In this document: piece after piece, positions 1-64,000 of the stretch
How the letters are laid out: each line of letters begins with the position of its first letter
Numbering within the stretch: position 1 is the stretch's first letter
IMG/VR virus record: IMGVR_UViG_3300031918_000730
Location: 1 to 64,000 of that record
Source of the DNA: a virus
DNA length: 64,000 nt
Direction: 5' to 3' (one strand)
Notes under the pieces: model-generated
Told to the model about the DNA's origin: nothing
Databases searched by the model: none
Seen by the model: the letters and a program-made list of their open reading frames with translations, nothing else
Position numbers and translations under genes: made by a program

Positions 1-1231
1 CAGAAGAATACTTTGGCAATGCCCTGAATTTTAGATCATATCCAGCCTCTAGCGAAATTTCACCAGATGACGAATCTATGTACAGTAGCGACCCACCATT
101 CAACTGCTTATAGACGTAGATTTCAGGAGGCGCATATCGTGAATCAAATGTAGGATCTTCAGTAACTGAACTATCTCCAACATATGATTCTATAGATTCT
201 AAAGTAATGTCGTATTCTGAAGTTTTAGACGATACTGTGACGGTTGAATATATTTCCTGAAGGTCGCATATTGGTAGTATCACGGTGCTCGAAGATAGCT
301 TAATAGTGCCACTATCGTCAAACAGTTGGACAGTTGCAGTTATTTGACTCGACTGAGTAGAGAGTGATAGTGATACTTGCACGTTCAAGGCATTCAACTT
401 AGAAATTCCATCTAAGTTTAAGACTGTGTGGCTAGACTTTATCGGATACTTAAGTTCATTGTACACATATCCGTTCTGATCTGCGACAAGTGACGTTGCG
501 CTATTCACTAAGTATTGAGTTATATCTGACTTTAATGCATACCTACCGTCAGTTCCAAGAGATATTGGATTGAAGCTCTTGAAATTACCCGATGCGAATG
601 AAGGCTGTACGACTCCATTCTTATAGACCCTTAAGTATACGACTCTCTCACTACTAGTCAGCCTGTCGCTTTCGCACAGGTCAGTCAAGTTACTGGCAGA
701 GTAATCCCAGAAACTACTTGGGGTGTGAATATCTGAATTGAACAGTTCTGGATACTCTACCTTATGAGTAGGAGGTGCCTTGGCGAATACCAGTGCGATC
801 TCATAGTCACTAGTCAATGAAACCTTGAACTCTAGCTCGTCTTTCTGGTAAGAAGGGTCGATTTCTTCGAAAACGTCATAAGACACGTTCTCATTGTTTC
901 CGGGATTTGTATTTAAGTCTCGTAGCCTATATAGAACCTTAACGTCATTAGATGACAGTCCTATCATATTTTTAGGCGTAGACTTTATCTGGATCTTCTC
1001 GTAATTGGTGTACGCTAAGTACGCATCACCTGACGAAATCCATCCAGCAGTATCCACAGTGCCTAATTTAGCTCCACTATACACAACCTCAGGCAATAAC
1101 TTACCTGCAGAATTAATCAATTTTCCGCTAGTAAGTTTGAATTCACTAGTGAAATTATCGCTCACGCTTGCCTGCGTTAGATATGAAAATGCACTGATAA
1201 TACTCGAAAACGAATCAATCCTTGAAGTCAT
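1..1231 (-). CDS. Virion structural protein (baseplate/tail region), truncated by window edge
   Basis: Not in ORF track. Read by hand from ATG at 1231 (MTSRIDSFSSIISAFSYL...) with no stop before position 1; Ser/Thr-rich; TAAATA lies 5 nt upstream. Confidence 0.6.
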   Translation of the reverse strand, partial: MTSRIDSFSSIISAFSYLTQASVSDNFTSEFKLTSGKLINSAGKLLPEVVYSGAKLGTVDTAGWISSGDAYLAYTNYEKIQIKSTPKNMIGLSSNDVKVLYRLRDLNTNPGNNENVSYDVFEEIDPSYQKDELEFKVSLTSDYEIALVFAKAPPTHKVEYPELFNSDIHTPSSFWDYSASNLTDLCESDRLTSSERVVYLRVYKNGVVQPSFASGNFKSFNPISLGTDGRYALKSDITQYLVNSATSLVADQNGYVYNELKYPIKSSHTVLNLDGISKLNALNVQVSLSLSTQSSQITATVQLFDDSGTIKLSSSTVILPICDLQEIYSTVTVSSKTSEYDITLESIESYVGDSSVTEDPTFDSRYAPPEIYVYKQLNGGSLLYIDSSSGEISLEAGYDLKFRALPKYSS

Positions 1232-1236
1232 GGTGA

Positions 1237-1242
1237 TATTTA
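1237..1242 (-). promoter_or_regulatory. Late promoter TAAATA, leaderless spacing
   Basis: 5 nt to ATG 1231. Confidence 0.7.
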
Positions 1243-1244
1243 TT

Positions 1245-3338
1245 TTACAGAACGGTATCTAAGTCGTATGCATATTTCAATGTAGCCGAATTATTGGTGA
1301 CTAGATTGGTCCACATTAGATCAACAACTAGGGCACCGATAGACTCATCGAAGTACGCCACGCTCAAATCTGCTCGAATCCTAATTCTAGGGTCTTGCAT
1401 TTCTACTTCAGCCTTAAGATCGGCAATGATGCTCACAGAGTCCATGTCTGCGTTTATCTCAGCAAGTCTCGACGTGATGCTCACTCCAAACTTAGGATTG
1501 AATATCCTCTCAAACATCTCAGTAGCCAAGATGTTGATCAATGCCTGATAGACTGCGAAGTCGTCAGTGACCACTCCCGGACCAACCCATGCCATATCAA
1601 TTGCGTAGCTCGAACCTCCCTGTAGGCTATCGAGAACCTCTTCAGACCTATACTCCTGCGCACTGGTGTCGAATGTCCTTCCACCTGAGGTAGCGACGAT
1701 GATGAGATGATTACGCTGTCCACTAAACTCCTTGAAGCCTATGTGAGAGAATACTCTGAGGCTGTTATTTGTCAGCTTCTTTATATATATTGGAGTGTCG
1801 TATGTGTACTCTAAACCTTCAACAGGGTTAGAGCCGTCAATGGTGTATCTCACCTTACTGTCATCTGCCGAGTTATACTTTGACATATAGACTGCAAATG
1901 TGTCAACATCATCGTATGTGAATGTGTTAGGTATTGTAATATCTGATTTAGCTGGAGTGGCAGGTAATGTATATACTAAATTGACCTTTGCTCCATTTAG
2001 TGTTCTCCACACCTCAATCACAGGAGGCTGTAGTCCAATGTCTGGTAGTTCTATGAGTAGGTATTCCTCAACTACATTACTGTTGTCGCATCTAGGGGAG
2101 TATGCGAAAAATCGCAGTTGATAAGAACCTTCGTCACTAAACTGTGAATTAAATGTGGCGTTGTCGTATTTTGAAGAAAAAACAGATGGATCTGATCCGT
2201 CGAGAGTATAATACACGGTCGAATTAGGCTCATGACTGATGCTGTATTCCACCAACCCAGTACCTACATCTACAGTCTTGACTAGTGAAGGGGTTGGGAC
2301 TTTGCAGTTGAATCCATATGCCTGAGATGCGACTAATCCGTCACTAACTCCATTTCCGAATATCTTAGCCTTAACGGTAACAACTCCGACCTCATATAGT
2401 TCAAATGGAGAGACATACAACTCAGACTCTCTAGTAGGTTCTTTACCGTCCAGTGTGTATCTCACTTCGTAGTATTCTGGGATGACTCCCGAGTCACTAC
2501 TCACAATAACCTCTATTGCTTCATAGTTGTCCATTGAGGATAATGGAGTGACCTTGATTACAGGAGCAACTGCCTGTTCAATGTATCCGGTGAAAGGTGA
2601 ATTATGCACGGTAGCATTACCTGTCACGGTGATCGACTTGGCATATATCGCACCATCTACGATGGAATTGTTAATCACCACGTCACTCTCAGGAGCGAAG
2701 ATAGTACCCTTGATCTCTGAATTATTGATATTCAAAGTATCTGCACCGATAGCGAAGATGACATCACTAGGTGCGCAATTCAATGTCATGTGTAATCCAG
2801 TAAGGGTCACCGATTGACCGACTGCATTCAACTTTATTAGAGAATTTGATGCGGCCTTTGTCGACAGTACTAGCGAGGTAGTATTCTGAAGCGGACTGAG
2901 TTGAGCATTGAATACGTTTATTGATTTGGAGTAATTACCCTTTAGGGTGTATGTAGGTGAAGTGAAGACTGCACTTCCGTTAGCTGGCAATGATAGTAAA
3001 TACTTGAGGTAGCCTAAAAGGTCGGTAGTCTCGATGAATCCCGGAAGTGCATTGAATGCTATTACTTCGTACTGATTTACATCCCATGAGGTATCTACAG
3101 TGGCAATTCCAGAGTAGTATATGTTCTTATTAGACTTTCCATTAGCTAGGTGTATATTACCTTTACATGAGATAGAATAGTCACCACTATAGGAAGGATC
3201 GCCAATACTATTAGCTCCTTGGGCTATTGACATGTTGCCATTGCAATTGACCCCGCCATCAATAACTAGGTTAGCCGCAACATTCTTTGAGAAATTTCCA
3301 ATCGAATATACGTTCGATCTACCAAGATTAACTATCAT
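1245..3338 (-). CDS. Multidomain baseplate protein: choice-of-anchor-A-like beta-helix + 3 CHB_HEX_C/Fn3-associated repeats + C-terminal gp25-like domain
   Basis: N-terminal GTIFAPESDV..GAIYAKS; repeats YTLDGKEPT, YTLDGSDPS, YTIDGSNP; C-terminal YQALINILATEMFERIFNPKFG...EVEMQDPRIRI matches the GPW/gp25 pattern. Confidence 0.75.
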   Translation of the reverse strand: MIVNLGRSNVYSIGNFSKNVAANLVIDGGVNCNGNMSIAQGANSIGDPSYSGDYSISCKGNIHLANGKSNKNIYYSGIATVDTSWDVNQYEVIAFNALPGFIETTDLLGYLKYLLSLPANGSAVFTSPTYTLKGNYSKSINVFNAQLSPLQNTTSLVLSTKAASNSLIKLNAVGQSVTLTGLHMTLNCAPSDVIFAIGADTLNINNSEIKGTIFAPESDVVINNSIVDGAIYAKSITVTGNATVHNSPFTGYIEQAVAPVIKVTPLSSMDNYEAIEVIVSSDSGVIPEYYEVRYTLDGKEPTRESELYVSPFELYEVGVVTVKAKIFGNGVSDGLVASQAYGFNCKVPTPSLVKTVDVGTGLVEYSISHEPNSTVYYTLDGSDPSVFSSKYDNATFNSQFSDEGSYQLRFFAYSPRCDNSNVVEEYLLIELPDIGLQPPVIEVWRTLNGAKVNLVYTLPATPAKSDITIPNTFTYDDVDTFAVYMSKYNSADDSKVRYTIDGSNPVEGLEYTYDTPIYIKKLTNNSLRVFSHIGFKEFSGQRNHLIIVATSGGRTFDTSAQEYRSEEVLDSLQGGSSYAIDMAWVGPGVVTDDFAVYQALINILATEMFERIFNPKFGVSITSRLAEINADMDSVSIIADLKAEVEMQDPRIRIRADLSVAYFDESIGALVVDLMWTNLVTNNSATLKYAYDLDTVL

Positions 3339-5244
3339 GTACTAACTCCAATGCGCATTGTTCGCTCCAATTATCTCTAAATTCACATCCAGTTCCGACA
3401 TGTAAAACTTGCTTAACCCTGTTCATACCTAGCGGCGGATTTATGAATAGAGTACCGTACTCTGCAGTCAACTTAGCATAGAAACCCTGAAACACAGTGT
3501 TAATTGGCTTTATTCTTCTGATTGTCTTAGCAATGGTAGAAAACTGTGTTGAGCTACGAGCGATATTGAGGTAATCCTTGAGGATGTCAAATTCGACTCT
3601 AAAGTGAGGACTTGCGTACCAATCGTATATCGAAGTTCCACTCAATAGCGCATGACCCTTGAACTGGTTAGACATCTCAGTGGAAACTTCATCGTCACTA
3701 GCGCCTTCAATGTTATTAGCATCGATGAATTCATCCATGTCCCCGCTTATTAGTCTACCATCGATGAATTCAACGTACCCGTCAACCTTCGAGTCTCCTC
3801 TAGTGAATAGAGTGACAATCCTACCCACCAGTCCGAAGCTGAGCAATACCATCTCAATACCACTGTCAGTACCCTTCATTCTATTATACTCTGGCATGTT
3901 GTCGATCAGGTTACGAAGAACCTTTTCTTTCTCGTCCTTAGTCTTATAGTACGAATTCTGATTGATTTCCTGTTCGTCAGTCTCAATCGAGTATCCGAAG
4001 TGCTGAGCTACTAATCTCAAGTATTCGTAGTCAAACACCTTAGGGTCTTTCGAATACGCCATCCTATAAATCTTTTCAGCAATTGACGCACCCTTAGGGT
4101 CATGCCTATACTGATTCTCCGAGGAAAACCTATCGTAGAATACTTCAGGGTGCTGATACTTCTTGATCACGAGTAGCGATGATGCTATACAAGGAACCTC
4201 GTTAGAGGAAAACAACGCAACATCAATTAGCGAAGTTGGATACACTGTCATTGCGAATGTACCAATTGGAGATTGATCTATCAAATCCAATACTGAATTT
4301 AGTGACTCTACATTAGCAACAGCCTCAAGTCCAAATGTGACCCTGAATGAAGAAGTGTATAGTGGATCTATTTCCAGTTCGTCGAATGTCACACTATCAG
4401 CGACAAAAGGCGGCTTCTTATTATAGTCAGTGTAGTCTGAAACTCCATAGTAGAGTGGTACTTTCCTAGACTCTACGCTGAATTTAACTGCAGTGTTCCC
4501 TGCAAACCCAGCGAAGTCGCTCAAGAATGATACACCATCACAAGCATAATAAGTGAACAGGATTTCAGGAGAATTTCCATATGAAGGTATTAGCGAACGA
4601 AGAGCCTCAAGACTCATTGCTGTTTCGTCAAGGGAAATACTTGGATTCTTAGTTATCGTGCTAATGTACATGAACAATCCATAGAATGCTTCATTTGATT
4701 TTGCATTTGAGGAGTATGCGTTTTCTAGCTTATTGTAGAATTCAGCGGTTGAGTAATATTGCTTCGGTTCGTTGTAGTAAGAATACAGTGAACCAGAATC
4801 ACCTAGGAGAGTCTTACTATTCTCTTCCTTATATGCGTCCATCACATCAAAGTCGATAGCCCATGTATCGATGTCGCGTTCCTTATAGTACTCTTCAATT
4901 GGATCGTTGCCTGTGTTTGAGTAGTCGAGTGCGCTCGACAATGCCTTCTTGTACATTGCTGGCGTATGGTTATATGGCCGTCTAATCTCAGTATATGAGG
5001 TGCTTACCGTAGAAGGTGAGCATGATTCAGTGGACTTGTATGACTGAACTACTGTAGGGGTGGGGATTTTCCTATAACCGTCGTTCAAATAGTCCTGAAA
5101 CAAATAAATGACCTTCATTAGGTCTGGCCTGTTCCTTATATGCCCCGGTAGCATCGAGTAAAAATCGATATAGCGATGTAGTCCCTTGTCAGAAGTAGGC
5201 TCTATCGAATACCCTATTACGTTTCCGCCGTAAAATTCATCCAT
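3328..5244 (-). CDS. Baseplate wedge protein (gp7/P2 gpI-like C-terminal region)
   Basis: YLRLVAQHFG...NMPEYNRMKGTDSGIEMVLLSFG...IRRIKPINT pattern; adjacent to gp25 fusion; late promoter. Confidence 0.55.
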   Translation of the reverse strand: MDEFYGGNVIGYSIEPTSDKGLHRYIDFYSMLPGHIRNRPDLMKVIYLFQDYLNDGYRKIPTPTVVQSYKSTESCSPSTVSTSYTEIRRPYNHTPAMYKKALSSALDYSNTGNDPIEEYYKERDIDTWAIDFDVMDAYKEENSKTLLGDSGSLYSYYNEPKQYYSTAEFYNKLENAYSSNAKSNEAFYGLFMYISTITKNPSISLDETAMSLEALRSLIPSYGNSPEILFTYYACDGVSFLSDFAGFAGNTAVKFSVESRKVPLYYGVSDYTDYNKKPPFVADSVTFDELEIDPLYTSSFRVTFGLEAVANVESLNSVLDLIDQSPIGTFAMTVYPTSLIDVALFSSNEVPCIASSLLVIKKYQHPEVFYDRFSSENQYRHDPKGASIAEKIYRMAYSKDPKVFDYEYLRLVAQHFGYSIETDEQEINQNSYYKTKDEKEKVLRNLIDNMPEYNRMKGTDSGIEMVLLSFGLVGRIVTLFTRGDSKVDGYVEFIDGRLISGDMDEFIDANNIEGASDDEVSTEMSNQFKGHALLSGTSIYDWYASPHFRVEFDILKDYLNIARSSTQFSTIAKTIRRIKPINTVFQGFYAKLTAEYGTLFINPPLGMNRVKQVLHVGTGCEFRDNWSEQCALELVHDS

Positions 5245-5249
5245 CCTGT

Positions 5250-5271
5250 TATTTATTTACCCCAATAAATA
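5250..5271. promoter_or_regulatory. Back-to-back late promoters TAAATA
   Basis: Minus 5255-5250 is 5 nt from ATG 5244; plus 5266-5271 is 6 nt from ATG 5278. Confidence 0.75.
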
Positions 5272-5277
5272 TCATTT

Positions 5278-6840
5278 ATGAAGTCGGCAATACTAAATCA
5301 AGCACTACCAAAAATTGCAGAAAATACAGATTCTGGTTTCTGGCTATCGATCACACACTTTTCACTAGCTTGGATCTCTGACGAGGAGAGGGTTGCCAAT
5401 CCGGTAGCCTCCACTATGACTGAGTTGGTAAGACAAACCCCTTCAGACGGTATCGTAAGGGGCGACCACGTCTATAATATCTGGCAAACCGCATTTCCAT
5501 ATGACCAGTTTGCTGGTGAATTCTACAAGGAAACTGAAGATTATCAGATAAACAAGCTACTTTCGACATACTTCCAGTACGAGTACGACGATTGTGCAAA
5601 GTACAATAAGCTGAAGAAGAATCAAAACTATACTGCCGACTGGCCATCCAATATCGGCCCTGAAATCGGAGAGCTAAACGGATATTCGTCCGTAACACCG
5701 ACTCTAACCAGTGAATTGACAGTCGCTAACATGCCTTACCCATTGAACGAAGCCAATGGAGTTGCAGGTATCACTAAGTTCAGTAAGCTGTTCCCTATCA
5801 AGGCTTACAACTTAATAGGTAAAGACGATAATGACGGAACTGTAACGATAAACTACAGTCTAGATTTGCCTGCAATATCTAGCAAAATTGCAAATGCAAT
5901 AAACTTCTACGCTAATTCAATTGGCAATTTCAAGTTCAATAGAATCGGACTGCATATGTCTGTTTGCACTAAGGTAGAACCTTCTAGTGCAGATCAGGTA
6001 AAAGACGTATACATGCCACAGGCCGATAAGGAACCTGTACTATTCGCAGTGATAGATCTTGGTGGCCAAGGTCAAGGCTGTTCTGGTAATGACGTAAACT
6101 TCGAAATATATAAGACTAGAGATGACCGTGGATTCTCGGGTTGGAACTTCGATGCCCAGTTGGCAATCTCCATTGCGAACGGTGAGAATATCGCAGAGTC
6201 ATACGAGACTTTCTATGTAGATGCGATGCGCGACGATGCCACTAGGTATTACCAAGCGCAGATGATGAATAATGCATCAATCGCCCAGACAGTGATGCAA
6301 TTGCAGATGATGGTCCTTCAGTTGGCAACGTCCTTCGAGTCACTAACTGGGGTGAATCCTTACTCCACTATCAAGTTTGCTGGATATAATGTCGAAGCCG
6401 CACTCGGAGTCGATAGGGAATACACTATAAGTAAAGGCTCCTCTAACAATAGAATGCTACTAGATGGACTAGCTTTCAGGGGTGTATCTAATCAAGCTGT
6501 AGAGTATATCAATTCATCTAACGCACTATTCTCCCTAAAGTCTTACTCGAATCAGAATAGAATCAGCGACGGCGATCTAGTTAAGATCACAGTGTACAAC
6601 CTAGATGGAAGGTTCTACACCGTTGCTGGTAATGATGTGAGTAGGTGGAATGGTTCTATCTTATTCGCAAACTACGACGAAGCATCTGACAGTAAGACCA
6701 AGATATTTGAAATAAACACAGACCTCATCAAGGGTATGGGTTTTGCGAAAGTTACTGTACTATTCTCATTCTCAGCTTCCTTGCAGAAATGGGTTCTTGA
6801 GAATCTCTCGGTAATTGATGAAACTAATCTAATTGGCTGA
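5278..6840 (+). CDS. Baseplate/tail-fibre attachment protein
   Basis: GNFKFNRIGL...VLFAV resembles tail-collar fibre N-terminal domains; Q/M-rich coiled coil; late promoter. Confidence 0.45.
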   Translation: MKSAILNQALPKIAENTDSGFWLSITHFSLAWISDEERVANPVASTMTELVRQTPSDGIVRGDHVYNIWQTAFPYDQFAGEFYKETEDYQINKLLSTYFQYEYDDCAKYNKLKKNQNYTADWPSNIGPEIGELNGYSSVTPTLTSELTVANMPYPLNEANGVAGITKFSKLFPIKAYNLIGKDDNDGTVTINYSLDLPAISSKIANAINFYANSIGNFKFNRIGLHMSVCTKVEPSSADQVKDVYMPQADKEPVLFAVIDLGGQGQGCSGNDVNFEIYKTRDDRGFSGWNFDAQLAISIANGENIAESYETFYVDAMRDDATRYYQAQMMNNASIAQTVMQLQMMVLQLATSFESLTGVNPYSTIKFAGYNVEAALGVDREYTISKGSSNNRMLLDGLAFRGVSNQAVEYINSSNALFSLKSYSNQNRISDGDLVKITVYNLDGRFYTVAGNDVSRWNGSILFANYDEASDSKTKIFEINTDLIKGMGFAKVTVLFSFSASLQKWVLENLSVIDETNLIG

Positions 6841-6842
6841 GC

Positions 6843-6850
6843 TATAAATA
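6843..6850 (+). promoter_or_regulatory. Late promoter TATAAATA (leadered, SD)
   Basis: Exact T4 late consensus. Confidence 0.75.
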
Positions 6851-6866
6851 TCAAACAAGGTGACAA

Positions 6867-9800
6867 ATGAATAGTGAACAGCGTGCATTAGCTACATTAG
6901 ATCTCAGTCTAAAGAATGCGTTTGAGACTCTCAACAAGTATTCCATCTGGGCGACTACCCCAGACAGTGAAGTTACTTTCAATCTAGTTGACGCAGTTCC
7001 TACTTTGGAATCTGCAGGCTCAGGAATTTTCCTGAAGCCTATCACAGTACCGTCGTTTGCTTCAATAAGAAGCTCGATCTTCGGAACTGTAGGAACTCCA
7101 TCTACTAGGGCATTATACTGGAATCTAGACTTCATTGCAAGTAAAGGTTGGAAGTTCTCCAGCTTCGACGGTAATGATCCAGCAATTCTTGATATTCTGG
7201 TTGACACTAATTACGGATCTGTCGACCAGAGTGTCACTATCACAGATACCAACGTAACCGAAAACCTAATCAATTCATCGTTGCATCTTGATGCAAATTC
7301 TAGAATCTCACTGAACGGACCTACCGGAAGTCAGATATTCAATCTAAGTGCGGCTCAGTTAAGGGCTAAGCTAGAGAGCATCAACCTAGGAACTGCATCT
7401 GCAACTACCGCATTCTACGGTAAATCAATTCTATTGTCGAATGGCACCCCTTCGAGGGACGTGTTTAGGTACACCTACATTTCCAAGGGAGCTACCACTC
7501 CTGAGGTCAATAAGGTCGTAATCGGACCAGCAACTTCACAACTACAGTCGACATTCGATACTATTTTGAGGAGCGGAAGTCTTGAGATAGACCTGATCGC
7601 AGGTAAGAACTTCGCAATGAAGTTCTTGAATCAGGGTGCGGTGCATGGTGGTGACCTGTTGAAGGCCACATACAATACCCCTGACTACGACATCTACTTG
7701 GCATATAACTTCGGAAACGTGAACTCGCTTAACATCGGCGACGTGTCCAACCTTAATATAAGTGCAAGTGAGTCTTTCAAGCTATATGGAAACTACGGTT
7801 CTATCTTCGGTGACGCTGATGGAATTACAGTAGACTCTACCCTGAAACTAACCCTCACCTCAGATAAGCTAACCAGACTCGCGTCTAAGACCGAAGTCGA
7901 TATTGGCATTGAGGACGCAAATGGAAATATCTCCAGAGAAATACAAGTAACTAAGGGTAGTGTAGTAATTCCTAACCTGTATGTACAGAAGAAGGCTAAT
8001 TACATCCTCTCGGGTATCAAGCATGTTTCTCCTGAGACTATCGACCCTTCCGTGGTTTATTATCCAGATTCAGTCGCTAAGACCCTCAGTGATAGTTCAC
8101 TCGCATTCGAATACTCGAAGAACATTACTAGTCAGACAATCGAAGAAACAAGCGCAAGTGACTTCGCCAGCACTATCAATGATCTCAGCGGTGAAGTTAA
8201 GTCGTACCTAGTAAGGCTAGTCGACGATGGTATTGAGTTCATGAAGGCTGATGCAACATATGCAGATCCAGTGTCAGTAGTGACTTCAAAGTATGAAGTC
8301 GTTGCTAGTGTTGTCGGACTGTCAAATGTAGCCCCTTACAAGAACAATGCACAGCTTCAGATGATTTCCACCCCTAACGGAATGTACATATTTGTGCATG
8401 AATTAGAAGGTTTTAATCACGTCTATAACGTATACTTCTCAATAGATGCGCTCTCGTTCAGTAAACTACACTCTTACCAAATAAACGGAAGATTTATCTA
8501 TGAGGTGAGTATAGACTATACCACCACAGACACGGTCGATTACATATGGTTCACTCATGCAGTAGCCATGACCAATTCAACATCAAACTACGCAGAGTTC
8601 AATTTTGGAACTACATACGTCCTATTCCATCTAGAGAATAACTGTAGCGTTGTTAAGGCTAACATATTCAACGGCTCAATGAACCAGATAGTGGCTGGAT
8701 CTAATCCTGCTGTTGCTGGTCAGTATGGTAGATATGGATCGAAGGCTAAGGTTGTTGTAGTACCTGACACCATCCTCGGTTCATACGCAATGATCCTAGG
8801 AGCATATGGATGTTCGTGGATTAATGTCACCACTAAGAAGACCACAGAAGATTACATAGGCGGTGCATTTGGTGGAGTTGGACACACTGTAACAGGAAGA
8901 ACCCCGGTGTATTCACATGGCGTATTCCTGATGAAATATACCAACAAGTATAATTTCATAGAAGAGTCGCCAATAGTATCATTCGGAACTGATAACGGGA
9001 ACGGATCTGATTTCGTGACAGAGAGTGACATTCTAGACTTTAGCTGGAATGGAAGTAGCGGAAGTGCAATAGTATCTTCTGCAACTTCGACTAAGACTGT
9101 CACATTCAACACCCTTAAGGAACTGTCTGCGACTGTATTGACTAACTCGAATTCGAGATATAGTCAAGCCCTACATGCAGTATCGACTGAGAAAATCATA
9201 CTCAAGATGTTGGTGAATGGGCTAAATCCAGCACAGGCATTCTTATGTGAGGCTGATAATAACACCTCGTATACAGTTAACGCAACACTCACCGATTCAC
9301 TCTACGGTAATATAATATCCTCATTGGGTATCATGTACTATGACTGGACGGCCTCTTCGATTGTGTATTACGATAATGGAGTGAATGGAGTCGACCGTGA
9401 CTTGATTGAAGTCGTGGTCAATAAGTCAGCGGCCAATGGATCATATGACCTCACTGGCGCAATCGTCGACTATATTGGAATTAACTATCAGGAATACGGT
9501 AGCTTCTTCACTAACTTCGTCTTGAGTTCAGTGGCAGGAGGTGATTTCCTACTAACCAATTTAGAGGACGTTACTGATCGTAGGGTATATGTGGAGAAGA
9601 ATCTAGGTGACATCACCTCGATAATTGAATCTTCGAACAGTGTATTCAATCCGAGTAAGGTTTCAAAGGTCATCGCGACTAAGTACGATAAGACTAAGTC
9701 AATCGTAGTCTCTGCCTCAAACATGTACAACGCTAACGGTAAGATGGCTGAAGTGTCTCCTATCGCAAGAGTGTCGTCAATTGAGACTGTAAGAGGAGCC

Positions 9801-10355
9801 TTGAACTTCCACATCGAACCAATCTCATACTTGGTTAAGAATAGGAAGATGGGTATCACCTCACTGGAACTTGGTAACTATACTATCAACTCAACTGGTA
9901 TTGCAGGTTTGTATATACTACAGTCGAGCAATAATAAGTTCTCTGGATATAGAGTTCCATACGCAACTGACAGGTCAGGCAATTATGCAATTGTAGGTGC
10001 CGCGCAGGCTAAGTTCTCAAACCAATCCACTAGCGCACCTGAATCTCCTGACATGAATAGTTCAATAGATACCTTCTGCGTGACCATTGACTCCGAATAT
10101 TGCCATATACATGACAACATTTCGATAGCTAATAGCACAATGATAGTGTCCATTCCTTTCGGACTCATAGATCCTACCGACGCTACATTCGACCCTTCAT
10201 GCGCAATCGTGAATGAATTCAGTAATGTGGTGTCTGTCAAGTTGCCTTATATGTTCGGAGTTAGATCTCAGAATTGCGGTAGAGTATTCTCTAAGGGTAA
10301 GTCTAACCTAATACTAGGATTGACTGAAGTTGCTGAAATCGGAGGCGGTTGCTAA
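6867..10355 (+). CDS. Large tail fibre/appendage-like structural protein
   Basis: 1162 aa, S/T/N/G beta-rich; TATAAATA promoter plus SD; tail gene context. Confidence 0.5.
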   Translation: MNSEQRALATLDLSLKNAFETLNKYSIWATTPDSEVTFNLVDAVPTLESAGSGIFLKPITVPSFASIRSSIFGTVGTPSTRALYWNLDFIASKGWKFSSFDGNDPAILDILVDTNYGSVDQSVTITDTNVTENLINSSLHLDANSRISLNGPTGSQIFNLSAAQLRAKLESINLGTASATTAFYGKSILLSNGTPSRDVFRYTYISKGATTPEVNKVVIGPATSQLQSTFDTILRSGSLEIDLIAGKNFAMKFLNQGAVHGGDLLKATYNTPDYDIYLAYNFGNVNSLNIGDVSNLNISASESFKLYGNYGSIFGDADGITVDSTLKLTLTSDKLTRLASKTEVDIGIEDANGNISREIQVTKGSVVIPNLYVQKKANYILSGIKHVSPETIDPSVVYYPDSVAKTLSDSSLAFEYSKNITSQTIEETSASDFASTINDLSGEVKSYLVRLVDDGIEFMKADATYADPVSVVTSKYEVVASVVGLSNVAPYKNNAQLQMISTPNGMYIFVHELEGFNHVYNVYFSIDALSFSKLHSYQINGRFIYEVSIDYTTTDTVDYIWFTHAVAMTNSTSNYAEFNFGTTYVLFHLENNCSVVKANIFNGSMNQIVAGSNPAVAGQYGRYGSKAKVVVVPDTILGSYAMILGAYGCSWINVTTKKTTEDYIGGAFGGVGHTVTGRTPVYSHGVFLMKYTNKYNFIEESPIVSFGTDNGNGSDFVTESDILDFSWNGSSGSAIVSSATSTKTVTFNTLKELSATVLTNSNSRYSQALHAVSTEKIILKMLVNGLNPAQAFLCEADNNTSYTVNATLTDSLYGNIISSLGIMYYDWTASSIVYYDNGVNGVDRDLIEVVVNKSAANGSYDLTGAIVDYIGINYQEYGSFFTNFVLSSVAGGDFLLTNLEDVTDRRVYVEKNLGDITSIIESSNSVFNPSKVSKVIATKYDKTKSIVVSASNMYNANGKMAEVSPIARVSSIETVRGALNFHIEPISYLVKNRKMGITSLELGNYTINSTGIAGLYILQSSNNKFSGYRVPYATDRSGNYAIVGAAQAKFSNQSTSAPESPDMNSSIDTFCVTIDSEYCHIHDNISIANSTMIVSIPFGLIDPTDATFDPSCAIVNEFSNVVSVKLPYMFGVRSQNCGRVFSKGKSNLILGLTEVAEIGGGC

Positions 10356-11050
10356 TGTTGACCACAATGGAAGATCTGGCAGATAGGCTAGAAACCCTCA
10401 ACGAGAACACTCGCGAGTTACTCTATAAGCTGTATCTCTGGAATACTGTTGAAGATGTGGAAACCATACCAGTCACTCTCAGAGTGCCCAATGACCCATT
10501 CTTTCAGACATTCAGAATACCGACTAAGAAGCACGCGATTGACTATATCTCACAGCAGTCTGCTAATCTGAAGGTATCTAAAGTCACTAAGAACTGGGGT
10601 AAGTATTCGAAGAATGCAGACCTGCAAGGTTCTATCGACATGACTAAGGGTAAATCGCCTGATGTCAATCTAGTATTTTTCGATGGAAATGATGTTGCCG
10701 GATCTACCAAATTCTACCTCATGTCTGCGGCTGAATCTGATGTGTTCGAGTTCATAGTCACAGTCGCAACTTCATTTAATGCAAGCGATAAGGAACTTGT
10801 TCAGTTCTTCGACGCTCGTGGAAATAGGTTATGCGGATTGAAGAATGCTCCGACTTCAGGTGTATATGACACTACAGTACCCCCACAGAATAGGCTACCT
10901 GTCACCTACAAATTGACATTTAGGTATGTACCTGACGCAAATCTGGTTGACGATTGGAAGTTATTCGACTACTACGTCATGCCTAGTTTCAAATATGATG
11001 GTGCGGGTTCTTTCAAATATAACCCAAGTTTTAGAGATCCAACTACCTAA
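10355..11050 (+). CDS. Tail-associated structural protein
   Basis: TAATG overlap with previous gene and GGAGG at 10341 support a start at 10355; shares motifs with neighbouring proteins. Confidence 0.45.
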   Translation: MLTTMEDLADRLETLNENTRELLYKLYLWNTVEDVETIPVTLRVPNDPFFQTFRIPTKKHAIDYISQQSANLKVSKVTKNWGKYSKNADLQGSIDMTKGKSPDVNLVFFDGNDVAGSTKFYLMSAAESDVFEFIVTVATSFNASDKELVQFFDARGNRLCGLKNAPTSGVYDTTVPPQNRLPVTYKLTFRYVPDANLVDDWKLFDYYVMPSFKYDGAGSFKYNPSFRDPTT

Positions 11051-11056
11051 TAAATA
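11051..11056 (+). promoter_or_regulatory. Late promoter, leaderless spacing
   Basis: 5 nt to ATG 11062. Confidence 0.7.
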
Positions 11057-11061
11057 ATTGG

Positions 11062-13473
11062 ATGTCGATAAAAGACTTTGTACTAGCTCTAAACGATTCA
11101 ATCGAGCTTAATGAAAATGTAGTGAAAGCTCTTACTGACATTGTATTGTCTAGTAAGAGTTCAACTACCATAGAAAACTCTCCCGTTGAACAGTCGGAAT
11201 ACTTCAACCAAATGGGAGTCTCTTACCTGTACGGTCGCGAACCAGTCGCATCTGACATGTTTGACGGTGCGGCAGGTAGCGATGCCAATCAAGTTCCTTA
11301 CCCAGTAATTGATGATTTTAATCTGGGAGAAACTCCAAATATACTAGGGGATCACCTAGAACAGAAGATCAAGACGCTAAGTTCAATCAATGACACTACC
11401 AGAATTGTACTAGGTACTCTAGCTGGAGTTGTCAGTGAATACGACGACATAATGATTAGGAACGAGTTGAGTGTCAAGGCTAAGACTTGGAAGACTTTCT
11501 CGATAGGGTCGTACTGGCCCGTTGGGTATGGATTGAGCGATAATGCAGACTATAACTCAACCATCAAAGAACAAACTACTTTAGTATACAACCAGAACTC
11601 TAAGTACGCATTCATAAAACTATCGCCAGCTAGAGATGTCAAGTATCATTACATTACAATAGACGTAGATGTGATCGCAGACTATGGAATACCTGCAATT
11701 TTTATCATACTCGATTCTTTTGAAGCTAGGGATGGCGATCAGTTCGAATTTAGGGTAGAATACATCACCTCGAATGAATACACTGACCAAAGTAAGTGGC
11801 CTGAAGTCATATTCTTCGACTCCTCATATAACTCGAATGGAATACCACTTCCTTCGATTTCTGCAACCTACGGAGACAATGAAGAGCAAGTAAACAATGC
11901 ACTGCAAATATCTGGAGTTGATTATTTCTATGTACAGGGTTCCACACTGCCAGTTGAAGCTAGGAACCTACATAGCATATTCGACGACGAAAGAGTTTTC
12001 GTGTCTGCGCAAGAACTCAACAATAGAATCACAAATCATGCAGGCAAGTATGATAAGTTGAGCTTTTCTGATCTTAAGCAGTCCAAGTATGTTGGATACG
12101 GTATACTTGCAGATAAGACACTTAAGACATACAAGAACACCGAAATCAGTATTACTGGAGAGGTTGCTGACTCATTAGACAATGAAGTAGCCAACCAGAA
12201 GTTTGCGAGAAAACGTACTGTGATCAGTAAGAATAGGGAAATAGAATTCAAGGGGCTAGTTGGAGCCTCATTGTTCTACGGAAGACCGTCTTCATTTTTC
12301 TCTCCCAAGAGCGCAAGTTCATATGCTCATGTAGTTGATTACGCAGATTCAATTGAAGGTATTGACGGTAACGTAGTAGACCAGTACTTGTTAGATTCGT
12401 TCGATGGGTATCTGATAGACGCAGATGCGAATGGTATTGTAATATCGTATGAACTAGAGCAATCTACTCTCAATGGTAATGTAATAGCAATTAGAATGGG
12501 ACATTTCGAGTCTTTACTTGGGTTCACCGTACAGTACAAAGACAGCAACCTAATTGTATCCCATGAGGGATTCTCAGGTGGGATTGCAATAGCAATAGCT
12601 CAGGAGTTGAACGTAAAGTGTAGTGTTGGTTTCATATCAATCAACACTAACCTATACGCTAGGTACATCGTCAAGTCAGATAGTGGAATACTTTACGATT
12701 CCAAGCTAATGCAAGTTTCTAGTGGACCTTTTGCTAATTCACTACTAGCATACAAGATACTAACGGACGTTGCGGTAAATTCAACAATCTCACAGTACTT
12801 AACTGAAGAGTCAATATACAAGTACTGGAAACCCACTATTAGTGTGATGGTAGATGGTAGATCTGCAACGGGCGAAACGTCTGTGAAAGTAAGTAACGTA
12901 CTAATCAGACACGGACTGTTTAAGGAAGAGTTCAACGCAAGATGTGATGAATTTGCAAGCACAGTCCCCTTTGTCGACACTACTCCACTATATTGGGACT
13001 ACTCAAGTGTGAGAGGGCCTTTCACTCCAATAATCAAGCGACCATCTGAGATAAAGGGTTTCTTGGCAAAGATAGCCGCAGGTAGTGCAAATACCTATTC
13101 AGTGTCCAAAGATCAGTCGTCACTGTTGACTTCGTATCGAGTGGGGTTCACATACAATGCATATAAGGGTGCGGTAGTGCATGATAGATATGTTCAATAT
13201 TCCCCTGTCGTATCTGAAGATAGTTCATTGAAGGCAGTTCGCGAGTCGAATGATATTGTGCAACTACCAACAGTCTCGACTTTAGCTAGTAAGACTGAAC
13301 TCGTCGCACCTTCAACTACAATAACCGAGGTCGATTCGGTTCCAGTTGTAGCTTCACTCGGTGAAATGGCATACAATCCAACGGTACTCGAAATATCTGC
13401 AACTGAACAAGTAGATAGCATATACGGTCATTTCGGCTGGAAAGTCACTACCTATTATCAGAGTATTGGGTAA
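11062..13473 (+). CDS. Tail-associated structural protein
   Basis: 803 aa ORF, late promoter, motif shared with the 10355 ORF. Confidence 0.45.
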   Translation: MSIKDFVLALNDSIELNENVVKALTDIVLSSKSSTTIENSPVEQSEYFNQMGVSYLYGREPVASDMFDGAAGSDANQVPYPVIDDFNLGETPNILGDHLEQKIKTLSSINDTTRIVLGTLAGVVSEYDDIMIRNELSVKAKTWKTFSIGSYWPVGYGLSDNADYNSTIKEQTTLVYNQNSKYAFIKLSPARDVKYHYITIDVDVIADYGIPAIFIILDSFEARDGDQFEFRVEYITSNEYTDQSKWPEVIFFDSSYNSNGIPLPSISATYGDNEEQVNNALQISGVDYFYVQGSTLPVEARNLHSIFDDERVFVSAQELNNRITNHAGKYDKLSFSDLKQSKYVGYGILADKTLKTYKNTEISITGEVADSLDNEVANQKFARKRTVISKNREIEFKGLVGASLFYGRPSSFFSPKSASSYAHVVDYADSIEGIDGNVVDQYLLDSFDGYLIDADANGIVISYELEQSTLNGNVIAIRMGHFESLLGFTVQYKDSNLIVSHEGFSGGIAIAIAQELNVKCSVGFISINTNLYARYIVKSDSGILYDSKLMQVSSGPFANSLLAYKILTDVAVNSTISQYLTEESIYKYWKPTISVMVDGRSATGETSVKVSNVLIRHGLFKEEFNARCDEFASTVPFVDTTPLYWDYSSVRGPFTPIIKRPSEIKGFLAKIAAGSANTYSVSKDQSSLLTSYRVGFTYNAYKGAVVHDRYVQYSPVVSEDSSLKAVRESNDIVQLPTVSTLASKTELVAPSTTITEVDSVPVVASLGEMAYNPTVLEISATEQVDSIYGHFGWKVTTYYQSIG

Positions 13474-13479
13474 TAAATA
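13474..13479 (+). promoter_or_regulatory. Late promoter, leaderless spacing
   Basis: 5 nt to ATG 13485. Confidence 0.7.
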
Positions 13480-13484
13480 TCTAA

Positions 13485-14105
13485 ATGGATAAGTTAAAGA
13501 AGCCGAGAGGTCCACATCTAGAGACAGTTCTGAATAGACTCGTTCAGGGTTGCTCTAAGATGGTATTTGGACCTCTTCCGGTATATTTGGACAATGAAGA
13601 CACACTTAATAATCAATCATTAGAATACAACATCTCGTCATTCCTATGGGCTGGAGCCACTGCAGGATTCTCTAAGAGTAAATTCTTCGGCTTTGAAAAC
13701 CATGTACCTAACTCCCAAGTCAACGAAAATCAGGAGTTTACTGTAGAGTTTAACGTAGACGAATTTCTAAACAACTATGCATTGTTCAGGGCATGGGTTG
13801 ACCTATATAGGAGCACTGAGGGTAGATTAGATGGCAATAGCCAGATCCCAGGAGAAGATAATATATGGGACGCTCAGCGTGCATGGTGTGACTATGTCGA
13901 CGTGTGGGTTGTGAATAACATGAACTGGCCTACTGCCATCATACGATATGAACAGGTTTTTTGCACCGGAGTAGGTGCGATCACCATGAATTTCAATAGC
14001 GCCGATGAACTAAAATCAACAGCTACATTCGTATACAATAGAGCTAGAATAATAAGGAATCCGAAAGATGTACAGGACATTGTCATGAAAACCATGCTAA
14101 CCTGA
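13485..14105 (+). CDS. gp3: Tail tube terminator/completion protein (T4 gp3-like)
   Basis: FTVEFNVDEFLNNYALFRAW...IIRYEQVFCTGVGAITMN...STATFVY fits the gp3/gp19 tube-fold pattern. Confidence 0.65.
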   Translation: MDKLKKPRGPHLETVLNRLVQGCSKMVFGPLPVYLDNEDTLNNQSLEYNISSFLWAGATAGFSKSKFFGFENHVPNSQVNENQEFTVEFNVDEFLNNYALFRAWVDLYRSTEGRLDGNSQIPGEDNIWDAQRAWCDYVDVWVVNNMNWPTAIIRYEQVFCTGVGAITMNFNSADELKSTATFVYNRARIIRNPKDVQDIVMKTMLT

Positions 14106-14135
14106 TACATTTTACAACCATGAGAAAAAGATCAC

Positions 14136-14141
14136 TAAATA
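14136..14141 (+). promoter_or_regulatory. Late promoter (leadered, SD AAGGAG)
   Basis: ACTAAATA. Confidence 0.7.
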
Positions 14142-14163
14142 AAGAACAAGGAGTAAACCGAAT

Positions 14164-15618
14164 ATGAGTTTCATGAATAGACTAAAAGGGGAACAGGATA
14201 TTATTGCTCTCTGCGAGGCATTCGCAGTAGACCAAAATTCTTCGTACCAAAAGACCAACGAGGCAATTGAAGCCGACGAGCAGAAGAACGAGGGCGATGA
14301 CGCTTTCAATCCTGACGATCTTTTCAATACTGTTGATATTCCAGAGGATGCACCTGCACAAAGCGGTCCATCTTTTTCTGCGGACGAAATTGAATTGACT
14401 ACTCTACAGAAGGAAGAAATTAAGAAGGCTCTTAGTGGAGTCCTCGATGAAGTACAGGACAAGGAATCCATTTCCGATCCAGCACTTGAAATGATTGTCA
14501 ATGAAGTTGCCAATAGAACTTCTTACCTCAGCGAAGCTGAAGAGGCTAATCTGAATGGACCTGTCGAAAAGGACAGATATAGAGTTGGACTGATTGAGGC
14601 GATCAAGTTGTTCATTAATGAACTACTCGGAATTGCAGTTGATAACGGTGGAGAACTACCTGCCGACGTTGACAATCTAGGTACCGAAGGTGCTGGCGAA
14701 GCTGGCGAGGGTGCTCTAGGCGGTGAAGCTGGTGAAGGTACTGGCGAAGCTGGAGAAGCTGGCGAAGGCGCTGGAGAGTCCGGTGAGGGTGCTGGCGGAG
14801 AAGCTGGTGAGCCTTCCGAGGAAGAGAAGAAGGAAGCTGGCGCTTTGCAGGAAAGCACTGACGCCGGAGATGGAACTGACGCTAGTGCGGTTGAGCCTGA
14901 ATCCGCAGTACAGGAAAGCGCCTGCCTCGGAAACGAAGGCGTTGTTGACGTAGACCCTTCTGAAGTAGTCCGTGTAGTAGACGACAATGATCCCGGAGTA
15001 TCCGCATTAACTGAGCCATTGGCTGGCGGACTCGAAGCTGGACTTGAAGGTGGAGAGCTAGAAGGTGGAATTGCTGGCGCTTTGGGTGCTCCTGAGGGTG
15101 GCATCGGAGAAGATGGAGGAGTTTCTGATGACACCCCTCTGACTGTCGGCGTATTGAAGCAGATCGTTGGACAGTTCCTATCCGAAGGTACTGAGGGTGA
15201 GAAGTCCTTTGCTGAACTATGGAAGAACCTTGCAGGTAATGCAATTGTACTCCCTAAGCCTTCCACTAAGGGTGACCAGAAGACTGCCGATCCTAAGGGT
15301 AAGGCACCAGACGGAACTTCATATTCTGCACCTACTAACGAAGCTGGTAATGAAAGTTCACTACCTAAGCCTTCCAATAAGGGCGACCAGAAGACTGCAG
15401 ATCCTAAGGGAAAGGCACCTGAGGGAACTCAGTACACTAATCCATCGACTAAGCCTGCTGGTTCGGCACCTGCCGCAACTAAGCCTGCAATTTCCAAGGA
15501 AGAGGCCGCTAATCTAGTTGCAGCTACTCTTAACGAGAGCAACAGCAAGAAGACCCTCGCATTCCTACAGGAAGCGGCTAGTGCAATGAAGAATGCGAAA
15601 GCATCCTTGAATTCGTAA
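14164..15618 (+). CDS. Acidic low-complexity prohead core/internal head protein
   Basis: GEAGEG repeats; multiple hydrophobic-X-E-S/A motifs (LQES, VQES, LNES, LQEA); late promoter, strong SD, own terminator. Confidence 0.5.
   Translation: MSFMNRLKGEQDIIALCEAFAVDQNSSYQKTNEAIEADEQKNEGDDAFNPDDLFNTVDIPEDAPAQSGPSFSADEIELTTLQKEEIKKALSGVLDEVQDKESISDPALEMIVNEVANRTSYLSEAEEANLNGPVEKDRYRVGLIEAIKLFINELLGIAVDNGGELPADVDNLGTEGAGEAGEGALGGEAGEGTGEAGEAGEGAGESGEGAGGEAGEPSEEEKKEAGALQESTDAGDGTDASAVEPESAVQESACLGNEGVVDVDPSEVVRVVDDNDPGVSALTEPLAGGLEAGLEGGELEGGIAGALGAPEGGIGEDGGVSDDTPLTVGVLKQIVGQFLSEGTEGEKSFAELWKNLAGNAIVLPKPSTKGDQKTADPKGKAPDGTSYSAPTNEAGNESSLPKPSNKGDQKTADPKGKAPEGTQYTNPSTKPAGSAPAATKPAISKEEAANLVAATLNESNSKKTLAFLQEAASAMKNAKASLNS
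15250..15429 (+). repeat. Two-copy ~69 bp coding direct repeat, 111 bp period (LPKPSxKGDQKTADPKGKAPxGT)
   Basis: 15250-15318 vs 15361-15429; differences mostly synonymous. Confidence 0.9.
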
Positions 15619-15642
15619 GTCGAAACGTATAACTCCTTAAAG

Positions 15643-15670
15643 ACCCTGCCGAAAGGCGGGGTTTTTTATT
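15643..15670 (+). terminator. Rho-independent terminator
   Basis: ACCCTGCC-GAAA-GGCGGGGT then T-tract. Confidence 0.85.
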
Positions 15671-15673
15671 TCA

Positions 15674-15679
15674 TAAATA
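15674..15679 (+). promoter_or_regulatory. Late promoter, leaderless spacing
   Basis: 6 nt to ATG 15686; directly after a terminator. Confidence 0.75.
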
Positions 15680-15685
15680 ATCTGC

Positions 15686-16222
15686 ATGAACAATCCTCTA
15701 TACCCAGTATTCCACGAAAAGAACTTGAGTGAGTTCGCACGCCTATTAGCTGAAGCTGAAGATATGGACGCACCTATCGAAGAGGATGCTCCCGTCGAAG
15801 ATAAGTCACCCGCCCAGATGCAGGAAGATGACATATTCTCAAAGGTTAAGCAAGAGAATGAAAGCGACGTTGACACTAATGCGTATTCGTTCCTAGGTAG
15901 ACAGGACGACGGATCTCTAGGTGGAATAAACAATATCACCAACGATAAAGATCCAGCCATCAATTCACTGTGCAATGTAATCAAGGGAAATATCCTATCT
16001 AACTCAGACGACTCAATTGGATATGTCACTGCACTATTCGACTCCGTCGGAGCCAATGATATTCCACCTGAAGATTTCGAAAAGATCAAGGGATCTATCT
16101 GGAAGAAGCTAGAAGAGATCGACTCACTAGAGGCTATGGACGCATATAGTACTTTCCAGAAATTCATAGTTGGACTCATCAACGGACTAAGGGATACTAG
16201 AGACTTAAATGGAGCTTCTTAA
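15686..16222 (+). CDS. Acidic hypothetical protein, probably head-internal
   Basis: Late promoter; LSE and LAEA motifs. Confidence 0.5.
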   Translation: MNNPLYPVFHEKNLSEFARLLAEAEDMDAPIEEDAPVEDKSPAQMQEDDIFSKVKQENESDVDTNAYSFLGRQDDGSLGGINNITNDKDPAINSLCNVIKGNILSNSDDSIGYVTALFDSVGANDIPPEDFEKIKGSIWKKLEEIDSLEAMDAYSTFQKFIVGLINGLRDTRDLNGAS

Positions 16223-17951
16223 TAGTTCAGGGAATATTGTAGATAACGCTACTGAGATAATAGACTCCCATTTCAATTATGAGGAGGTTAATTATCCAAT
16301 TCAGCCAATCACCAACTTCCCTTGTTCTCCAAGTACATTACACACTAAGATATACAATTCAATAGGCGAAATTCAGAGGGCCAACGGTGCCGACATTGCT
16401 GATTTAGCGAACTATACCCCTAAGATATACGGTACACTATCCCGTAAAATAGCCAAACTATCGCCTGAATTCATACCGTTCGCAGAATGCATAGTTGCAT
16501 TTATTGACCAGTGGTGTACCAATGGAGGTGCTAAGGATGGTCGAAAATATGGATATGAGATATGCTCTACTGCTAGGTCGTGGTTCGTACAGCAGAACAT
16601 AATAACGGGAACGCAATATAGAGAGAACGGACTTAGCTGGAGTCTATATGGTAAGGCACTGTCAATTAACGTGTATTACCTAGAAGAGGATCAGTTAAGT
16701 GAATCCAATGGCTCTACTACATATGTCAAGAAGACTATAAACCTAGCAGATAATTCAGCTAAGACCTTCATTGAAAATGCGCAGGTATGGTTTAGCGCAC
16801 ATAAGACTCGTACAGGTAAGAACATTAAGGTGTACGGAGTATACCCTGACCTCAAGACTGCGATAAGAAAAGGCAAGTATACCCTACAGTCTGAATACCT
16901 AGACAGTGATGACACTGTGTTTTGGGCTGGATTGTTCTCAACATATTCTAACTTCACTTCATGGGAATATCATCCGGGTCAGATGCCTAATGAAGTATGG
17001 AAGCTAAGACAGAACTTCCTGAACACTTCGTTCGTGAGTGACGGAAACCAGAACATTGCTGATCGAATAGAGAACAATGAGGCAATTACATTTGAAGAAG
17101 CTGACAAGCTACAAACAACAGATGTACTTTCTTCAATTGCTTCGTATGTAGGGTTCACTAATAACGTACAACTAGTCAAATATTTAAGTACCATATTAGA
17201 GATTATGGAGGAGGATTTCATATCTCTATACAACCTGAAGATCAATATCAACACTTCATCAAAATACACAGTTGAGTCTCTATTCAAGTGGAGTAAGGCT
17301 AATCCATATTCACTCGCACAGGTGTTGACTAATTACAGGTTATCTGCTGACGTTGATAGTTCTGTATTGTTCTACCTCATATCTAGAGAACCAGACAATG
17401 ATATTGCATATGACGATAATGGAGATCCATATCTATTACAATCATCTGCATTTAAGATCGAAGGTAGCGAAGACAGTGAATACTATCTCACTTGCACCGA
17501 CATGTTCGGAGACACGCTGAGATTCGCATTCAAGAATACATACAAACTACCATGTGACTATATGCCAGATTCTGGAGACTTCGACCTAATAGATCTAAGT
17601 CTAGGTGAATCAGATCCAGAAGACACTCCGGGTAATCCAATGGACGGGGCTGAAGGCGCTGGTTCAGAAATAAGTAATACGTCGGCCATACTCACAAGTA
17701 ACGCAAACGGAATTAACGAATTCGGACCAATCGCATCTATTGAAGTTGACTCTAGGAAATTACTATACAATTCGGATAGCCTAGCTGACTCCATATTCAG
17801 AAATAAGAACTACAATGAGATGATAACTCCACCAAATCAGCTAGACCCTTCGAAGGCTAAAGCCATTGTCGACGTGACATTGCTTGGTAAGAGATTCGTC
17901 GCAGGGTTGACTTCAAAAGTAAATGAGATGATTCAGCCTGACAAGGCATAA
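16209..17951 (+). CDS. Virion protein with degenerate peptidase M15-like domain
   Basis: KLSPEF...ICSTARSWFVQQ...GLSWSLYGKALSI echoes the M15 pattern SGYRS..EQ...S.H.YG.A.D but lacks the H and D ligands. Confidence 0.4.
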   Translation: MELLNSSGNIVDNATEIIDSHFNYEEVNYPIQPITNFPCSPSTLHTKIYNSIGEIQRANGADIADLANYTPKIYGTLSRKIAKLSPEFIPFAECIVAFIDQWCTNGGAKDGRKYGYEICSTARSWFVQQNIITGTQYRENGLSWSLYGKALSINVYYLEEDQLSESNGSTTYVKKTINLADNSAKTFIENAQVWFSAHKTRTGKNIKVYGVYPDLKTAIRKGKYTLQSEYLDSDDTVFWAGLFSTYSNFTSWEYHPGQMPNEVWKLRQNFLNTSFVSDGNQNIADRIENNEAITFEEADKLQTTDVLSSIASYVGFTNNVQLVKYLSTILEIMEEDFISLYNLKININTSSKYTVESLFKWSKANPYSLAQVLTNYRLSADVDSSVLFYLISREPDNDIAYDDNGDPYLLQSSAFKIEGSEDSEYYLTCTDMFGDTLRFAFKNTYKLPCDYMPDSGDFDLIDLSLGESDPEDTPGNPMDGAEGAGSEISNTSAILTSNANGINEFGPIASIEVDSRKLLYNSDSLADSIFRNKNYNEMITPPNQLDPSKAKAIVDVTLLGKRFVAGLTSKVNEMIQPDKA

Positions 17952-17954
17952 ATA
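17949..17954 (+). promoter_or_regulatory. Late promoter, leaderless spacing
   Basis: 5 nt to ATG 17960. Confidence 0.7.
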
Positions 17955-17959
17955 TTTGA

Positions 17960-19093
17960 ATGCGAATTTGGTTCAAAAATACTCTCCACGAGAATGAAGA
18001 AGAGGGTCAGGCACCTGATGACCTATATGACACCACAGGTGACACCTCAGATGAAGTGGAGAACTTTGAACAGTTAATCACCAAGAAGGTAGATCCGGGT
18101 ATCGCAGTTAAGCGAATAAACCTAAGTGATCGACTGTACGCCAATATAATAGACTTCATAAAGTACAACATCGGTGAAGTTGAGCAATTAGGTGTAATCA
18201 AGGAACATCAACAGAGGATTCATGACCTGTTTGATGAATTGGCTAGGGAAGTATCTAGTGAGTACAATGCTCATAAGGGTAAAGAAAAAGAGAAGGTGAA
18301 TGTTAGAGAAGACTCGACATTGAGAAAGATCAACTCAATGTATAGGTTCTTTGCATACTACATCATCAAATACGATAAGAACATTGTCGAATGGATGGAA
18401 AGTCTAGTTAGAGTTGGCCTATTCAATGACAAGTCAAAGATTAAGACTATTGATCATTCATATAGCAACATAGATCTTAAGCTGATCTTTCAGCTAGAAC
18501 CATACGAACTAGTGCCGCAGAGCTTTTACATTCTCCATCGAGATAGCGTTTTCAACAAGCCGTTGGAAGATTTCTTCCAAGACTCTGGCGATCTAGTTGA
18601 GCGCCTAGCTAGAGGTCCGGGTCTATTCAATGACCTATCCGCAATGATGACTGCATTTAGATCTGGAATCCCTGCCGAATACTTCGTTAAGACTGAAGAC
18701 GGCAAGAAGGTCAAGAAAAGAGTGATGGTTCCCGTAGGAAACACTACCGAAGCTAAGCAGATAATGGAATCCATGCTTGCTATTGAGGCGGCAGTTAATA
18801 GCGTAATTAGTGTAAATGCTATACGCGAGAAGTATATTAACGACTACAAAAACAACTTGACTAGAATGAATATGACACAAGAGCAAATCGCAAATAAGAT
18901 GAAAATCATGCGAGACTCTATCGCAGGTGGAAAGATTAATACTGTAGAGGATTTCAATAAACTCCAATCAGAATATAAGAAACTAGCCTCGACTGATAAG
19001 GAAAAGGATGAATTGGGTAAGCGTACAGCCAGAATGGCAACCGCATACAAGTATAAAATCGAGGCTGTACTAAATAATCGAAGAGGTTCCTAA
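17960..19093 (+). CDS. Hypothetical late protein
   Basis: 377 aa ORF, late promoter, N-terminal LHEN followed by an acidic stretch. Confidence 0.55.
   Translation: MRIWFKNTLHENEEEGQAPDDLYDTTGDTSDEVENFEQLITKKVDPGIAVKRINLSDRLYANIIDFIKYNIGEVEQLGVIKEHQQRIHDLFDELAREVSSEYNAHKGKEKEKVNVREDSTLRKINSMYRFFAYYIIKYDKNIVEWMESLVRVGLFNDKSKIKTIDHSYSNIDLKLIFQLEPYELVPQSFYILHRDSVFNKPLEDFFQDSGDLVERLARGPGLFNDLSAMMTAFRSGIPAEYFVKTEDGKKVKKRVMVPVGNTTEAKQIMESMLAIEAAVNSVISVNAIREKYINDYKNNLTRMNMTQEQIANKMKIMRDSIAGGKINTVEDFNKLQSEYKKLASTDKEKDELGKRTARMATAYKYKIEAVLNNRRGS
19071..19076 (+). promoter_or_regulatory. Late promoter (leadered)
   Basis: ACTAAATA upstream of 19095. Confidence 0.6.
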
Positions 19094-19094
19094 C

Positions 19095-19883
19095 ATGGCT
19101 GAATGGATGAATAGTAATTTGAAGATAAGCGACGGTCTAGACGCTGATGTTGTAGGAGGTAGCAATACTCCTAAACTTCAGAGAGAGCTTATCAACGTGA
19201 ACAGAGAATACCTGTTCGCATTAACCGATGGATATATCAAGGCTATTGACGCCATGATCGAATACCTTAACAGTGTCGAGATCGACAAGGGAGTATACAG
19301 CAAGATTATGCTAGTGCTCACTTCGCTCATACTAGACGAATCTGACATCGAATACCTGAAGGACACTAAGGCAACTGGTGAAGTTGGACGTGCGATACCT
19401 TCAATGTCTGAAATCCAGTATCTAAATGACATCCCACTTGAGTTCGACATCATTCAGGCAGTGTACTTGTACATGCTAAGAATTGCGAGAGAAGCTGGAT
19501 TCTACTCACAGAATGGAATCTTCGGAAACCTAGACGTGTCTGGGGTCATGTTCAATAATGCAAGAAATATCAGCGATGTGTATAAGACATATGTGGTTGG
19601 CATTGACGGCGAAGTTGAGGATACTCCATCTAAGAAACTAGCCCAGCAGATCAGCGAACTATGTAGGGCGAACAATATTGTACGTCAGAGACTATTGAAA
19701 CTCGCAAATGGCGGCAAGAAGCCTAGTAAGAAGGAAGAGTTCTTCATTAGACGTAACTATAAATTCGACACAGTCTCTGGTTCATTCCAGAAGAGGAACA
19801 AGCCGATCAGTACCGTAGTATTCGCACTCCTAGCAAATAAGAGCGACGCAGTATATGCAGATCTAAAGAATCTGTTAAAATAA
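19095..19883 (+). CDS. Hypothetical late protein
   Basis: 262 aa ORF, ACTAAATA plus SD GAGG. Confidence 0.55.
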   Translation: MAEWMNSNLKISDGLDADVVGGSNTPKLQRELINVNREYLFALTDGYIKAIDAMIEYLNSVEIDKGVYSKIMLVLTSLILDESDIEYLKDTKATGEVGRAIPSMSEIQYLNDIPLEFDIIQAVYLYMLRIAREAGFYSQNGIFGNLDVSGVMFNNARNISDVYKTYVVGIDGEVEDTPSKKLAQQISELCRANNIVRQRLLKLANGGKKPSKKEEFFIRRNYKFDTVSGSFQKRNKPISTVVFALLANKSDAVYADLKNLLK

Positions 19884-19902
19884 GAATAAAGGATAATACA
19901 TA

Positions 19903-21762
19903 ATGGCTATCAGAGGACCGAGTTCAGGCGGGTTTAGAAACGACAGGGTCACTGATTTGACCCATAACCCGTTTTATTCAAACTTCGAAGACTTCAGAAG
20001 AGCATCTACAAGTAGAAAGGCAGAGGCTAAGAGGAATCAGATTGGTCAGTCGGAAGACTCCATCAATGATATTCTTGGCACCGCCTCAGTAGTTCTTTAC
20101 AACTTCGGAAACAAAGACCCTCTGGATAGGCGTAAGGACTTAGCTGATAAGCTAACCACCCAATGGTCTGATCAGCTAAGGATCAGGTATTCGAACTACA
20201 CTCGACTGGCTAAGCGCCCCGAGGTTCGATATGTACTTGAAACCATATGTAATGAAGCTATTGTCACTAACGAATCTGAGCAGATAGTATCGCTCAAGAT
20301 AAACGACAACTTCCCCGGAATTGCAATTGGTAATGCCACCAAGGTACAGTTGCAACAAGACTTCAATAACATGCTTCAGACTGTTATGAACTTCGACAAC
20401 TTCGCATGGAAGCTGTTTAAGAAGTTTCTAATTGAAGGTGGAGTATTCTTCGAAGTCGGATACTCCGAGAAGATGAACAAGATCACTGGACTAAGACTCC
20501 TACCTTCATACAATATGATTGTGGTTGTCGAAGATGGTGAAGTAGTTGGTTATCGTCAGATCATCGATAAGACCGCATACGATACTAATCGTCAGAACAT
20601 GACCTATTACACAATGGGTGGAGATTTGACCAAGGATTGGGTTGACTATCACCCTAATGAAATACTATGGTGGGATTACGACGAAAGAGGATTCGGTGGC
20701 ATTAACGATAGGCTCTCATTCCTTGAGAATGCTCGTAAGGTTGCTAATCAGCTAAAGAACATTGAAGATTCAATTGTTCGCTATAGAATCCTAAGAGGAC
20801 ACGAGAAGCGTGCATTCTACATCCCTACCGGAAATATGCCTCCAATTAAGGCCGAAGAACACCTTAGGAGACAGTCGGAAAATCTAAATCGCAGACTCTT
20901 CTACAATAGCGAAGACGGAACCATCGTAGGACTAGAAAAAGTCACTGCAATGATGGAAGACTATTACTTCGCAATGCCAGAAGGTCAGAGTGCCGCAAAG
21001 ATCGACACTATTCCAGCAGGCGCAAATCTAGGCGAAATCACTGACCTCAATTACTTCAAGCAGTTGCTTTATCAGGCACTATTGTTCCCTGCATCTCGCA
21101 GTGTGACTATGGCAGGACAGCAACAGGCACCAGCATCTCCCGGAAAACCCGGAGAGATTACTAGAGACGAAATAGTGCTCACTAGATTCATCGAACGAAT
21201 CCAGCGATCATTCTCGACTCAGGTTGTAATTCCATTGTTCGTGATGTACTTGGAGACAATGAACAAGTATGACGAGAGCCTTAAGGATGAGAAGTTCTTC
21301 ACTTGTAAGTTCACACAGTCTAACCTATTCAAACTATATAAAGAAGCTGAAGTAACCAACACAAGATTCGATATTCTCGACAAGGCGGCTAAGTATATCG
21401 ACGACGGTAGCGAAGGCCCTAATTCGATATTCGCCAAAGAATTCGTATTGAAGAAGTATTTCAATCTTAGTGATGAAGAATTCGCTGAGAATCTTAGACT
21501 TATTCAACTAGAGAGACTCCAGACTGCCAGAAACATTTCTAAGCAGAAGGCCGTTGATAAGGAGAATATGGAACTAGGTAACCCCGGAGATATGACAGGT
21601 GCTTCTGGCGGTGGTCAGTTCGGTGGTATGGGTGGTGAAGTGAATGGTATGGGTGGATCACCAGACGGCGAATTAGGCGCAGGTGAAGATCTACCTACCG
21701 ACGACGAATTGAATAGCGGCGCAGAGGGAGAGGCACCAGCAACACCAGATGAGATAGGATAA
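19903..21762 (+). CDS. gp20: Portal vertex protein (T4 gp20)
   Basis: RPEV...ICNEAIV; SFLENARKVANQLKNIEDSIVRYRILRGHEKRAFYIPTGNMP; MMEDYY; GANLGEITDLNYF; EITRDE. Confidence 0.95.
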   Translation: MAIRGPSSGGFRNDRVTDLTHNPFYSNFEDFRRASTSRKAEAKRNQIGQSEDSINDILGTASVVLYNFGNKDPLDRRKDLADKLTTQWSDQLRIRYSNYTRLAKRPEVRYVLETICNEAIVTNESEQIVSLKINDNFPGIAIGNATKVQLQQDFNNMLQTVMNFDNFAWKLFKKFLIEGGVFFEVGYSEKMNKITGLRLLPSYNMIVVVEDGEVVGYRQIIDKTAYDTNRQNMTYYTMGGDLTKDWVDYHPNEILWWDYDERGFGGINDRLSFLENARKVANQLKNIEDSIVRYRILRGHEKRAFYIPTGNMPPIKAEEHLRRQSENLNRRLFYNSEDGTIVGLEKVTAMMEDYYFAMPEGQSAAKIDTIPAGANLGEITDLNYFKQLLYQALLFPASRSVTMAGQQQAPASPGKPGEITRDEIVLTRFIERIQRSFSTQVVIPLFVMYLETMNKYDESLKDEKFFTCKFTQSNLFKLYKEAEVTNTRFDILDKAAKYIDDGSEGPNSIFAKEFVLKKYFNLSDEEFAENLRLIQLERLQTARNISKQKAVDKENMELGNPGDMTGASGGGQFGGMGGEVNGMGGSPDGELGAGEDLPTDDELNSGAEGEAPATPDEIG

Positions 21763-21789
21763 TTTAATTATGCTTTTCTCTCTAGAAAC

Positions 21790-21795
21790 TAAATA
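21790..21795 (+). promoter_or_regulatory. Late promoter, leaderless spacing
   Basis: 6 nt to ATG 21802. Confidence 0.7.
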
Positions 21796-21801
21796 ATTGA
21801 C

Positions 21802-21966
21802 ATGGATGTTTCAGATCATTCTGCACTGAAGAATAAGCTAGTCGAATCCCTGATAAGTAGGGATTCGGCTGTTTTCAAGAAATACTTACAAGAGTCAATT
21901 TCACATGTTGAAAATATGCTAGTTTCGAAATACTCCAAGGAGATAAAGGAATCATTAAATGCCTAA
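21802..21966 (+). CDS. Small prohead core protein (T4 gp67-like), 54 aa
   Basis: Below ORF-track cutoff. MDVSDHSALKNKLVESLISRDSAVFKKYLQESISHVENMLVSKYSKEIKESLNA; lies between gp20 and gp21; TAAATA 6 nt upstream. Confidence 0.7.
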   Translation: MDVSDHSALKNKLVESLISRDSAVFKKYLQESISHVENMLVSKYSKEIKESLNA

Positions 21967-22708
21967 TTTGATACTCGAAGGATACAACATAAAAGGCAAG
22001 GGATCGATTGCCGATTATCAATCAGAAAACAAATTGAAGCCCGTGTTCGAAAGCATAATGGGTGGAAATGAAAAGCGCCTAAAGCTGGAAGGCACAGCAA
22101 TCCTCTGTGAAGTAGAAGGTATAAATGGCCGAATCTACTCTACCAGACATATGGATAGGCAGGCTAGGAAGTTTACCAAAGACTACATTGAGACATTCAA
22201 CTCCCTTGGAGAATTGAATCACCCTGCAGTGACCTCCGAAGGCGAACACATCCTATTACCAGTAACCGAAATTAACCTTGAGAAGGCTTGCCATCTAATC
22301 GAGAAGCTCTATATGCAGGGCGACGATATGAAGATCAAGTCTAGGGTTATTACTGACTTGCCATGTGGAGCTATTATTGCATCCTTGGTGAAGAATGGTA
22401 TCCCTGTTGGTAATTCCCTCAGAGGTCTAGGTTCGGTATATGAGCGTAACGGACGACTATTCGTTGCAGACGACTATCAATTGATCACTGTCGACATCGT
22501 GGGTAGACCTTCATACGGTAGACCAGCAATGCTACACGCAATCACAGAGTCCATCAACTCCCACGAAATCCCCATACTAAATGAAGCAGTTGATAGGGCT
22601 GTTCGTGAGTTCAAGCGTGAAATGGATTACAATACTAGAACACACAACATCACCCACGAGACTGAGTACTACTCAATCAACAGATTACTAGCGGCACTAA
22701 AGGCTTAA
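21959..22708 (+). CDS. gp21: Prohead core protease (T4 gp21)
   Basis: NGRIY, SLGELNHP, GNSLRGLGS, DIVGRPS motifs. Confidence 0.92.
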   Translation: MPNLILEGYNIKGKGSIADYQSENKLKPVFESIMGGNEKRLKLEGTAILCEVEGINGRIYSTRHMDRQARKFTKDYIETFNSLGELNHPAVTSEGEHILLPVTEINLEKACHLIEKLYMQGDDMKIKSRVITDLPCGAIIASLVKNGIPVGNSLRGLGSVYERNGRLFVADDYQLITVDIVGRPSYGRPAMLHAITESINSHEIPILNEAVDRAVREFKREMDYNTRTHNITHETEYYSINRLLAALKA

Positions 22709-23433
22709 TGATGTCAAAAAACCCCCCAAGTCAAGCAGACTTAGAAGCAGAATACAGGGAGAAATTCGAAACCCTCAAGGAGGACATGAATCGACAGGTT
22801 CAGGCATTCATTGCGGAATCTATTATCAAGAATTCTTTTGAGTCTCCTGAGATGAAGGCCCAAGTCGACGTGTACAAGCCTATCGTCGAATCTGTGGTAA
22901 AGGCTCTCAAGGATAGTGGAATATTGAACGCCAGTAAGGGCGGGACAGAATTGCCAGATGAAGTCGTCGGCGTGATAACCGAGCAGACAGAAGTGATTAA
23001 CAACCAGTCGAAGAAGATTAAGGAGCTAAAAATGCGCATGAAACTATATGAAATGATTACTGAGAATCTCGCGGGACTCGATAAGGAAATCATAAGGGAA
23101 GCTGTAACTAAGTTTCAGGGAGAGGATAGTCTAAGTGAAGATGACCTACTCAAGAAACTAACTAGCTATATCAGCAATAGAAAGCCATCATCTAAGACTG
23201 TCCAGTTTGAGGCAATCAATACTGATATTGACGAAGTCGATGCTATCCTAGAGGGAACTGCAGGAAAAGGTGCATCTGGTAAGTTTAGTCCTAAAAAGAA
23301 AATCAATATGCCCGGAATTAGACCTAGGGTAGTTACTGAATCAGTAGAGGTTAGAATGCCAGATGAAGAGGGTAATGTAGAATTAGACCCCGCTGGCGAA
23401 TTCATGAGAGACTTTGGACATATCGGCACCTAA
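22708..23433 (+). CDS. Prohead scaffolding protein (T4 gp22-like)
   Basis: Coiled-coil, acidic, between gp21 and gp23; IAES/IVES/VTES motifs. Confidence 0.65.
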   Translation: MMSKNPPSQADLEAEYREKFETLKEDMNRQVQAFIAESIIKNSFESPEMKAQVDVYKPIVESVVKALKDSGILNASKGGTELPDEVVGVITEQTEVINNQSKKIKELKMRMKLYEMITENLAGLDKEIIREAVTKFQGEDSLSEDDLLKKLTSYISNRKPSSKTVQFEAINTDIDEVDAILEGTAGKGASGKFSPKKKINMPGIRPRVVTESVEVRMPDEEGNVELDPAGEFMRDFGHIGT

Positions 23434-23457
23434 TACATAACATCACCATTAACAAAG

Positions 23458-23487
23458 AAGGCCATCTCATTCGAGGTGGCCTTTTTA
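23458..23487 (+). terminator. Rho-independent terminator
   Basis: AAGGCCATCTC-ATTC-GAGGTGGCCTT then T-tract. Confidence 0.85.
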
Positions 23488-23536
23488 ATTCTTGTACACT
23501 TTTTAATGACTTTTTTTATTACCACGAAAATCTCAC

Positions 23537-23542
23537 TAAATA
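23537..23542 (+). promoter_or_regulatory. Late promoter of gp23 (leadered, SD AGGAGAGG)
   Basis: ACTAAATA after a terminator. Confidence 0.75.
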
Positions 23543-23595
23543 AAAGCAAGGTATCAGAGAAAGATCCTTAAACTTTTAGGAGAGGTAACTAGAAA

Positions 23596-24927
23596 ATGTC
23601 AAATACACTATACTCTAAGCATGGTTCACTCATGCGCAAGTGGGCACCAGTCATCGAGTCGACTCAGGTCGGTCGTAAGGTTGAAGGCACCCAGCAGGCG
23701 GCAGTATTGTCTGTCTGTCTTGAGAACCAGTACAAGCTGAATAAGGGCTACTTGCCAGAATCTCAGAACGTGACTTCTGATATGGCAACCTTCCAGCAGT
23801 ACGCACTACCAATCGTTCGCCGTATGCTCCCAGAGCTTTTGGCAACCAACGTGACTCAGGTCCAGCCTTTGACTGGCCCTACCGGACTTGCATATGCAAT
23901 GCGTTTTGCATACGACGACGGTAATCCATTGTATGATGGTAACGGTAACTTCATCGGAAACGAAATGGGTTACAACACCATCAAGCCTCAGTTCACTGGC
24001 CGTGGTACTTCTGCCGCTCCTTCTGCTTTCACCACTGGACAGGGCGAATTGCTCTCCAACTACTCTGAAGTAGCTGGCCAGAATACTTTGCAGAACCTCG
24101 GTTCCGCAAATGCACCAGACGGTACTCAGATTGCTCGTGGTAAGTTGGTTGTTGAGTCGAAGGCTGTCAAGGCTGGAACTCGCGCCATCAAGACTGCTTA
24201 CACTCTCGAACTCCAGCAGGATCTCGCCGCTGTTCACGGACAGGACATCGAGACTCTCATGATGGAAGGTTTGCAGTACGAACTTCAGCAGGAACTCGAC
24301 CGCGAGTTGCTCATCAGAATGCGCTCTGCCGCAATCAACACTGCACTGGGTGGAGCCGCTCCATTCACCATCGACGTGACCCCTAACGCAACCTCCGCAG
24401 GTAGCGTGCTTGCAGGTGACGGACGCTGGTCGCAGGAGAAGTTTGCAAACGTCGTGAATGCAATCATCGCCGCCGCTAACTACCTACGTCGCACCACTCG
24501 CCTTGGTCCGGGTAACTTTGCAATCGTCTCTCAGGACGTTGCAACTGCACTCCAGTCCTTGAACACTGGTGTCTTCACTGCTAACACTGCAGACGTTGAC
24601 GGTACTGTAATGGGTATCAAGATTGGAACTCTCCACGGTTCCAAGATCGACATCTACGTCGATACCTTCGCAAGCAACAGCTACGCGCTCGTTGGTTACA
24701 AGGGTCAGAAGCCGGGACACGCTGGTATCATCTATCTTCCTTACATTCCTCTGGTCGTCCAGAAGACTGTCGGTTCCGAAGATGCATCGCCTCGTATCAT
24801 CCTCAAGACTCGTTACGCAATCCTTGACAACTTGTTCGGTTCGGGCTTGTTCTACCGTGAGATTCGTTTCACTGGTCTGAACGGTTACTTCGGTAACGTG
24901 TTCGAGAACATCACCAACTTGTACTAA
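23596..24927 (+). CDS. gp23: Major capsid protein (T4 gp23)
   Basis: KWAPVIE, LENQ, VQPLTGPTGLAYAMR, YTLELQQDLAAVHGQDIE, GRWSQEKF, LVGYKG, AGIIYLPYIPL, KTRY. Confidence 0.97.
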   Translation: MSNTLYSKHGSLMRKWAPVIESTQVGRKVEGTQQAAVLSVCLENQYKLNKGYLPESQNVTSDMATFQQYALPIVRRMLPELLATNVTQVQPLTGPTGLAYAMRFAYDDGNPLYDGNGNFIGNEMGYNTIKPQFTGRGTSAAPSAFTTGQGELLSNYSEVAGQNTLQNLGSANAPDGTQIARGKLVVESKAVKAGTRAIKTAYTLELQQDLAAVHGQDIETLMMEGLQYELQQELDRELLIRMRSAAINTALGGAAPFTIDVTPNATSAGSVLAGDGRWSQEKFANVVNAIIAAANYLRRTTRLGPGNFAIVSQDVATALQSLNTGVFTANTADVDGTVMGIKIGTLHGSKIDIYVDTFASNSYALVGYKGQKPGHAGIIYLPYIPLVVQKTVGSEDASPRIILKTRYAILDNLFGSGLFYREIRFTGLNGYFGNVFENITNLY

Positions 24928-24953
24928 GCAAGATTAGTTGAGTTGAATCTTAA

Positions 24954-24980
24954 GGGGCCAGCAGAAATGCTGGCCTTTTT
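24954..24980 (+). terminator. Rho-independent terminator after gp23
   Basis: GGCCAGCA-GAAA-TGCTGGCC-TTTTT. Confidence 0.9.
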
Positions 24981-24981
24981 C

Positions 24982-25011
24982 GTTTACAAAAGTTGAATCT
25001 CAGAGTATCTT
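24982..25011 (+). promoter_or_regulatory. Early-type promoter with -35 (GTTTACA-17-TATCTT)
   Basis: TTTACA 24983-24988, 17 bp spacer, TATCTT 25006-25011; resembles the T4 early -35 GTTTAC. Confidence 0.5.
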
Positions 25012-25033
25012 AGTAGTACAAAGGGGGTGTGAC

Positions 25034-25375
25034 ATGATCGACATTCATACTGGAATCTGTGCTGAAGACGCAATCATTCTGAAGACTCGCAGACTCAACG
25101 CCGCACTTCTGAACGACGAGCACTTCGAAGCGTTCTACATTGGATACTACGACCGAATCAACGAAGAACTGGATGATCGCAAGTATAATAAGGTCGACTC
25201 GGTAAATACCATCCTCGAATTTTTCTATCACATCGGATACAGGTTTTCCGATAATGAAATCTACCTTTCCGGACTGGTACGAAAAAGCCTTCCGGGGTTG
25301 GAAGGCTTCAAGAAGTCGATCATTACCTATCTTGATCGAATGAATATCGTAGAGTATTACGAACGGGAGAAGTAA
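25034..25375 (+). CDS. Hypothetical protein
   Basis: 113 aa ORF, SD-like GGGGGTG, upstream promoter. Confidence 0.6.
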   Translation: MIDIHTGICAEDAIILKTRRLNAALLNDEHFEAFYIGYYDRINEELDDRKYNKVDSVNTILEFFYHIGYRFSDNEIYLSGLVRKSLPGLEGFKKSIITYLDRMNIVEYYEREK

Positions 25376-26166
25376 GAAAGGGATTCGGCGAAAGCCTCCA
25401 TGAACACTCTCTCAGATTCTAACATATGATTAGTCTGGTGATTCACGAATACGTCACTAGGCTTATCCTTTTCACTAAACTTAGGTACGTTAGAATTCAA
25501 AGCCTGAATTTCTCCGCGACTCTTGTTTAGATTATCCGCAATGGTATCGAGAATTTCGATCAATCCATCGTCGCTACCCAAAAGAACATCCTTGTAACCC
25601 TTTAGAGTTGCCTGATATGGGAACTCTGGATTATAGAACAATTCAATAGCATCCTTCAGGTGAGTTACTTCCTGCTTAAACGCTTCAATAGGCGACGAAG
25701 TACTCTTCTCAGATACGCCAACTATGATTTCCTTGATGAATGTGGCTAATCGATGGCCGGGATTCTTCTTAGCCTTGGCGAGTGCATTCTTCAAAATTCC
25801 ATCGGTTGATGGATTTGATAGGAACTTATACTTGGAATACAAAGACGCAATATGCTGTTTGGCATTTGGGTCATTTTCTGCTTTGTATTTCTCCATCAAG
25901 TCTTGCCTGATCCTAGTGATCTTATCCTCGAAGGTAGATAGTGCGTTGAACCTTACTGGGTCTGCACTATTTTCCTTCTCCATAGCCATGAGGGTCTTGT
26001 CTGCAATTCTACCTAGAGTGTTCGCGACTAATGCGGAAGACTCTAGGAAAGTCCTATTACCTACACATTCAGCTAGGAACTTAGGATAGCCTAGCTTCAT
26101 CTTAGGGGTTGCAGATTCGAATATTGCCTTTGGCATCATCTCATCGAGTGTAAAAGTAGTTCTCAT
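25357..26166 (-). CDS. Hypothetical late protein, probably head-internal
   Basis: TATAAATA plus SD GAGG; IFES/FLES/MLES/FAES motifs. Confidence 0.55.
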   Translation of the reverse strand: MRTTFTLDEMMPKAIFESATPKMKLGYPKFLAECVGNRTFLESSALVANTLGRIADKTLMAMEKENSADPVRFNALSTFEDKITRIRQDLMEKYKAENDPNAKQHIASLYSKYKFLSNPSTDGILKNALAKAKKNPGHRLATFIKEIIVGVSEKSTSSPIEAFKQEVTHLKDAIELFYNPEFPYQATLKGYKDVLLGSDDGLIEILDTIADNLNKSRGEIQALNSNVPKFSEKDKPSDVFVNHQTNHMLESERVFMEAFAESLSYFSRS

Positions 26167-26182
26167 TTATTAACCTCTTCGA

Positions 26183-26190
26183 TATTTATA
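26183..26190 (-). promoter_or_regulatory. Late promoter TATAAATA (leadered)
   Basis: Exact consensus upstream of 26166. Confidence 0.7.
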
Positions 26191-26212
26191 GATAGGTAGT
26201 CTACGAGGCAGT

Positions 26213-26773
26213 TTAGACAGGAATACTGGGGAACGCATTTCCGAAGTAGGTGTTGAGTCCCTTATAGACATTCTTGATCACCAATAGTTCGGACGGCACA
26301 ATTAGATTAGGGAACTCGTCTAGTATGCTGATGTTATCAACATCGCTACTGTCAGTTACAAATACACATGAATACGATTCAGTTGCGAACATATCAACAT
26401 ATACAGTTACGAATTTATTCAATACTGCAATAGCGTCAGCTTCTTCGTCATATGAACCTGTAATCACGTCAATCATGAACTCACGATCCGAATCATCTCC
26501 ATTACAACTGATTGACTGTAAGGCAGTCGCAACATCTGGAGAGACTAATACAGAAACGAACATTCTATTCTTGCAATCACGAACAACCGAAGCCGCAGTT
26601 ACTATCTGAGTGAATATCGTCTTAAATTTCTCCTGCGACCATCTTCCCATAAATGCTTCTCCGGGAGTCACATCGAGGATTTCAGGCTCACCTGCGAATG
26701 AATTTACGATACGTCCTAGTTCGAGAACTGCGGTAGTGTGTAGATCTAGGTTTTTTTCTTTTGTAGTTGTCAT
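26213..26773 (-). CDS. Truncated major-capsid paralog (A-domain-like segments only)
   Basis: Shares DVTP, GRWSQEKF, VSxDVATALQS, YVDxFA, GLNxYFGNxF with gp23 of this window. Confidence 0.85.
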   Translation of the reverse strand: MTTTKEKNLDLHTTAVLELGRIVNSFAGEPEILDVTPGEAFMGRWSQEKFKTIFTQIVTAASVVRDCKNRMFVSVLVSPDVATALQSISCNGDDSDREFMIDVITGSYDEEADAIAVLNKFVTVYVDMFATESYSCVFVTDSSDVDNISILDEFPNLIVPSELLVIKNVYKGLNTYFGNAFPSIPV

Positions 26774-26779
26774 GTATAT

Positions 26780-26800
26780 ATTGTAGCAGTCTACTAAATA
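26780..26800. promoter_or_regulatory. Divergent promoters: minus TGCTACAAT and plus late TAAATA
   Basis: 26788-26780 is 6 nt from ATG 26773; 26795-26800 is 5 nt from ATG 26806. Confidence 0.75.
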
Positions 26801-26805
26801 TTGGA

Positions 26806-27561
26806 ATGTTCATTTCAAGAGATCAGGCTAAGGAATTAATTTTGTTGGAGTTGGGCGCTCCGATGGTGGATATTAATCTGAAGCTACTTCCAGATGCAAT
26901 TAGCCCAATGAATCATCTAGACAAGGCTATCAATGAGACACTCGACCTATTCTTCAGATATAATACTGACGAGTCAGTGTATCAGACTTGGATAGTAATA
27001 CCTGCAGTCCCAAATCAGTCGATATATAAGGTACCTCAGAACATTGAAGGTGTCGTGGAAATGTGGCCTTCTACTGGAGGTATTCTACAATCACCGTTTA
27101 TGATGGTCGACACTAGTTCAATGGAAACACTGATCTCACTGAACGCCAACTTTAACGAGTGGGACATTGTATCATATACTGCATCTAGACTGTTCCTTGC
27201 CGAAGTAAACAAGGCAGTAGGTGAACAATTCTACCCTAAGCTAATCGTTAATGCGCAAGGTGAAAAGGAACTTCATATCTTCCCTCCACCTCGCAACACT
27301 GGATTCCCTAGGGCAATAGTCGGTAGGGCATATCGAAGAGCAGAATTAGGTAGCGTATACGGCCACCCATTCTTCGTGAAGATCGCATCCGGTCTTCTGA
27401 TGCAGATTTGGGGTCGTTCGTTGGGTAAGTTTAGTAGGACTATGCCCGGAGGTGGAACTGTAAATGCATCTGACATCAAGAATGACGGTAAGGAACTATT
27501 CGATACTTGGTTCACAATGCTAAGGAACGAGTCGGCACCTCCCCTAGGGGCGGCGTACTAA
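26806..27561 (+). CDS. gp13: Neck protein (T4 gp13)
   Basis: KELILLELGAPMVDINL; QIWGRSLGKF..MPGGGTVNA; PPLG; start reassigned to the ATG 5 nt after TAAATA. Confidence 0.85.
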   Translation: MFISRDQAKELILLELGAPMVDINLKLLPDAISPMNHLDKAINETLDLFFRYNTDESVYQTWIVIPAVPNQSIYKVPQNIEGVVEMWPSTGGILQSPFMMVDTSSMETLISLNANFNEWDIVSYTASRLFLAEVNKAVGEQFYPKLIVNAQGEKELHIFPPPRNTGFPRAIVGRAYRRAELGSVYGHPFFVKIASGLLMQIWGRSLGKFSRTMPGGGTVNASDIKNDGKELFDTWFTMLRNESAPPLGAAY

Positions 27562-27920
27562 GCGCACTGACTGAATTCTAGAATGTCAATATAGTAGCGT
27601 TCTTCGCCTATTTTCGAAAAGATGGTATACTTGCCATCTTTTTTTATTACCTGCGGGTTCTTATGTTTCTTCAATGTCAGTTCATATGCGAACTTCTCGA
27701 ACTCTTCAGGTGAACTCACCTCAGTTTCGAGTTGTTGCTTCTTAGTCATCCCACCTTCAATCATACTGAAGGCCATTCCGGCCACCATAGTCTGGGTACT
27801 ATACTTGACGACTTTTTTGCGAGATCCGATGTGCTTTGCGGTTTTGAGATCATTCGCCGCAATCATTCTATTTCTTACACTGTCTGCGCTCTTACCTGTA
27901 TATCCAGAAAGTTCTATCAC
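27558..27920 (-). CDS. Hypothetical protein
   Basis: 120 aa ORF abutting the sigma gene. Confidence 0.5.
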   Translation of the reverse strand: MIELSGYTGKSADSVRNRMIAANDLKTAKHIGSRKKVVKYSTQTMVAGMAFSMIEGGMTKKQQLETEVSSPEEFEKFAYELTLKKHKNPQVIKKDGKYTIFSKIGEERYYIDILEFSQCA

Positions 27921-29147
27921 TTAAAACTCCAAATTAGAATGTGATTCCCAGCCAGTGTCGATAGCATATGCGTCGAGTAGAGTCTTATTCTTACCTAGAA
28001 CCTTCTTCAGGTTTGCAATTGCCTTCTTGCGAATCCTGTCATATTCATTTGGTTGAATATTCAACTCAGTGATGATTTCTTCCTTACTCTTAATCTCACT
28101 ACGGGGGTTTATCCCGAAGTGATACTTCAAGTAATACTGTTCGGCGTCATTGTTCACAGATTCAACGTAATTACGGATCAACGATCTCAGGTCTTTGATT
28201 GTGACGTTGTCGGACTCGTCGATGATGTAATTGTCGATGAGGTTATCTTCGAAGGAGGCACCTACCGATTGCTGGTTCTTATGTTCGTGGAACCTAGCGT
28301 CAGTGTCGATCTGATAGTAAGCGAAGGACACATCAAGATTAGAAAGGCTAGATACCTTCTTCTTCATATGAACAATTATCTCTTCTTCCATCGGATCTCT
28401 ATTGAGCCTATGTCGTAGTTCCTTGCGGATTTTCTCGACTTCCTTAGCCTGCTCCCGGACATTGACAGGTATTCTGATTAGTGAATCCTTGTCGGCGATA
28501 GCCCTATTGATAGACGCTTTGATCCATTGAGATGCGTAGGTGCTGAATTTGATACCTAGGCTACAATTGAAGAGTTCGATTGCCCTGCGAAGACCTAGAG
28601 TGCCCTCGGAGAACAAGTCTTTCACTGTCAAATCTACAGTGTTCTTATACGACGACAATATTCGGAGTATGATTTTCACGTTCGACAGGTATATCTTGTC
28701 AATATGGTACTGCATGTCCTTCTGCATGACGTTGAAAATCATGTTCGGGGTTCCATTTGACTCGTATGCGGTCAGGACTTCACGGTAGATGTCGTATGAT
28801 ACATTGAAGTTGTCGGAGTATTCAATGATCTGCTCCCTTGTCATGTCAGCGATAGATGAAACAAACGACAAAGTCATCTTAGAGTTGTAGTCGTAGTCCT
28901 CTGCGCAGACAAAGGTGTCTGTCATGAATGCTTCATGTGCATTGCCAGTGGCAATGAGGTGCGTTACCACTTGCAGGAACTTGGCGAATGCAGTGTCATC
29001 TGCGAGACAGCTACGGAAGATCCTGTTCTTGGTCGCGTTGATATTGGAAAATACGAAAAATTCCTGCTCCTTGAGCAGAATTGGATTTCTAGCGACAGTG
29101 TTTTCCAACGAACTCTTGAGTTCGTTGAACTCTACTAGGAAGGCCAT
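27921..29147 (-). CDS. Phage-encoded sigma70-family (RpoD-like) sigma factor
   Basis: Region 2 DLFSEGTLGLRRAIELF..GIKFSTYASQWIKASINRAI; region 3 LIRIPV..LNRDPMEEEI; region 4 YHFGI...KAIANLK. Confidence 0.9.
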   Translation of the reverse strand: MAFLVEFNELKSSLENTVARNPILLKEQEFFVFSNINATKNRIFRSCLADDTAFAKFLQVVTHLIATGNAHEAFMTDTFVCAEDYDYNSKMTLSFVSSIADMTREQIIEYSDNFNVSYDIYREVLTAYESNGTPNMIFNVMQKDMQYHIDKIYLSNVKIILRILSSYKNTVDLTVKDLFSEGTLGLRRAIELFNCSLGIKFSTYASQWIKASINRAIADKDSLIRIPVNVREQAKEVEKIRKELRHRLNRDPMEEEIIVHMKKKVSSLSNLDVSFAYYQIDTDARFHEHKNQQSVGASFEDNLIDNYIIDESDNVTIKDLRSLIRNYVESVNNDAEQYYLKYHFGINPRSEIKSKEEIITELNIQPNEYDRIRKKAIANLKKVLGKNKTLLDAYAIDTGWESHSNLEF

Positions 29148-29176
29148 TAAAACTCCATTTCGGGCGAACTAGAGAA

Positions 29177-29767
29177 TCAAAATACCTTCGGGAAAATAGC
29201 CTCCATCAACTTGGTCAGGCCACCGAAGCGCACGCTCTCCGACTTATTCCTAAAGTAATTTAAGGTCTGCGCATCTGTCAACCCCATAATGAAAGAAGTG
29301 TCGATGTATAGCGACACCACCTCAGAAATTCGCTTCTCGAAACTCAAGTCGTCGGAGTCGAGAGAGCTAGGGTTGTCGAAGCGTTCAGATATTACCTGTA
29401 GGAATCTGGTTGTCGAGTTAATGATCGCTTCTTGAGATTCGTCATTTAGAGTGTTCACTTCATCTACGTCGACGAGTTCGACCTCAATGTCGTTGTCTTT
29501 ACTGTATTTCACAAATACGTCTAAGAAATACGAGCAACCATTAAGATATGCTTCAATCTGCGCCCCGAAGATTTCACCGTAGATCTTCTGGGCTTTGTCG
29601 TTCTTATCGTCGTCTTCTACGAATGAACTACATTCTCCGATGATGTACTCTGAGAGCTTCTCCTTCACTTCCTGAAAATCCACCCCGACCTGAAGCATCG
29701 CGATTGAGATCTTGTTGGATGAATCTGCGTACTCTTCTTCTGTCAGTGGATTATCTTCATTGCTCAT
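29177..29767 (-). CDS. Acidic hypothetical protein (first gene of sigma operon)
   Basis: Start reassigned to MSNEDNP, 7 nt after TGCTACAAT. Confidence 0.6.
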   Translation of the reverse strand: MSNEDNPLTEEEYADSSNKISIAMLQVGVDFQEVKEKLSEYIIGECSSFVEDDDKNDKAQKIYGEIFGAQIEAYLNGCSYFLDVFVKYSKDNDIEVELVDVDEVNTLNDESQEAIINSTTRFLQVISERFDNPSSLDSDDLSFEKRISEVVSLYIDTSFIMGLTDAQTLNYFRNKSESVRFGGLTKLMEAIFPKVF

Positions 29768-29774
29768 ATTTTTG

Positions 29775-29808
29775 ATTGTAGCACTCAATCTTAAGTTTCG
29801 AATAAATA
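29775..29808. promoter_or_regulatory. Divergent promoters: minus TGCTACAAT and plus late TAAATA
   Basis: 29783-29775 is 7 nt from ATG 29767; 29803-29808 is 5 nt from GTG 29814. Confidence 0.7.
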
Positions 29809-29813
29809 TCAAA

Positions 29814-30428
29814 GTGATTGATCTATTAGATGTGGTGCTCGTGAAGTACACTGGCCTCAGCGGTCGCGCCACTGAAGTAAACAGCATATCCTACAAGACT
29901 GTGGATTCCGCCACATACCTTGACAGTATAGATTCGATCAACTATGCTGTTAGATCACCATATGGTACAAGACCAAAAAATCTATCATACGAAAACTGGA
30001 TAAAATTCAAGCTAAGGGTTAATCGGAAGTATAGGAAATGCCTCAAAGGCACTGCTATGCAACTTCCATGTGTTGACCTCGGATGCGACGACATGCAAGT
30101 GTATACTAAGATCAAGAACGTGAAACTATGGATTAAGTTCCAATGTTTCGTAGACTATGAAGTCAAGTATGCGTTCGCTAAGGAATATACTGCACCAGTC
30201 AGAACAGATAGCTCAATTGCAGTGAATAACATTAGGGCAATTCAGAACCCAAAATACAACAGTGAATATGTAGTCGAGATCCCAATTGGAAATCAAGACG
30301 GTGAAATGTTACTAGGTGAACTAGACTTGTATGAGAGTGACTTTTTCGTCTCGCAATTAATTGCGTATAAGGGATGTCAGTTTCAGAATAGCATTATGAA
30401 GGTCTGCATCCACTACGACTTAGCTTAA
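29814..30428 (+). CDS. Hypothetical late protein
   Basis: Start reassigned to in-frame GTG 5 nt after TAAATA; SYENWIKF motif. Confidence 0.55.
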   Translation: MIDLLDVVLVKYTGLSGRATEVNSISYKTVDSATYLDSIDSINYAVRSPYGTRPKNLSYENWIKFKLRVNRKYRKCLKGTAMQLPCVDLGCDDMQVYTKIKNVKLWIKFQCFVDYEVKYAFAKEYTAPVRTDSSIAVNNIRAIQNPKYNSEYVVEIPIGNQDGEMLLGELDLYESDFFVSQLIAYKGCQFQNSIMKVCIHYDLA

Positions 30429-31672
30429 CTCTCTTGTGTTCTAGCAGTACCGAGGGTAGCTTTAATGTCGGCAATATTACTCTGAACCACATTGGTAGGT
30501 TCTTTTGCGAGTATCGACCTTCCGGTGGAGTTGTTTATTTCAGTGCCACTATTAAGTAAGCTCTGAACTCCCTTAGACACTACAGCCCTGTTCATTCCTG
30601 ATTCAAACGCCTCAAGTGCCTTCTGCTTAACTGCACCTCCGCCTATGCGATCAAGCTCGTCGTATATGACCTTGTTGGAGGCTAGGAGGCCGTTAATGAT
30701 TCCCATGAGGTATTCGTTAGTGGAAGCCTGCATGACGCTAAAAAGGCCCTCTGAGCCTCCTAGAACGTCTATCAGAGAATCCCTTATGGCAACAGCCAAT
30801 GCAGTACCTTTCCGTCTTGCGGCAAATGGCACGCCTCTCAATGCACTCGCAGGTACAGTGTCGGCAATATCACCGTGTCCGTTGGCTTTCAGGTTCTTGT
30901 AGATCCTTTCAACCACTGTTTGACTGAAGCAGTCACTTACATTGCTATCAGGCCCTACGTTCAATATTCCATAGTCAAATGGGAACGAAGGTACGGCGGC
31001 ACTCTTGAACTTGATGGTTATCACTTTCCCGCTTAGGGTTGCCAATTCAGCATTCAAGTATTGATTAGTAGTCAACATCGACGCGATGAGGGCTAATGTA
31101 AGATCTACAGATATAGTAGTTTCAGTAAGGTCGATGTCTAACGAAAGACCCTTCTGATAATTATCAGCTAACGGTAATTCCCAGACGTACCCTACTAAAG
31201 CAAGTGCAGTCTTTATGTTCTCATAGTCAAACTGGAATAGGTAATAATCGCCGAACTTACCATTCAAGCTAGGATGTGTCTTTTTTAGGACCGTTGACGA
31301 ATCTGCAGTTGATTGTGTAATTGTAGGTCCATTGAAGAACCCAGCACCTGCTGAACTGTCTGCCTTAGCCACAGGGCTTGCGCTTCTAGCTACAGCAACT
31401 GAACCAAAATCAAACAGTGGATTTAGTTCTTTTAGTTTATTGAGTCCATTCGTCGCATGGTCTTCAGGTCTTACATATGCCTTGCTCAATTTCGAGCCGT
31501 GCGGTAGGTATGGACTAATGTCATCCCAGAAACTAAACAGTTGCTCGGTCACATATACACCAACTGGTATGTCCAGTGGCGATTCTAGTGGGTAGTTAAT
31601 CAGTAATTTACTGTACTCGGCCTGAATTGCAGATACTGTAGTATCTGAGGTCGATGGAGGTGTTATCAACAT
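30425..31672 (-). CDS. Hypothetical late/structural protein
   Basis: 415 aa ORF, TAAATA 5 nt upstream. Confidence 0.55.
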   Translation of the reverse strand: MLITPPSTSDTTVSAIQAEYSKLLINYPLESPLDIPVGVYVTEQLFSFWDDISPYLPHGSKLSKAYVRPEDHATNGLNKLKELNPLFDFGSVAVARSASPVAKADSSAGAGFFNGPTITQSTADSSTVLKKTHPSLNGKFGDYYLFQFDYENIKTALALVGYVWELPLADNYQKGLSLDIDLTETTISVDLTLALIASMLTTNQYLNAELATLSGKVITIKFKSAAVPSFPFDYGILNVGPDSNVSDCFSQTVVERIYKNLKANGHGDIADTVPASALRGVPFAARRKGTALAVAIRDSLIDVLGGSEGLFSVMQASTNEYLMGIINGLLASNKVIYDELDRIGGGAVKQKALEAFESGMNRAVVSKGVQSLLNSGTEINNSTGRSILAKEPTNVVQSNIADIKATLGTARTQES

Positions 31673-31677
31673 GATTG

Positions 31678-31683
31678 TATTTA
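31678..31683 (-). promoter_or_regulatory. Late promoter, leaderless spacing
   Basis: 5 nt to ATG 31672. Confidence 0.65.
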
Positions 31684-33357
31684 CTCGTCTTCCAGTTCAG
31701 CGTCTTCGTTGGTATACGACAGGTCAAGTCCGTCGATGGAAATGCCATTGAACGAGAACGTCTTGTCAATGGTGTGTATTTCCTGAGGATAGTCTTCCTC
31801 GTAGTAGAATTCTTCGCGAGTATAGAAGTGCCTCGCTAGATTAGAACGGTACTCCACATCGTGCTTAGCTCTGTTCGAATAATGCACATCCTCGATACAG
31901 TGATGAAGGTCGAATATTCTGGCAAGTGTCTTTGACTTGTGTAGTCGAAGACTTCGTCCAATTGACTGTAATATTAGAGTATAGGATGCACACGATGCAC
32001 CGAAAATCACATTATGTAGATTCTTCATGTTAAGACCAGTGCCGAAGGTCTTATATGTAGCGACGACTATGATTCCAGCCTTTGATTCGAGGTCGGCTAG
32101 AATCCGCTCTCGTTCAGTCATGGAGATCTCACCATACGCCATCCTAATATCATAGTCAGGGTGGAGTTTCTTTAGCATTTCTGCCATCTCCTCCACTTCC
32201 TTATTGGCGATGAACTTCATTAGGATGAGAGTATTCTGATCCTTGGTAATGACTTCATCCCTTATTAGGGTATGTACTGCATATTGCGCAGACTTAGTGA
32301 GTCTCGCGAGTTCATACTCGGCCTTGGAAGGGATTTTCTTCTTCCTGCATAGTTCAATGGTGTACTTATCATACGGAATTTTGACCTCTACGATACTAGC
32401 CATGGAAAGTTCTCCACGGTCTATTAGCTCCTTAGAGGAAATGACATGTCTAATGTCTCCGAAATTACCTACGATTACTTTCTGGTTGAGAATGTTTCGT
32501 GGTATAGTTCCGGTCAGTCCAAATCTATACTCTGCATTGCAACATGCACCTACAACTCTATTGATGACGGCATGGTCATTTTTTGCAGTATGAAGTTCGT
32601 CGACAATGAGGCAGTCGAAACGCTTGAAATACTCCTCGAAGGTCTTCTTTTCTAGCATAGTCCCCATGGACTGCCAAGTACTAATCAATATTGGCTTCCT
32701 AATAGCCTCTTTCTTTTCCTTGATTGTGAAATCTGAATGATACATTCCAACATATTCACCTAGATCCTTCCAATAATAGTCATCCCTGAAATTACGGAAC
32801 AATTGATTTACGAGGTTAATATTAGGTACTAGGATGAGGATATTCATATCCTGCTTAATGATCCTACGAAGGAATCTAACTATCATATAGATGGCAAGAC
32901 TCTTACCTGCACCAGTCGCGGCACGGAATGACGATCTCTTATATGCTAGAGAAAGTTCTAGTATCTTCTGTTGATAGTCTCTAGGATTCAATCCACATGC
33001 TTCACCAATCGCTTTACAGAATGAGGCAATTAGTTCGCTATAGTCCTCTGTCGATGAAAAAGATGAGACTATTTCAGGATCTACCTGAACATTCCATCCA
33101 AACTTTCTGAGACTCTGAACTCCCTCTCTAACTAGACCTAATGGAATTAAACTAGGCAGTATCTTGTATAGCCTAATCTTTCCATCATACTTAGTGAAGC
33201 GTCTTTTCTGAAACCTAGGATCGAACATGAATCCTTCAGGTCTTAATGCAAATAGATTATCTAAAGTCACATATGGACTCTGCTTATATGGGTCTTCTGG
33301 AGTTGGTTGCCAAATTACCTTTGCATGAGAGTTATTGAGCTTCTTAAAAATTACCAT
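31681..33357 (-). CDS. uvsW: UvsW SF2 DNA helicase
   Basis: DGKIRLY, PRDYQ, ATGAGKS, ISTWQS, IVDELH, GLTGT, LQSIGRSLR. Confidence 0.93.
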   Translation of the reverse strand: MVIFKKLNNSHAKVIWQPTPEDPYKQSPYVTLDNLFALRPEGFMFDPRFQKRRFTKYDGKIRLYKILPSLIPLGLVREGVQSLRKFGWNVQVDPEIVSSFSSTEDYSELIASFCKAIGEACGLNPRDYQQKILELSLAYKRSSFRAATGAGKSLAIYMIVRFLRRIIKQDMNILILVPNINLVNQLFRNFRDDYYWKDLGEYVGMYHSDFTIKEKKEAIRKPILISTWQSMGTMLEKKTFEEYFKRFDCLIVDELHTAKNDHAVINRVVGACCNAEYRFGLTGTIPRNILNQKVIVGNFGDIRHVISSKELIDRGELSMASIVEVKIPYDKYTIELCRKKKIPSKAEYELARLTKSAQYAVHTLIRDEVITKDQNTLILMKFIANKEVEEMAEMLKKLHPDYDIRMAYGEISMTERERILADLESKAGIIVVATYKTFGTGLNMKNLHNVIFGASCASYTLILQSIGRSLRLHKSKTLARIFDLHHCIEDVHYSNRAKHDVEYRSNLARHFYTREEFYYEEDYPQEIHTIDKTFSFNGISIDGLDLSYTNEDAELEDE

Positions 33358-33926
33358 TGCATGTTATTCTTAATTCTCAATATATTTATTGCGTTACTTA
33401 TTCTATATGAGATTGAATCGATTCTAGCCATAGCTTTTTCAATGACAGAAAGAACAGCACGAATGTTATTGATCTTCTCCTCTAACTCAATATGCTCAGG
33501 ATTGATAGTGATGAGGTTTTTGATTTCCTTATCATTTAGAAGAACTCCATTATGGACCTCTGGATTCCTCTTATATTCTTGAGTGATGAGAGCCTCTAGA
33601 GCTAATAGCTTCTTGGTATTCTTTTCCAAGAATCGATTATACTCATTATGTCTACGGACCCATTTAGACTCAATGATGTTTATACTAGCATTGTAGTTAT
33701 ATAGAAGGTCTAGATCAGTAGGTACTGCGGTATCTTCCTCAAACTCATTCATCAGTTGCGTGACTGTGTGAGTCTGGTTTCTCTCGAACTCTATGATCGA
33801 TGGAGATGAGAATTTCAGGTTTAGCTCTACAGTTATGCCTGCTCTGATCTCGTTGTAGGTAGCTGGAGCCTTGAGTTCTACTTCACCCTTATGCACCTTA
33901 GATCTAGTTTTCTTTTCCGTTTCCAT
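33351..33926 (-). CDS. uvsY: Recombination mediator UvsY
   Basis: C-terminal EIKNLITINPEHIELEEKI...IEKAMARIDSISYRISNAI pattern; adjacent to uvsW. Confidence 0.7.
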   Translation of the reverse strand: METEKKTRSKVHKGEVELKAPATYNEIRAGITVELNLKFSSPSIIEFERNQTHTVTQLMNEFEEDTAVPTDLDLLYNYNASINIIESKWVRRHNEYNRFLEKNTKKLLALEALITQEYKRNPEVHNGVLLNDKEIKNLITINPEHIELEEKINNIRAVLSVIEKAMARIDSISYRISNAINILRIKNNMQW

Positions 33927-33932
33927 ATCTCT

Positions 33933-33941
33933 ATTTTAGCA
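33933..33941 (-). promoter_or_regulatory. Extended -10 TGCTAAAAT, leaderless spacing (uvsY)
   Basis: 6 nt to ATG 33926. Confidence 0.7.
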
Positions 33942-34014
33942 TTAATGATGCTTCGCTAGATAGTCTAGTTTGTCTAGGTGAGCCTCACACTGGAGAAACT
34001 CTCAGTCTTTCTTA

Positions 34015-34146
34015 GCTTTAGATATTTTTATTTTTCATTTTTCTTTTTGAGAGATTTCTCTTTTCAATCTATAAAAATCTAAATGAGCCTATAAGAGACT
34101 GTCATAGACTCTCGCAGGCGCACCTCCTCCAATTCCCCCTAACCCC
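34015..34146. other. Candidate replication-origin element: AT-rich unwinding tract plus minus-strand G-tract
   Basis: T-rich 34015-34085; minus-strand GGGGTTAGGGGGAATTGGAGGAGG at 34146-34123; upstream of uvsY. Confidence 0.4.
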
Positions 34147-34416
34147 ATAAGCCAACATTTCGAGTTTTGTTGGAAGGTTAGAAGTACTTGTCCCCGCATA
34201 CGCAAACGCTAAACTCAGCTTGCGCACCCGTTCCCCCTCGAAGATTCACTGAATGGGTTTTACCCTGAGGCATTTCTCTTCCCTCACATCCAGCGCACTA
34301 GCATTCCCAGCACAAAAATCCATAGAATTCTCGACTGCAATGATCTCCGTAGCGTCACATGGCCTGCCTCATCGGCTATGGTATCCCCTGCTCCATGCAA
34401 CTCAGACTTTCATCTG
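34100..34416 (-). ncRNA. Candidate structured non-coding RNA (~300 nt)
   Basis: TGCTAAGAT promoter at 34430-34422; several helices with G-U pairs valid only on the minus strand; GAAA tetraloop; no ORF-track ORF on this strand; 3' end uncertain. Confidence 0.55.
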
Positions 34417-34421
34417 TCAGT

Positions 34422-34465
34422 ATCTTAGCAGGATTTTTCTACATACTAGCGTAAATTGCTACAAT
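34422..34465. promoter_or_regulatory. Divergent extended -10 promoters
   Basis: Minus TGCTAAGAT 34430-34422 (candidate ncRNA); plus TGCTACAAT 34457-34465. Confidence 0.7.
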
Positions 34466-34483
34466 CAAGGTAAAGGAGAACAC

Positions 34484-35857
34484 ATGGTAGACGTAGAACA
34501 GCAGGTCATTGACCTCGCTAAGGTCGGAAAAACAGTAAATTATATCTCTGAACTGACCGGACTCACCAGAACTCAGATCGCAAATGTACTCATCGAGTAT
34601 ATCGGAGACACTGCAGTAACTGGAAACGGAGTATCTCTCACTCACTCAAGCCTTTCTATTGTTGAGGAAACTAATCCTGACAAAAATAGTAGAGAATTGA
34701 CTGTTAAGTATGCTGGCTCCCAAAAAACTCTAGAAGAGCTACTCGCCGAGTTGAAAATTGACAAGTCCATTTGGGAAGTGTCTACAGTAACCTACAACGA
34801 GTGGGATGGAATGCGCCCTAATGATCAGGGTGTGATCAAGCTCCATCAAATCAAAGTTAGCTTTAAGCGTATCAAGCTAATTGCAAACTATGAATTGCCA
34901 GCACCTATCAACATCACTGTCAAATCGTTCAATAACGGTAATGGTAGCAAGAAGAAGGCGTCTTCAGTTAAGACTGCCGTCATTCTACCTGACATGCAGG
35001 TCGGTTTCAAGCGCAATCTGATCACAGGAGAACTAACTTCGCTACATGATAGGCAGGCAATGGATGTCGCCCTTCAAATTGCAAGGTATGTAAGGCCGGA
35101 TCGTATCGTCCTGCTTGGAGATAATCTAGATCTCCCGCAGGAATCGAAATACCCCACCGGACCTGAGTTCTACTTCACCACTCAAGCCGCCGCAGTCGAA
35201 CTAGCATGGTGGTTAGCTCAGTTGAGATCAATCGACCCTCATATCGAAATCGATTACATCTCAGGAAATCATGATCTCAGGGCCGAGAAAGTCTTGATGC
35301 AGAATGCTATTTCCGCATATGGACTCAGAGCCGCAGACGATCTCAACGGACCCCCACTCCTCTCCATTCAGAAGCTACTAGGTCTTGACAAGCTCAATAT
35401 CAAGTACCACCCTGAATACCCTAAGAGTAAGGTTGTTCTCAATGAGAACCTAGTTTGCATCCACGGAGAAATCGCAAAGGGTGAATCCGGGGCTACAGTT
35501 TCTGCAGTTGTGAAGGATACTAGAGTTTCTGTAATTCAGGGACACATCCATCGATACGAAGTCGCAACCAAGACACTGTGGAGCGCAGACGACAAGGCAC
35601 ACATGTATACAGCCGCCTCGTTCGGTTGCCTATGCAAGATCGATCCGGGTGTCGTTCCGGGCGTGAAGGCATACCAGAACTGGCAACAGGGCCTAGGTAT
35701 TGTCTACTACGAGGACACTGGAGTCCAGCAGTTCAGACAGGAGTTCATCCCTATCATTGAAGGTCGCGCAATCCTACAAAGTGAAATATTCAACGCAACT
35801 GAAGAGGATGAAATCATCAGTGCAATTGAATACGACACAGGGTTTAAGGTAAAGTAA
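34484..35857 (+). CDS. Calcineurin-like metallophosphoesterase with N-terminal HTH
   Basis: PDMQ, LGDNLD, GNHD, IHG, GHIHR; start reassigned by SD AAGGAG and TGCTACAAT promoter. Confidence 0.85.
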   Translation: MVDVEQQVIDLAKVGKTVNYISELTGLTRTQIANVLIEYIGDTAVTGNGVSLTHSSLSIVEETNPDKNSRELTVKYAGSQKTLEELLAELKIDKSIWEVSTVTYNEWDGMRPNDQGVIKLHQIKVSFKRIKLIANYELPAPINITVKSFNNGNGSKKKASSVKTAVILPDMQVGFKRNLITGELTSLHDRQAMDVALQIARYVRPDRIVLLGDNLDLPQESKYPTGPEFYFTTQAAAVELAWWLAQLRSIDPHIEIDYISGNHDLRAEKVLMQNAISAYGLRAADDLNGPPLLSIQKLLGLDKLNIKYHPEYPKSKVVLNENLVCIHGEIAKGESGATVSAVVKDTRVSVIQGHIHRYEVATKTLWSADDKAHMYTAASFGCLCKIDPGVVPGVKAYQNWQQGLGIVYYEDTGVQQFRQEFIPIIEGRAILQSEIFNATEEDEIISAIEYDTGFKVK

Positions 35858-36195
35858 TGTTCGAACACGGATTTGGAGATCGTGAAGATCCTATTGAGCC
35901 TGTTCAGTGTAACGTCATCCCTCGCTGGAGGGATGACTTTGAACCTTCCGAAGAACTAATAGGGGTTTGTGGTGAAGGACTTACAAAAACTTCATATAAA
36001 GTAGTCGAGATTCTAAGGAAGTACATTTTCGAGTTGATGAGTAGAGAAATTCTACTAACCATTAAGCTCGACCTCGGTCAATACATTGGCGACCGTGAAC
36101 TGGAAGTAGTATTCACAAAATATAGCAATGGAATATCAGTGAGCTACATCGAGGATAACGGCAAAAGATCCGAGATTAAACTTGGAAGCACATAA
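35857..36195 (+). CDS. Hypothetical protein
   Basis: TAATG coupling to upstream gene. Confidence 0.55.
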   Translation: MFEHGFGDREDPIEPVQCNVIPRWRDDFEPSEELIGVCGEGLTKTSYKVVEILRKYIFELMSREILLTIKLDLGQYIGDRELEVVFTKYSNGISVSYIEDNGKRSEIKLGST

Positions 36196-36487
36196 TTTTC
36201 CATCAGAGACTGTAGAGGAAAAAGCATTCAGGGAATGCTTTTTTCGTTATATGACTGAAGTTGAAGGCTTCGTCTCGAATGACATGCGAAAAAACGAACT
36301 CGCGCTAAAGATTGCAATGGAGTACTATAAGGAGGGCTATACTAAGCGTGTAGTGGATATGGCCGAGTACATGTATTACCGTACAAGTACAAACTACCAG
36401 AGTGCTACCATACAAGAGAAGAAGGTCGAGCCGCCTAAACCTAAGCGAGATAGACCCGGAAATCCATTTAGCAGATACAGGATCTAA
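36182..36487 (+). CDS. Hypothetical protein (start uncertain)
   Basis: Fills the operon gap and is coupled to gp46. Confidence 0.5.
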   Translation: MEAHNFPSETVEEKAFRECFFRYMTEVEGFVSNDMRKNELALKIAMEYYKEGYTKRVVDMAEYMYYRTSTNYQSATIQEKKVEPPKPKRDRPGNPFSRYRI

Positions 36488-38337
36488 TGTCACATACAGT
36501 CGTTTTCAAGAACTTAAGAGGGGCGAATTTCCTTAGATTTGGAAACGAGGAGTTCGTCTTTAATTTCTACGAAGGTGTCGTGGGGTTGATGGGCGAGAAC
36601 GGACTTGGTAAGTCGGCCATTCTCGACGCAGTCTGCATCTGCTTGTTCAACGAAACATACAGGAAATCGACTCAATCTGACTGGACTAATAACATCAATG
36701 GGTCTGGACTCTACCTCGGATTGACATTAGAGACACACGGTGCAACTGTAGACAAGTTCTATATTCTAAGGAAGCCAACATCAAGCAAGGCGCTTGATAA
36801 GTTGTCTATCTATAAGAACGATGTTCTATTGACTGGAATAACAAACTACCAAGAATATATCGAAAATACGATCCTCGGGTTCGGTGTTCATGTGTTCAAG
36901 AACGCAATCGCAGTGTCTGGAGGTACTCCATTTATCTCCATGACTCCAGAAGAGAAGCGCAAATTCTCAGACAGCTTGTTTTCCATTAAGCAGGTCAGAG
37001 AATACAAGAAGAGGTCGAGTGAAGCAGTCAGCGAGTTGAGTCTCAATAAGAGGATCATCGAACAGGAGATCGTTAGCGCACGTTCAAAGATTGCAGAGTA
37101 TGAGAACGTACTCACCATGACCTCATCGAATGTAGACGATCAAATTGCCGGATTACTTGCTGAAGTTGAGAATACTCAGAATGGAATCGACGAGTCTACT
37201 CGGATCATCTCCGAGTCGCAGATTCAACTAGATGCATATGGTGACTTGATTAACACCAAGAATTCTGAAATTGTGGCACTGCAGGCTAAGCTAGTTGAGC
37301 TTAATGCCAATGAAATCTACAAGGAAATTGCGAGAGTAAGCGCAAGTCTTGAACTATGCAGACGTGAATATCAGAAGGAAATTAACGAAAGTAATCGAAT
37401 TGCACCTAATGTGGTCTGTAAGTCATGCGGAAATCACTATACAGAAGAGCAAGCCAGTGAACATAAGGCATTGCATGTAGCTGAGGCCGCAACTGTAGGT
37501 GAAAGAGGCAAAGCACTAAAGGCTGAACTACTTGCATTGCAAGAGTCACTCCCTACCATTGAAAACGTCAAGGCGGCAATTGAGAAAATTAGATTCACTG
37601 AACTAGGCGAACTCAATAATGTAATATATTCGATAAAAGCTAATATCAATTTACACGCAAGTCGTGCTAATAACCTAGAAACAGTTAAGTACAGGTATTC
37701 ATCTCAGATCGAAACCCTTAGAGCTAAAGAAGACCAAAGTTCAATTAAGGTGTTTGCAGAGAATGCGATTAAAGAGGCTACTGCAATAATCGATACTAAG
37801 TCGGTTGTACTCGCAGAAAATGAGCGCAAGCTAAAAGCATATACCTACATCATCGAAATGTGCTCAGATAATGGAATAAAGCATTTGCTTCTTAAGGAGT
37901 TCATGCCTATTCTGAATCAGTTAATTGCGGCATACCTCGACAAGTTCGACCTGCCTATTACAGTGACATTTGACGAATACTTCAACCACGCACTAAAAGC
38001 ACCAAAGGGTCTTGGTCAGAAGCACTCCATGATGTCCAAGGGACAGCGGACTAGGATCAATCTAGCGATCCTGTTCGCAGTTTCTGACCTCATCAAGAAA
38101 ATGGGAAATGTCAAGTGCAACCTACTCATGCTTGACGAGTTTGCAGACGAAGGCATCGACCCTAAGGGTTTTAGAGCCGCAGTCGAGTCTATCCGCAGGG
38201 TTGCCGACCGTGACAATAAGAGCATCGTCCTAGTAACCCACAAGCAGGAAGACTTTCTATACGATAATTTGAATGCACTGTACGAACTGGAGCTAAGGAA
38301 TTCGTTCAGTGTGCTCAAGGAAGTTAAATCTTTCTAG
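36487..38337 (+). CDS. gp46: Recombination exonuclease ATPase subunit (T4 gp46, SbcC/Rad50-like)
   Basis: NFLRFGN, GENGLGKS, CKSC hook, MSKGQRTRINLAILF, LMLDE, VTH. Confidence 0.93.
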   Translation: MSHTVVFKNLRGANFLRFGNEEFVFNFYEGVVGLMGENGLGKSAILDAVCICLFNETYRKSTQSDWTNNINGSGLYLGLTLETHGATVDKFYILRKPTSSKALDKLSIYKNDVLLTGITNYQEYIENTILGFGVHVFKNAIAVSGGTPFISMTPEEKRKFSDSLFSIKQVREYKKRSSEAVSELSLNKRIIEQEIVSARSKIAEYENVLTMTSSNVDDQIAGLLAEVENTQNGIDESTRIISESQIQLDAYGDLINTKNSEIVALQAKLVELNANEIYKEIARVSASLELCRREYQKEINESNRIAPNVVCKSCGNHYTEEQASEHKALHVAEAATVGERGKALKAELLALQESLPTIENVKAAIEKIRFTELGELNNVIYSIKANINLHASRANNLETVKYRYSSQIETLRAKEDQSSIKVFAENAIKEATAIIDTKSVVLAENERKLKAYTYIIEMCSDNGIKHLLLKEFMPILNQLIAAYLDKFDLPITVTFDEYFNHALKAPKGLGQKHSMMSKGQRTRINLAILFAVSDLIKKMGNVKCNLLMLDEFADEGIDPKGFRAAVESIRRVADRDNKSIVLVTHKQEDFLYDNLNALYELELRNSFSVLKEVKSF

Positions 38338-38339
38338 AC

Positions 38340-38345
38340 TAAATA
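38340..38345 (+). promoter_or_regulatory. Late promoter (leadered, SD GGAGG)
   Basis: ACTAAATA. Confidence 0.65.
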
Positions 38346-38360
38346 TTTGAGGAGGCATTA

Positions 38361-39353
38361 ATGAGGAATGAAGATAGTTTTATTTCCGACCTGTTTAACC
38401 TATCTTCGTTTCAGTGGAATGCTGAACTAGCGAAAGAATTCAATTTTGACTTGGGTTCGCTAGTTCACGCCATAAACGACTATAATTACAACATACCTAG
38501 CGAAAAGACGATCCATAATTCAGGTCGATTGAATAAACAAGAGACTCTGAAGCAACCTGTAATAGTGAATCTAATGAAGCACGGTGAGGGGCTTGAAGAG
38601 GCTCCTCTTATTACTGACCCTTCACAAATATCCAAACTGATCGCCACCATGAGACGGTCGGTTAATGGCGTGATAGCTGACTACGGGAAGGGATTCCGTA
38701 GTTTTCTGATATTCGGGGTAGATTTCACTGAAGTTGAACTATCAGGTGTCATAATTGATGGGTGTGTTTTCAGTAATTGCACATTCAATCAATGCTTCAT
38801 GACATCTGCACTAGTCAGTGGAAGTAAATTCATAGAATGTAGTTTCGAAAAGTGCGATTTCTCTAATAGTAACTGGAGTAAAGTCGGATTATTCGGGATC
38901 AATTTCATCGATTGTAATCTAGAAGGGTCGAATATATTCGACTGCGTTCAACACGCAACGTCTTATTATGGATGTGAGCTAGACGGAGCCACCATAGTTG
39001 CAGGAAGTCTCCATCGAGTCGACATTGAGTCATGCTCGATGAAAAAAGCAAATCTACTCAACCTCATATTCAGCGCGATGACCTTGATTAATAGTAATTT
39101 GAGAGGTTCTCAAATTGTAAATAATCGTTTCATAGGTGCTAAGTTTGAAATGCTACATTTAGATACTGCAGTACAGTATTCTAATTCATTTGTAGGTTGC
39201 ACCACATCTTCAGAGGTTCTTGATTTCTTTAGCGAAGGAGAGTATGAAGACGAAGATCAAGGCGAACAGGAATCTGAAGGTCCACTTGACGAACTAACAG
39301 ACAGATCATTCGACGAAATAATGGGCGACGACGACGATGATGAACATGAATGA
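38361..39353 (+). CDS. Pentapeptide-repeat protein with acidic tail
   Basis: VDFTE VELSG..CVFSN CTFNQ..SKFIE CSFEK CDFSN repeats. Confidence 0.85.
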   Translation: MRNEDSFISDLFNLSSFQWNAELAKEFNFDLGSLVHAINDYNYNIPSEKTIHNSGRLNKQETLKQPVIVNLMKHGEGLEEAPLITDPSQISKLIATMRRSVNGVIADYGKGFRSFLIFGVDFTEVELSGVIIDGCVFSNCTFNQCFMTSALVSGSKFIECSFEKCDFSNSNWSKVGLFGINFIDCNLEGSNIFDCVQHATSYYGCELDGATIVAGSLHRVDIESCSMKKANLLNLIFSAMTLINSNLRGSQIVNNRFIGAKFEMLHLDTAVQYSNSFVGCTTSSEVLDFFSEGEYEDEDQGEQESEGPLDELTDRSFDEIMGDDDDDEHE

Positions 39354-39840
39354 GGTTGATCTATTCAACACAATATACACTGACGAGAATCCAGCAGACA
39401 TATTCAGTGACGAAGATAGTCCATACCATGACTATCATTTGCGACTATGTGAGACTAAATCATATTGCAAAAGTATAGTCTCGGCGATAAGGAATAAGAC
39501 TAACAACTGGAACATGTCTATGGATCAGGAAGTTGGCAATACACTAATGGTATACTATGCTAGTTACTTCGAAATGTTCGCAGAGGATGGACTTGTTGAG
39601 ACTTTCTACGGCTTTTTCCCAATATACACTCAAGCCGTCCTATCAGATGCCACAGGTTACCTGTTCAAGGACTTAATTGGCGATACGTTTCTTCACTATT
39701 GCGCAAGATCCTTCAAATGTACCGACGCGCTCAACGAATTACATAGGGTCGCTATAGTCGATAATGACATGATCATTAATCCATTAGACATGATGAATCT
39801 TCATAAGGTGACGGCTAGAGATATTCTGATGTTAGAATAA
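39337..39840 (+). CDS. Hypothetical protein
   Basis: 167 aa ORF in operon. Confidence 0.55.
   Translation: MMNMNEVDLFNTIYTDENPADIFSDEDSPYHDYHLRLCETKSYCKSIVSAIRNKTNNWNMSMDQEVGNTLMVYYASYFEMFAEDGLVETFYGFFPIYTQAVLSDATGYLFKDLIGDTFLHYCARSFKCTDALNELHRVAIVDNDMIINPLDMMNLHKVTARDILMLE
39830..39838 (+). promoter_or_regulatory. Extended -10 TGTTAGAAT (gp55, leadered)
   Basis: Motif match followed by SD GAGGT. Confidence 0.55.
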
Positions 39841-39855
39841 TACTAGAGGTATACC

Positions 39856-40782
39856 ATGATTAAGAACGAATTTGATGAAAATCCAGACGCATCACTTATT
39901 GATGAGGATTTGCTTTTTGAAGAAACACTGCGACGTAAGGTTGAAGCTAAAGCAAAAGGTCGTAAGGAGAAGAAGGAAGCCAATCCTAGATACTATCTCG
40001 ACCCAGATGAATTGGAGTTGAATCTTAGAGGGCATGTGATCATGAGGGCAATTAACCCAGAGCATGTCATGAGTCGTAAGTTAGGAGATAACTTGATGAT
40101 CCTCGTGGCTGAATATGCAGAGGGTGGTCAATTCAGATCATACTATAATGGATGGAAAGAGGAAATGAAGTCTAGGGCACATGAGCACATTTGTAGATAC
40201 GCTCATGGCTACAAGATCAATTATGTCAAGACTCTAGAGTTCTTCATTCGCTGGCTTTTCCGGAAGAAGACATATGCCCTGCAGGCTTGGCTTGCTGAAC
40301 GAGGTATCTCATATGCCAAGTTCTACCTGAGCCTACTTGAGGTGAAAATAAAAACACCGAACGGTAAAGAAAAGACCAAGATGGGAAGAAAGATCTTCGA
40401 TCATGACTTCCATAAGCTGAACAATCCAGATGTACTTGCTGATCTTATTGATGATTCACTGAAAGGTAACGTACCTGTAGGTGTGGTATTCAATGAAGAA
40501 ACCTTCAAGGATGAGATTTTCGCTAGATGGCCAGAGAGTCTACAGAAGGACTTCAATGAGCAGGTGCGTAGAAACCCGTTCAATTACCTGACGAAGTATG
40601 CGTACAATGCATTCATCGCGGTTATCAAGGAAGAAAAAGAGATCAGTGAGAAGAGTAGAAGTTTCGAAGAGGGCATGAAATATAATCCTGATTCTTTCGA
40701 CGAAGACAATCATGGTGGTGAGGACAGGTATACTCAACTCGATGAGAATCGAATAGATTGGGACATGAAGATGACTGACTGA
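39856..40782 (+). CDS. gp55: Late-transcription sigma factor (T4 gp55-like) with insertion
   Basis: YYLDPDEL; LGDNLMILVAE..FRSYYNGWKEEM; NPFNYLTKYAYNAFIAVIKEEK. Confidence 0.85.
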   Translation: MIKNEFDENPDASLIDEDLLFEETLRRKVEAKAKGRKEKKEANPRYYLDPDELELNLRGHVIMRAINPEHVMSRKLGDNLMILVAEYAEGGQFRSYYNGWKEEMKSRAHEHICRYAHGYKINYVKTLEFFIRWLFRKKTYALQAWLAERGISYAKFYLSLLEVKIKTPNGKEKTKMGRKIFDHDFHKLNNPDVLADLIDDSLKGNVPVGVVFNEETFKDEIFARWPESLQKDFNEQVRRNPFNYLTKYAYNAFIAVIKEEKEISEKSRSFEEGMKYNPDSFDEDNHGGEDRYTQLDENRIDWDMKMTD

Positions 40783-41435
40783 TGCTACTAGTACAGAAGA
40801 AAGATTATTCATATCATGAATTAACTTCGTCGCCTAGGGTTTTCATAGACTTAGATGGAACCCTAAGCGACTTCTTTAGGTACTTTGCTCAGATCAATTA
40901 CTATGATATGCGAGATAAAGGTATTTCTATTTCGGAAATATCTCCAGAGTATTATAGGAAGAAGGCCGCAATACGAAAGTATATCCACAAGAGGATGGCC
41001 AATCAGAAGATAGACTACTGGGCTAGAGTTCCTAAAACTAAGTGCTCCGATATTCTATGGAAAGGGCTTCGTCAATTAAAGCCATATGTGTTTACTGGAG
41101 TAATATCAGGCGACACTACCATGGAAATGGGTAAATTGAAATGGTGTCGTAAAAGAAATCACCTAGGTTTTAAGAATGCAGACCTAGATCGACTACTCAT
41201 CAATAAGGATAGAGTAGAATATGCCATGAATGGTAGATGTCCAAATATACTAATAGACGATGACACCGAAAACTGCAGGGCATGGGAGGAGGCAGGAGGC
41301 ATCTCGTACTTCTACGTCGATAATCCAATCGTGGTTAATCGCATCGTCGAGGAGGTGCGTGACGACATCATCAGAAATGGTCACATCGATTTTCTATGGA
41401 CTTGGGATAAGTCACTCGGCAGATACGTCTTCTAG
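40782..41435 (+). CDS. HAD-family 5'(3')-deoxyribonucleotidase-like protein
   Basis: FIDLDGTLSDF, GKLKW, ILIDD..N...WEEAGG. Confidence 0.8.
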   Translation: MLLVQKKDYSYHELTSSPRVFIDLDGTLSDFFRYFAQINYYDMRDKGISISEISPEYYRKKAAIRKYIHKRMANQKIDYWARVPKTKCSDILWKGLRQLKPYVFTGVISGDTTMEMGKLKWCRKRNHLGFKNADLDRLLINKDRVEYAMNGRCPNILIDDDTENCRAWEEAGGISYFYVDNPIVVNRIVEEVRDDIIRNGHIDFLWTWDKSLGRYVF

Positions 41436-41443
41436 GTTATCAT
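41435..41443 (+). promoter_or_regulatory. -10 GGTTATCAT, leaderless spacing (gp47)
   Basis: 6 nt to ATG 41450. Confidence 0.55.
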
Positions 41444-41449
41444 AGAAGT

Positions 41450-42547
41450 ATGAGTAAAATAGCAGTAGTAGGCGATTTGCATCTTGGTGTCGCACCTAAC
41501 AACTCAATGAAGTTTGACATCATTTTCGACTCCCAGAAGAAGTTCTTCATGGAGTGCTTCATACCAGAACTACGGGCGCGTGGAATTGACACTATCATTT
41601 TCACAGGTGACTTATATGATCAGCGCAGAAGAGTCGATACTCAGATAACGCAATTCATTGAAGGACTATTCGAGAATGAATTAGCTGACTTCAAGTGTAT
41701 TGTGATTCAAGGTAACCATGACACTTACTATAAGGACGACCTCACCGTAACGTCTCTTTCTACTATTTGGTCGAAGAAGAACGTAACTGCTATTGTCAAG
41801 ATCACCCCTATGACGATACATGGGAAGAAGTTCCTGTTCGTACCTTGGTTGACTACTGCACTAGAGGCTAGTTTTGTCAGTAATGCAGAAAAAGCAAAAG
41901 GTAAGTTCGAATACCTAGTAGGGCATTTCGAGACTATTGGATTTCAGTACGAAGCTGGTAGCATAAGCACATTAGGTCTTGACGCAGAAGTGCTTTACGG
42001 TAATTTCAAGCACACCATCTCAGGACATTTCCACACTCAGACATATAAGGAAGTCGACGGCAATAGCATTCACTATGTGGGTACGCCTTTCCAGTTGACT
42101 TTTGGTGATGTAGGGGAAGTCAAGGGATTCAATATCATTGACGTGGAGACTAATGAGCGAGAATTCATTGAAAATAAGTTCTCCAGTAAATTCATTCGTG
42201 AATATAGTAGAGAGGATTTAGCTAAGTATGAATCTTTCGAGAACTGCTTTGTTGAACTGAAATATCCGCAGGGTACCACCGATGAGGAGCTATTCATTAT
42301 CGAAAAAGAGGTGAATGCTAAAGGCCCTATCACCTATAAGGCGTATCTGAATGTTGGCGATACAATCGAAGACATGATCTCCGAGCGTACTGACGTTGAG
42401 ATCAAGGCATTCGAGGATATGACTGTTGCAATTCATAGTGAAAATATGATCTCAATGACAAAAGTGTTTATGGAAGCTAAGCCATACGATGACCCTGAAA
42501 TGGTTATCGAATTAATAGAAGATATGAGAGCCAAAATCTCAGGCTAG
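41450..42547 (+). CDS. gp47: Recombination nuclease subunit (T4 gp47, SbcD/Mre11-like)
   Basis: GDLHLG, GDLYD, GNHDTYYK, VPW, GHFE, SGHFH, YVGTPFQLT. Confidence 0.93.
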   Translation: MSKIAVVGDLHLGVAPNNSMKFDIIFDSQKKFFMECFIPELRARGIDTIIFTGDLYDQRRRVDTQITQFIEGLFENELADFKCIVIQGNHDTYYKDDLTVTSLSTIWSKKNVTAIVKITPMTIHGKKFLFVPWLTTALEASFVSNAEKAKGKFEYLVGHFETIGFQYEAGSISTLGLDAEVLYGNFKHTISGHFHTQTYKEVDGNSIHYVGTPFQLTFGDVGEVKGFNIIDVETNEREFIENKFSSKFIREYSREDLAKYESFENCFVELKYPQGTTDEELFIIEKEVNAKGPITYKAYLNVGDTIEDMISERTDVEIKAFEDMTVAIHSENMISMTKVFMEAKPYDDPEMVIELIEDMRAKISG

Positions 42548-42556
42548 TGTTACCAT
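42548..42556 (+). promoter_or_regulatory. Extended -10 TGTTACCAT, leaderless spacing
   Basis: 6 nt to ATG 42563. Confidence 0.65.
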
Positions 42557-42562
42557 AATAGT

Positions 42563-44020
42563 ATGTCTAAGAAACACAATTCGCCAAATAGCCAAAAAGC
42601 ATCTTCGAAGAAGTCCGGCAAGAAGATTGCTCAGCTTCGGAAGGAGATTAGCGACCTCGAAAAGTCCCTGACTCCCGAGATGATCGAGAAGGTTAGTGCT
42701 CAGGTGATTGCATCGCAGAGCAACGCGCTCTACGGAGGCATTGCAAACACCGCAGAGAACTATCTGTCTAAGACTGTGATGGTCAATCCGAACGCCCCTG
42801 AGGACACCCTACAGGCCAATGTGTCTGTCCCCACTGCCGCCGCCATCGGACCTGTTGCATTGGTCGAGAAGCCATATGTCTACGGATACACTTCAGACTT
42901 TTCAGGGTCTGCACAGTTCCGTATGATCTTCCCCTTTAATGCAATCAACGCGCATTTCGGACATACTGGAAAGCTCCAGTGCATGGTGCAGAATCAGATT
43001 GTCACTCAAGAAGACATTCTTCCTTTCGTAAGGGCATTCTGGTTCAAGAATCCGTTCGAGAGCAACCGCTCGTATGAGATTTACGTTTACAAGAAGTATC
43101 AGGAAAGGTATCAGTACAAGCTGATCGCCGAACTCGACGACTATGTATTCGAATATCCAGAGTGGCATCCACTCCATGGAAAGTTCACAATTGATGATGC
43201 ACGCAACCTATTGGATAACCTGCGTAAGGTTGATGAAGTTGTGGTTTCTTCTGAGAATCTGAAGAGATTGCTTGTCGAGCTAGGAGTCAATACTCCAATT
43301 ACTCTCATGCCAAATCTCCTTCCGAAGGCATACTACGGAACAGACATCAGCAAGCGTTACCGTTTGAAGGATATTGCAAAGCCAACTATTCTATACAACG
43401 GAACAAACTACCACTACGGAAACTCCAACGGAGACTTCGACGGTCCTATCAAGGAATTCATCCTGAAGAACCTAGACAACTACAACTTCATCTTCATGGG
43501 TGTTGGTCGTAGATTGGATGGTTCCCTGACTCTCCCTGATTACTTGCAAGTTCCTGCAAAGGAAGGTCGCATCAAGATCATGCCGCACTATGCTCCGACT
43601 GAGTATCCATATGCTCTTCGTCAGTTGCGTCCTGATTTCGTCATCGCACCTCTCGCAGAATGCGCATTTAACGAAGCAAAGTCGGACCTTAGGTACCTAG
43701 AGTCTGCATCTACTGGAGCAATCTTCATTGGACAGTCCTTCGCAAACGGGAACAGTCCATATAAGTACTGCAGAAATGTCTTCGAAAAGGCATCCGACAT
43801 TGAGGAAATCGTAAATCGCCTCCTCAATAAGGACACTTTCAACGAGGCACTCAAGTTACAGTACGAAGAGCTTAATACCAGATGGCTCGACGACGTGAAT
43901 AACCTCTTGAATATCGTCAAGATCTTCGGAGAGGGTTTGAACGGAGTCCAGTTGACACCTGAACATGAACAGTATAATCAGTTCAAGAATAGGCTCGACG
44001 AAGACGGATTCTTCCGGTAA
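42563..44020 (+). CDS. Glycosyltransferase (GT-B fold)
   Basis: DFSGSAQFRMIFP, ELDD, PNLLP, IAPLAECAFNEAKSDLRYLE. Confidence 0.8.
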   Translation: MSKKHNSPNSQKASSKKSGKKIAQLRKEISDLEKSLTPEMIEKVSAQVIASQSNALYGGIANTAENYLSKTVMVNPNAPEDTLQANVSVPTAAAIGPVALVEKPYVYGYTSDFSGSAQFRMIFPFNAINAHFGHTGKLQCMVQNQIVTQEDILPFVRAFWFKNPFESNRSYEIYVYKKYQERYQYKLIAELDDYVFEYPEWHPLHGKFTIDDARNLLDNLRKVDEVVVSSENLKRLLVELGVNTPITLMPNLLPKAYYGTDISKRYRLKDIAKPTILYNGTNYHYGNSNGDFDGPIKEFILKNLDNYNFIFMGVGRRLDGSLTLPDYLQVPAKEGRIKIMPHYAPTEYPYALRQLRPDFVIAPLAECAFNEAKSDLRYLESASTGAIFIGQSFANGNSPYKYCRNVFEKASDIEEIVNRLLNKDTFNEALKLQYEELNTRWLDDVNNLLNIVKIFGEGLNGVQLTPEHEQYNQFKNRLDEDGFFR

Positions 44021-44364
44021 TGAGGAAGTTAGACAAACCTCAATTCGACAAGGCGGCTCAGAAGACAATTTCTGACGAAGCCGCCTTGTTAGAAAAGAGA
44101 ATTTTATCTGACTTGGCTGAGATGATAACAGAAGCCCATACTCGATTAGTCGAGTCTGGGGTTTTTGATAAATTCAAGGCACATCTAGCTGGTAAGAAGC
44201 CCAGCGAATCCGACGTTAGGCACTTCAAGAAGCTGATTGAGCAGGCCGTTTTCGCAAACGATGCTCTTTTTAAGAAGTATTTCGACGTGATTGTTGAGCG
44301 CGACCCCGCAAATCGTGCTAACATCGGCTTCGAGTTTAGGGTAAAGCCGGACCTCTTCCGCTGA
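44020..44364 (+). CDS. Hypothetical protein
   Basis: TAATG coupling to upstream gene. Confidence 0.55.
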   Translation: MRKLDKPQFDKAAQKTISDEAALLEKRILSDLAEMITEAHTRLVESGVFDKFKAHLAGKKPSESDVRHFKKLIEQAVFANDALFKKYFDVIVERDPANRANIGFEFRVKPDLFR

Positions 44365-44368
44365 CGGA

Positions 44369-44418
44369 CGTGACTGCTACAATACGAGGGAGAGAATATC
44401 CCTCAGAAAGCAGTCACG
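44369..44418 (+). promoter_or_regulatory. Nested hairpin over promoter and initiation region of DNA polymerase
   Basis: CGTGACTGCT (44369-78) pairs with AGCAGTCACG (44409-18); inner GAGGGA/TCCCTC; contains TGCTACAAT 44375-44383. Confidence 0.7.
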
Positions 44419-44419
44419 A

Positions 44420-47254
44420 ATGTCGATGTTTAAGAATCTTTGGCTAGATCGCACAAAGAACCAGATGCACCTATGGTCAACGGACGGTGCCCACAACATT
44501 TACGATTTCAAGTGCAAATCCTACGAACTAGCACCTGATCTCACAAATGCAACTATGAGAACTGTCGAGGGGATGCCCGTTCGCGCAGTTTATGATACTT
44601 GCATGGATGAGCGTAATAAAATCAACGCAGAAATCCGAAACTCTGAATCTGATATTCAACCAGAGATCAGGTTTATTGCAGAATACTATAAAAACGTAGA
44701 TAACCTTAAGTTCGACTTCAAGGACTTCAACGTATGCTACTTCGATATTGAAGTAGAGGTTGACAAGGGCTTCCCTCATCCTGCAGAAGCCGCACGAAGA
44801 GTAAATCTCATTACCGCATATGGTAGCAAAGCCAATGAATTTGTTACTTTCGGCCTTGAGAAAGAGTTCATCGAGCATGTGTACCTCACCGACGAAGAAA
44901 TCAAGAACGGTGCGTTCCCAGACGGACACGAAGATTACCGTGAAATGTCGGCTGAAGGGTATTTTGTCAACAAGACAAGATACTACGTCAAGCGAGACAA
45001 GACACTAAAGTTCGATAGCGGTGCCGCAACTGAACTAGGTTACACTAATAATCACGTTTACGTCAAATGTGACGATGAGATTGAACTCCTCGAACGATTC
45101 TTCACATACTTCGACAATCAGAAGTTCGACGTAATTACAGGATGGAACTGTCAGACCTTCGATATTCCATACTTGGTAAAGAGGTGCGAGAACTTAGGTT
45201 TACAGGATCATCGCAAGTTCTCACCTGTCAGGAGAGTCTACCTAGTCGAGAAGAGAAACGACTACAATAAGCTAGACCTGATCCCAGTGATTGGTGGGAT
45301 GTCAGTAATTGACATGCTCCATGCATACAAGAAGTCAAATCTGAAGCAACAAGAGAATTACAAGTTAGGTACTATTGCTAGTATCGAACTGAAGACTACA
45401 AAATTGGACCTTGGTGTCGACGGACTCAAGCTCTATAAAAAAGGCCAGAACGGCTGGACTAAGTTCACAGAGTATAACGTCATCGACGTAGAACTTCTTG
45501 TCCAATTAGAGTTCAAGAAGCACTACCTAGAGTCGGTAATTAGCGTTTGCGCTGACGCAAGAATACCTCTCGAATACTTCTTCATCTCGAAACGAGTAAT
45601 TCTCGGATTCATGATGAACTATATGCACAACAAGGGACTAGTAATTCCGCATCCGGGAGAACAGCAACACGTCCCATATGAAGGTGCATATATTGCGGCA
45701 AATCCGGGAGCATATCGATGGGTCGTATCGTATGACTTTAAGGCCATGTATCCGTCCATCATCGCATCTGCGAATATCTCAACCGAGACTAAATTCAAGG
45801 GTCCAGTTCCTCCTGATGGAAGTTACTCGAAGTCTGTCATTAAGGACGTATGGTACAATAACGAGACTCTAGGAATCATCCCAGAGATTGTGTCGATGGT
45901 TGTTGATGACCGAGACAAGTACAAGAAGCTCCAGAAGGTCCATTCAAATCCTTCTGATAAGGCTAATTACGACCCAGAACTCGCAGGTTTCTACAAGCGT
46001 AAGCAGGAAGCATATAAGATCTACGCAAACTCGATTTACGGTTTGCTCGGAAATAGACACTTCCAGTTCTACGACGTTGACAATGCCGCATCGGTTACTG
46101 GTATTGGAAGGTATTTGATCCAGTACTGTATCGACTACATCATCAAGTGGTTCGACATGGGGCTTCCCATTAGCGAGAAGTTCAAGCACGAGTTCGGAGA
46201 TTATGCCAATGTAACAATTAAGGGCGTACTCGACGAGTCCTACATTTGCGAACAGGAAGATAGAGATACTCTCGGCAAGTATAAGAGACTGGTTCTCGCA
46301 CATACCGACTCATTCTTCTTAGATTTCTCAGACATCTATTCTCCATTCATTGGGAAGAAGAGGACTGCAGAGGAATTCAAGGCGCTCATGGACAGGTACT
46401 CAAACCCTGAATCCCCTGACTGTGACTCTTCAGTTTTTTCGATTCTCAAGAGTCGGTGGGAAGACAATACTTGGGAAGAGATGTCACTCACTGAGTTCTC
46501 GTTGCGCTTCGAACACTGCGTCTTCGGAGATGTCCGCACCAAAATCTTGGCAAGATGGGCCAAGGAGAACAACTACAGGGAGAACAGGCTCTGGCTCAAG
46601 CTAGAAAAATGCTGTAATCACCTGATAGAGTTGACAAGAGCGCACTACATATGTTATCTTCAGTACGACGAAGGTGACGACCTCTTGAACCTGCCGTTCG
46701 AGAGTCGCTTCAAGCCCGTCGGCGTTGAGTTGGTTAAGTCTGACACACCGTCTTGGAGTAAGGTACACATCAAGAAACTACTAGAAATGGTATTCAATGA
46801 TGCGTCGAAGGATGAGATCATCAAGAAAATTGGAGAGTATCGCAAAGATTTCAGAGATCCTGCCAACATTGCCTCGATTTCAAAGCCAGTCTCGATTAAT
46901 ACTCTAGATGCGGCTAAGAACAACGTAATGCCAGCACCTCGAAAAGGAGCGAACGCATTCAATATGGTGATCGATAGTTCTGAAGACTATTCTGGGTACG
47001 AAACTATATCAGAAGGAACCAAGGCGAAGTGGATCTATGTCAAGACTCCTAATCGATTCGAGACAGAAGTAATTACCTACAACGTAGATACTTGGCCTCC
47101 ATTCCTAGATAAGTATTTCCAGATAGATCACGAAGTTCAGTTTGAGAAGGTTTTCAAGAAACCACTAGCAAAAATCTTCGATACGATGGGATGGGGAAAC
47201 ATCTTCGAAGGCAACATGGATCTCCTCGCAAAATACATGAGAAAGGCACCGTAA
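44420..47254 (+). CDS. gp43: Family B DNA polymerase (T4 gp43-like)
   Basis: ExoI FDIEV, ExoII GWNCQTFDIPYL, ExoIII YNVIDV; motif A DFKAMYPS, motif B KIYANSIYG, motif C AHTDS. Confidence 0.95.
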   Translation: MSMFKNLWLDRTKNQMHLWSTDGAHNIYDFKCKSYELAPDLTNATMRTVEGMPVRAVYDTCMDERNKINAEIRNSESDIQPEIRFIAEYYKNVDNLKFDFKDFNVCYFDIEVEVDKGFPHPAEAARRVNLITAYGSKANEFVTFGLEKEFIEHVYLTDEEIKNGAFPDGHEDYREMSAEGYFVNKTRYYVKRDKTLKFDSGAATELGYTNNHVYVKCDDEIELLERFFTYFDNQKFDVITGWNCQTFDIPYLVKRCENLGLQDHRKFSPVRRVYLVEKRNDYNKLDLIPVIGGMSVIDMLHAYKKSNLKQQENYKLGTIASIELKTTKLDLGVDGLKLYKKGQNGWTKFTEYNVIDVELLVQLEFKKHYLESVISVCADARIPLEYFFISKRVILGFMMNYMHNKGLVIPHPGEQQHVPYEGAYIAANPGAYRWVVSYDFKAMYPSIIASANISTETKFKGPVPPDGSYSKSVIKDVWYNNETLGIIPEIVSMVVDDRDKYKKLQKVHSNPSDKANYDPELAGFYKRKQEAYKIYANSIYGLLGNRHFQFYDVDNAASVTGIGRYLIQYCIDYIIKWFDMGLPISEKFKHEFGDYANVTIKGVLDESYICEQEDRDTLGKYKRLVLAHTDSFFLDFSDIYSPFIGKKRTAEEFKALMDRYSNPESPDCDSSVFSILKSRWEDNTWEEMSLTEFSLRFEHCVFGDVRTKILARWAKENNYRENRLWLKLEKCCNHLIELTRAHYICYLQYDEGDDLLNLPFESRFKPVGVELVKSDTPSWSKVHIKKLLEMVFNDASKDEIIKKIGEYRKDFRDPANIASISKPVSINTLDAAKNNVMPAPRKGANAFNMVIDSSEDYSGYETISEGTKAKWIYVKTPNRFETEVITYNVDTWPPFLDKYFQIDHEVQFEKVFKKPLAKIFDTMGWGNIFEGNMDLLAKYMRKAP

Positions 47255-47256
47255 TA

Positions 47257-47778
47257 ATGACAAATAATCTTAAGGTCTTGGATCTGATCGTACATCCTGA
47301 GCACGAAGGAGTTCTGACAGTCATCGGAACTGGAATTGGAGCCGTTGATGTAGCCGATGCTACTGGCGATGTGTTCATGGTCGACGTTGAAGGTTCGTTG
47401 AAGGTTGGAAGTGTGAAGCCAAAAAGCAAATATGAACTACTGAAAATGTATGTGGTGGTGGATAATTCTGCACCTAAGGGCCTCGCGTCCAATGGAGCAA
47501 GCCATGCCTCCTATTTTGCGGGAGAGTCCTTCCGGGAACTCCCTCTTCAGAAGGTTTGGCGTGAGAAGTCTACTCGGAACGTGACTTGCGCAGGTTCCAG
47601 CGTAGATATTCAGACTGCGATCCAGCTTGCAGTAGAGCACGGCATCGAACATGTCGTATTCGAGGAGCCGGACTGGAAGAATGCAAATGGTAGGCCGTTG
47701 GCTGTGGCGTTTGCCGCAAGATATAGCTTCCCTGAACTATTCTCTACCTTCCCATTGTTCCTTTCAGACCTTCGATGA
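47257..47778 (+). CDS. Peptidyl-tRNA hydrolase PTH2-like protein
   Basis: KMYVVV...GLASNGASHAS...W...FEEPDW...LAVAF; start reassigned to the ATG after the gp43 stop. Confidence 0.6.
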   Translation: MTNNLKVLDLIVHPEHEGVLTVIGTGIGAVDVADATGDVFMVDVEGSLKVGSVKPKSKYELLKMYVVVDNSAPKGLASNGASHASYFAGESFRELPLQKVWREKSTRNVTCAGSSVDIQTAIQLAVEHGIEHVVFEEPDWKNANGRPLAVAFAARYSFPELFSTFPLFLSDLR

Positions 47779-47800
47779 TCTGAAATACATTCTTAGCACT

Positions 47801-47826
47801 AAGCCTCCGAAAGGGGGCTTTTTTAT
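47801..47826 (+). terminator. Rho-independent terminator
   Basis: AAGCCTCC-GAAA-GGGGGCTT then T-tract. Confidence 0.9.
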
Positions 47827-47827
47827 T

Positions 47828-47836
47828 TGCTATAAT
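47828..47836 (+). promoter_or_regulatory. Extended -10 TGCTATAAT (uvsX, leadered)
   Basis: Perfect extended -10 directly after a terminator. Confidence 0.8.
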
Positions 47837-47855
47837 ACTCTAAGAAGGAGTTAAC

Positions 47856-49100
47856 ATGGCAAAATCTAGTAAAAAAGAATCGGGCGAGACTGAGGCACCG
47901 AGGAAGAAATTTTCGATTAGGGCGATGATCAATGCCGCGAAGAACGAATACATCTACCCTCGTGGCGATATTAGGGCAAAGACTGACTTCATTGACACAG
48001 GATCGTACCCTCTCAATGCGATTCTGTCAGGTTCTGTGAAGCGAGGACTCCCCGACAATAGAACTGTCATGTTTGCAGGTGAACCTGCGACCGGAAAGAC
48101 GTTTTTCACTCTTCGAATCTGTAAGAGTGCATCTCTAGCTGGTTACTTCATTGTCTACATTGACACTGAAGGTGAAAAGGACGAGGAAATCTTCGCCAAC
48201 TTCGGATTCAAGGGTCGTGGTATCGACTATGAGTTCCTGAAGATTAAGACTATTGAAGACTTGCGTACTCAGATGTACGGAATGATCGACAATTACAAGG
48301 AGTATTTCAAGGGCCTCGACCCGAATAGTCAGGCTTATATTGATCGCGAGAAAATCCTTTTCGTAATCGACTCAATCAGCTTCCTTTCGTCAGAAACCGA
48401 CGAAAAGAATCTAGCAAAGGGTGAATCCAAGCAGAATCTCACACTGAACAAGTCCCTCAAGTCGTTCTTCCGCGACGTGACCATGGACCTGAACATCTGC
48501 AAGGTGCCTCTGATCATCATCAACCACGTCTACGAACTCATGGATGCCAAGGTAGCCAACACGGCCACCATTGACAATGGCAAGAAGATCTCGGGTGGTA
48601 GCGGCGGTGCCTACGGTGCATCTGCTATCATAATGTTGAAGACCAAGGAGTCCAAGACTGATGAGCAAGTGTACTCCGAGAAGGATGGAAAGAATGTAAG
48701 CAAGGCGATTGTGCGAGGAAACTTCTTTACTTGTAAGGCAGTTAAATCTCGATACATCAGAAAAGGTTCTGAGGTTGATATTTACGTTGACTTCTTGACT
48801 GGTATCGCAAAGAACTTTGGATTACAGAAATTCTGCGAAGGTACACTTGTCGAGCCAGTAAGTCGCGGAAACAAGGGCAAATTCTACAAGCTGATTTGTA
48901 AGCCGAAGGACGCAAACGGAGAATATCCTGAAGTCAAGAGTTATGTCAATGAGATTCCTAATTTCATTGACGAGATTGACGAAGTCGTCAAGAAGACTTT
49001 CCAGTTTGGCAACGAAGTTGACGAGAACGGTGAAATAATCGGAGTGGACTTCGATAGCGAAGAAGCAGAACTTACTGAGGCTGACTTCGCTATCGACTAA
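47856..49100 (+). CDS. uvsX: RecA-like recombinase UvsX
   Basis: IDTGSYPLNAILSG, GEPATGKT, YIDTE, VIDSI, NHVY, SGGSG..Y. Confidence 0.95.
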   Translation: MAKSSKKESGETEAPRKKFSIRAMINAAKNEYIYPRGDIRAKTDFIDTGSYPLNAILSGSVKRGLPDNRTVMFAGEPATGKTFFTLRICKSASLAGYFIVYIDTEGEKDEEIFANFGFKGRGIDYEFLKIKTIEDLRTQMYGMIDNYKEYFKGLDPNSQAYIDREKILFVIDSISFLSSETDEKNLAKGESKQNLTLNKSLKSFFRDVTMDLNICKVPLIIINHVYELMDAKVANTATIDNGKKISGGSGGAYGASAIIMLKTKESKTDEQVYSEKDGKNVSKAIVRGNFFTCKAVKSRYIRKGSEVDIYVDFLTGIAKNFGLQKFCEGTLVEPVSRGNKGKFYKLICKPKDANGEYPEVKSYVNEIPNFIDEIDEVVKKTFQFGNEVDENGEIIGVDFDSEEAELTEADFAID

Positions 49101-49119
49101 CACTCCCAAAAGGAGATAG

Positions 49120-50505
49120 ATGTTAGACGTAGCGAATCCAGTAGTAGATTCAGATGATCCATTCAAGACCCTAACTCCGCTAAACTTTGAGGATATTGTC
49201 ATCAAGACACTATTCCAAAGGCCGGAGTTAGGTTCTAAGATTTTCCCCAAGCTCTCCAGATCTACAATGGTGAGTGAAGAGAATGGGAAGATCATAGAAA
49301 CAGTCAAGAAGTTCTTTACTGAGCAGGGTAGATACCCCGGAGTGAAGGAGTTCTATGATCTGTACTTGACTGATGAGAATGTGAAGACTAAGTTCAGGGA
49401 CTTGGGTTCGATTTCCATCAGAAACTATGACGATGAATTCCTGAAGGATAAACTTCAGGAGTTCGTTCGTATGAGATTGACATTTAGTAGATTGATGGAG
49501 GCCAGTGCCAAGATCAAGACTACTGGCGACGTGACTGCGATTGACGCTAAGGTATTGGAAGGATTTTCTGATGCTGTGTCGTTCACGATTGAATCTAAGA
49601 CAGGTATTTCTGCAAAGAAGGACATGTCTTCATTCGTCGAGTATCTGAACGCTCCGAATTCCTTCATCCCTACATTCTCTCCAACACTCAATCACTATAT
49701 GGGTGGAGGATATGCATCTAAGGCGTTGACAGTATGGTACGGTGAGTCGAATATGGGTAAGACCACTTACCTATGTAATGACTCTGCATATATCTTCTCG
49801 CAAGGTTATGACGTATTGTATATCAGCCTTGAGATGGATAAGCAGGAAATCATGAAGAAGATTGTAGCTAATCTTCTTGAGATTCCAGTCCACTCGCTGA
49901 AGAACTACGACGTTAAGTTCTTCGAAGACAAGATCAGAGAGATCAGTAAATCAGATCTTCGTATTCTTGAATGGCCTTCATTCGAAGTCAATTCAATCGA
50001 CATCCTGAATTCCATCAGGGATCTTCAGGTTAAAGAGGGTTTCAAGCCCCATATCATCGTACTCGACTACATTAATTGCATGACCACTAATCGCGCAAGT
50101 GGCGCAGGTGGTAAGAAGCACGAAGACCTTGGATACATTACCAAGGAAATCGAGAATCTCGCAAAGCAACTAGATGTTCCTGTTGTCACTTGTTCTCAGT
50201 TCAACAGAAACGGCTACGGAAATACCAAAGCTGGTGCCAAAGATGTAGGTGAGTCAATTGACATTTACAAGTATTCTGCCAACGGCATCGCCATCCTCCG
50301 CGACCCCGTGATGATCGCCAACGGCCTCTACGAGCTAAACATCATCAAAAATCGTTACGGACCCAAGGACGTTGCGTTCCTAGCCCGAGGTTATGCTGAT
50401 ATAATGAAGTTCAGAGACGCGAATGACGACGAAATCCAACGCTTCAAGATTACTACGGGAGATAACAGTGGAACAGTTGATGAAGCGAGGAATTTCCCAA
50501 GATGA
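49120..50505 (+). CDS. gp41: Replicative DnaB-like helicase (T4 gp41)
   Basis: GESNMGKT, YISLEM, LDYIN, SQFNRNG, GES, KNRYG. Confidence 0.93.
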   Translation: MLDVANPVVDSDDPFKTLTPLNFEDIVIKTLFQRPELGSKIFPKLSRSTMVSEENGKIIETVKKFFTEQGRYPGVKEFYDLYLTDENVKTKFRDLGSISIRNYDDEFLKDKLQEFVRMRLTFSRLMEASAKIKTTGDVTAIDAKVLEGFSDAVSFTIESKTGISAKKDMSSFVEYLNAPNSFIPTFSPTLNHYMGGGYASKALTVWYGESNMGKTTYLCNDSAYIFSQGYDVLYISLEMDKQEIMKKIVANLLEIPVHSLKNYDVKFFEDKIREISKSDLRILEWPSFEVNSIDILNSIRDLQVKEGFKPHIIVLDYINCMTTNRASGAGGKKHEDLGYITKEIENLAKQLDVPVVTCSQFNRNGYGNTKAGAKDVGESIDIYKYSANGIAILRDPVMIANGLYELNIIKNRYGPKDVAFLARGYADIMKFRDANDDEIQRFKITTGDNSGTVDEARNFPR

Positions 50506-50798
50506 TTGTAAGTAACTGGATTGATGTAATTAATGAGCGTTTCTTAGCCTATGGTATGAGCCTTTCTTCCGATGAGTCAATTCTGACTTCGAAGAAGATA
50601 GCTTTCAATCAAGTCCTAAGAGATCTCAAGCAGAAATATCCACATAAGAAGCTATGGCATATAATTCTCTCTATGAGAGATCACTATGAAATAGAGTTCT
50701 TGATAGATTTGCTCGACGATGAGAATAGACTTGAGATACGAAGTGAAGTGGCAGAGGACAACGGGCTAATTCTAGCTAAGAAAAGGAAAAGGCACTAA
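50502..50798 (+). CDS. Late-transcription coactivator (T4 gp33-like)
   Basis: C-terminal LLDDENRLEIRSEVAEDNGL resembles gp33 IIEKIQSEAIDENLL; ~100 aa; next to gp32. Confidence 0.5.
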   Translation: MIVSNWIDVINERFLAYGMSLSSDESILTSKKIAFNQVLRDLKQKYPHKKLWHIILSMRDHYEIEFLIDLLDDENRLEIRSEVAEDNGLILAKKRKRH

Positions 50799-50799
50799 C

Positions 50800-51906
50800 A
50801 TGGATTCGTTTACCGACTTTGATGCACAATTTGAACAGACACTAGCACTCGTAAATGGTGGTGGTTCGGGCGAGGATCAGCGTGATCCTAATCAGTTCCG
50901 TCCGTCTGTCAACGATAAGAGGGGCGAGTATCTCGCAACTGTAAGATTCATTCCTCCTGCAAGCGGCCCGATGTTCGTAAAGAAGGTCGTCCACTTCATG
51001 AAGATTGGAAATCGCACAGTTCGAGTCATTTGTCCCAAGACTCTTGACGAGAAGACCAAATGCGATATTTGCTCAGACAATATCCAAGCACACCGTTCCA
51101 AGGTTCCCGCACTTGTCGCAAGGGCGAAGGATCACGGAAACAAGACTCGTTTCGTTGCGAACGTCCTCGTTATTGAGGATAGCGTATACCCCGAGAATGT
51201 AGGTCGCGTGATGTGGTGGGAATTCCCCAACCAAGTCATGGAGTACATTGAGAAGTTGAAGAATCCGCCTAATTCGCGTATTCCGTCCATCAACGCATTC
51301 CACCCTACCAAGGGCGCGGATTTCTTCCTTTGCATGAAGAAGGTCGATGGATTCACCAAGTACGATGGATCTCAGTTCCTCGTCAGTGGCGGTGCAACTG
51401 CTATTGGTGATGACAACTACATCGCACAGGTTCGTTCTCTTTGCCATGACATCCAAGGTCAAATCGTTCTCCCTTCGCAAGAAGAGATCTCCGATATTTT
51501 GGCTAAGGTTGGAAGTGAACCAGTCGCAGGAGTTCAGAAGACCTACAGCAATTTGGGTAGTTCCTTTGCTGGCACCCCGGCACCTAACGTCGGTGGGTTC
51601 GCACCCGCTTACGCACAGGCCGCACCAGTAGACGAATTCGATCAGGCGTTTAGTCAGGCAGGACAGGTTGCTCCTAGCGTGGGTGGCTTCGGAGCAGGCG
51701 CACAGTCTCGCCCAGCCCTTCAGGCACAGGCACCTGCCCAGAATGCACCGAAGCCACAGATGGCCGTCCCAGCACGCCCTGCGTTGCAGACTGCCGAGAG
51801 CATGTTGCCTCCAGCACAGACTCGCGTGACTCCGCTCCCAGTAACTCCAGCAACTCCACAGCCTCATGCAAATGTACCTGTTGATAGCGAAGAGTGGTTC
51901 AAGTAA
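50800..51906 (+). CDS. gp32: Single-stranded DNA-binding protein (T4 gp32)
   Basis: ATVRFIP, H..ICPKTL..KCDIC zinc site, ANVLVIED..PENVGRV, GADF..YDGSQF. Confidence 0.92.
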   Translation: MDSFTDFDAQFEQTLALVNGGGSGEDQRDPNQFRPSVNDKRGEYLATVRFIPPASGPMFVKKVVHFMKIGNRTVRVICPKTLDEKTKCDICSDNIQAHRSKVPALVARAKDHGNKTRFVANVLVIEDSVYPENVGRVMWWEFPNQVMEYIEKLKNPPNSRIPSINAFHPTKGADFFLCMKKVDGFTKYDGSQFLVSGGATAIGDDNYIAQVRSLCHDIQGQIVLPSQEEISDILAKVGSEPVAGVQKTYSNLGSSFAGTPAPNVGGFAPAYAQAAPVDEFDQAFSQAGQVAPSVGGFGAGAQSRPALQAQAPAQNAPKPQMAVPARPALQTAESMLPPAQTRVTPLPVTPATPQPHANVPVDSEEWFK

Positions 51907-51934
51907 AAAACGCTGAACGAGTGATGTAAATATG

Positions 51935-51960
51935 GGGGAAGGGTAACCTTCCCCTTTTCT
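51935..51960 (+). terminator. Rho-independent terminator
   Basis: GGGGAAGG-GTAA-CCTTCCCC-TTTT. Confidence 0.9.
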
Positions 51961-51974
51961 ATTTTGGAGATTTC

Positions 51975-52526
51975 ATGAAAACTGGTAAGCGAGGAACTAT
52001 ATTCACCAACCTGCATCTGAACAGGCACGAATTATATAGGATGTACATTATGACTATAAGTACGTTCGGAAGATCATCACATATTAAGCAACTTGAACAG
52101 GTAGCTCTTGAGTTAACTCAAGCAACTTACGATTTTAATGACATAGCCAGTATCAATACTGCAATATCTGCACTGATTAAGTTTAGAAATAAACAATCTA
52201 GAAACTTAAGTAGATTGACGCTTGACATTAACGACTTCAAGCGAGAGCACAATTCGGTAGTGGCCGCATTATGTGGACTTAGGCAATTGGAATTGAAGGC
52301 AAATGACATGCCACCAGACATGATAAATGAAGTAATGGAATATGAGAATGACAATAGCAACCCAGACATAAGGGCTATTAGGTCGTTACTGATTGCCGAA
52401 GTGGAATTAATGAAGACGATCTATGAATTGTATCATACTAGATTCAAATGCGAATCACTATGCAAGGTAACTAAGTCCATCGTAAGTCGACTCAATCGCC
52501 ACAGGGAGTCGCTCAGGGCCAAGTAG
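51975..52526 (+). CDS. Hypothetical protein
   Basis: 183 aa ORF, SD GGAG. Confidence 0.55.
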   Translation: MKTGKRGTIFTNLHLNRHELYRMYIMTISTFGRSSHIKQLEQVALELTQATYDFNDIASINTAISALIKFRNKQSRNLSRLTLDINDFKREHNSVVAALCGLRQLELKANDMPPDMINEVMEYENDNSNPDIRAIRSLLIAEVELMKTIYELYHTRFKCESLCKVTKSIVSRLNRHRESLRAK

Positions 52527-52527
52527 T

Positions 52528-52536
52528 TGCTACAAT
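52528..52536 (+). promoter_or_regulatory. Extended -10 TGCTACAAT, leaderless spacing (primase)
   Basis: 7 nt to ATG 52544. Confidence 0.7.
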
Positions 52537-52543
52537 CCTCTAC

Positions 52544-53677
52544 ATGGAGGAAAGCAACGTCTTCGTGTCCCATTGGAACCATGCGGTAACCACCCCGCCA
52601 TCTAAGTTCCATGAGTACTTGACTAAATTCGGGGTAGAGGGTATTGAACCCAAGGGTAGGAAATTCCTATTCAGATGCCCTATATGCGGTGACTCTGCAA
52701 CTATTAAGTCGAAGAAGCGTGGATACTTAATCACGAATATCGACGGTAATGGCGCAATGGGATGTCATAACTGCGGATACAAATCATCATTCTCTAATTT
52801 CCTGAAGAACGAGAGCATTGGACTATACCGACAGTGGATACAGGATGTATTTGTAGGTATTTCACTAGACGACAGGGTACAGGAAGACAATCTCAACTAT
52901 GTAGAAGTTGCACTGAACGAGGAAGTGGTAGATTACTCACTATTTCTCCCATTGGCCAAGGTCAGCAACTCGCAGACATATAAAAAGGCAATGGAATTCG
53001 TATGCAGTAGGAAAATACCAAGGAAGCACGCGAGGCACTTCCTATATTGTGAGTCTGGAAAATACGCCAATCGAGTAATTATCCCCCACTACAATAAAGA
53101 CATGACATATAAGCACTTCGAAGCAAGAGATTTGCGCCCGAAGCCATTCGTCAAGTACCTATATCCAGAGAACTGGACTCCAAATAATTACAATCTTCCA
53201 CATCTCGACTTAGGCGTTCCATATTTCGCATTCGAGGGCGTGATAGACAGTCAATTCCTGAATAATTCAGGTGCATGTGGTGGCGCTCAGAAGTACGGAT
53301 ACTTCTTCGAGGCAATTCATAGGTCACTTCATCGCAATGGAATTGTATTCGCTGACGGAGACGAAGATGGAGTGCGAGTTTCCTTCAAGTATTTGAAGAA
53401 GGGCTTTAAGGTCTTCAAGTGGACCCGAGAGATGTTAGCTCTTGGAGTACATGACCTGAATGGACTTATCCAAAAAGGCTTTTTCAAGCCAGATGAGATG
53501 AATGCTGACGGAACGGTTAAGACTGAAGTGATAATGAAGCATGTGATCGAGCCTACAATTGGCGAAATACTATGCTTTCAGATGGATGCGCTTGATTTGG
53601 GTGTAAATGTTCTAGAAAGGAAACAGGATGTTAAGTTTGTTAAGCAAGAACGTCAAGATAATTGGTTTACATGGTAG
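52544..53677 (+). CDS. gp61: DNA primase (T4 gp61)
   Basis: FRCPICGDS..K.RGY..CHNCG; RVIIP; FEGVIDS; DGDEDG TOPRIM; DLN. Confidence 0.93.
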   Translation: MEESNVFVSHWNHAVTTPPSKFHEYLTKFGVEGIEPKGRKFLFRCPICGDSATIKSKKRGYLITNIDGNGAMGCHNCGYKSSFSNFLKNESIGLYRQWIQDVFVGISLDDRVQEDNLNYVEVALNEEVVDYSLFLPLAKVSNSQTYKKAMEFVCSRKIPRKHARHFLYCESGKYANRVIIPHYNKDMTYKHFEARDLRPKPFVKYLYPENWTPNNYNLPHLDLGVPYFAFEGVIDSQFLNNSGACGGAQKYGYFFEAIHRSLHRNGIVFADGDEDGVRVSFKYLKKGFKVFKWTREMLALGVHDLNGLIQKGFFKPDEMNADGTVKTEVIMKHVIEPTIGEILCFQMDALDLGVNVLERKQDVKFVKQERQDNWFTW

Positions 53678-54185
53678 GGCTGGATCTGGAAAAGATTTCA
53701 TAGCTTCAAACTGTCTACCTGACTATTTTAAGGTGGCTCTAGCTAACCATTTCAAAATAGATATTGTGAGGAAACACATATTTACATACGAGGAAGTATT
53801 CGAAACCAAACCATCACACGTTAGACATAGACTACAACAGATAGGTACTGAAGAAGGCCGTGATGTATATGGTGAGAATGTATGGTGCGACGCACTTGAA
53901 GCATGGATGCATCAGATAAATCTATCGAATAATGTATCTAGATTTGTAGTTGCAGATTTAAGATTTAACAATGAAGCTGAATGGGTGAAGTCTTTAGGTG
54001 GGGTGGTGATAAAGGTTCAATCTGATAGGGGTCGATCCGGAATGGACGAGACTGCACTTAAACATTCATCCGAAAAAGGAATAGACGAATCCTTGATTGA
54101 CAATTTTGTAATCAATGACGAAGGAACTGACATTGTCAGTCTAAAATGGCAACTCGAAAAAATCAAGGAGTTTAACGGACTATGA
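53628..54185 (+). CDS. Deoxynucleoside monophosphate kinase (T4 gp1-like)
   Basis: IGLHGRAGSGKD, R..LQQIGTE.GR, DLRFNNE, HSSE. Confidence 0.88.
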   Translation: MLSLLSKNVKIIGLHGRAGSGKDFIASNCLPDYFKVALANHFKIDIVRKHIFTYEEVFETKPSHVRHRLQQIGTEEGRDVYGENVWCDALEAWMHQINLSNNVSRFVVADLRFNNEAEWVKSLGGVVIKVQSDRGRSGMDETALKHSSEKGIDESLIDNFVINDEGTDIVSLKWQLEKIKEFNGL

Positions 54186-54910
54186 AAATACAAACAATTC
54201 TATTCGACCTAGATAATACACTGGTTCGGTGTATGTTGTATTATGAGTTCATTAGGAAGAATATGTATTCTGTACTTGCCTCAGAATCTGGTCTTAGTGT
54301 TGATGAGGTTTCGGAACTATTCAACGAAGTTGAGTCTGTTAGGGTTAAAAAGACTGACGGATTTAGTAAGCAAGCGTTTTTGGATTCTGTCAACTCTGTC
54401 AGGGTTTCTATATATTCAATATTGAAAAAGTCAAATGAATTAAGTGCAGAAAAATTTTACTCGTCTGATATTTCATTTAAGTTACTAAATCTAGCCGCAA
54501 GTGTATATGAAGCTCCCTATTCAATGTACGATGACGTATTGAATTCACTTGAATTTATTAAAAATCTTGGAATTTCGATGCATGTAGTGACAAAGGGGAG
54601 TTTCTACGGACAGTCTAGAAAGGCCGCAATGTTCGGGGAGATATTTGATGGCCTGTTCGTATTACCTCGTAAGGATGTCGACACATGGAACGGCGTCATT
54701 GAGTCAATGCAATTAGATAGAACAACTACATTAGTGGTAGGTGATTCTGTTAAAGATGACATAAACCCAGCAATATTAAATAAACTAATGGCTATACGAA
54801 TCGAGCGACACCCTACTACTTGGATAGGAGATCCATTGACGAACCCACTAGAAGATGTGAAAGTTATTAAAACACTATATGATCTTGTAGACCTACTAAA
54901 AGCCGACTAA
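54182..54910 (+). CDS. HAD-superfamily hydrolase
   Basis: FDLDNTL, VTKG..Q..K, VGDSVKDDI. Confidence 0.85.
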   Translation: MKIQTILFDLDNTLVRCMLYYEFIRKNMYSVLASESGLSVDEVSELFNEVESVRVKKTDGFSKQAFLDSVNSVRVSIYSILKKSNELSAEKFYSSDISFKLLNLAASVYEAPYSMYDDVLNSLEFIKNLGISMHVVTKGSFYGQSRKAAMFGEIFDGLFVLPRKDVDTWNGVIESMQLDRTTTLVVGDSVKDDINPAILNKLMAIRIERHPTTWIGDPLTNPLEDVKVIKTLYDLVDLLKAD

Positions 54911-54916
54911 TATCAA

Positions 54917-54945
54917 AGGCGACACTCCATGTCGCCTCTTTTTTT
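54917..54945 (+). terminator. Rho-independent terminator
   Basis: AGGCGACA-CTCCA-TGTCGCCT then T-tract. Confidence 0.85.
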
Positions 54946-54973
54946 CTACTAAGTTACGCATTTTCGTATCCCA

Positions 54974-54979
54974 TAAATA
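54974..54979 (+). promoter_or_regulatory. Late promoter, leaderless spacing (HNH)
   Basis: 5 nt to ATG 54985. Confidence 0.7.
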
Positions 54980-54984
54980 CATGA

Positions 54985-55617
54985 ATGCAAGCCACTTCGA
55001 TAAGAAAATGCCCACGATGTAGTAGAGAATTAGCGTTATCTAGTTTCTATGTGAATAAGAAAACTGGTAGAGTATATTCGTATTGTAAGCAATGTAACAA
55101 TGAAATGAGTAGAAATAGAGATAAAGAAAAAACAAAGAAATATAATAAACTAAAATACTTAAAGAATAAGGAAGAGTATAATAAGAATAGCTCTGAAAAT
55201 TATTACGCGAATCAACAGAAATACATTGACTATGCCATTAAGAGAGAAGCCATTAGGAAACTTGAGGAGCCTAAGTATGCATTCACTAGGAGACTTAGGG
55301 ATAGGATCAGAAAATCGTTCAGGCGACTAAGTGTAAATGGAAAAGTTAAGTCATGTAAAGAATATGGAATCGACTTCGAAGAAATCTATTTACATTTAGG
55401 CGAAAAGCCTAGTGAGAATTTCGAATTAGATCACATTATTCCATTAAGTGTTTTTAACCTTGACATCGCTGAGCATGTCAAGTTAGCTAATTCTAAGTAC
55501 AACTTGAGATGGATTAGTTGCTCAGATAATAGAAAAAAGCACACTACGATCCCAGCAATCGCATATGAAGATGATAAACTTAGAGATATTTTAGTGGCTA
55601 TAGGTTTGTTAGAATAG
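54985..55617 (+). CDS. Free-standing HNH homing-type endonuclease
   Basis: CPRC..CKQC zinc finger; ELDHIIPL...NLRW...NRKK; AT-rich. Confidence 0.85.
   Translation: MQATSIRKCPRCSRELALSSFYVNKKTGRVYSYCKQCNNEMSRNRDKEKTKKYNKLKYLKNKEEYNKNSSENYYANQQKYIDYAIKREAIRKLEEPKYAFTRRLRDRIRKSFRRLSVNGKVKSCKEYGIDFEEIYLHLGEKPSENFELDHIIPLSVFNLDIAEHVKLANSKYNLRWISCSDNRKKHTTIPAIAYEDDKLRDILVAIGLLE
55607..55615 (+). promoter_or_regulatory. Extended -10 TGTTAGAAT, leaderless spacing (RuvC)
   Basis: 6 nt to ATG 55622. Confidence 0.65.
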
Positions 55618-55621
55618 GTAC

Positions 55622-56422
55622 ATGCGCATATTAGGACTTGACTTAAGTATTACATCCCCCGGCTTCTGCATAATGGACGTTAATGAGGACGATGGATATA
55701 GAATCCGACAAATCGACCTTCATGGCTTCACGAAGACTGACAAGTGGAAGTTTGAAGGAGATGGCCTAATAATCCACCAATTCCCGAAAGACTATAACCA
55801 ACACCCTTCACACTACAGACCTACACTGGTGTACGATATAGTGGAACCTTACCTGAAAGAGATTGACTATGTAGCCATCGAAGACTACGCTTTCGGTGCT
55901 AAGGGTAAGGTATTTGACTTGGCGGAATTCGCAGGGTCTATGAAAAACTACATGTACGATAGAAGAATACCTATCAAGAAGTTCCCCCCTATGACAGTGA
56001 AGCTATGTGCGGCAGGTAGCGGAGCGGCTGACAAGGTACTCATGGGAATGAGCTTCAAGGCATCTAGCCTATCTAAGTTGGTAAATCCGTATTTGTTCAT
56101 GCTCCCTGAGTACGATAACCCGCAAGAGGACTTGGTAGATGCAATCTATATGGCAAATACTCTAAGGGCTGAAATATGCTACATGGCAACAGGAGCTTTT
56201 CCAGTTGATCTCGGAATGAATGTGAATAATTGCGCAACTGCAATTCTATTGGGTAAGAAGGGGGCTAAGACTAAGCCTTCAATTGAACATCCACTCATCA
56301 CATTCGGAGCATTCACTAGAGTTAAGAAAGAGAAGAAGGTCAAGAAGAGTGACGCCGAGGTTGAAGTAAAGGTATCTAAGAAACGAGAACCTAAGAAGAA
56401 GCTGATAGTGCCCAAGCAATAA
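55622..56422 (+). CDS. ruvC: RuvC-like Holliday junction resolvase
   Basis: ILGLDLS..G, AIEDYAF, LAE.AG, PMTVK...GAADK, DLVDA. Confidence 0.85.
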   Translation: MRILGLDLSITSPGFCIMDVNEDDGYRIRQIDLHGFTKTDKWKFEGDGLIIHQFPKDYNQHPSHYRPTLVYDIVEPYLKEIDYVAIEDYAFGAKGKVFDLAEFAGSMKNYMYDRRIPIKKFPPMTVKLCAAGSGAADKVLMGMSFKASSLSKLVNPYLFMLPEYDNPQEDLVDAIYMANTLRAEICYMATGAFPVDLGMNVNNCATAILLGKKGAKTKPSIEHPLITFGAFTRVKKEKKVKKSDAEVEVKVSKKREPKKKLIVPKQ

Positions 56423-56425
56423 ATA
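56420..56425 (+). promoter_or_regulatory. Late promoter, leaderless spacing (NTase)
   Basis: 6 nt to ATG 56432. Confidence 0.65.
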
Positions 56426-56431
56426 AACAAT

Positions 56432-57163
56432 ATGATCGATTATCTAGAACTACTTGAAGAGGATGTTAATCCTGAAGACGTTGACGTTTCTTCTATTAAG
56501 TTTCATACTGAACTGAATCCTGCAATATGGGCTAGAGTCGACGGAGAATATCTAATCAGGGATGACGTTAAGACTAAGTTACTTGCAATAGCTGATAAGT
56601 TTTCTGATTTTATTAGATTCAAGGGTTCGAAATTCAACATATTGGATATTGAATTGACAGGATCTAATTGTAATTTCAATTATACTCCAACTAGCGATCT
56701 AGATATGCATTTGATTGTGGACTATTCAAGTGTAGGCAGTGAAACAGATCTAGTTTCTCAGTACCTATACGACAAGAAGATACTATGGTCGATGAAATAC
56801 GACGTGAAGATCAAAACAATACCAGTAGAATGCTATGCGGCTGACTCTGAACAAGATAGAGTCAAGGGTGCGGCATACTATAGTCTAATGAACGGTGAGT
56901 GGGTCGTAAAGCCTGACAGAAATAACATTGTAGTCGATCTTTCTGCAGTAAAGGAAAAAGCCGCAGAGGTGATGGATACTGTAGACAAGTGCCAAACCAT
57001 CGAGCAGTTGGAGAAACTGCAAGAGAAGTTGTGGCGCATGAGATACACCGGACTACATAGTAGCGGGGAGTTCTCAACCGAGACGCTCGTCTACAAGATA
57101 TTGCGTAATAATGGCACTCTAGCGAAGATCAAGAGCCGCATCGCCAGCCTCGACCGCTTCTAG
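56432..57163 (+). CDS. Pol-beta superfamily nucleotidyltransferase
   Basis: LTGSNCNFNYTPTSDLDMHLI; GEFSTETLVYKILR. Confidence 0.8.
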   Translation: MIDYLELLEEDVNPEDVDVSSIKFHTELNPAIWARVDGEYLIRDDVKTKLLAIADKFSDFIRFKGSKFNILDIELTGSNCNFNYTPTSDLDMHLIVDYSSVGSETDLVSQYLYDKKILWSMKYDVKIKTIPVECYAADSEQDRVKGAAYYSLMNGEWVVKPDRNNIVVDLSAVKEKAAEVMDTVDKCQTIEQLEKLQEKLWRMRYTGLHSSGEFSTETLVYKILRNNGTLAKIKSRIASLDRF

Positions 57164-57166
57164 TCT

Positions 57167-57175
57167 TGCTACCAT
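57167..57175 (+). promoter_or_regulatory. Extended -10 TGCTACCAT, leaderless spacing (rnh)
   Basis: 6 nt to ATG 57182. Confidence 0.7.
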
Positions 57176-57181
57176 AAAGAC

Positions 57182-58132
57182 ATGAAACTAAGACACCTAG
57201 TGGTTGACGTTGGTGGACTGTCCTACTGGAAGCTACACTCTCTCGCCAGCAAAATGAAGTGCGAACAACTCGGACTCCCTAAAGAAGCCATCCTAGCGAT
57301 GGAATCTGAAGGTGGATTTAAGGAGTGGATCTACGATGTCAAGATGGAAGTTCTTGATATGATCCAGAGCTTCAATCCAGATCTACTAACCCTTGCCTGC
57401 GACGGAAAGAACCTCTGGCGCAAGGACATTTATCCTGATTACAAGGATAATCGCAAGGCAAACAAGGCGAAAATCCCCATCGACTGGAATCTGTTCTATC
57501 AGACCAGAGACATGTTGATGAATGCATTCGCTGAGAATATGCCAGTCAAGACTGTCCTATTGGACCGGATCGAGGCTGACGATATTATTGCAGTATTGAC
57601 TGAGAAGCTACACGAAACTCAGGAAATCATTGCATTGTCGAATGACGCCGACTGGCATCAGTTGTTCAAGTACGAAGGATTCAGAGTCTTCAAGATCAAC
57701 GATCCAAGTCCAACTGCATATTTTAGCAGAGGCCCTGAGGGTAGAACTGAGATTACTGGAGTTGATCCGGTGAAACTCATTCAGATGAAGATTCTCACTG
57801 GTGATACCGGAGATAACATCCCCAACCTCAAGCCAAGACTTGGCGAGAAGACCGCAGAAAAAATCATCCTTGAGAGCAATGGAAACATTTACGCATATGC
57901 TCAGCGCGAAGGATTGCTTGCAGAGTTCGAACGTAACCAGAAGCTCATCAATTTGGACAGAATCCCACAGGAAATTAAGGATTCTATCTGGAATGCGTAC
58001 AATTCGAAGCCTGTTACCGAAGTTGATCATTTGCTGTTGATGGATTTCTATCCAGAAAACTACGATTTGATAACTCAAATGTCACATTTGCATATTTTCT
58101 CACATGCAAAAGTCAAAAATCTCGGCTGGTAA
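57182..58132 (+). CDS. rnh: 5'-3' exonuclease / RNase H (T4 rnh-like)
   Basis: WRKDIYPDYKDNR, EADDIIA, SNDADWHQL, GDTGDNIP. Confidence 0.9.
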   Translation: MKLRHLVVDVGGLSYWKLHSLASKMKCEQLGLPKEAILAMESEGGFKEWIYDVKMEVLDMIQSFNPDLLTLACDGKNLWRKDIYPDYKDNRKANKAKIPIDWNLFYQTRDMLMNAFAENMPVKTVLLDRIEADDIIAVLTEKLHETQEIIALSNDADWHQLFKYEGFRVFKINDPSPTAYFSRGPEGRTEITGVDPVKLIQMKILTGDTGDNIPNLKPRLGEKTAEKIILESNGNIYAYAQREGLLAEFERNQKLINLDRIPQEIKDSIWNAYNSKPVTEVDHLLLMDFYPENYDLITQMSHLHIFSHAKVKNLGW

Positions 58133-58138
58133 GGCCGC

Positions 58139-58144
58139 TAAATA
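58139..58144 (+). promoter_or_regulatory. Late-type promoter before nrdJ
   Basis: GCTAAATA in the intergenic gap. Confidence 0.5.
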
Positions 58145-58151
58145 AAAACCT

Positions 58152-60644
58152 GTGAAAGGACAATTAGTGACAATGGAGACTTTTTCAAATAATCAAGCAC
58201 TGGAGGCATCTGCTGAGTATTTCAGCGGAGATACCACTGCTTCATCTGTATTCGTAGGTAAATACGCACTTCGCAATAACGAAGAGTTGCTGGTCGAGAA
58301 GACCCCTGACGATATGCACCTCAGATTAGCTAGTGAGTTCGCGAAGGCCGAGTCGAAGCATACTGACGGAATGGGATTCGATGAAATTTACGCTCTCTTC
58401 GAAGGGTTTAAGTATATCATCCCTCAGGGTTCCCCGATGTCCGCCATCGGAAATCCATATTCCATCCAGTCAGCTTCGAACTGCTTCGTAATTCCATCAC
58501 CTGAAGATTCATATGGAGGCATTTTCCAAGCGGATCAGCAACAGGCGCAGATCATGAAGCGTCGTGGTGGCGTCGGAATGGACTTGTCTAAGATCAGACC
58601 TAAGGGCATTTCGACTTCCAATGCCGCAAAGACCACTGACGGAATTGCAGTATTCATGGATAGGTTCTCAAATACCTGCCGTGAAGTTGCACAGGGAGGC
58701 CGTCGAGGCGCTCTGATGTTGACTATTTCGGTTCATCACCCAGAGATTGCGACCTTCATCAACATCAAGAGGAATCAGACTCGCGTAACTGGAGCCAATA
58801 TCTCCATTCGAGTGACTGATGACTTCATGAAGGCAGTTCGCGAAGACTCGACGTATACTCAACAGTGGCCTATCGACTCTGCACATCCAAAGCTCAAGAA
58901 GGAAGTTCCGGCTAGGGAGATTTGGAATCAGATTGTTCACGCCGCATGGGAATCAGCAGAACCCGGAATCCTTTTCTGGGATAATGCACTGAACAATACC
59001 CCATCCGACATCTATACTGAGGAAGGTTTCGGTAGCACCTCAACCAATCCATGCGGAGAGATCGTACTTTCCCCGAATGACTCTTGTCGTTTGATGGCAT
59101 TGAATCTTTATTCATTGGTTAATGATAGATTCACTAAGGATGCTACTTTCGATTACGAGAAGTTGGCTGAGATCACCTATAAGGCTCAGCATTTGATGGA
59201 TTCCATGATCGACATTGAGATTGGACAGGTCGATAAGATCATTTCCAAGATCGAAAATGATCCAGAGGATGAATCGGTCAAGTCAATCGAATTGAATCTC
59301 TGGAAGGCCATTAAGAGTGCCGCACTCAAGGGTCGTCGCACTGGATTGGGTATCACTGGACTTGGAGATGCACTCGCCGCACTGAACATCCGCTACGGCT
59401 CCCCAGAGTCAGTGGAAGTTACAGAGGCCATCTACCGTACACTTGCAGTTAATGCATATCGTGCATCCATTGATATGGCTGAGACTCGTGGCGCATTCGA
59501 AGTATTTGACTTCGAGAAGGAAAAGGAACATCCTTTCTTGCTGAGAGTCATTCGTGAACTCGGACCTGAGTATCTGGAGAAGTGGAAGAAGTTCGGTCGT
59601 CGCAACATTGCATTGACCACTACTGCACCGACCGGATCAGTGTCGATGATGACCCAGACCACTTCTGGAATTGAGCCTGCATTCAATGTAAGCTACATTC
59701 GTCGTCGCAAGATCAATCCGGAAGATAAGAATGCAGTTGTTGCATATACTGACGCAACTGGAGACAAGTTCACCGAATACAAGATCTTCCACCATGCTTT
59801 CAAGGAATGGATGGAAGTTAACGGAAAAACCGAAGCCGACTACGAAGAGTCCCCTTACTATAAGGCGACTGCAAACGATGTCGACTGGAGGGCTTCTGTA
59901 GACATTCAGGCGGCGGCTCAGCGTTGGGTATGTCACTCTATCTCCAAGACCTGCAACCTTCCTGCAACCGCATCGGAAGACCTCGTGTCGCAGATCTACA
60001 TGGACGCTTGGGAGAAGGGATGCAAGGGCTTCACAGTCTACCGTGACGGATGCCGTTCTGGAATCCTAATCACCGAATCCAAGCCTGTCGAAGAGAAGAT
60101 TCAGTTTGCTGAAGTAGATGCACCTAAGCGCCCAGAGACTCTCGAATGTGAAGTATCGCATGTGAAGATCGACGGACAGCAGTGGGTAATCTTCCTTGGA
60201 CTTTTGGACGGTCGTCCATATGAAGTCTTCGGCGGAATTGCGGAGAATATCCAAATTCCTAAGAAGATTAAGCATGGTAAGATCTCGAAGGTAGGGAAGA
60301 AAGAAGGTAGAGGAATCTACGCATTCTCCCACGGCGAAGGTGAAGATAAGATCGTAGTTAAGGACATTGTGAAGGCGTTTGCAAATGTCAACTATGCATT
60401 CCACACCCTAGCGATCTCCGGATTGCTCCGTAGCGGAATGGGAGTCAAGTACGTTCTCGACATCTTCACTAAGGCAGACGAGGAAGCAGAAATCTACTCA
60501 TTCAACCGAGTAATTTCGAGAGTACTCAAGCACCATATCAAAGATGGTACTAAGTCTGGCGAGAAGTGCCCCAACTGCGGATCGGAAATGATCTTCACTG
60601 AGGGATGTAAGAGTTGCACTTGCGGATACAGTAAGTGCGGATAA
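58152..60644 (+). CDS. nrdJ: Class II (B12-dependent) ribonucleotide reductase; start could be 58152-58173
   Basis: SNCFV, RRGGVG, QGGRRGALM, TNPCGE, APTGSVS, TVYRDG, C-terminal CPNC..C.C..C; no nrdB adjacent. Confidence 0.9.
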   Translation: MKGQLVTMETFSNNQALEASAEYFSGDTTASSVFVGKYALRNNEELLVEKTPDDMHLRLASEFAKAESKHTDGMGFDEIYALFEGFKYIIPQGSPMSAIGNPYSIQSASNCFVIPSPEDSYGGIFQADQQQAQIMKRRGGVGMDLSKIRPKGISTSNAAKTTDGIAVFMDRFSNTCREVAQGGRRGALMLTISVHHPEIATFINIKRNQTRVTGANISIRVTDDFMKAVREDSTYTQQWPIDSAHPKLKKEVPAREIWNQIVHAAWESAEPGILFWDNALNNTPSDIYTEEGFGSTSTNPCGEIVLSPNDSCRLMALNLYSLVNDRFTKDATFDYEKLAEITYKAQHLMDSMIDIEIGQVDKIISKIENDPEDESVKSIELNLWKAIKSAALKGRRTGLGITGLGDALAALNIRYGSPESVEVTEAIYRTLAVNAYRASIDMAETRGAFEVFDFEKEKEHPFLLRVIRELGPEYLEKWKKFGRRNIALTTTAPTGSVSMMTQTTSGIEPAFNVSYIRRRKINPEDKNAVVAYTDATGDKFTEYKIFHHAFKEWMEVNGKTEADYEESPYYKATANDVDWRASVDIQAAAQRWVCHSISKTCNLPATASEDLVSQIYMDAWEKGCKGFTVYRDGCRSGILITESKPVEEKIQFAEVDAPKRPETLECEVSHVKIDGQQWVIFLGLLDGRPYEVFGGIAENIQIPKKIKHGKISKVGKKEGRGIYAFSHGEGEDKIVVKDIVKAFANVNYAFHTLAISGLLRSGMGVKYVLDIFTKADEEAEIYSFNRVISRVLKHHIKDGTKSGEKCPNCGSEMIFTEGCKSCTCGYSKCG

Positions 60645-60649
60645 ACAAG

Positions 60650-60673
60650 AGGCCCTCGAAAGAGGGCCTTTTT
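60650..60673 (+). terminator. Rho-independent terminator
   Basis: AGGCCCTC-GAAA-GAGGGCCT-TTTT. Confidence 0.9.
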
Positions 60674-60689
60674 CTAGAAAAGGTATTAC

Positions 60690-61034
60690 ATGTACGCTGA
60701 AATGATGAATAAATTCCCTGATCCAATAATATTCGGGGATGAGTTGCTACGGATATACTTGAAGGTCAATAAGGCAGAATGTACATTGCAGTATTACGAC
60801 CCAATCACCGGAGAGCCTACTGATGCATTAGTAAAGGGGACTCATTGGCAACTAATACATGAGGATATTCCTGCTAATTTTATCTATGCAGTATATGATT
60901 GCTTTACTGACCATTACTATGTACAGTACAATCTACACTATACTGATTTGACGAAGATCTCCAAGTACGCAGTGCGAGATCACGAGGTTATCAAATCACT
61001 CATGAGAACTCACATAGCTCACACTTACCAGTAA
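60690..61034 (+). CDS. Hypothetical protein
   Basis: 114 aa ORF, SD AAGGT, flanked by duplicated terminators. Confidence 0.6.
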   Translation: MYAEMMNKFPDPIIFGDELLRIYLKVNKAECTLQYYDPITGEPTDALVKGTHWQLIHEDIPANFIYAVYDCFTDHYYVQYNLHYTDLTKISKYAVRDHEVIKSLMRTHIAHTYQ

Positions 61035-61036
61035 TC

Positions 61037-61064
61037 AAGGCCCTCGAAAGAGGTCTTTATTTTT
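61037..61064 (+). terminator. Terminator, near-copy of the 60650 hairpin
   Basis: AAGGCCCTC-GAAA-GAGGTCTT then T-rich. Confidence 0.75.
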
Positions 61065-61066
61065 AC

Positions 61067-61072
61067 TAAATA
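61067..61072 (+). promoter_or_regulatory. Late promoter, leaderless spacing (gp4)
   Basis: 5 nt to ATG 61078; after a terminator. Confidence 0.75.
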
Positions 61073-61077
61073 TCAAT

Positions 61078-61575
61078 ATGTCGCGTCAATTTGAAGATCA
61101 AGATTTACCTCCGCAGAGGCCGAAAAGTGAAGGTGGATGGCATCAAGGTGTCTACAAGGTAGTAAATTACAAGAAGTATATGTCAACTAAGCCCCCTATC
61201 TTCAGATCGAGTTGGGAAGCTAATGTAATGTACTTATTTGATATGAATGAGTTTGTAGTTAAATGGGGTTCGGAAGTAATAGAAGTACCATATATCAACC
61301 CAATTGACGGTAAGGCTCATAGGTATTTCACTGACTTCTATGTAGAGTTTAAGAATAAGAATGGTGAGTATGTGAAGTGGGTGATTGAGGTGAAACCTGA
61401 ATCTAAGCTAAAGCCACCTAGACAGCAAAAGAGAACAAAGACATGGGCTTATCAGATGAATGAATATGTCATCAATACTGCCAAATGGAATGCGGCTAGA
61501 GCCTTTTGTAAACATAAGGGATGGGAATTCAAGATATTCACTGACGTAGAGATTAAAATGTTGGCAGGCCACTAG
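61078..61575 (+). CDS. gp4: Head completion nuclease (T4 gp4, TnsA-like)
   Basis: QG.Y...N.KKY, FRSSWE, WGSE...PY, HRYFTDF, IEVKP, INTAKW.AA. Confidence 0.92.
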   Translation: MSRQFEDQDLPPQRPKSEGGWHQGVYKVVNYKKYMSTKPPIFRSSWEANVMYLFDMNEFVVKWGSEVIEVPYINPIDGKAHRYFTDFYVEFKNKNGEYVKWVIEVKPESKLKPPRQQKRTKTWAYQMNEYVINTAKWNAARAFCKHKGWEFKIFTDVEIKMLAGH

Positions 61576-61582
61576 CGTAGGT

Positions 61583-61591
61583 TGCTATCAT
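61583..61591 (+). promoter_or_regulatory. Extended -10 TGCTATCAT (macrodomain, leadered)
   Basis: Motif match; leader carries hairpin GACTGC-CTAG-GCGGTC and SD AGGAG. Confidence 0.6.
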
Positions 61592-61645
61592 CAAGATAAG
61601 AAGTGGACTGCCTAGGCGGTCTTTAAGTTTTGATAGGAGATAAAG

Positions 61646-62137
61646 ATGGAGATCATTGAAGGTAATCTTCTCGACATCTCACACGGGATTGTGGTTCATC
61701 AAGTGAACTGTCAAGGTGTGATGGGTCGAGGCTTGGCGGCACAGTTAAGGGCTAGATACCCTATTGTTTTCAAGGAATACAATAAGCTGTGCAGGTCTAA
61801 GGTTGGATTAGAGATCGAGTTGCTCGGAAGTGTACAGTTAGTTCCAATTAAGGAGAATCCATCCTTGAGAGTTGCCAATATGTTCGGGCAGTTGACATTT
61901 GCAGGTCCGGGTGTACATACTGATTACGATGCAGTCAGTAAGGCATTAGAGAAGTTGGCTTTCATCAACACTAGAAAGTTACCTATCTACTTCCCTTATT
62001 TGCTAGGGTCTGATTTGGCAGGCGGTCACTGGCCTACTATCAAATCGATCATAGAAGAACATCACCCTAATTCTACCATCGTGGTTTTACCTGAGAAGGT
62101 TGAATCACTAGGCGATAACTGGGTAAACAAAATCTAA
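61646..62137 (+). CDS. Macrodomain (ADP-ribose processing) protein
   Basis: IEGNLL, HQVNCQGVMGRGLA, ANMFGQ, PYLLGSDLAGG.W. Confidence 0.88.
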   Translation: MEIIEGNLLDISHGIVVHQVNCQGVMGRGLAAQLRARYPIVFKEYNKLCRSKVGLEIELLGSVQLVPIKENPSLRVANMFGQLTFAGPGVHTDYDAVSKALEKLAFINTRKLPIYFPYLLGSDLAGGHWPTIKSIIEEHHPNSTIVVLPEKVESLGDNWVNKI

Positions 62138-62142
62138 ATGGA

Positions 62143-62168
62143 GGGGGATTCAATAGAATCCCTTTTTT
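62143..62168 (+). terminator. Rho-independent terminator
   Basis: GGGATTC-AATA-GAATCCC-TTTTTT. Confidence 0.8.
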
Positions 62169-62171
62169 GAT

Positions 62172-62588
62172 ATGGACCATACTAAGAAAACAACTTTCGC
62201 TGGATTCGTTAACATTGATAAGTCCAATAAGTATTGGATGGAAGGGCACTTCGAACACGGAGAAGACGCCCCTACACTATTCAGATTCAATACCAAGGAA
62301 GAGCGAGATACTGTTCAAGAGGTTGCCCAGTCGTATCTCGATAATTGGGGATGCGATGCGCTTGAACTTGTAATATTCGAAGCAAAGGCAAGACATGTGG
62401 TGACTTTGAAAAAAAGGACCGAGAGTGAAATCACATTAGCTAGGCAGAAATCTAAGAGTGATGCCGAAGCAAAGCGTGAACGCGCAGTCGCTGAAGTTGC
62501 TGTAGTGTCTCAGGTTGAGACAGGCACTCAACCAGACACCGCCCCTAAGAAGAGGGGTAGGAAACCCAAGACTAGTGCTACAATATAG
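62172..62588 (+). CDS. Hypothetical protein with C-terminal AT-hook-like KKRGRKPK
   Basis: 138 aa ORF. Confidence 0.55.
   Translation: MDHTKKTTFAGFVNIDKSNKYWMEGHFEHGEDAPTLFRFNTKEERDTVQEVAQSYLDNWGCDALELVIFEAKARHVVTLKKRTESEITLARQKSKSDAEAKRERAVAEVAVVSQVETGTQPDTAPKKRGRKPKTSATI
62576..62584 (+). promoter_or_regulatory. Extended -10 TGCTACAAT, leaderless spacing
   Basis: 6 nt to ATG 62591. Confidence 0.7.
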
Positions 62589-62590
62589 GC

Positions 62591-62917
62591 ATGAGCACAA
62601 AACTTAACCTGTCACAGCGCCTCTGGCTTATCGATTCTATCGGTAGCCTTCCATCAACCACTGAGAGAATCAAGGAAGCCGATGGATTCATCGCAATCCT
62701 TGCACCTAACGACGCCGAACTGAGTGTCGAAGGTTTGAATTTCACCGCAGACGAGAATGGTCTACAGTGGGATACTGCAGTTGAAGCCGAGAAGGTTCCT
62801 GCACTTGAAGTCGAAATCCCAGAGATCCTATACTCTGCACTGAAGGATAAATTTTCAGTTCAGATGAAAGATCCTACTGGACTTGACTTGGAAATGATCG
62901 ACCTACTCTCCCTGTAA
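62591..62917 (+). CDS. Hypothetical protein
   Basis: 108 aa ORF, TGCTACAAT 6 nt upstream. Confidence 0.6.
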   Translation: MSTKLNLSQRLWLIDSIGSLPSTTERIKEADGFIAILAPNDAELSVEGLNFTADENGLQWDTAVEAEKVPALEVEIPEILYSALKDKFSVQMKDPTGLDLEMIDLLSL

Positions 62918-62935
62918 TCAAAAGGGTCATCGAAC

Positions 62936-63655
62936 ATGATCGACTTTAATCTCTCAGTTAGATTGAGAATTGGTAATGAGGATTACGACGACGAGTCGAG
63001 TCCTTCATTCTTTTCTCGTAGAATGCAAGGAATTCGAAATATATTCGGGTCGATCAGGGATTTCATCGATTTCCTAAAGAATGATGACCCAATTAACTAC
63101 AGGTATACTTTCGAAGAGGGACATGATGCATACATGATCCTCTACGATAAGAACTACCCTGAAGGTTTCTACCATAACGCGAATAATAAGGCAGAGAGTT
63201 TCTATAAGTCCCACGACGTAAATGGAAATGTAATCGCCTCATTCGTAATGCCTGAAGTGTATATCCAGAATTCTATCCAGCGCATGGAAGGGATTCAGAT
63301 GACTCCGACTGATATTCTTCAGTCTACTTCGGTTGCCGAAATATACTTGACGAACTGCGATGAGTCTAACATAGACCCATACATTCCGTTGAGATTGTCT
63401 TTCGATCAGCACGGCGTAGGCACTGCTTGGTACGGTAGGCGCTCAAAGTTTGAGGCGATTCCGGGATACCTCGAAGAGAAGAATAAGGCATTTGAGGCTG
63501 AACAAGCGTGGATCGAAGAGTGGCTCGGAAATTACGTCGAAGAGGAGCCTGATCTTATTGATCTAATGGCAATTCAACGAGTGAATGAAATCAACAATGC
63601 AATACAGAGATCACAGACTCGAAAGGCTCGTCGTGTACAGCACAATCGAAACTAA
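62936..63655 (+). CDS. Hypothetical protein
   Basis: 239 aa ORF. Confidence 0.55.
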   Translation: MIDFNLSVRLRIGNEDYDDESSPSFFSRRMQGIRNIFGSIRDFIDFLKNDDPINYRYTFEEGHDAYMILYDKNYPEGFYHNANNKAESFYKSHDVNGNVIASFVMPEVYIQNSIQRMEGIQMTPTDILQSTSVAEIYLTNCDESNIDPYIPLRLSFDQHGVGTAWYGRRSKFEAIPGYLEEKNKAFEAEQAWIEEWLGNYVEEEPDLIDLMAIQRVNEINNAIQRSQTRKARRVQHNRN

Positions 63656-64000
63656 GTTACTTCTCAAGTTTTTCACAAACATTGATTCCGATGTTTATGC
63701 GGCTAGAGATGCAATGCCTACTTCACTATGGGCATTTCTAGAAGGTGGATATTCTCGCTCAGAACTCTCAATGAGAGATCGTTTCCTTGCAGTGTTCAAG
63801 GAGATGACAACCAGCGACGAAGAGTACATCACTCTACTAGATGACCTCATTGGAGACGAATACCAGTCAGAGGTATACTCCAAGGTAATGGACAAGGCAG
63901 AACAGTTCATGCGCAAGTGGGCTGTCGAGTATGGTCATTCCTCACTAAAGGACTCTGCAGTAGATAGACTTGCAATTGAGAACGTCTCAATCAGGGCGAC
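63633..64000 (+). CDS. thyX: Flavin-dependent thymidylate synthase (long ThyX type), 5' part only
   Basis: Not in ORF track. From GTG 63633: FFTNIDSDVYA..MP...GGYSRS..SMRDRF...KAEQFMRKWAVEYGHSSL..A...AIENVS. Confidence 0.8.
   Translation, partial: MYSTIETKLLLKFFTNIDSDVYAARDAMPTSLWAFLEGGYSRSELSMRDRFLAVFKEMTTSDEEYITLLDDLIGDEYQSEVYSKVMDKAEQFMRKWAVEYGHSSLKDSAVDRLAIENVSIRA

Follow-up and report, generated by a model that had tools for sequence, protein, structure and literature searches.

[quoted passage not shown] We refer to this protein as mini-gp23, or the mini. The window, that is, the whole stretch of DNA analysed here, comprises 64,000 nucleotides of a 79,874-base IMG/VR record (IMGVR_UViG_3300031918_000730) with a completeness of 26% (CheckV). 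A close relative, G001, is a complete genome of 306,252 bases with terminal repeats. The T4-like gene set includes portal, prohead protease, gp23, a gp55-like late factor, UvsY, UvsX and UvsW, together with a gp46/47-like nuclease, a family-B DNA polymerase, a primase and an RpoD-like sigma factor (27921–29147); in this content it matches the 'group 2' jumbo phages described by Iyer et al. (PMC7824862). An identical sequence is present in three peat metagenome runs with 0 variants, and no RNA run is listed among the sequencing runs found to carry it.

Relationship of the mini to gp23

The parent paralog of the mini, a gp23-type major capsid protein of 443 aa (23596–24927, plus strand, late box cactaaataaaa), is encoded in the same window, and BLASTP aligned mini residues 30–184 with residues 256–439 of this gp23 (E 3e-15). 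The mini matches PF07068 with 33.6 bits (cut-off 24.4; E 3.7e-8) over profile positions 196–314 of 376 only, and it is assigned to PHROG 138, major head protein. Alignment of the profiles of eight minis and 37 gp23 C-terminal halves by hhalign (99.5%, E 1.4e-22) paired mini residues 27–139 with gp23 residues 252–368. These matches identify the mini as a truncated paralog of the gp23 that the phage itself encodes. A preliminary description of the locus had listed five colinear matches between the two proteins, all of which were found again (mini/gp23: LDVTP/IDVTP, GRWSQEKF in identical form, VSPDVATALQS/VSQDVATALQS, VYVDMFATESY/IYVDTFASNSY and GLNTYFGNAF/GLNGYFGNVF).

Past residue 139 the profile alignment ends, and a convincing match is found only in the clade-specific tail GLNxYFGNxF; on the gp23 side, the alignment extends over residues ~227–368 plus the tail. 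The two losses that had been proposed are evident in the alignments: the first ~225 residues of gp23 have no counterpart in the mini, and ~50 gp23 residues (GYKG...AGIIYLPY...KTRY...) are swapped for an acidic linker of ~25 residues. The GLNxYFGNxF C-terminus is common only to the minis and to gp23 of the same phage clade, and G172, Y176 and F177 are invariant across all minis. A tag of the form R-x-x-K-[LI]-x-x-[LI] within the last ~16 residues was found in 0 of the 357 ORFs of the window; the mini ends in ...GLNTYFGNAFPSIPV. The protein can be divided into half a spine helix (residues ~4–21, from the predicted fold), an A-domain core (~30–138), the acidic linker that replaces the P-domain hairpin (139–163), and the last A-domain strand with the GLNxYFGNxF tail (164–186).

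With only the eight minis as input, the AlphaFold2 model was unusable (pLDDT 41). A usable model (pLDDT 73.3, pTM 0.73) was obtained by adding gp23 A-domain rows, cut before the P-hairpin, to the alignment; its core leans on these gp23 rows, while the C-terminal third is informed by the minis only. Helices are predicted at residues 4–21, 44–68 and 79–87, and strands at 31–34, 73–77, 101–103, 114–118, 122–126, 134–138 and, as the last, 165–171. Foldseek ranked T4 gp23 chains first for this model, and VIA-align matched model residues 1–173 to residues 293–521 of T4 gp23 from the unexpanded head (Z 12.1, rmsd 3.7 Å; 148 residues aligned, of 229 positions); other HK97-fold capsid and encapsulin proteins reached Z 7–10. 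As modelled, the mini retains the C-terminal half of the spine helix, the A-domain including its final strand, and the C-terminal tail. Nothing in the mini corresponds to the propeptide, the N-arm, the insertion domain and its linkers (which are equivalent to the E-loop), the N-terminal half of the spine helix or the P-domain hairpin. Profile alignment and model thus bear out the idea of a stand-alone A-domain, with half of the spine helix and the tail kept in addition.

The distribution of contacts in the T4 head indicates what such a truncation would cost. There, contacts between capsomers are made by the parts that the mini lacks, which also account for some of the contacts within capsomers; those at the capsomer core come from the A-domains and the A-loop, and in the unexpanded capsomer the A-loop dominates the contacts between A-domains (PMC9546572). 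Of the N-arm, the E-loop or I-domain linkers, the full P-domain and the A-domain that make up a complete HK97-type subunit, the mini has only the last. It lacks every HK97 element that ties the lattice together, in both the alignment and the model, and is therefore no normal shell subunit, in agreement with the preliminary description; the AlphaFold monomer, which had been suggested as a check on this point, shows an incomplete fold.

The mini and its parent also differ in charge. The mini is acidic (pI 4.3, net charge −14) and the corresponding half of gp23 basic (pI 9.3, net charge +4). The excess negative charge is limited to two segments, and the core is charge-matched to gp23. The first segment, residues 90–113, is the counterpart of the A-loop region of gp23 (−8 versus −1), and the second is the linker at 139–163 (−6 versus +2 in gp23). 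Co-folding of gp23 with the mini gave a score of 0.35, against 0.46 for the control, a difference that counts neither for nor against binding.

Origin and divergence of the mini family

A search of 5.8 billion proteins returned four homologs of the mini with 70–84% identity and lengths of 186–188 aa, and two distant minis of 183 and 192 aa came from an exhaustive HMMER search across 1.84 billion representatives; the Logan homologs of the mini are denoted P0002–P0007. Another mini, of 187 aa and 30% identical to that of the window, is encoded by the IMG/VR contig L001. The eight intact minis are 183–192 aa long and share identities of 26–84%, and the sole indel among the five close minis is one 2-residue insertion. 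No match to the mini was obtained in the INPHARED phage collection by megablast or by tblastn at 1e-3, and scans of metagenome contigs gave full-length gp23 genes only and no additional minis. The ESM Atlas yielded only short capsid-like clusters (scores 0.89–0.92), which are leads at best.

The mini is the most diverged gene of its neighbourhood when the window is compared with L001. Its identity of 30% contrasts with 86% for gp23, 80% for the neighbouring gene p264, and 43–49% for sigma, p113, p120 and p269, and the tree path between the two phages measures ~3.3 changes per site for the mini versus ~0.08 for gp23. A wastewater run, X5 (library labelled RNA-Seq cDNA, rated probably DNA), contains a relative that is ~85–95% alike over gp23, p269, p264 and sigma (window 23500–29200). 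Its cover of the mini is partial and weak, the relative being too diverged there for per-site data, as would be expected if the mini diverges faster than the rest of the locus.

Such divergence, together with the dispensability of the mini in relatives, could reflect the decay of a functionless remnant left by a partial duplication of gp23. We examined this with a substitution-only neutral simulation started from the coding sequence of the window mini, in which 20%, 5% and 0% of runs retained an open frame once identity had fallen to 84%, 70% and 30%, respectively (0 of 300 frames at 30%). The eight known minis are intact, have nearly constant length and conserved core motifs down to 26% identity, and in combination with the simulation they lead us to reject decay, a reading that we now find barely credible. 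It is further at odds with the promoter class, which is common to the window mini and its 30%-identical ortholog in L001. The preliminary description had held that decay in relatives, or absence from them, would mark the gene as a pseudogene; a search of relatives for the same truncation instead produced intact homologs of like length. By these comparisons, the mini is a selected, protein-coding gene.

A tree built on the 128 columns of the shared core places all minis in a single clade (support 100/97), which joins between the gp23 proteins of the window's clade and other T4-like gp23. This position, taken with the clade-specific tail, suggests that the minis descend from a single ancient partial duplication of gp23 in this lineage. 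A partial duplication of the homing-endonuclease type was also considered and rejected, as the mini copy is ancient (30% identity), lies on the opposite strand and has its own promoter.

A second family of truncated gp23 genes was encountered in G001. Its member there encodes 262 aa (L099:2827–3612, plus strand, corresponding to G001:C1:~154826–155611) and forms, with P0009–P0012, a family of five proteins of 258–262 aa. Residues 89–198 of this family align with gp23 residues 218–365 (95.8%, E 7.9e-9) and with the mini profile (97.1%, E 5e-11). After an 88-residue N-terminal extension unlike gp23 come the complete spine helix and an A-domain whose helix is shortened. The G001 gene is located in an accessory-gene region ~68 kb from the p269/p264 junction, which is mini-free in that genome; the second family was not found in the incomplete record from which the window derives.

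Conservation within the minis is divided between inherited and new sequence. The gp23 hallmarks GRWSQEKF, SP, D127 and the GLNxYF tail are invariant in all eight. The mini-specific invariant residues N147, I150, L151 and E153 sit in the new linker and not in gp23-derived sequence; the linker motif is N-x-S-I-L-[DE]-E, with N-x-x-I-L-x-E as its invariant positions. These linker residues, the strong charge shift and the unrelated N-terminal extension of the second family would all suit an A-domain fold that has been recruited for a job unrelated to the capsid, such as binding a host protein via the acidic loops and the linker motif. We consider this neofunctionalisation rather unlikely, since the gp23 hallmarks have stayed invariant in the eight minis while the rest has diverged, although the needs of fold stability could also explain their retention.

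Locus and promoter class

The mini is flanked by two genes with T4-type late boxes. Directly downstream lies p269 (25357–26166, minus strand), a conserved gene with no Pfam or PHROG family, whose late box CTATAAATA is located at 26183–26191 (minus strand). On the other side, p264 (also p251; 26806–27561, plus strand), a neck or adaptor-like late gene of PHROG 211 with the late box ACTAAATAT at 26793–26801 (plus strand), is transcribed divergently from the mini. Pfam has no family for p264, nor for the genes around the second truncated-gp23 family. The automatically assigned TTG start of p264 (26767) would overlap the ATG of the mini; judging from L001, the ATG at 26806, which gives a protein of 251 aa, is likely to be the true start. 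The 32-nt gap between the divergent starts of the mini and p264 contains both a TGCTACAAT box and the late box ACTAAATAT, and no terminator-like site was found in the interval between the mini and p269.

The gene order in L001 is that of the window (sigma, p120, p264, mini, p269, p113, gp23). Synteny is also kept in four relatives, L002, L003, L004 and L048, in which nothing lies between p269 and p264. In L003 and L004 these two genes are ~45 nt apart, and the spacer carries two back-to-back late boxes; the cassette of the window, which consists of promoter and ORF (26196–26790, minus strand, ~595 bp), is placed exactly between the same two late boxes. L004 has the highest neighbour-gene scores to the window, yet its junction is mini-free, and the mini-free junction of L003 lies in the 100%-complete genome G001. 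The gp23 proteins of the four relatives are 91–92% identical to that of the window. The mini has its own promoter, is inserted between conserved genes and is patchy in close relatives, as is characteristic of a moron-like cassette, and judged by this pattern of presence and absence it is an optional accessory gene among close relatives.

The genes p113 (plus strand) and p269 (minus strand), at window positions 25034–26166, are kept beside gp23 in all six loci of the clade. As with p269, no Pfam or PHROG family was found for p113, and the two may be unrecognised head-associated proteins.

The promoter assigned to the mini is a TGCTACAAT box of the extended −10 type (26780–26788, minus strand); the 6 nt between it and the ATG contain no Shine-Dalgarno sequence. 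The window contains six copies of TGCTACAAT versus 0.54 expected, a number reached in 0 of 100 shuffles. Besides the mini, the box stands before a primase-like gene, the family-B DNA polymerase gene, that of a gp47-like phosphoesterase and two unknown genes. TGCTATAAT is found upstream of the UvsX-like gene and also 27 nt before the ATG of the 30%-identical mini in L001, there with a GGAGG ribosome-binding site. TAAATA-type T4 late boxes stand before gp23, p269, p264, and tail and head genes, and a gp55-like factor is encoded; the box of the mini is TGCTACAAT and not the T4-type late promoter TATAAATA that is read by gp55. The proposal that the mini uses a promoter of the replication-gene type in place of a late box therefore holds at the sequence level, and the same class is also found before the L001 ortholog. 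From this we infer that expression of the mini would precede that of the late head proteins or be uncoupled from it.

At four of the six TGCTACAAT boxes (26780–26773, minus; 29783–29767, minus; 52528–52546, plus; 62576–62593, plus), an ATG follows only 6–7 nt on and a Shine-Dalgarno sequence is lacking. If the box is a −10 element, transcripts from these sites would be leaderless. The TGCTACAAT boxes of the polymerase and gp47-like genes have normal leaders with GGAG-type sites.

Promoter class and distribution also bear on whether the mini works in the head. T4 gp24, the head vertex protein (PDB 1YUE), is like the mini a gp23 paralog within the same phage and matches the mini model with Z 8.3, but it is the product of a late gene and a near-full-length HK97-fold subunit that forms pentamers in the shell, whereas the mini, with 186 aa, is a single domain and not a paralog of this kind. 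A PDB sequence search with the mini profile reached T4 gp23 and did not reach gp24. No gp24-like second full-length gp23 paralog was detected with the gp23 profile in G001 or in the record of the window, so that the vertices in this clade are probably built from gp23 or from an unrecognisable protein. The missing gp24, and the position of the mini beside head and neck genes, could indicate a minor virion component in which A-domain rings or single copies plug or cap the vertices or the surroundings of the portal. Such a role is quite improbable in our view: the mini has neither a P-domain nor linkers for anchoring in the shell, it is missing at the locus in close relatives, and its promoter is of a non-late class while all structural neighbours have late boxes. 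Moreover, T4-like phages without gp24 are generally taken to build their vertices from gp23 itself.

Another possible role lies in head assembly, where the mini could bind nascent gp23 through the A-domain faces that normally meet capsomer neighbours. Serving as a holdase or timer, it would hold off premature or aberrant polymerisation while scaffold and portal are not yet ready; alternatively, it would adjust head size by capping or by acting as a dominant-negative subunit. In favour of such a role, the best-conserved elements of the A-domain and the C-terminal tail of gp23 are retained in the mini, T4 A-domains and A-loop make capsomer-core contacts (PMC9546572), the acidic loops could pair with the basic half of gp23, and the gene lies within the head-gene neighbourhood. 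An assembly modulator nevertheless seems unlikely to us. Four close relatives with gp23 91–92% identical to that of the window have no mini at the junction, a partner of so conserved a gp23 would not be expected to drift to 30% identity, and an essential assembly factor would be expected to have a late promoter.

The mini as a candidate capsid mimic

T4-type gp23 (PF07068, HK97 fold; PDB 7VRT, 5VF3 and 8GMO) is homologous to the mini over half of the spine helix, the A-domain and the C-terminus, and the most invariant motif of the gp23 family, G-R-W-S-Q-E-K, is present in the mini. The mini differs from gp23 in being 186 rather than 443 aa long, acidic rather than basic, preceded by a promoter of a non-late class, optional, and fast-evolving. 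Of the readings considered here we favour, as possible though short of probable, a soluble capsid mimic directed against a host or satellite factor in a conflict. Produced ahead of the late head proteins, or without regard to their timing, the mini would be a soluble monomer resembling the part of gp23 that forms capsomers, and would occupy or divert a factor that recognises the gp23 A-domain. Candidates for this factor are a host capsid-sensing immune receptor and a capsid-hijacking protein of a satellite or rival phage. The mini itself would not be a virion building block; the two acidic loops, which stand in place of the A-loop and the P-hairpin, may bar it from capsomers or make its binding unproductive.

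A conflict gene of this kind is suggested by the non-late promoter class, the moron-like cassette, the patchiness, the fastest divergence of the neighbourhood, and the retention of the very domain that forms capsomers. An accessory gene engaged in conflict would suit the patchy distribution, the fast evolution and the promoter better than an essential assembly or vertex part would. Several points weigh against mimicry. Published sensor binding involves both shape and charge complementarity, and the mini is acidic where the corresponding half of gp23 is basic, although the excess charge lies in two loops outside the core. A mimic that binds a sensor could equally trigger it. Fast evolution and patchiness would fit relaxed constraint on a dispensable gene just as well.

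The known capsid-sensing receptors of hosts (Avs7, Avs8, Avs10, Dsr1, CapRel and Lit) are unrelated to the mini. A further comparison is with Ccm of SaPIbov5-type satellites, a capsid homolog that redirects helper assembly (PMC8569155) and that, like the mini in this reading, is a diverged copy of a major capsid protein put to a use other than building the normal shell of its encoder, in a setting of conflict. Ccm is satellite-encoded, is a complete capsid homolog and co-assembles into shells, whereas the mini is phage-encoded and lacks the lattice-forming parts. In the searchable literature, we found no description of a phage-encoded A-domain decoy, a truncated capsid paralog or a stand-alone derivative of the gp23 A-domain, and the mini is a particularly clean lineage of an apparently unpublished gene class. 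A more specific proposal, which we regard as doubtful, is that the mini is the first phage-encoded structural-protein decoy: a mimic consisting of the A-domain only and made from a middle-type promoter ahead of gp23 accumulation, which would bind the pocket of Avs7, Avs8, Avs10, Dsr1 or functionally similar receptors, or satellite capsid-hijackers, without activating them, and which would be a single lineage within a wide and so far undescribed group of capsid-fragment genes carried by giant T4-like phages.

Capsid proteins have emerged as major triggers of bacterial immunity, and several immune receptors have been reported to grip exactly the A-domain face that the mini retains. The mini would offer a convenient tool for finding out whether mimicry helps phages to counter capsid sensing or, alternatively, whether dominant partial subunits regulate head assembly. 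The family is small and clean, with eight minis, clear presence and absence, and a second, independent truncated family in a complete genome. As a natural, minimal and probably soluble A-domain, the mini could also serve structural and binding studies.

Follow-up and report, generated by a model that had tools for sequence, protein, structure and literature searches.

The stretch of DNA analysed here (the window) covers 64,000 nt, positions 1 to 64,000 of the IMG/VR virus record IMGVR_UViG_3300031918_000730, which is 79.9 kb long and estimated to be 26% complete. The genome is that of an uncultured giant (jumbo) T4-like phage, whose DNA polymerase (44420-47254) is at most 27% identical to the polymerases of T4-like cyanophages and other T4-like phages. 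On the minus strand, a uvsY-like gene (33351-33926, PHROG 231) is followed downstream by a gene for a UvsW-like helicase (31681-33357; Pfam UvsW_N, ResIII and Helicase_C). On the plus strand, a gene encoding a metallophosphoesterase with a helix-turn-helix (HTH) motif (PHROG 20266) runs to 35857. Its listed open reading frame (34253-35857) is longer than the gene, whose true start is at 34484, where a ribosome-binding site and an ATG are conserved; the part upstream of 34484 is not conserved in the homologues. Between uvsY and this start lies a gap of 557 nt, the only large one in the neighbourhood, and comparative evidence places in it, on the minus strand (34081-34416), the gene for a structured RNA some 320-335 nt long. 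The predicted gene was delimited by conservation, by structure and by the match to our CM R1 (34088-34421). Its predicted start is near 34415/34416. Conservation as seen by BLAST and nhmmer stops sharply at about 34094-34096, where the conserved block ends (~34096), and a 3' hairpin reaches 34081.

Beyond the phosphoesterase lie an SbcC-like gene (36487-38337) and a second metallophosphoesterase gene (41450-42547), which is the genuine SbcD/gp47-like gene and is separate from the HTH-phosphoesterase. A pentapeptide-repeat protein gene (38361-39353) is found inside this recombination gene cluster. In the HTH-phosphoesterase, the first ~130 residues (window 34484-34880) precede the phosphoesterase domain, and the HTH-like motif is conserved within them (family consensus A3). 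In some relatives the open reading frame reaches 700-820 aa (L005 2875-5349; P0005, P0009, P0026 and P0028-P0030) instead of the usual ~457 aa, and in one of these long frames there is a LAGLIDADG-type domain (PF14528), a sign that the gene may have been invaded by an intein.

The block homologous to window 34096-34483 (76-84% nucleotide identity) was found, in the same gene order as in the window, on four IMG/VR contigs that represent three different phages. Viral, metagenome and genome collections were also scanned for sequence patterns, which gave these four phages again and one new metagenome contig (L030), all other matches being due to chance according to nhmmer and the CM check. Five distinct homologues are thus available (the window, three IMG/VR phage contigs and L030), and in all of them the RNA sits between uvsY/uvsW and the HTH-metallophosphoesterase gene. 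These five sequences make up alignment A4; Logan/ENA contain further relatives, whose phosphoesterase is 48-76% identical. The stretch is also present, almost unchanged, in 20 runs from 12 studies, in peat, freshwater and wastewater. One relative is complete (G001, 306,252 bp with direct terminal repeats) and carries a single copy of the RNA, at 77,686-78,012. The RNA occurs once per genome and, so far, in one clade of ~300-kb T4-like phages. No match to the element or to the surrounding 6 kb was obtained by BLAST against 50,697 phage records, nor was any found by BLAST against E. coli genomes and plasmids. CM R1 gave no match in 65 loci with distant phosphoesterase homologues or in 39 whole virus records of these, and a UvsW-based scan of IMG/VR yielded no further relatives. 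One 16.6-kb contig of an Ignavibacteria MAG (L109, G004:C20) is 99.97% identical to one of the phage contigs (L003), which is either a weak hint at the host or a binning error. In 150 genomes of the MAG's class, CM R1 produced a single match of 18.8 bits in a coding region, so that the RNA was not found there; the tmRNA of the complete relative, used as a host clue, had no BLAST-level match in 61 genomes of this class.

Among the homologues, the RNA is under stronger constraint than the adjoining protein genes. Its nucleotide identity to the window is 76-87%, compared with 61-69% for uvsY, 71-75% for uvsW and 63-71% for the first 735 nt of the phosphoesterase gene. Two metatranscriptomes give the same picture. 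In X19, the two pieces from the RNA have one changed letter each (1 of 147 and 1 of 151), compared with 10 of 151 and 5 of 104 in flanking pieces; in X20, a piece that is largely RNA has 4 changes over 273 letters, and the phosphoesterase gene 26 over 239. The variable columns of the RNA are spread over the three codon positions (44/37/36), without third-position bias, whereas the three neighbouring genes show a strong third-position excess of variation. Single-base indels separate the homologues within the RNA, and every reading frame of both strands is closed in at least one of the five.

The secondary structure was obtained by RNAalifold, which predicted ~90 pairs on the homologue alignment, and was then curated by hand into 12 helices with 90 pairs (449 cells counted on A4). 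Standard pairs occupy 96.4% of these cells, and double-sided changes were seen at 25 of the 90 pairs (42 cells); none of 500 column shuffles matched the observed pairing and double changes. When partners were slid by 1-3 columns as a control, pairing fell to 34-43% and the pairs with double changes to 2-6. Imperfect pairs are of the G-U type in 72 cells and of the A-C type in only 2, and the mirror structure on the plus strand is only 80.4% paired; both observations indicate that the RNA is read from the minus strand. The stems covary whereas junctions and terminal loops are invariant. Folding energies are more modest, with z-scores on the minus strand of -1.54 for 34100-34430 and -2.26 for 34081-34416, of -1.26 and -0.57 for two homologues, and of +0.12 for the plus strand, and the case for the RNA therefore rests on the comparative evidence rather than on folding energy. 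The GC content is 0.46-0.51 within the segment and 0.31-0.43 alongside, and the RNA-sense strand is G-rich.

The predicted fold (all coordinates on the minus strand) starts with a 5' cap hairpin and a small domain with two hairpins; a large central domain, which contains a three-way junction, comes next, and two hairpins make up the 3' side. The 5'-terminal hairpin H1 (34403-34416) has 5 bp and an invariant GAAA loop; all its cells are paired, with one double and three single changes. The H2 domain (34354-34401) is closed by a 9-bp helix (34401-34393 / 34362-34354) with compensatory changes from U-A to C-G and from C-G to U-A, and this helix encloses two small hairpins (34387-34380 and 34377-34365). 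The central domain (34237-34352) is closed by the long-range helix H5 (34352-34343 / 34245-34237; 9 pairs, 100% paired, 2 double-changed) and contains both H6 and the nearly invariant three-way junction. H6 (34302-34342; strands 34342-34328 / 34317-34302) has 14 pairs, 7 of them with double changes, and a tip whose length differs by up to 8 nt among homologues. The junction, formed by H7-H9 (34247-34295), has invariant junction bases and a conserved 10-nt loop; two of the 9 pairs of H7 (34295-34287 / 34255-34247) are double-changed, and H9 shows one double change. On the 3' side, H10 (34195-34230) has 13 pairs, 7 of them double-changed, and an invariant loop, and the long bipartite hairpin H11/H12 (34131-34188) has 20 pairs, 3 of them double-changed, and an invariant apical loop. 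Finally, the H10 and H12 loops may kiss (34162-34216), GAGUU (34216-34212) pairing with AACUC (34166-34162). This is the only run of at least 5 pairs between unpaired columns that is valid in all five sequences, and it stays a candidate because its five pairs are invariant and so lie beyond the reach of covariation.

A sequence-only reading of the window had already proposed a structured RNA on the minus strand, and the covariation of the five sequences backs the fold that it described. Its GNRA-type 5' hairpin (34416-34403), its 9-bp helix (34401-34393 / 34362-34354), its hairpin at 34230-34195 and its long hairpin at ~34184-34136, which A4 extends to 34188-34131, were all borne out. Of the three-way junction, the closing helix (34295-34287 / 34255-34247) stands, but the arm that had been drawn with 5 bp is better drawn with 3 (34283-34281 / 34270-34268). 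One helix had to be given up, since the hairpin at ~34313-34295 is not kept in the homologues and its bases form the 3' strand of H6 with its 7 covarying pairs, and the long-range helix 34352-34343 / 34245-34237 had been missed. The preference for G-U over A-C pairs and the higher GC content than in the flanks, both of which had been pointed out, hold in the counts given above. Of the checks that had been suggested, the search for covariation clearly favours the RNA, and the comparison of folding z-scores by strand does so in direction, the minus strand lying below the plus strand, but with borderline values (-0.6 to -2.3).

Upstream of the RNA lies an extended -10 motif, TGCTAAGAT (34422-34430, minus), kept in all homologues and taken here as a putative promoter, which sets the start of the RNA, as predicted, 7 nt further downstream, at the base of the GAAA hairpin. 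The same pattern, TGnTAnnAT, stands 6-7 nt before the ATG of eight ORFs of the window, which start at 26773, 29767, 33926 (uvsY), 42563, 52544, 55622, 57182 and 62591 (motif and ATG at 26788-26773, 29783-29767, 33941-33926, 42548-42563, 52528-52544, 55607-55622, 57167-57182 and 62576-62591), and also upstream of the phosphoesterase and DNA polymerase genes. Judged by its recurrence at these starts, the motif is a real promoter class that seems to make leaderless mRNAs, which suggests that many genes of the phage are expressed in this way; other genes, such as that of the phosphoesterase, retain a strong Shine-Dalgarno sequence. The start of the RNA at ~34415 follows from the same spacing between motif and start as in the leaderless genes. 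That the RNA has its own promoter, as the sequence-only reading had it, is thus plausible, and transcription from the minus strand by this extended -10 promoter, of a class that would also drive the replication and recombination genes of the phage, is what we infer. The divergent promoter of the phosphoesterase gene lies at 34457-34465 (plus), and midway between these two back-to-back promoters an invariant 10-bp box, AGTATGTAGA on the minus strand (34438-34447; invariant columns of alignment A1), may be the site of a regulator shared by the RNA and the phosphoesterase.

At the other end, the 3' hairpin (34081-34125, minus) has a conserved 5' half (34125-34106) and a variable 3' half, its conserved G[CU]CUG finding a different downstream partner in each homologue. 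A U-run follows it in the window only (one of the five homologues) and is short, which makes for a weak terminator-like site; with no strong intrinsic terminator, read-through towards uvsY is possible. The RNA and uvsY are separated by an A-rich, AT-rich spacer (33942-34080, minus, in the window, ~31-35% GC there), with 32-36% GC in all five homologues, 140-200 nt long and unalignable between them. The spacer contains lineage-specific repeats, namely four tandem 8-mers in L002 (~2540-2610), two 9-mers in L003 (~2590-2620) and 7 AGACT/AGTCT sites within 120 nt in L005 (~2520-2630), all of which could be protein-binding sites or slippage products; the density of AGACT/AGTCT sites in the window is unexceptional. 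The promoter-like motif of uvsY (33933-33941, minus) ends 6 nt before the ATG, an arrangement shared by all five homologues, none of which has a Shine-Dalgarno sequence at uvsY. Transcription of the RNA is hinted at by low-depth contigs from one metatranscriptome study, which are uninformative on ends, strand and level: in a 5-kb stretch that a DNA run covers almost entirely, the contigs of two RNA runs lie over 33839-34588 and hardly anywhere else. One of the RNA runs has no contig over 34425-34484, between the two promoters, and in the other a contig crosses the predicted start.

No described family accounts for the RNA. The whole window gave no match to Rfam 15 at gathering thresholds, and at E<=10 the window locus and three homologous loci gave only unrelated chance matches, none of them recurrent. 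Models of RNase P, tmRNA, SRP, 6S, introns and riboswitches did not match any of four homologues at E<=10, nor did the GOLLD and ROOL family models match, and ARAGORN found neither tRNA nor tmRNA in the window, in agreement with the earlier statement that the segment matches no recognisable tRNA, tmRNA, RNase P or intron core. Our literature search found no description of the RNA, and we have filed it as a new RNA family; with its covariation, its strand-specific G-U pairs and its lack of coding signal, the proposal of a new class of phage non-coding RNA gains support. It may be among the thousands of unnamed candidates of PMC10690425, where 8,890 candidate structured RNAs from IMG/VR are reported and at least three unique IMG/VR regions were required. 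Data source and kind of evidence (intergenic conservation and covariation) are the same as ours and the RNA occurs in enough regions; the words 'uvsY' and 'jumbo' do not occur in the main text of that paper. Its nearest counterparts are large "ornate" RNAs of bacteria and phages (GOLLD, RF01998; ROOL, RF03087; also OLE and raiA), which it resembles in being phage-borne and apparently promoter-driven, in its multi-domain fold with invariant junctions, and in having a function that cannot be deduced from its context. It differs in lacking any sequence or CM similarity to them, in being about half their size or less, and in not lying beside tRNA genes, the tRNA array being ~200 kb away in the complete relative.

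That array, whose 42 tRNA genes together serve all 20 amino acids, and the tmRNA of the same genome (190 bits, tag AEESYSYALAA) are found at 165.5, 181.1 and 281-297 kb (loci L126-L132), ~200 kb from the RNA. They make RNase P RNA (RF00010/RF00011) the obvious candidate if the RNA were a very divergent member of a known family. A phage so rich in tRNAs would have use for one, the length is similar, a short run after the 5' loop resembles the CR-I region of RNase P, and in the complete relative Rfam detected tRNAs and the tmRNA only, with no RNase P RNA elsewhere. This reading has nevertheless been largely refuted and we hold it to be very improbable: the CR-I-like run is the loop and 3' strand of the covarying hairpin H1; a search of the unpaired columns for the complementary 3' strand of a P4-like pseudoknot returned only the H10/H12 loop pairing, which leaves the RNA without P4 or a CR-I/CR-V pairing; and no model matched at E<=10 in four homologues, with nothing found in E. 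coli or in the 150 genomes of the MAG's class. That the locus is not an RNA gene at all, but a gene for a small protein, an N-terminal extension of the phosphoesterase or a site acting at the DNA level, is almost certainly wrong. The plus-strand ORF 34253-35857 does overlap the element, and one homologue has an open antisense frame of 230 codons, but the absence of a frame shared by all five homologues, the single-base indels and the codon-position test stand against coding, and the asymmetry between G-U and A-C pairs requires an RNA made from the minus strand, so that this reading is refuted.

The position of the RNA gives more weight to a part in replication. The oriF origin of T4 lies at uvsY, and the UvsW of T4 unwinds or removes origin R-loops; oriE, oriF and oriG of T4 are all at points of divergent transcription (PMC3016281). 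By analogy with oriF, or ori(uvsY), the transcript might be a structured pre-primer which, its 5' part folded as in ColE1 RNA II, enters the AT-rich spacer, forms a persistent R-loop and primes the leading strand; we consider this unlikely, yet worth serious attention. The RNA has the position of oriF, upstream of uvsY and with UvsW next door, at a point of divergent transcription with a local change of skew; a promoter followed by a 32-36% GC spacer is present in all five homologues, with short direct repeats in some of them. Like ColE1 RNA II, the RNA is folded, G-rich and made just before a possible unwinding region. However, a promoter and an unwinding element, ~100 bp in all, are enough for T4 oriF, whose R-loops form regardless of sequence (PMC3016281), and this leaves 320 nt of conserved fold unexplained. 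A promoter and an A+T-rich element, as in a T4-type origin, are indeed found, but the highly conserved, covarying structure comes in between and the promoter is 330 nt away from the beginning of the AT-rich part, and oriF depends on no particular RNA sequence or fold. That G-U pairs within the molecule are selected for implies a free RNA, the spacer is unconserved and not particularly dense in AGACT/AGTCT sites in the window, the GC skew of the complete relative tracks gene orientation without a global extremum at the locus, and, unlike ColE1, the locus has no detectable promoter for an antisense regulator or RNA I-like unit. The other role close to uvsY is that of a cis-acting leader or attenuator, in which the fold would sense a ligand or protein and decide whether transcription passes the 3' hairpin into uvsY-uvsW. 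In its favour, all five homologues have the RNA upstream of uvsY and in the same orientation, and two partners are open to G[CU]CUG, namely the 5' end of the RNA and the variable downstream segment with which it makes the terminal hairpin; mutually exclusive pairings of this kind are typical of switches. The end-to-end helix (5' end with 34120-34115) has 6 pairs, with 96.7% of cells paired and one double change among the five sequences, but on these few sequences the local hairpin H1 seems to fit the covariation better. The uvsY gene appears to have its own promoter 6 nt before the ATG, and on read-through RNA its AUG would be internal and without Shine-Dalgarno sequence, so that translation would be poor, which argues against a leader; the unconserved spacer between fold and gene, the U-run restricted to the window and the lack of any match to an Rfam riboswitch family point the same way. 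The locus showed no aptamer joined immediately to a terminator or to the start of the regulated gene, and the leader is to our mind a distinctly improbable role.

We therefore favour, at about an even chance and as the most likely of the readings, a free-standing gene for a folded RNA of a new family that acts in trans. Few large RNAs combine many covarying helices with invariant junctions, and those that are understood so far act as ribozymes, guide RNAs, protein scaffolds or self-assembling particles; the trans-acting reading takes its prior from these roles of other large ornate RNAs. The RNA would be transcribed as an independent unit, in keeping with its own conserved promoter, the protective 5' hairpin and the sharp edges of conservation, and its two 3' hairpin loops would pair with each other. 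It probably acts as a scaffold or binding partner for a protein of the phage or host, at a time when the replication and recombination genes are expressed. The promoter class seems also to drive leaderless genes including uvsY itself, which makes the RNA an unlikely leader of uvsY. Complementarity to the rest of the window consists of 10-12-nt runs at about the rate expected by chance, with no signal of a target or sponge. The five sequences are closely syntenic, and for this reason context does not separate trans from cis roles.

More speculatively, and rather improbably in our estimate, phage DNA replication or recombination could involve the RNA as the core of a new ribonucleoprotein or ribozyme, or as a structured origin RNA by which the timing of R-loop priming is controlled. 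In the former case it might work with the product of the divergent HTH-metallophosphoesterase gene or with the UvsY/UvsW machinery. The value of the finding is limited by the narrow distribution, the five distinct sequences and the lack of a cultured host. The RNA lies where T4 has its best-studied R-loop origin, so that one can test concretely at this locus whether replication initiation or recombination in a phage involves a folded RNA. If it has no such part, it would be a new trans-acting phage RNA; if it is instead a ribonucleoprotein core, a ribozyme or an origin RNA, it would represent a new class of large functional RNA, beyond another regulatory small RNA.
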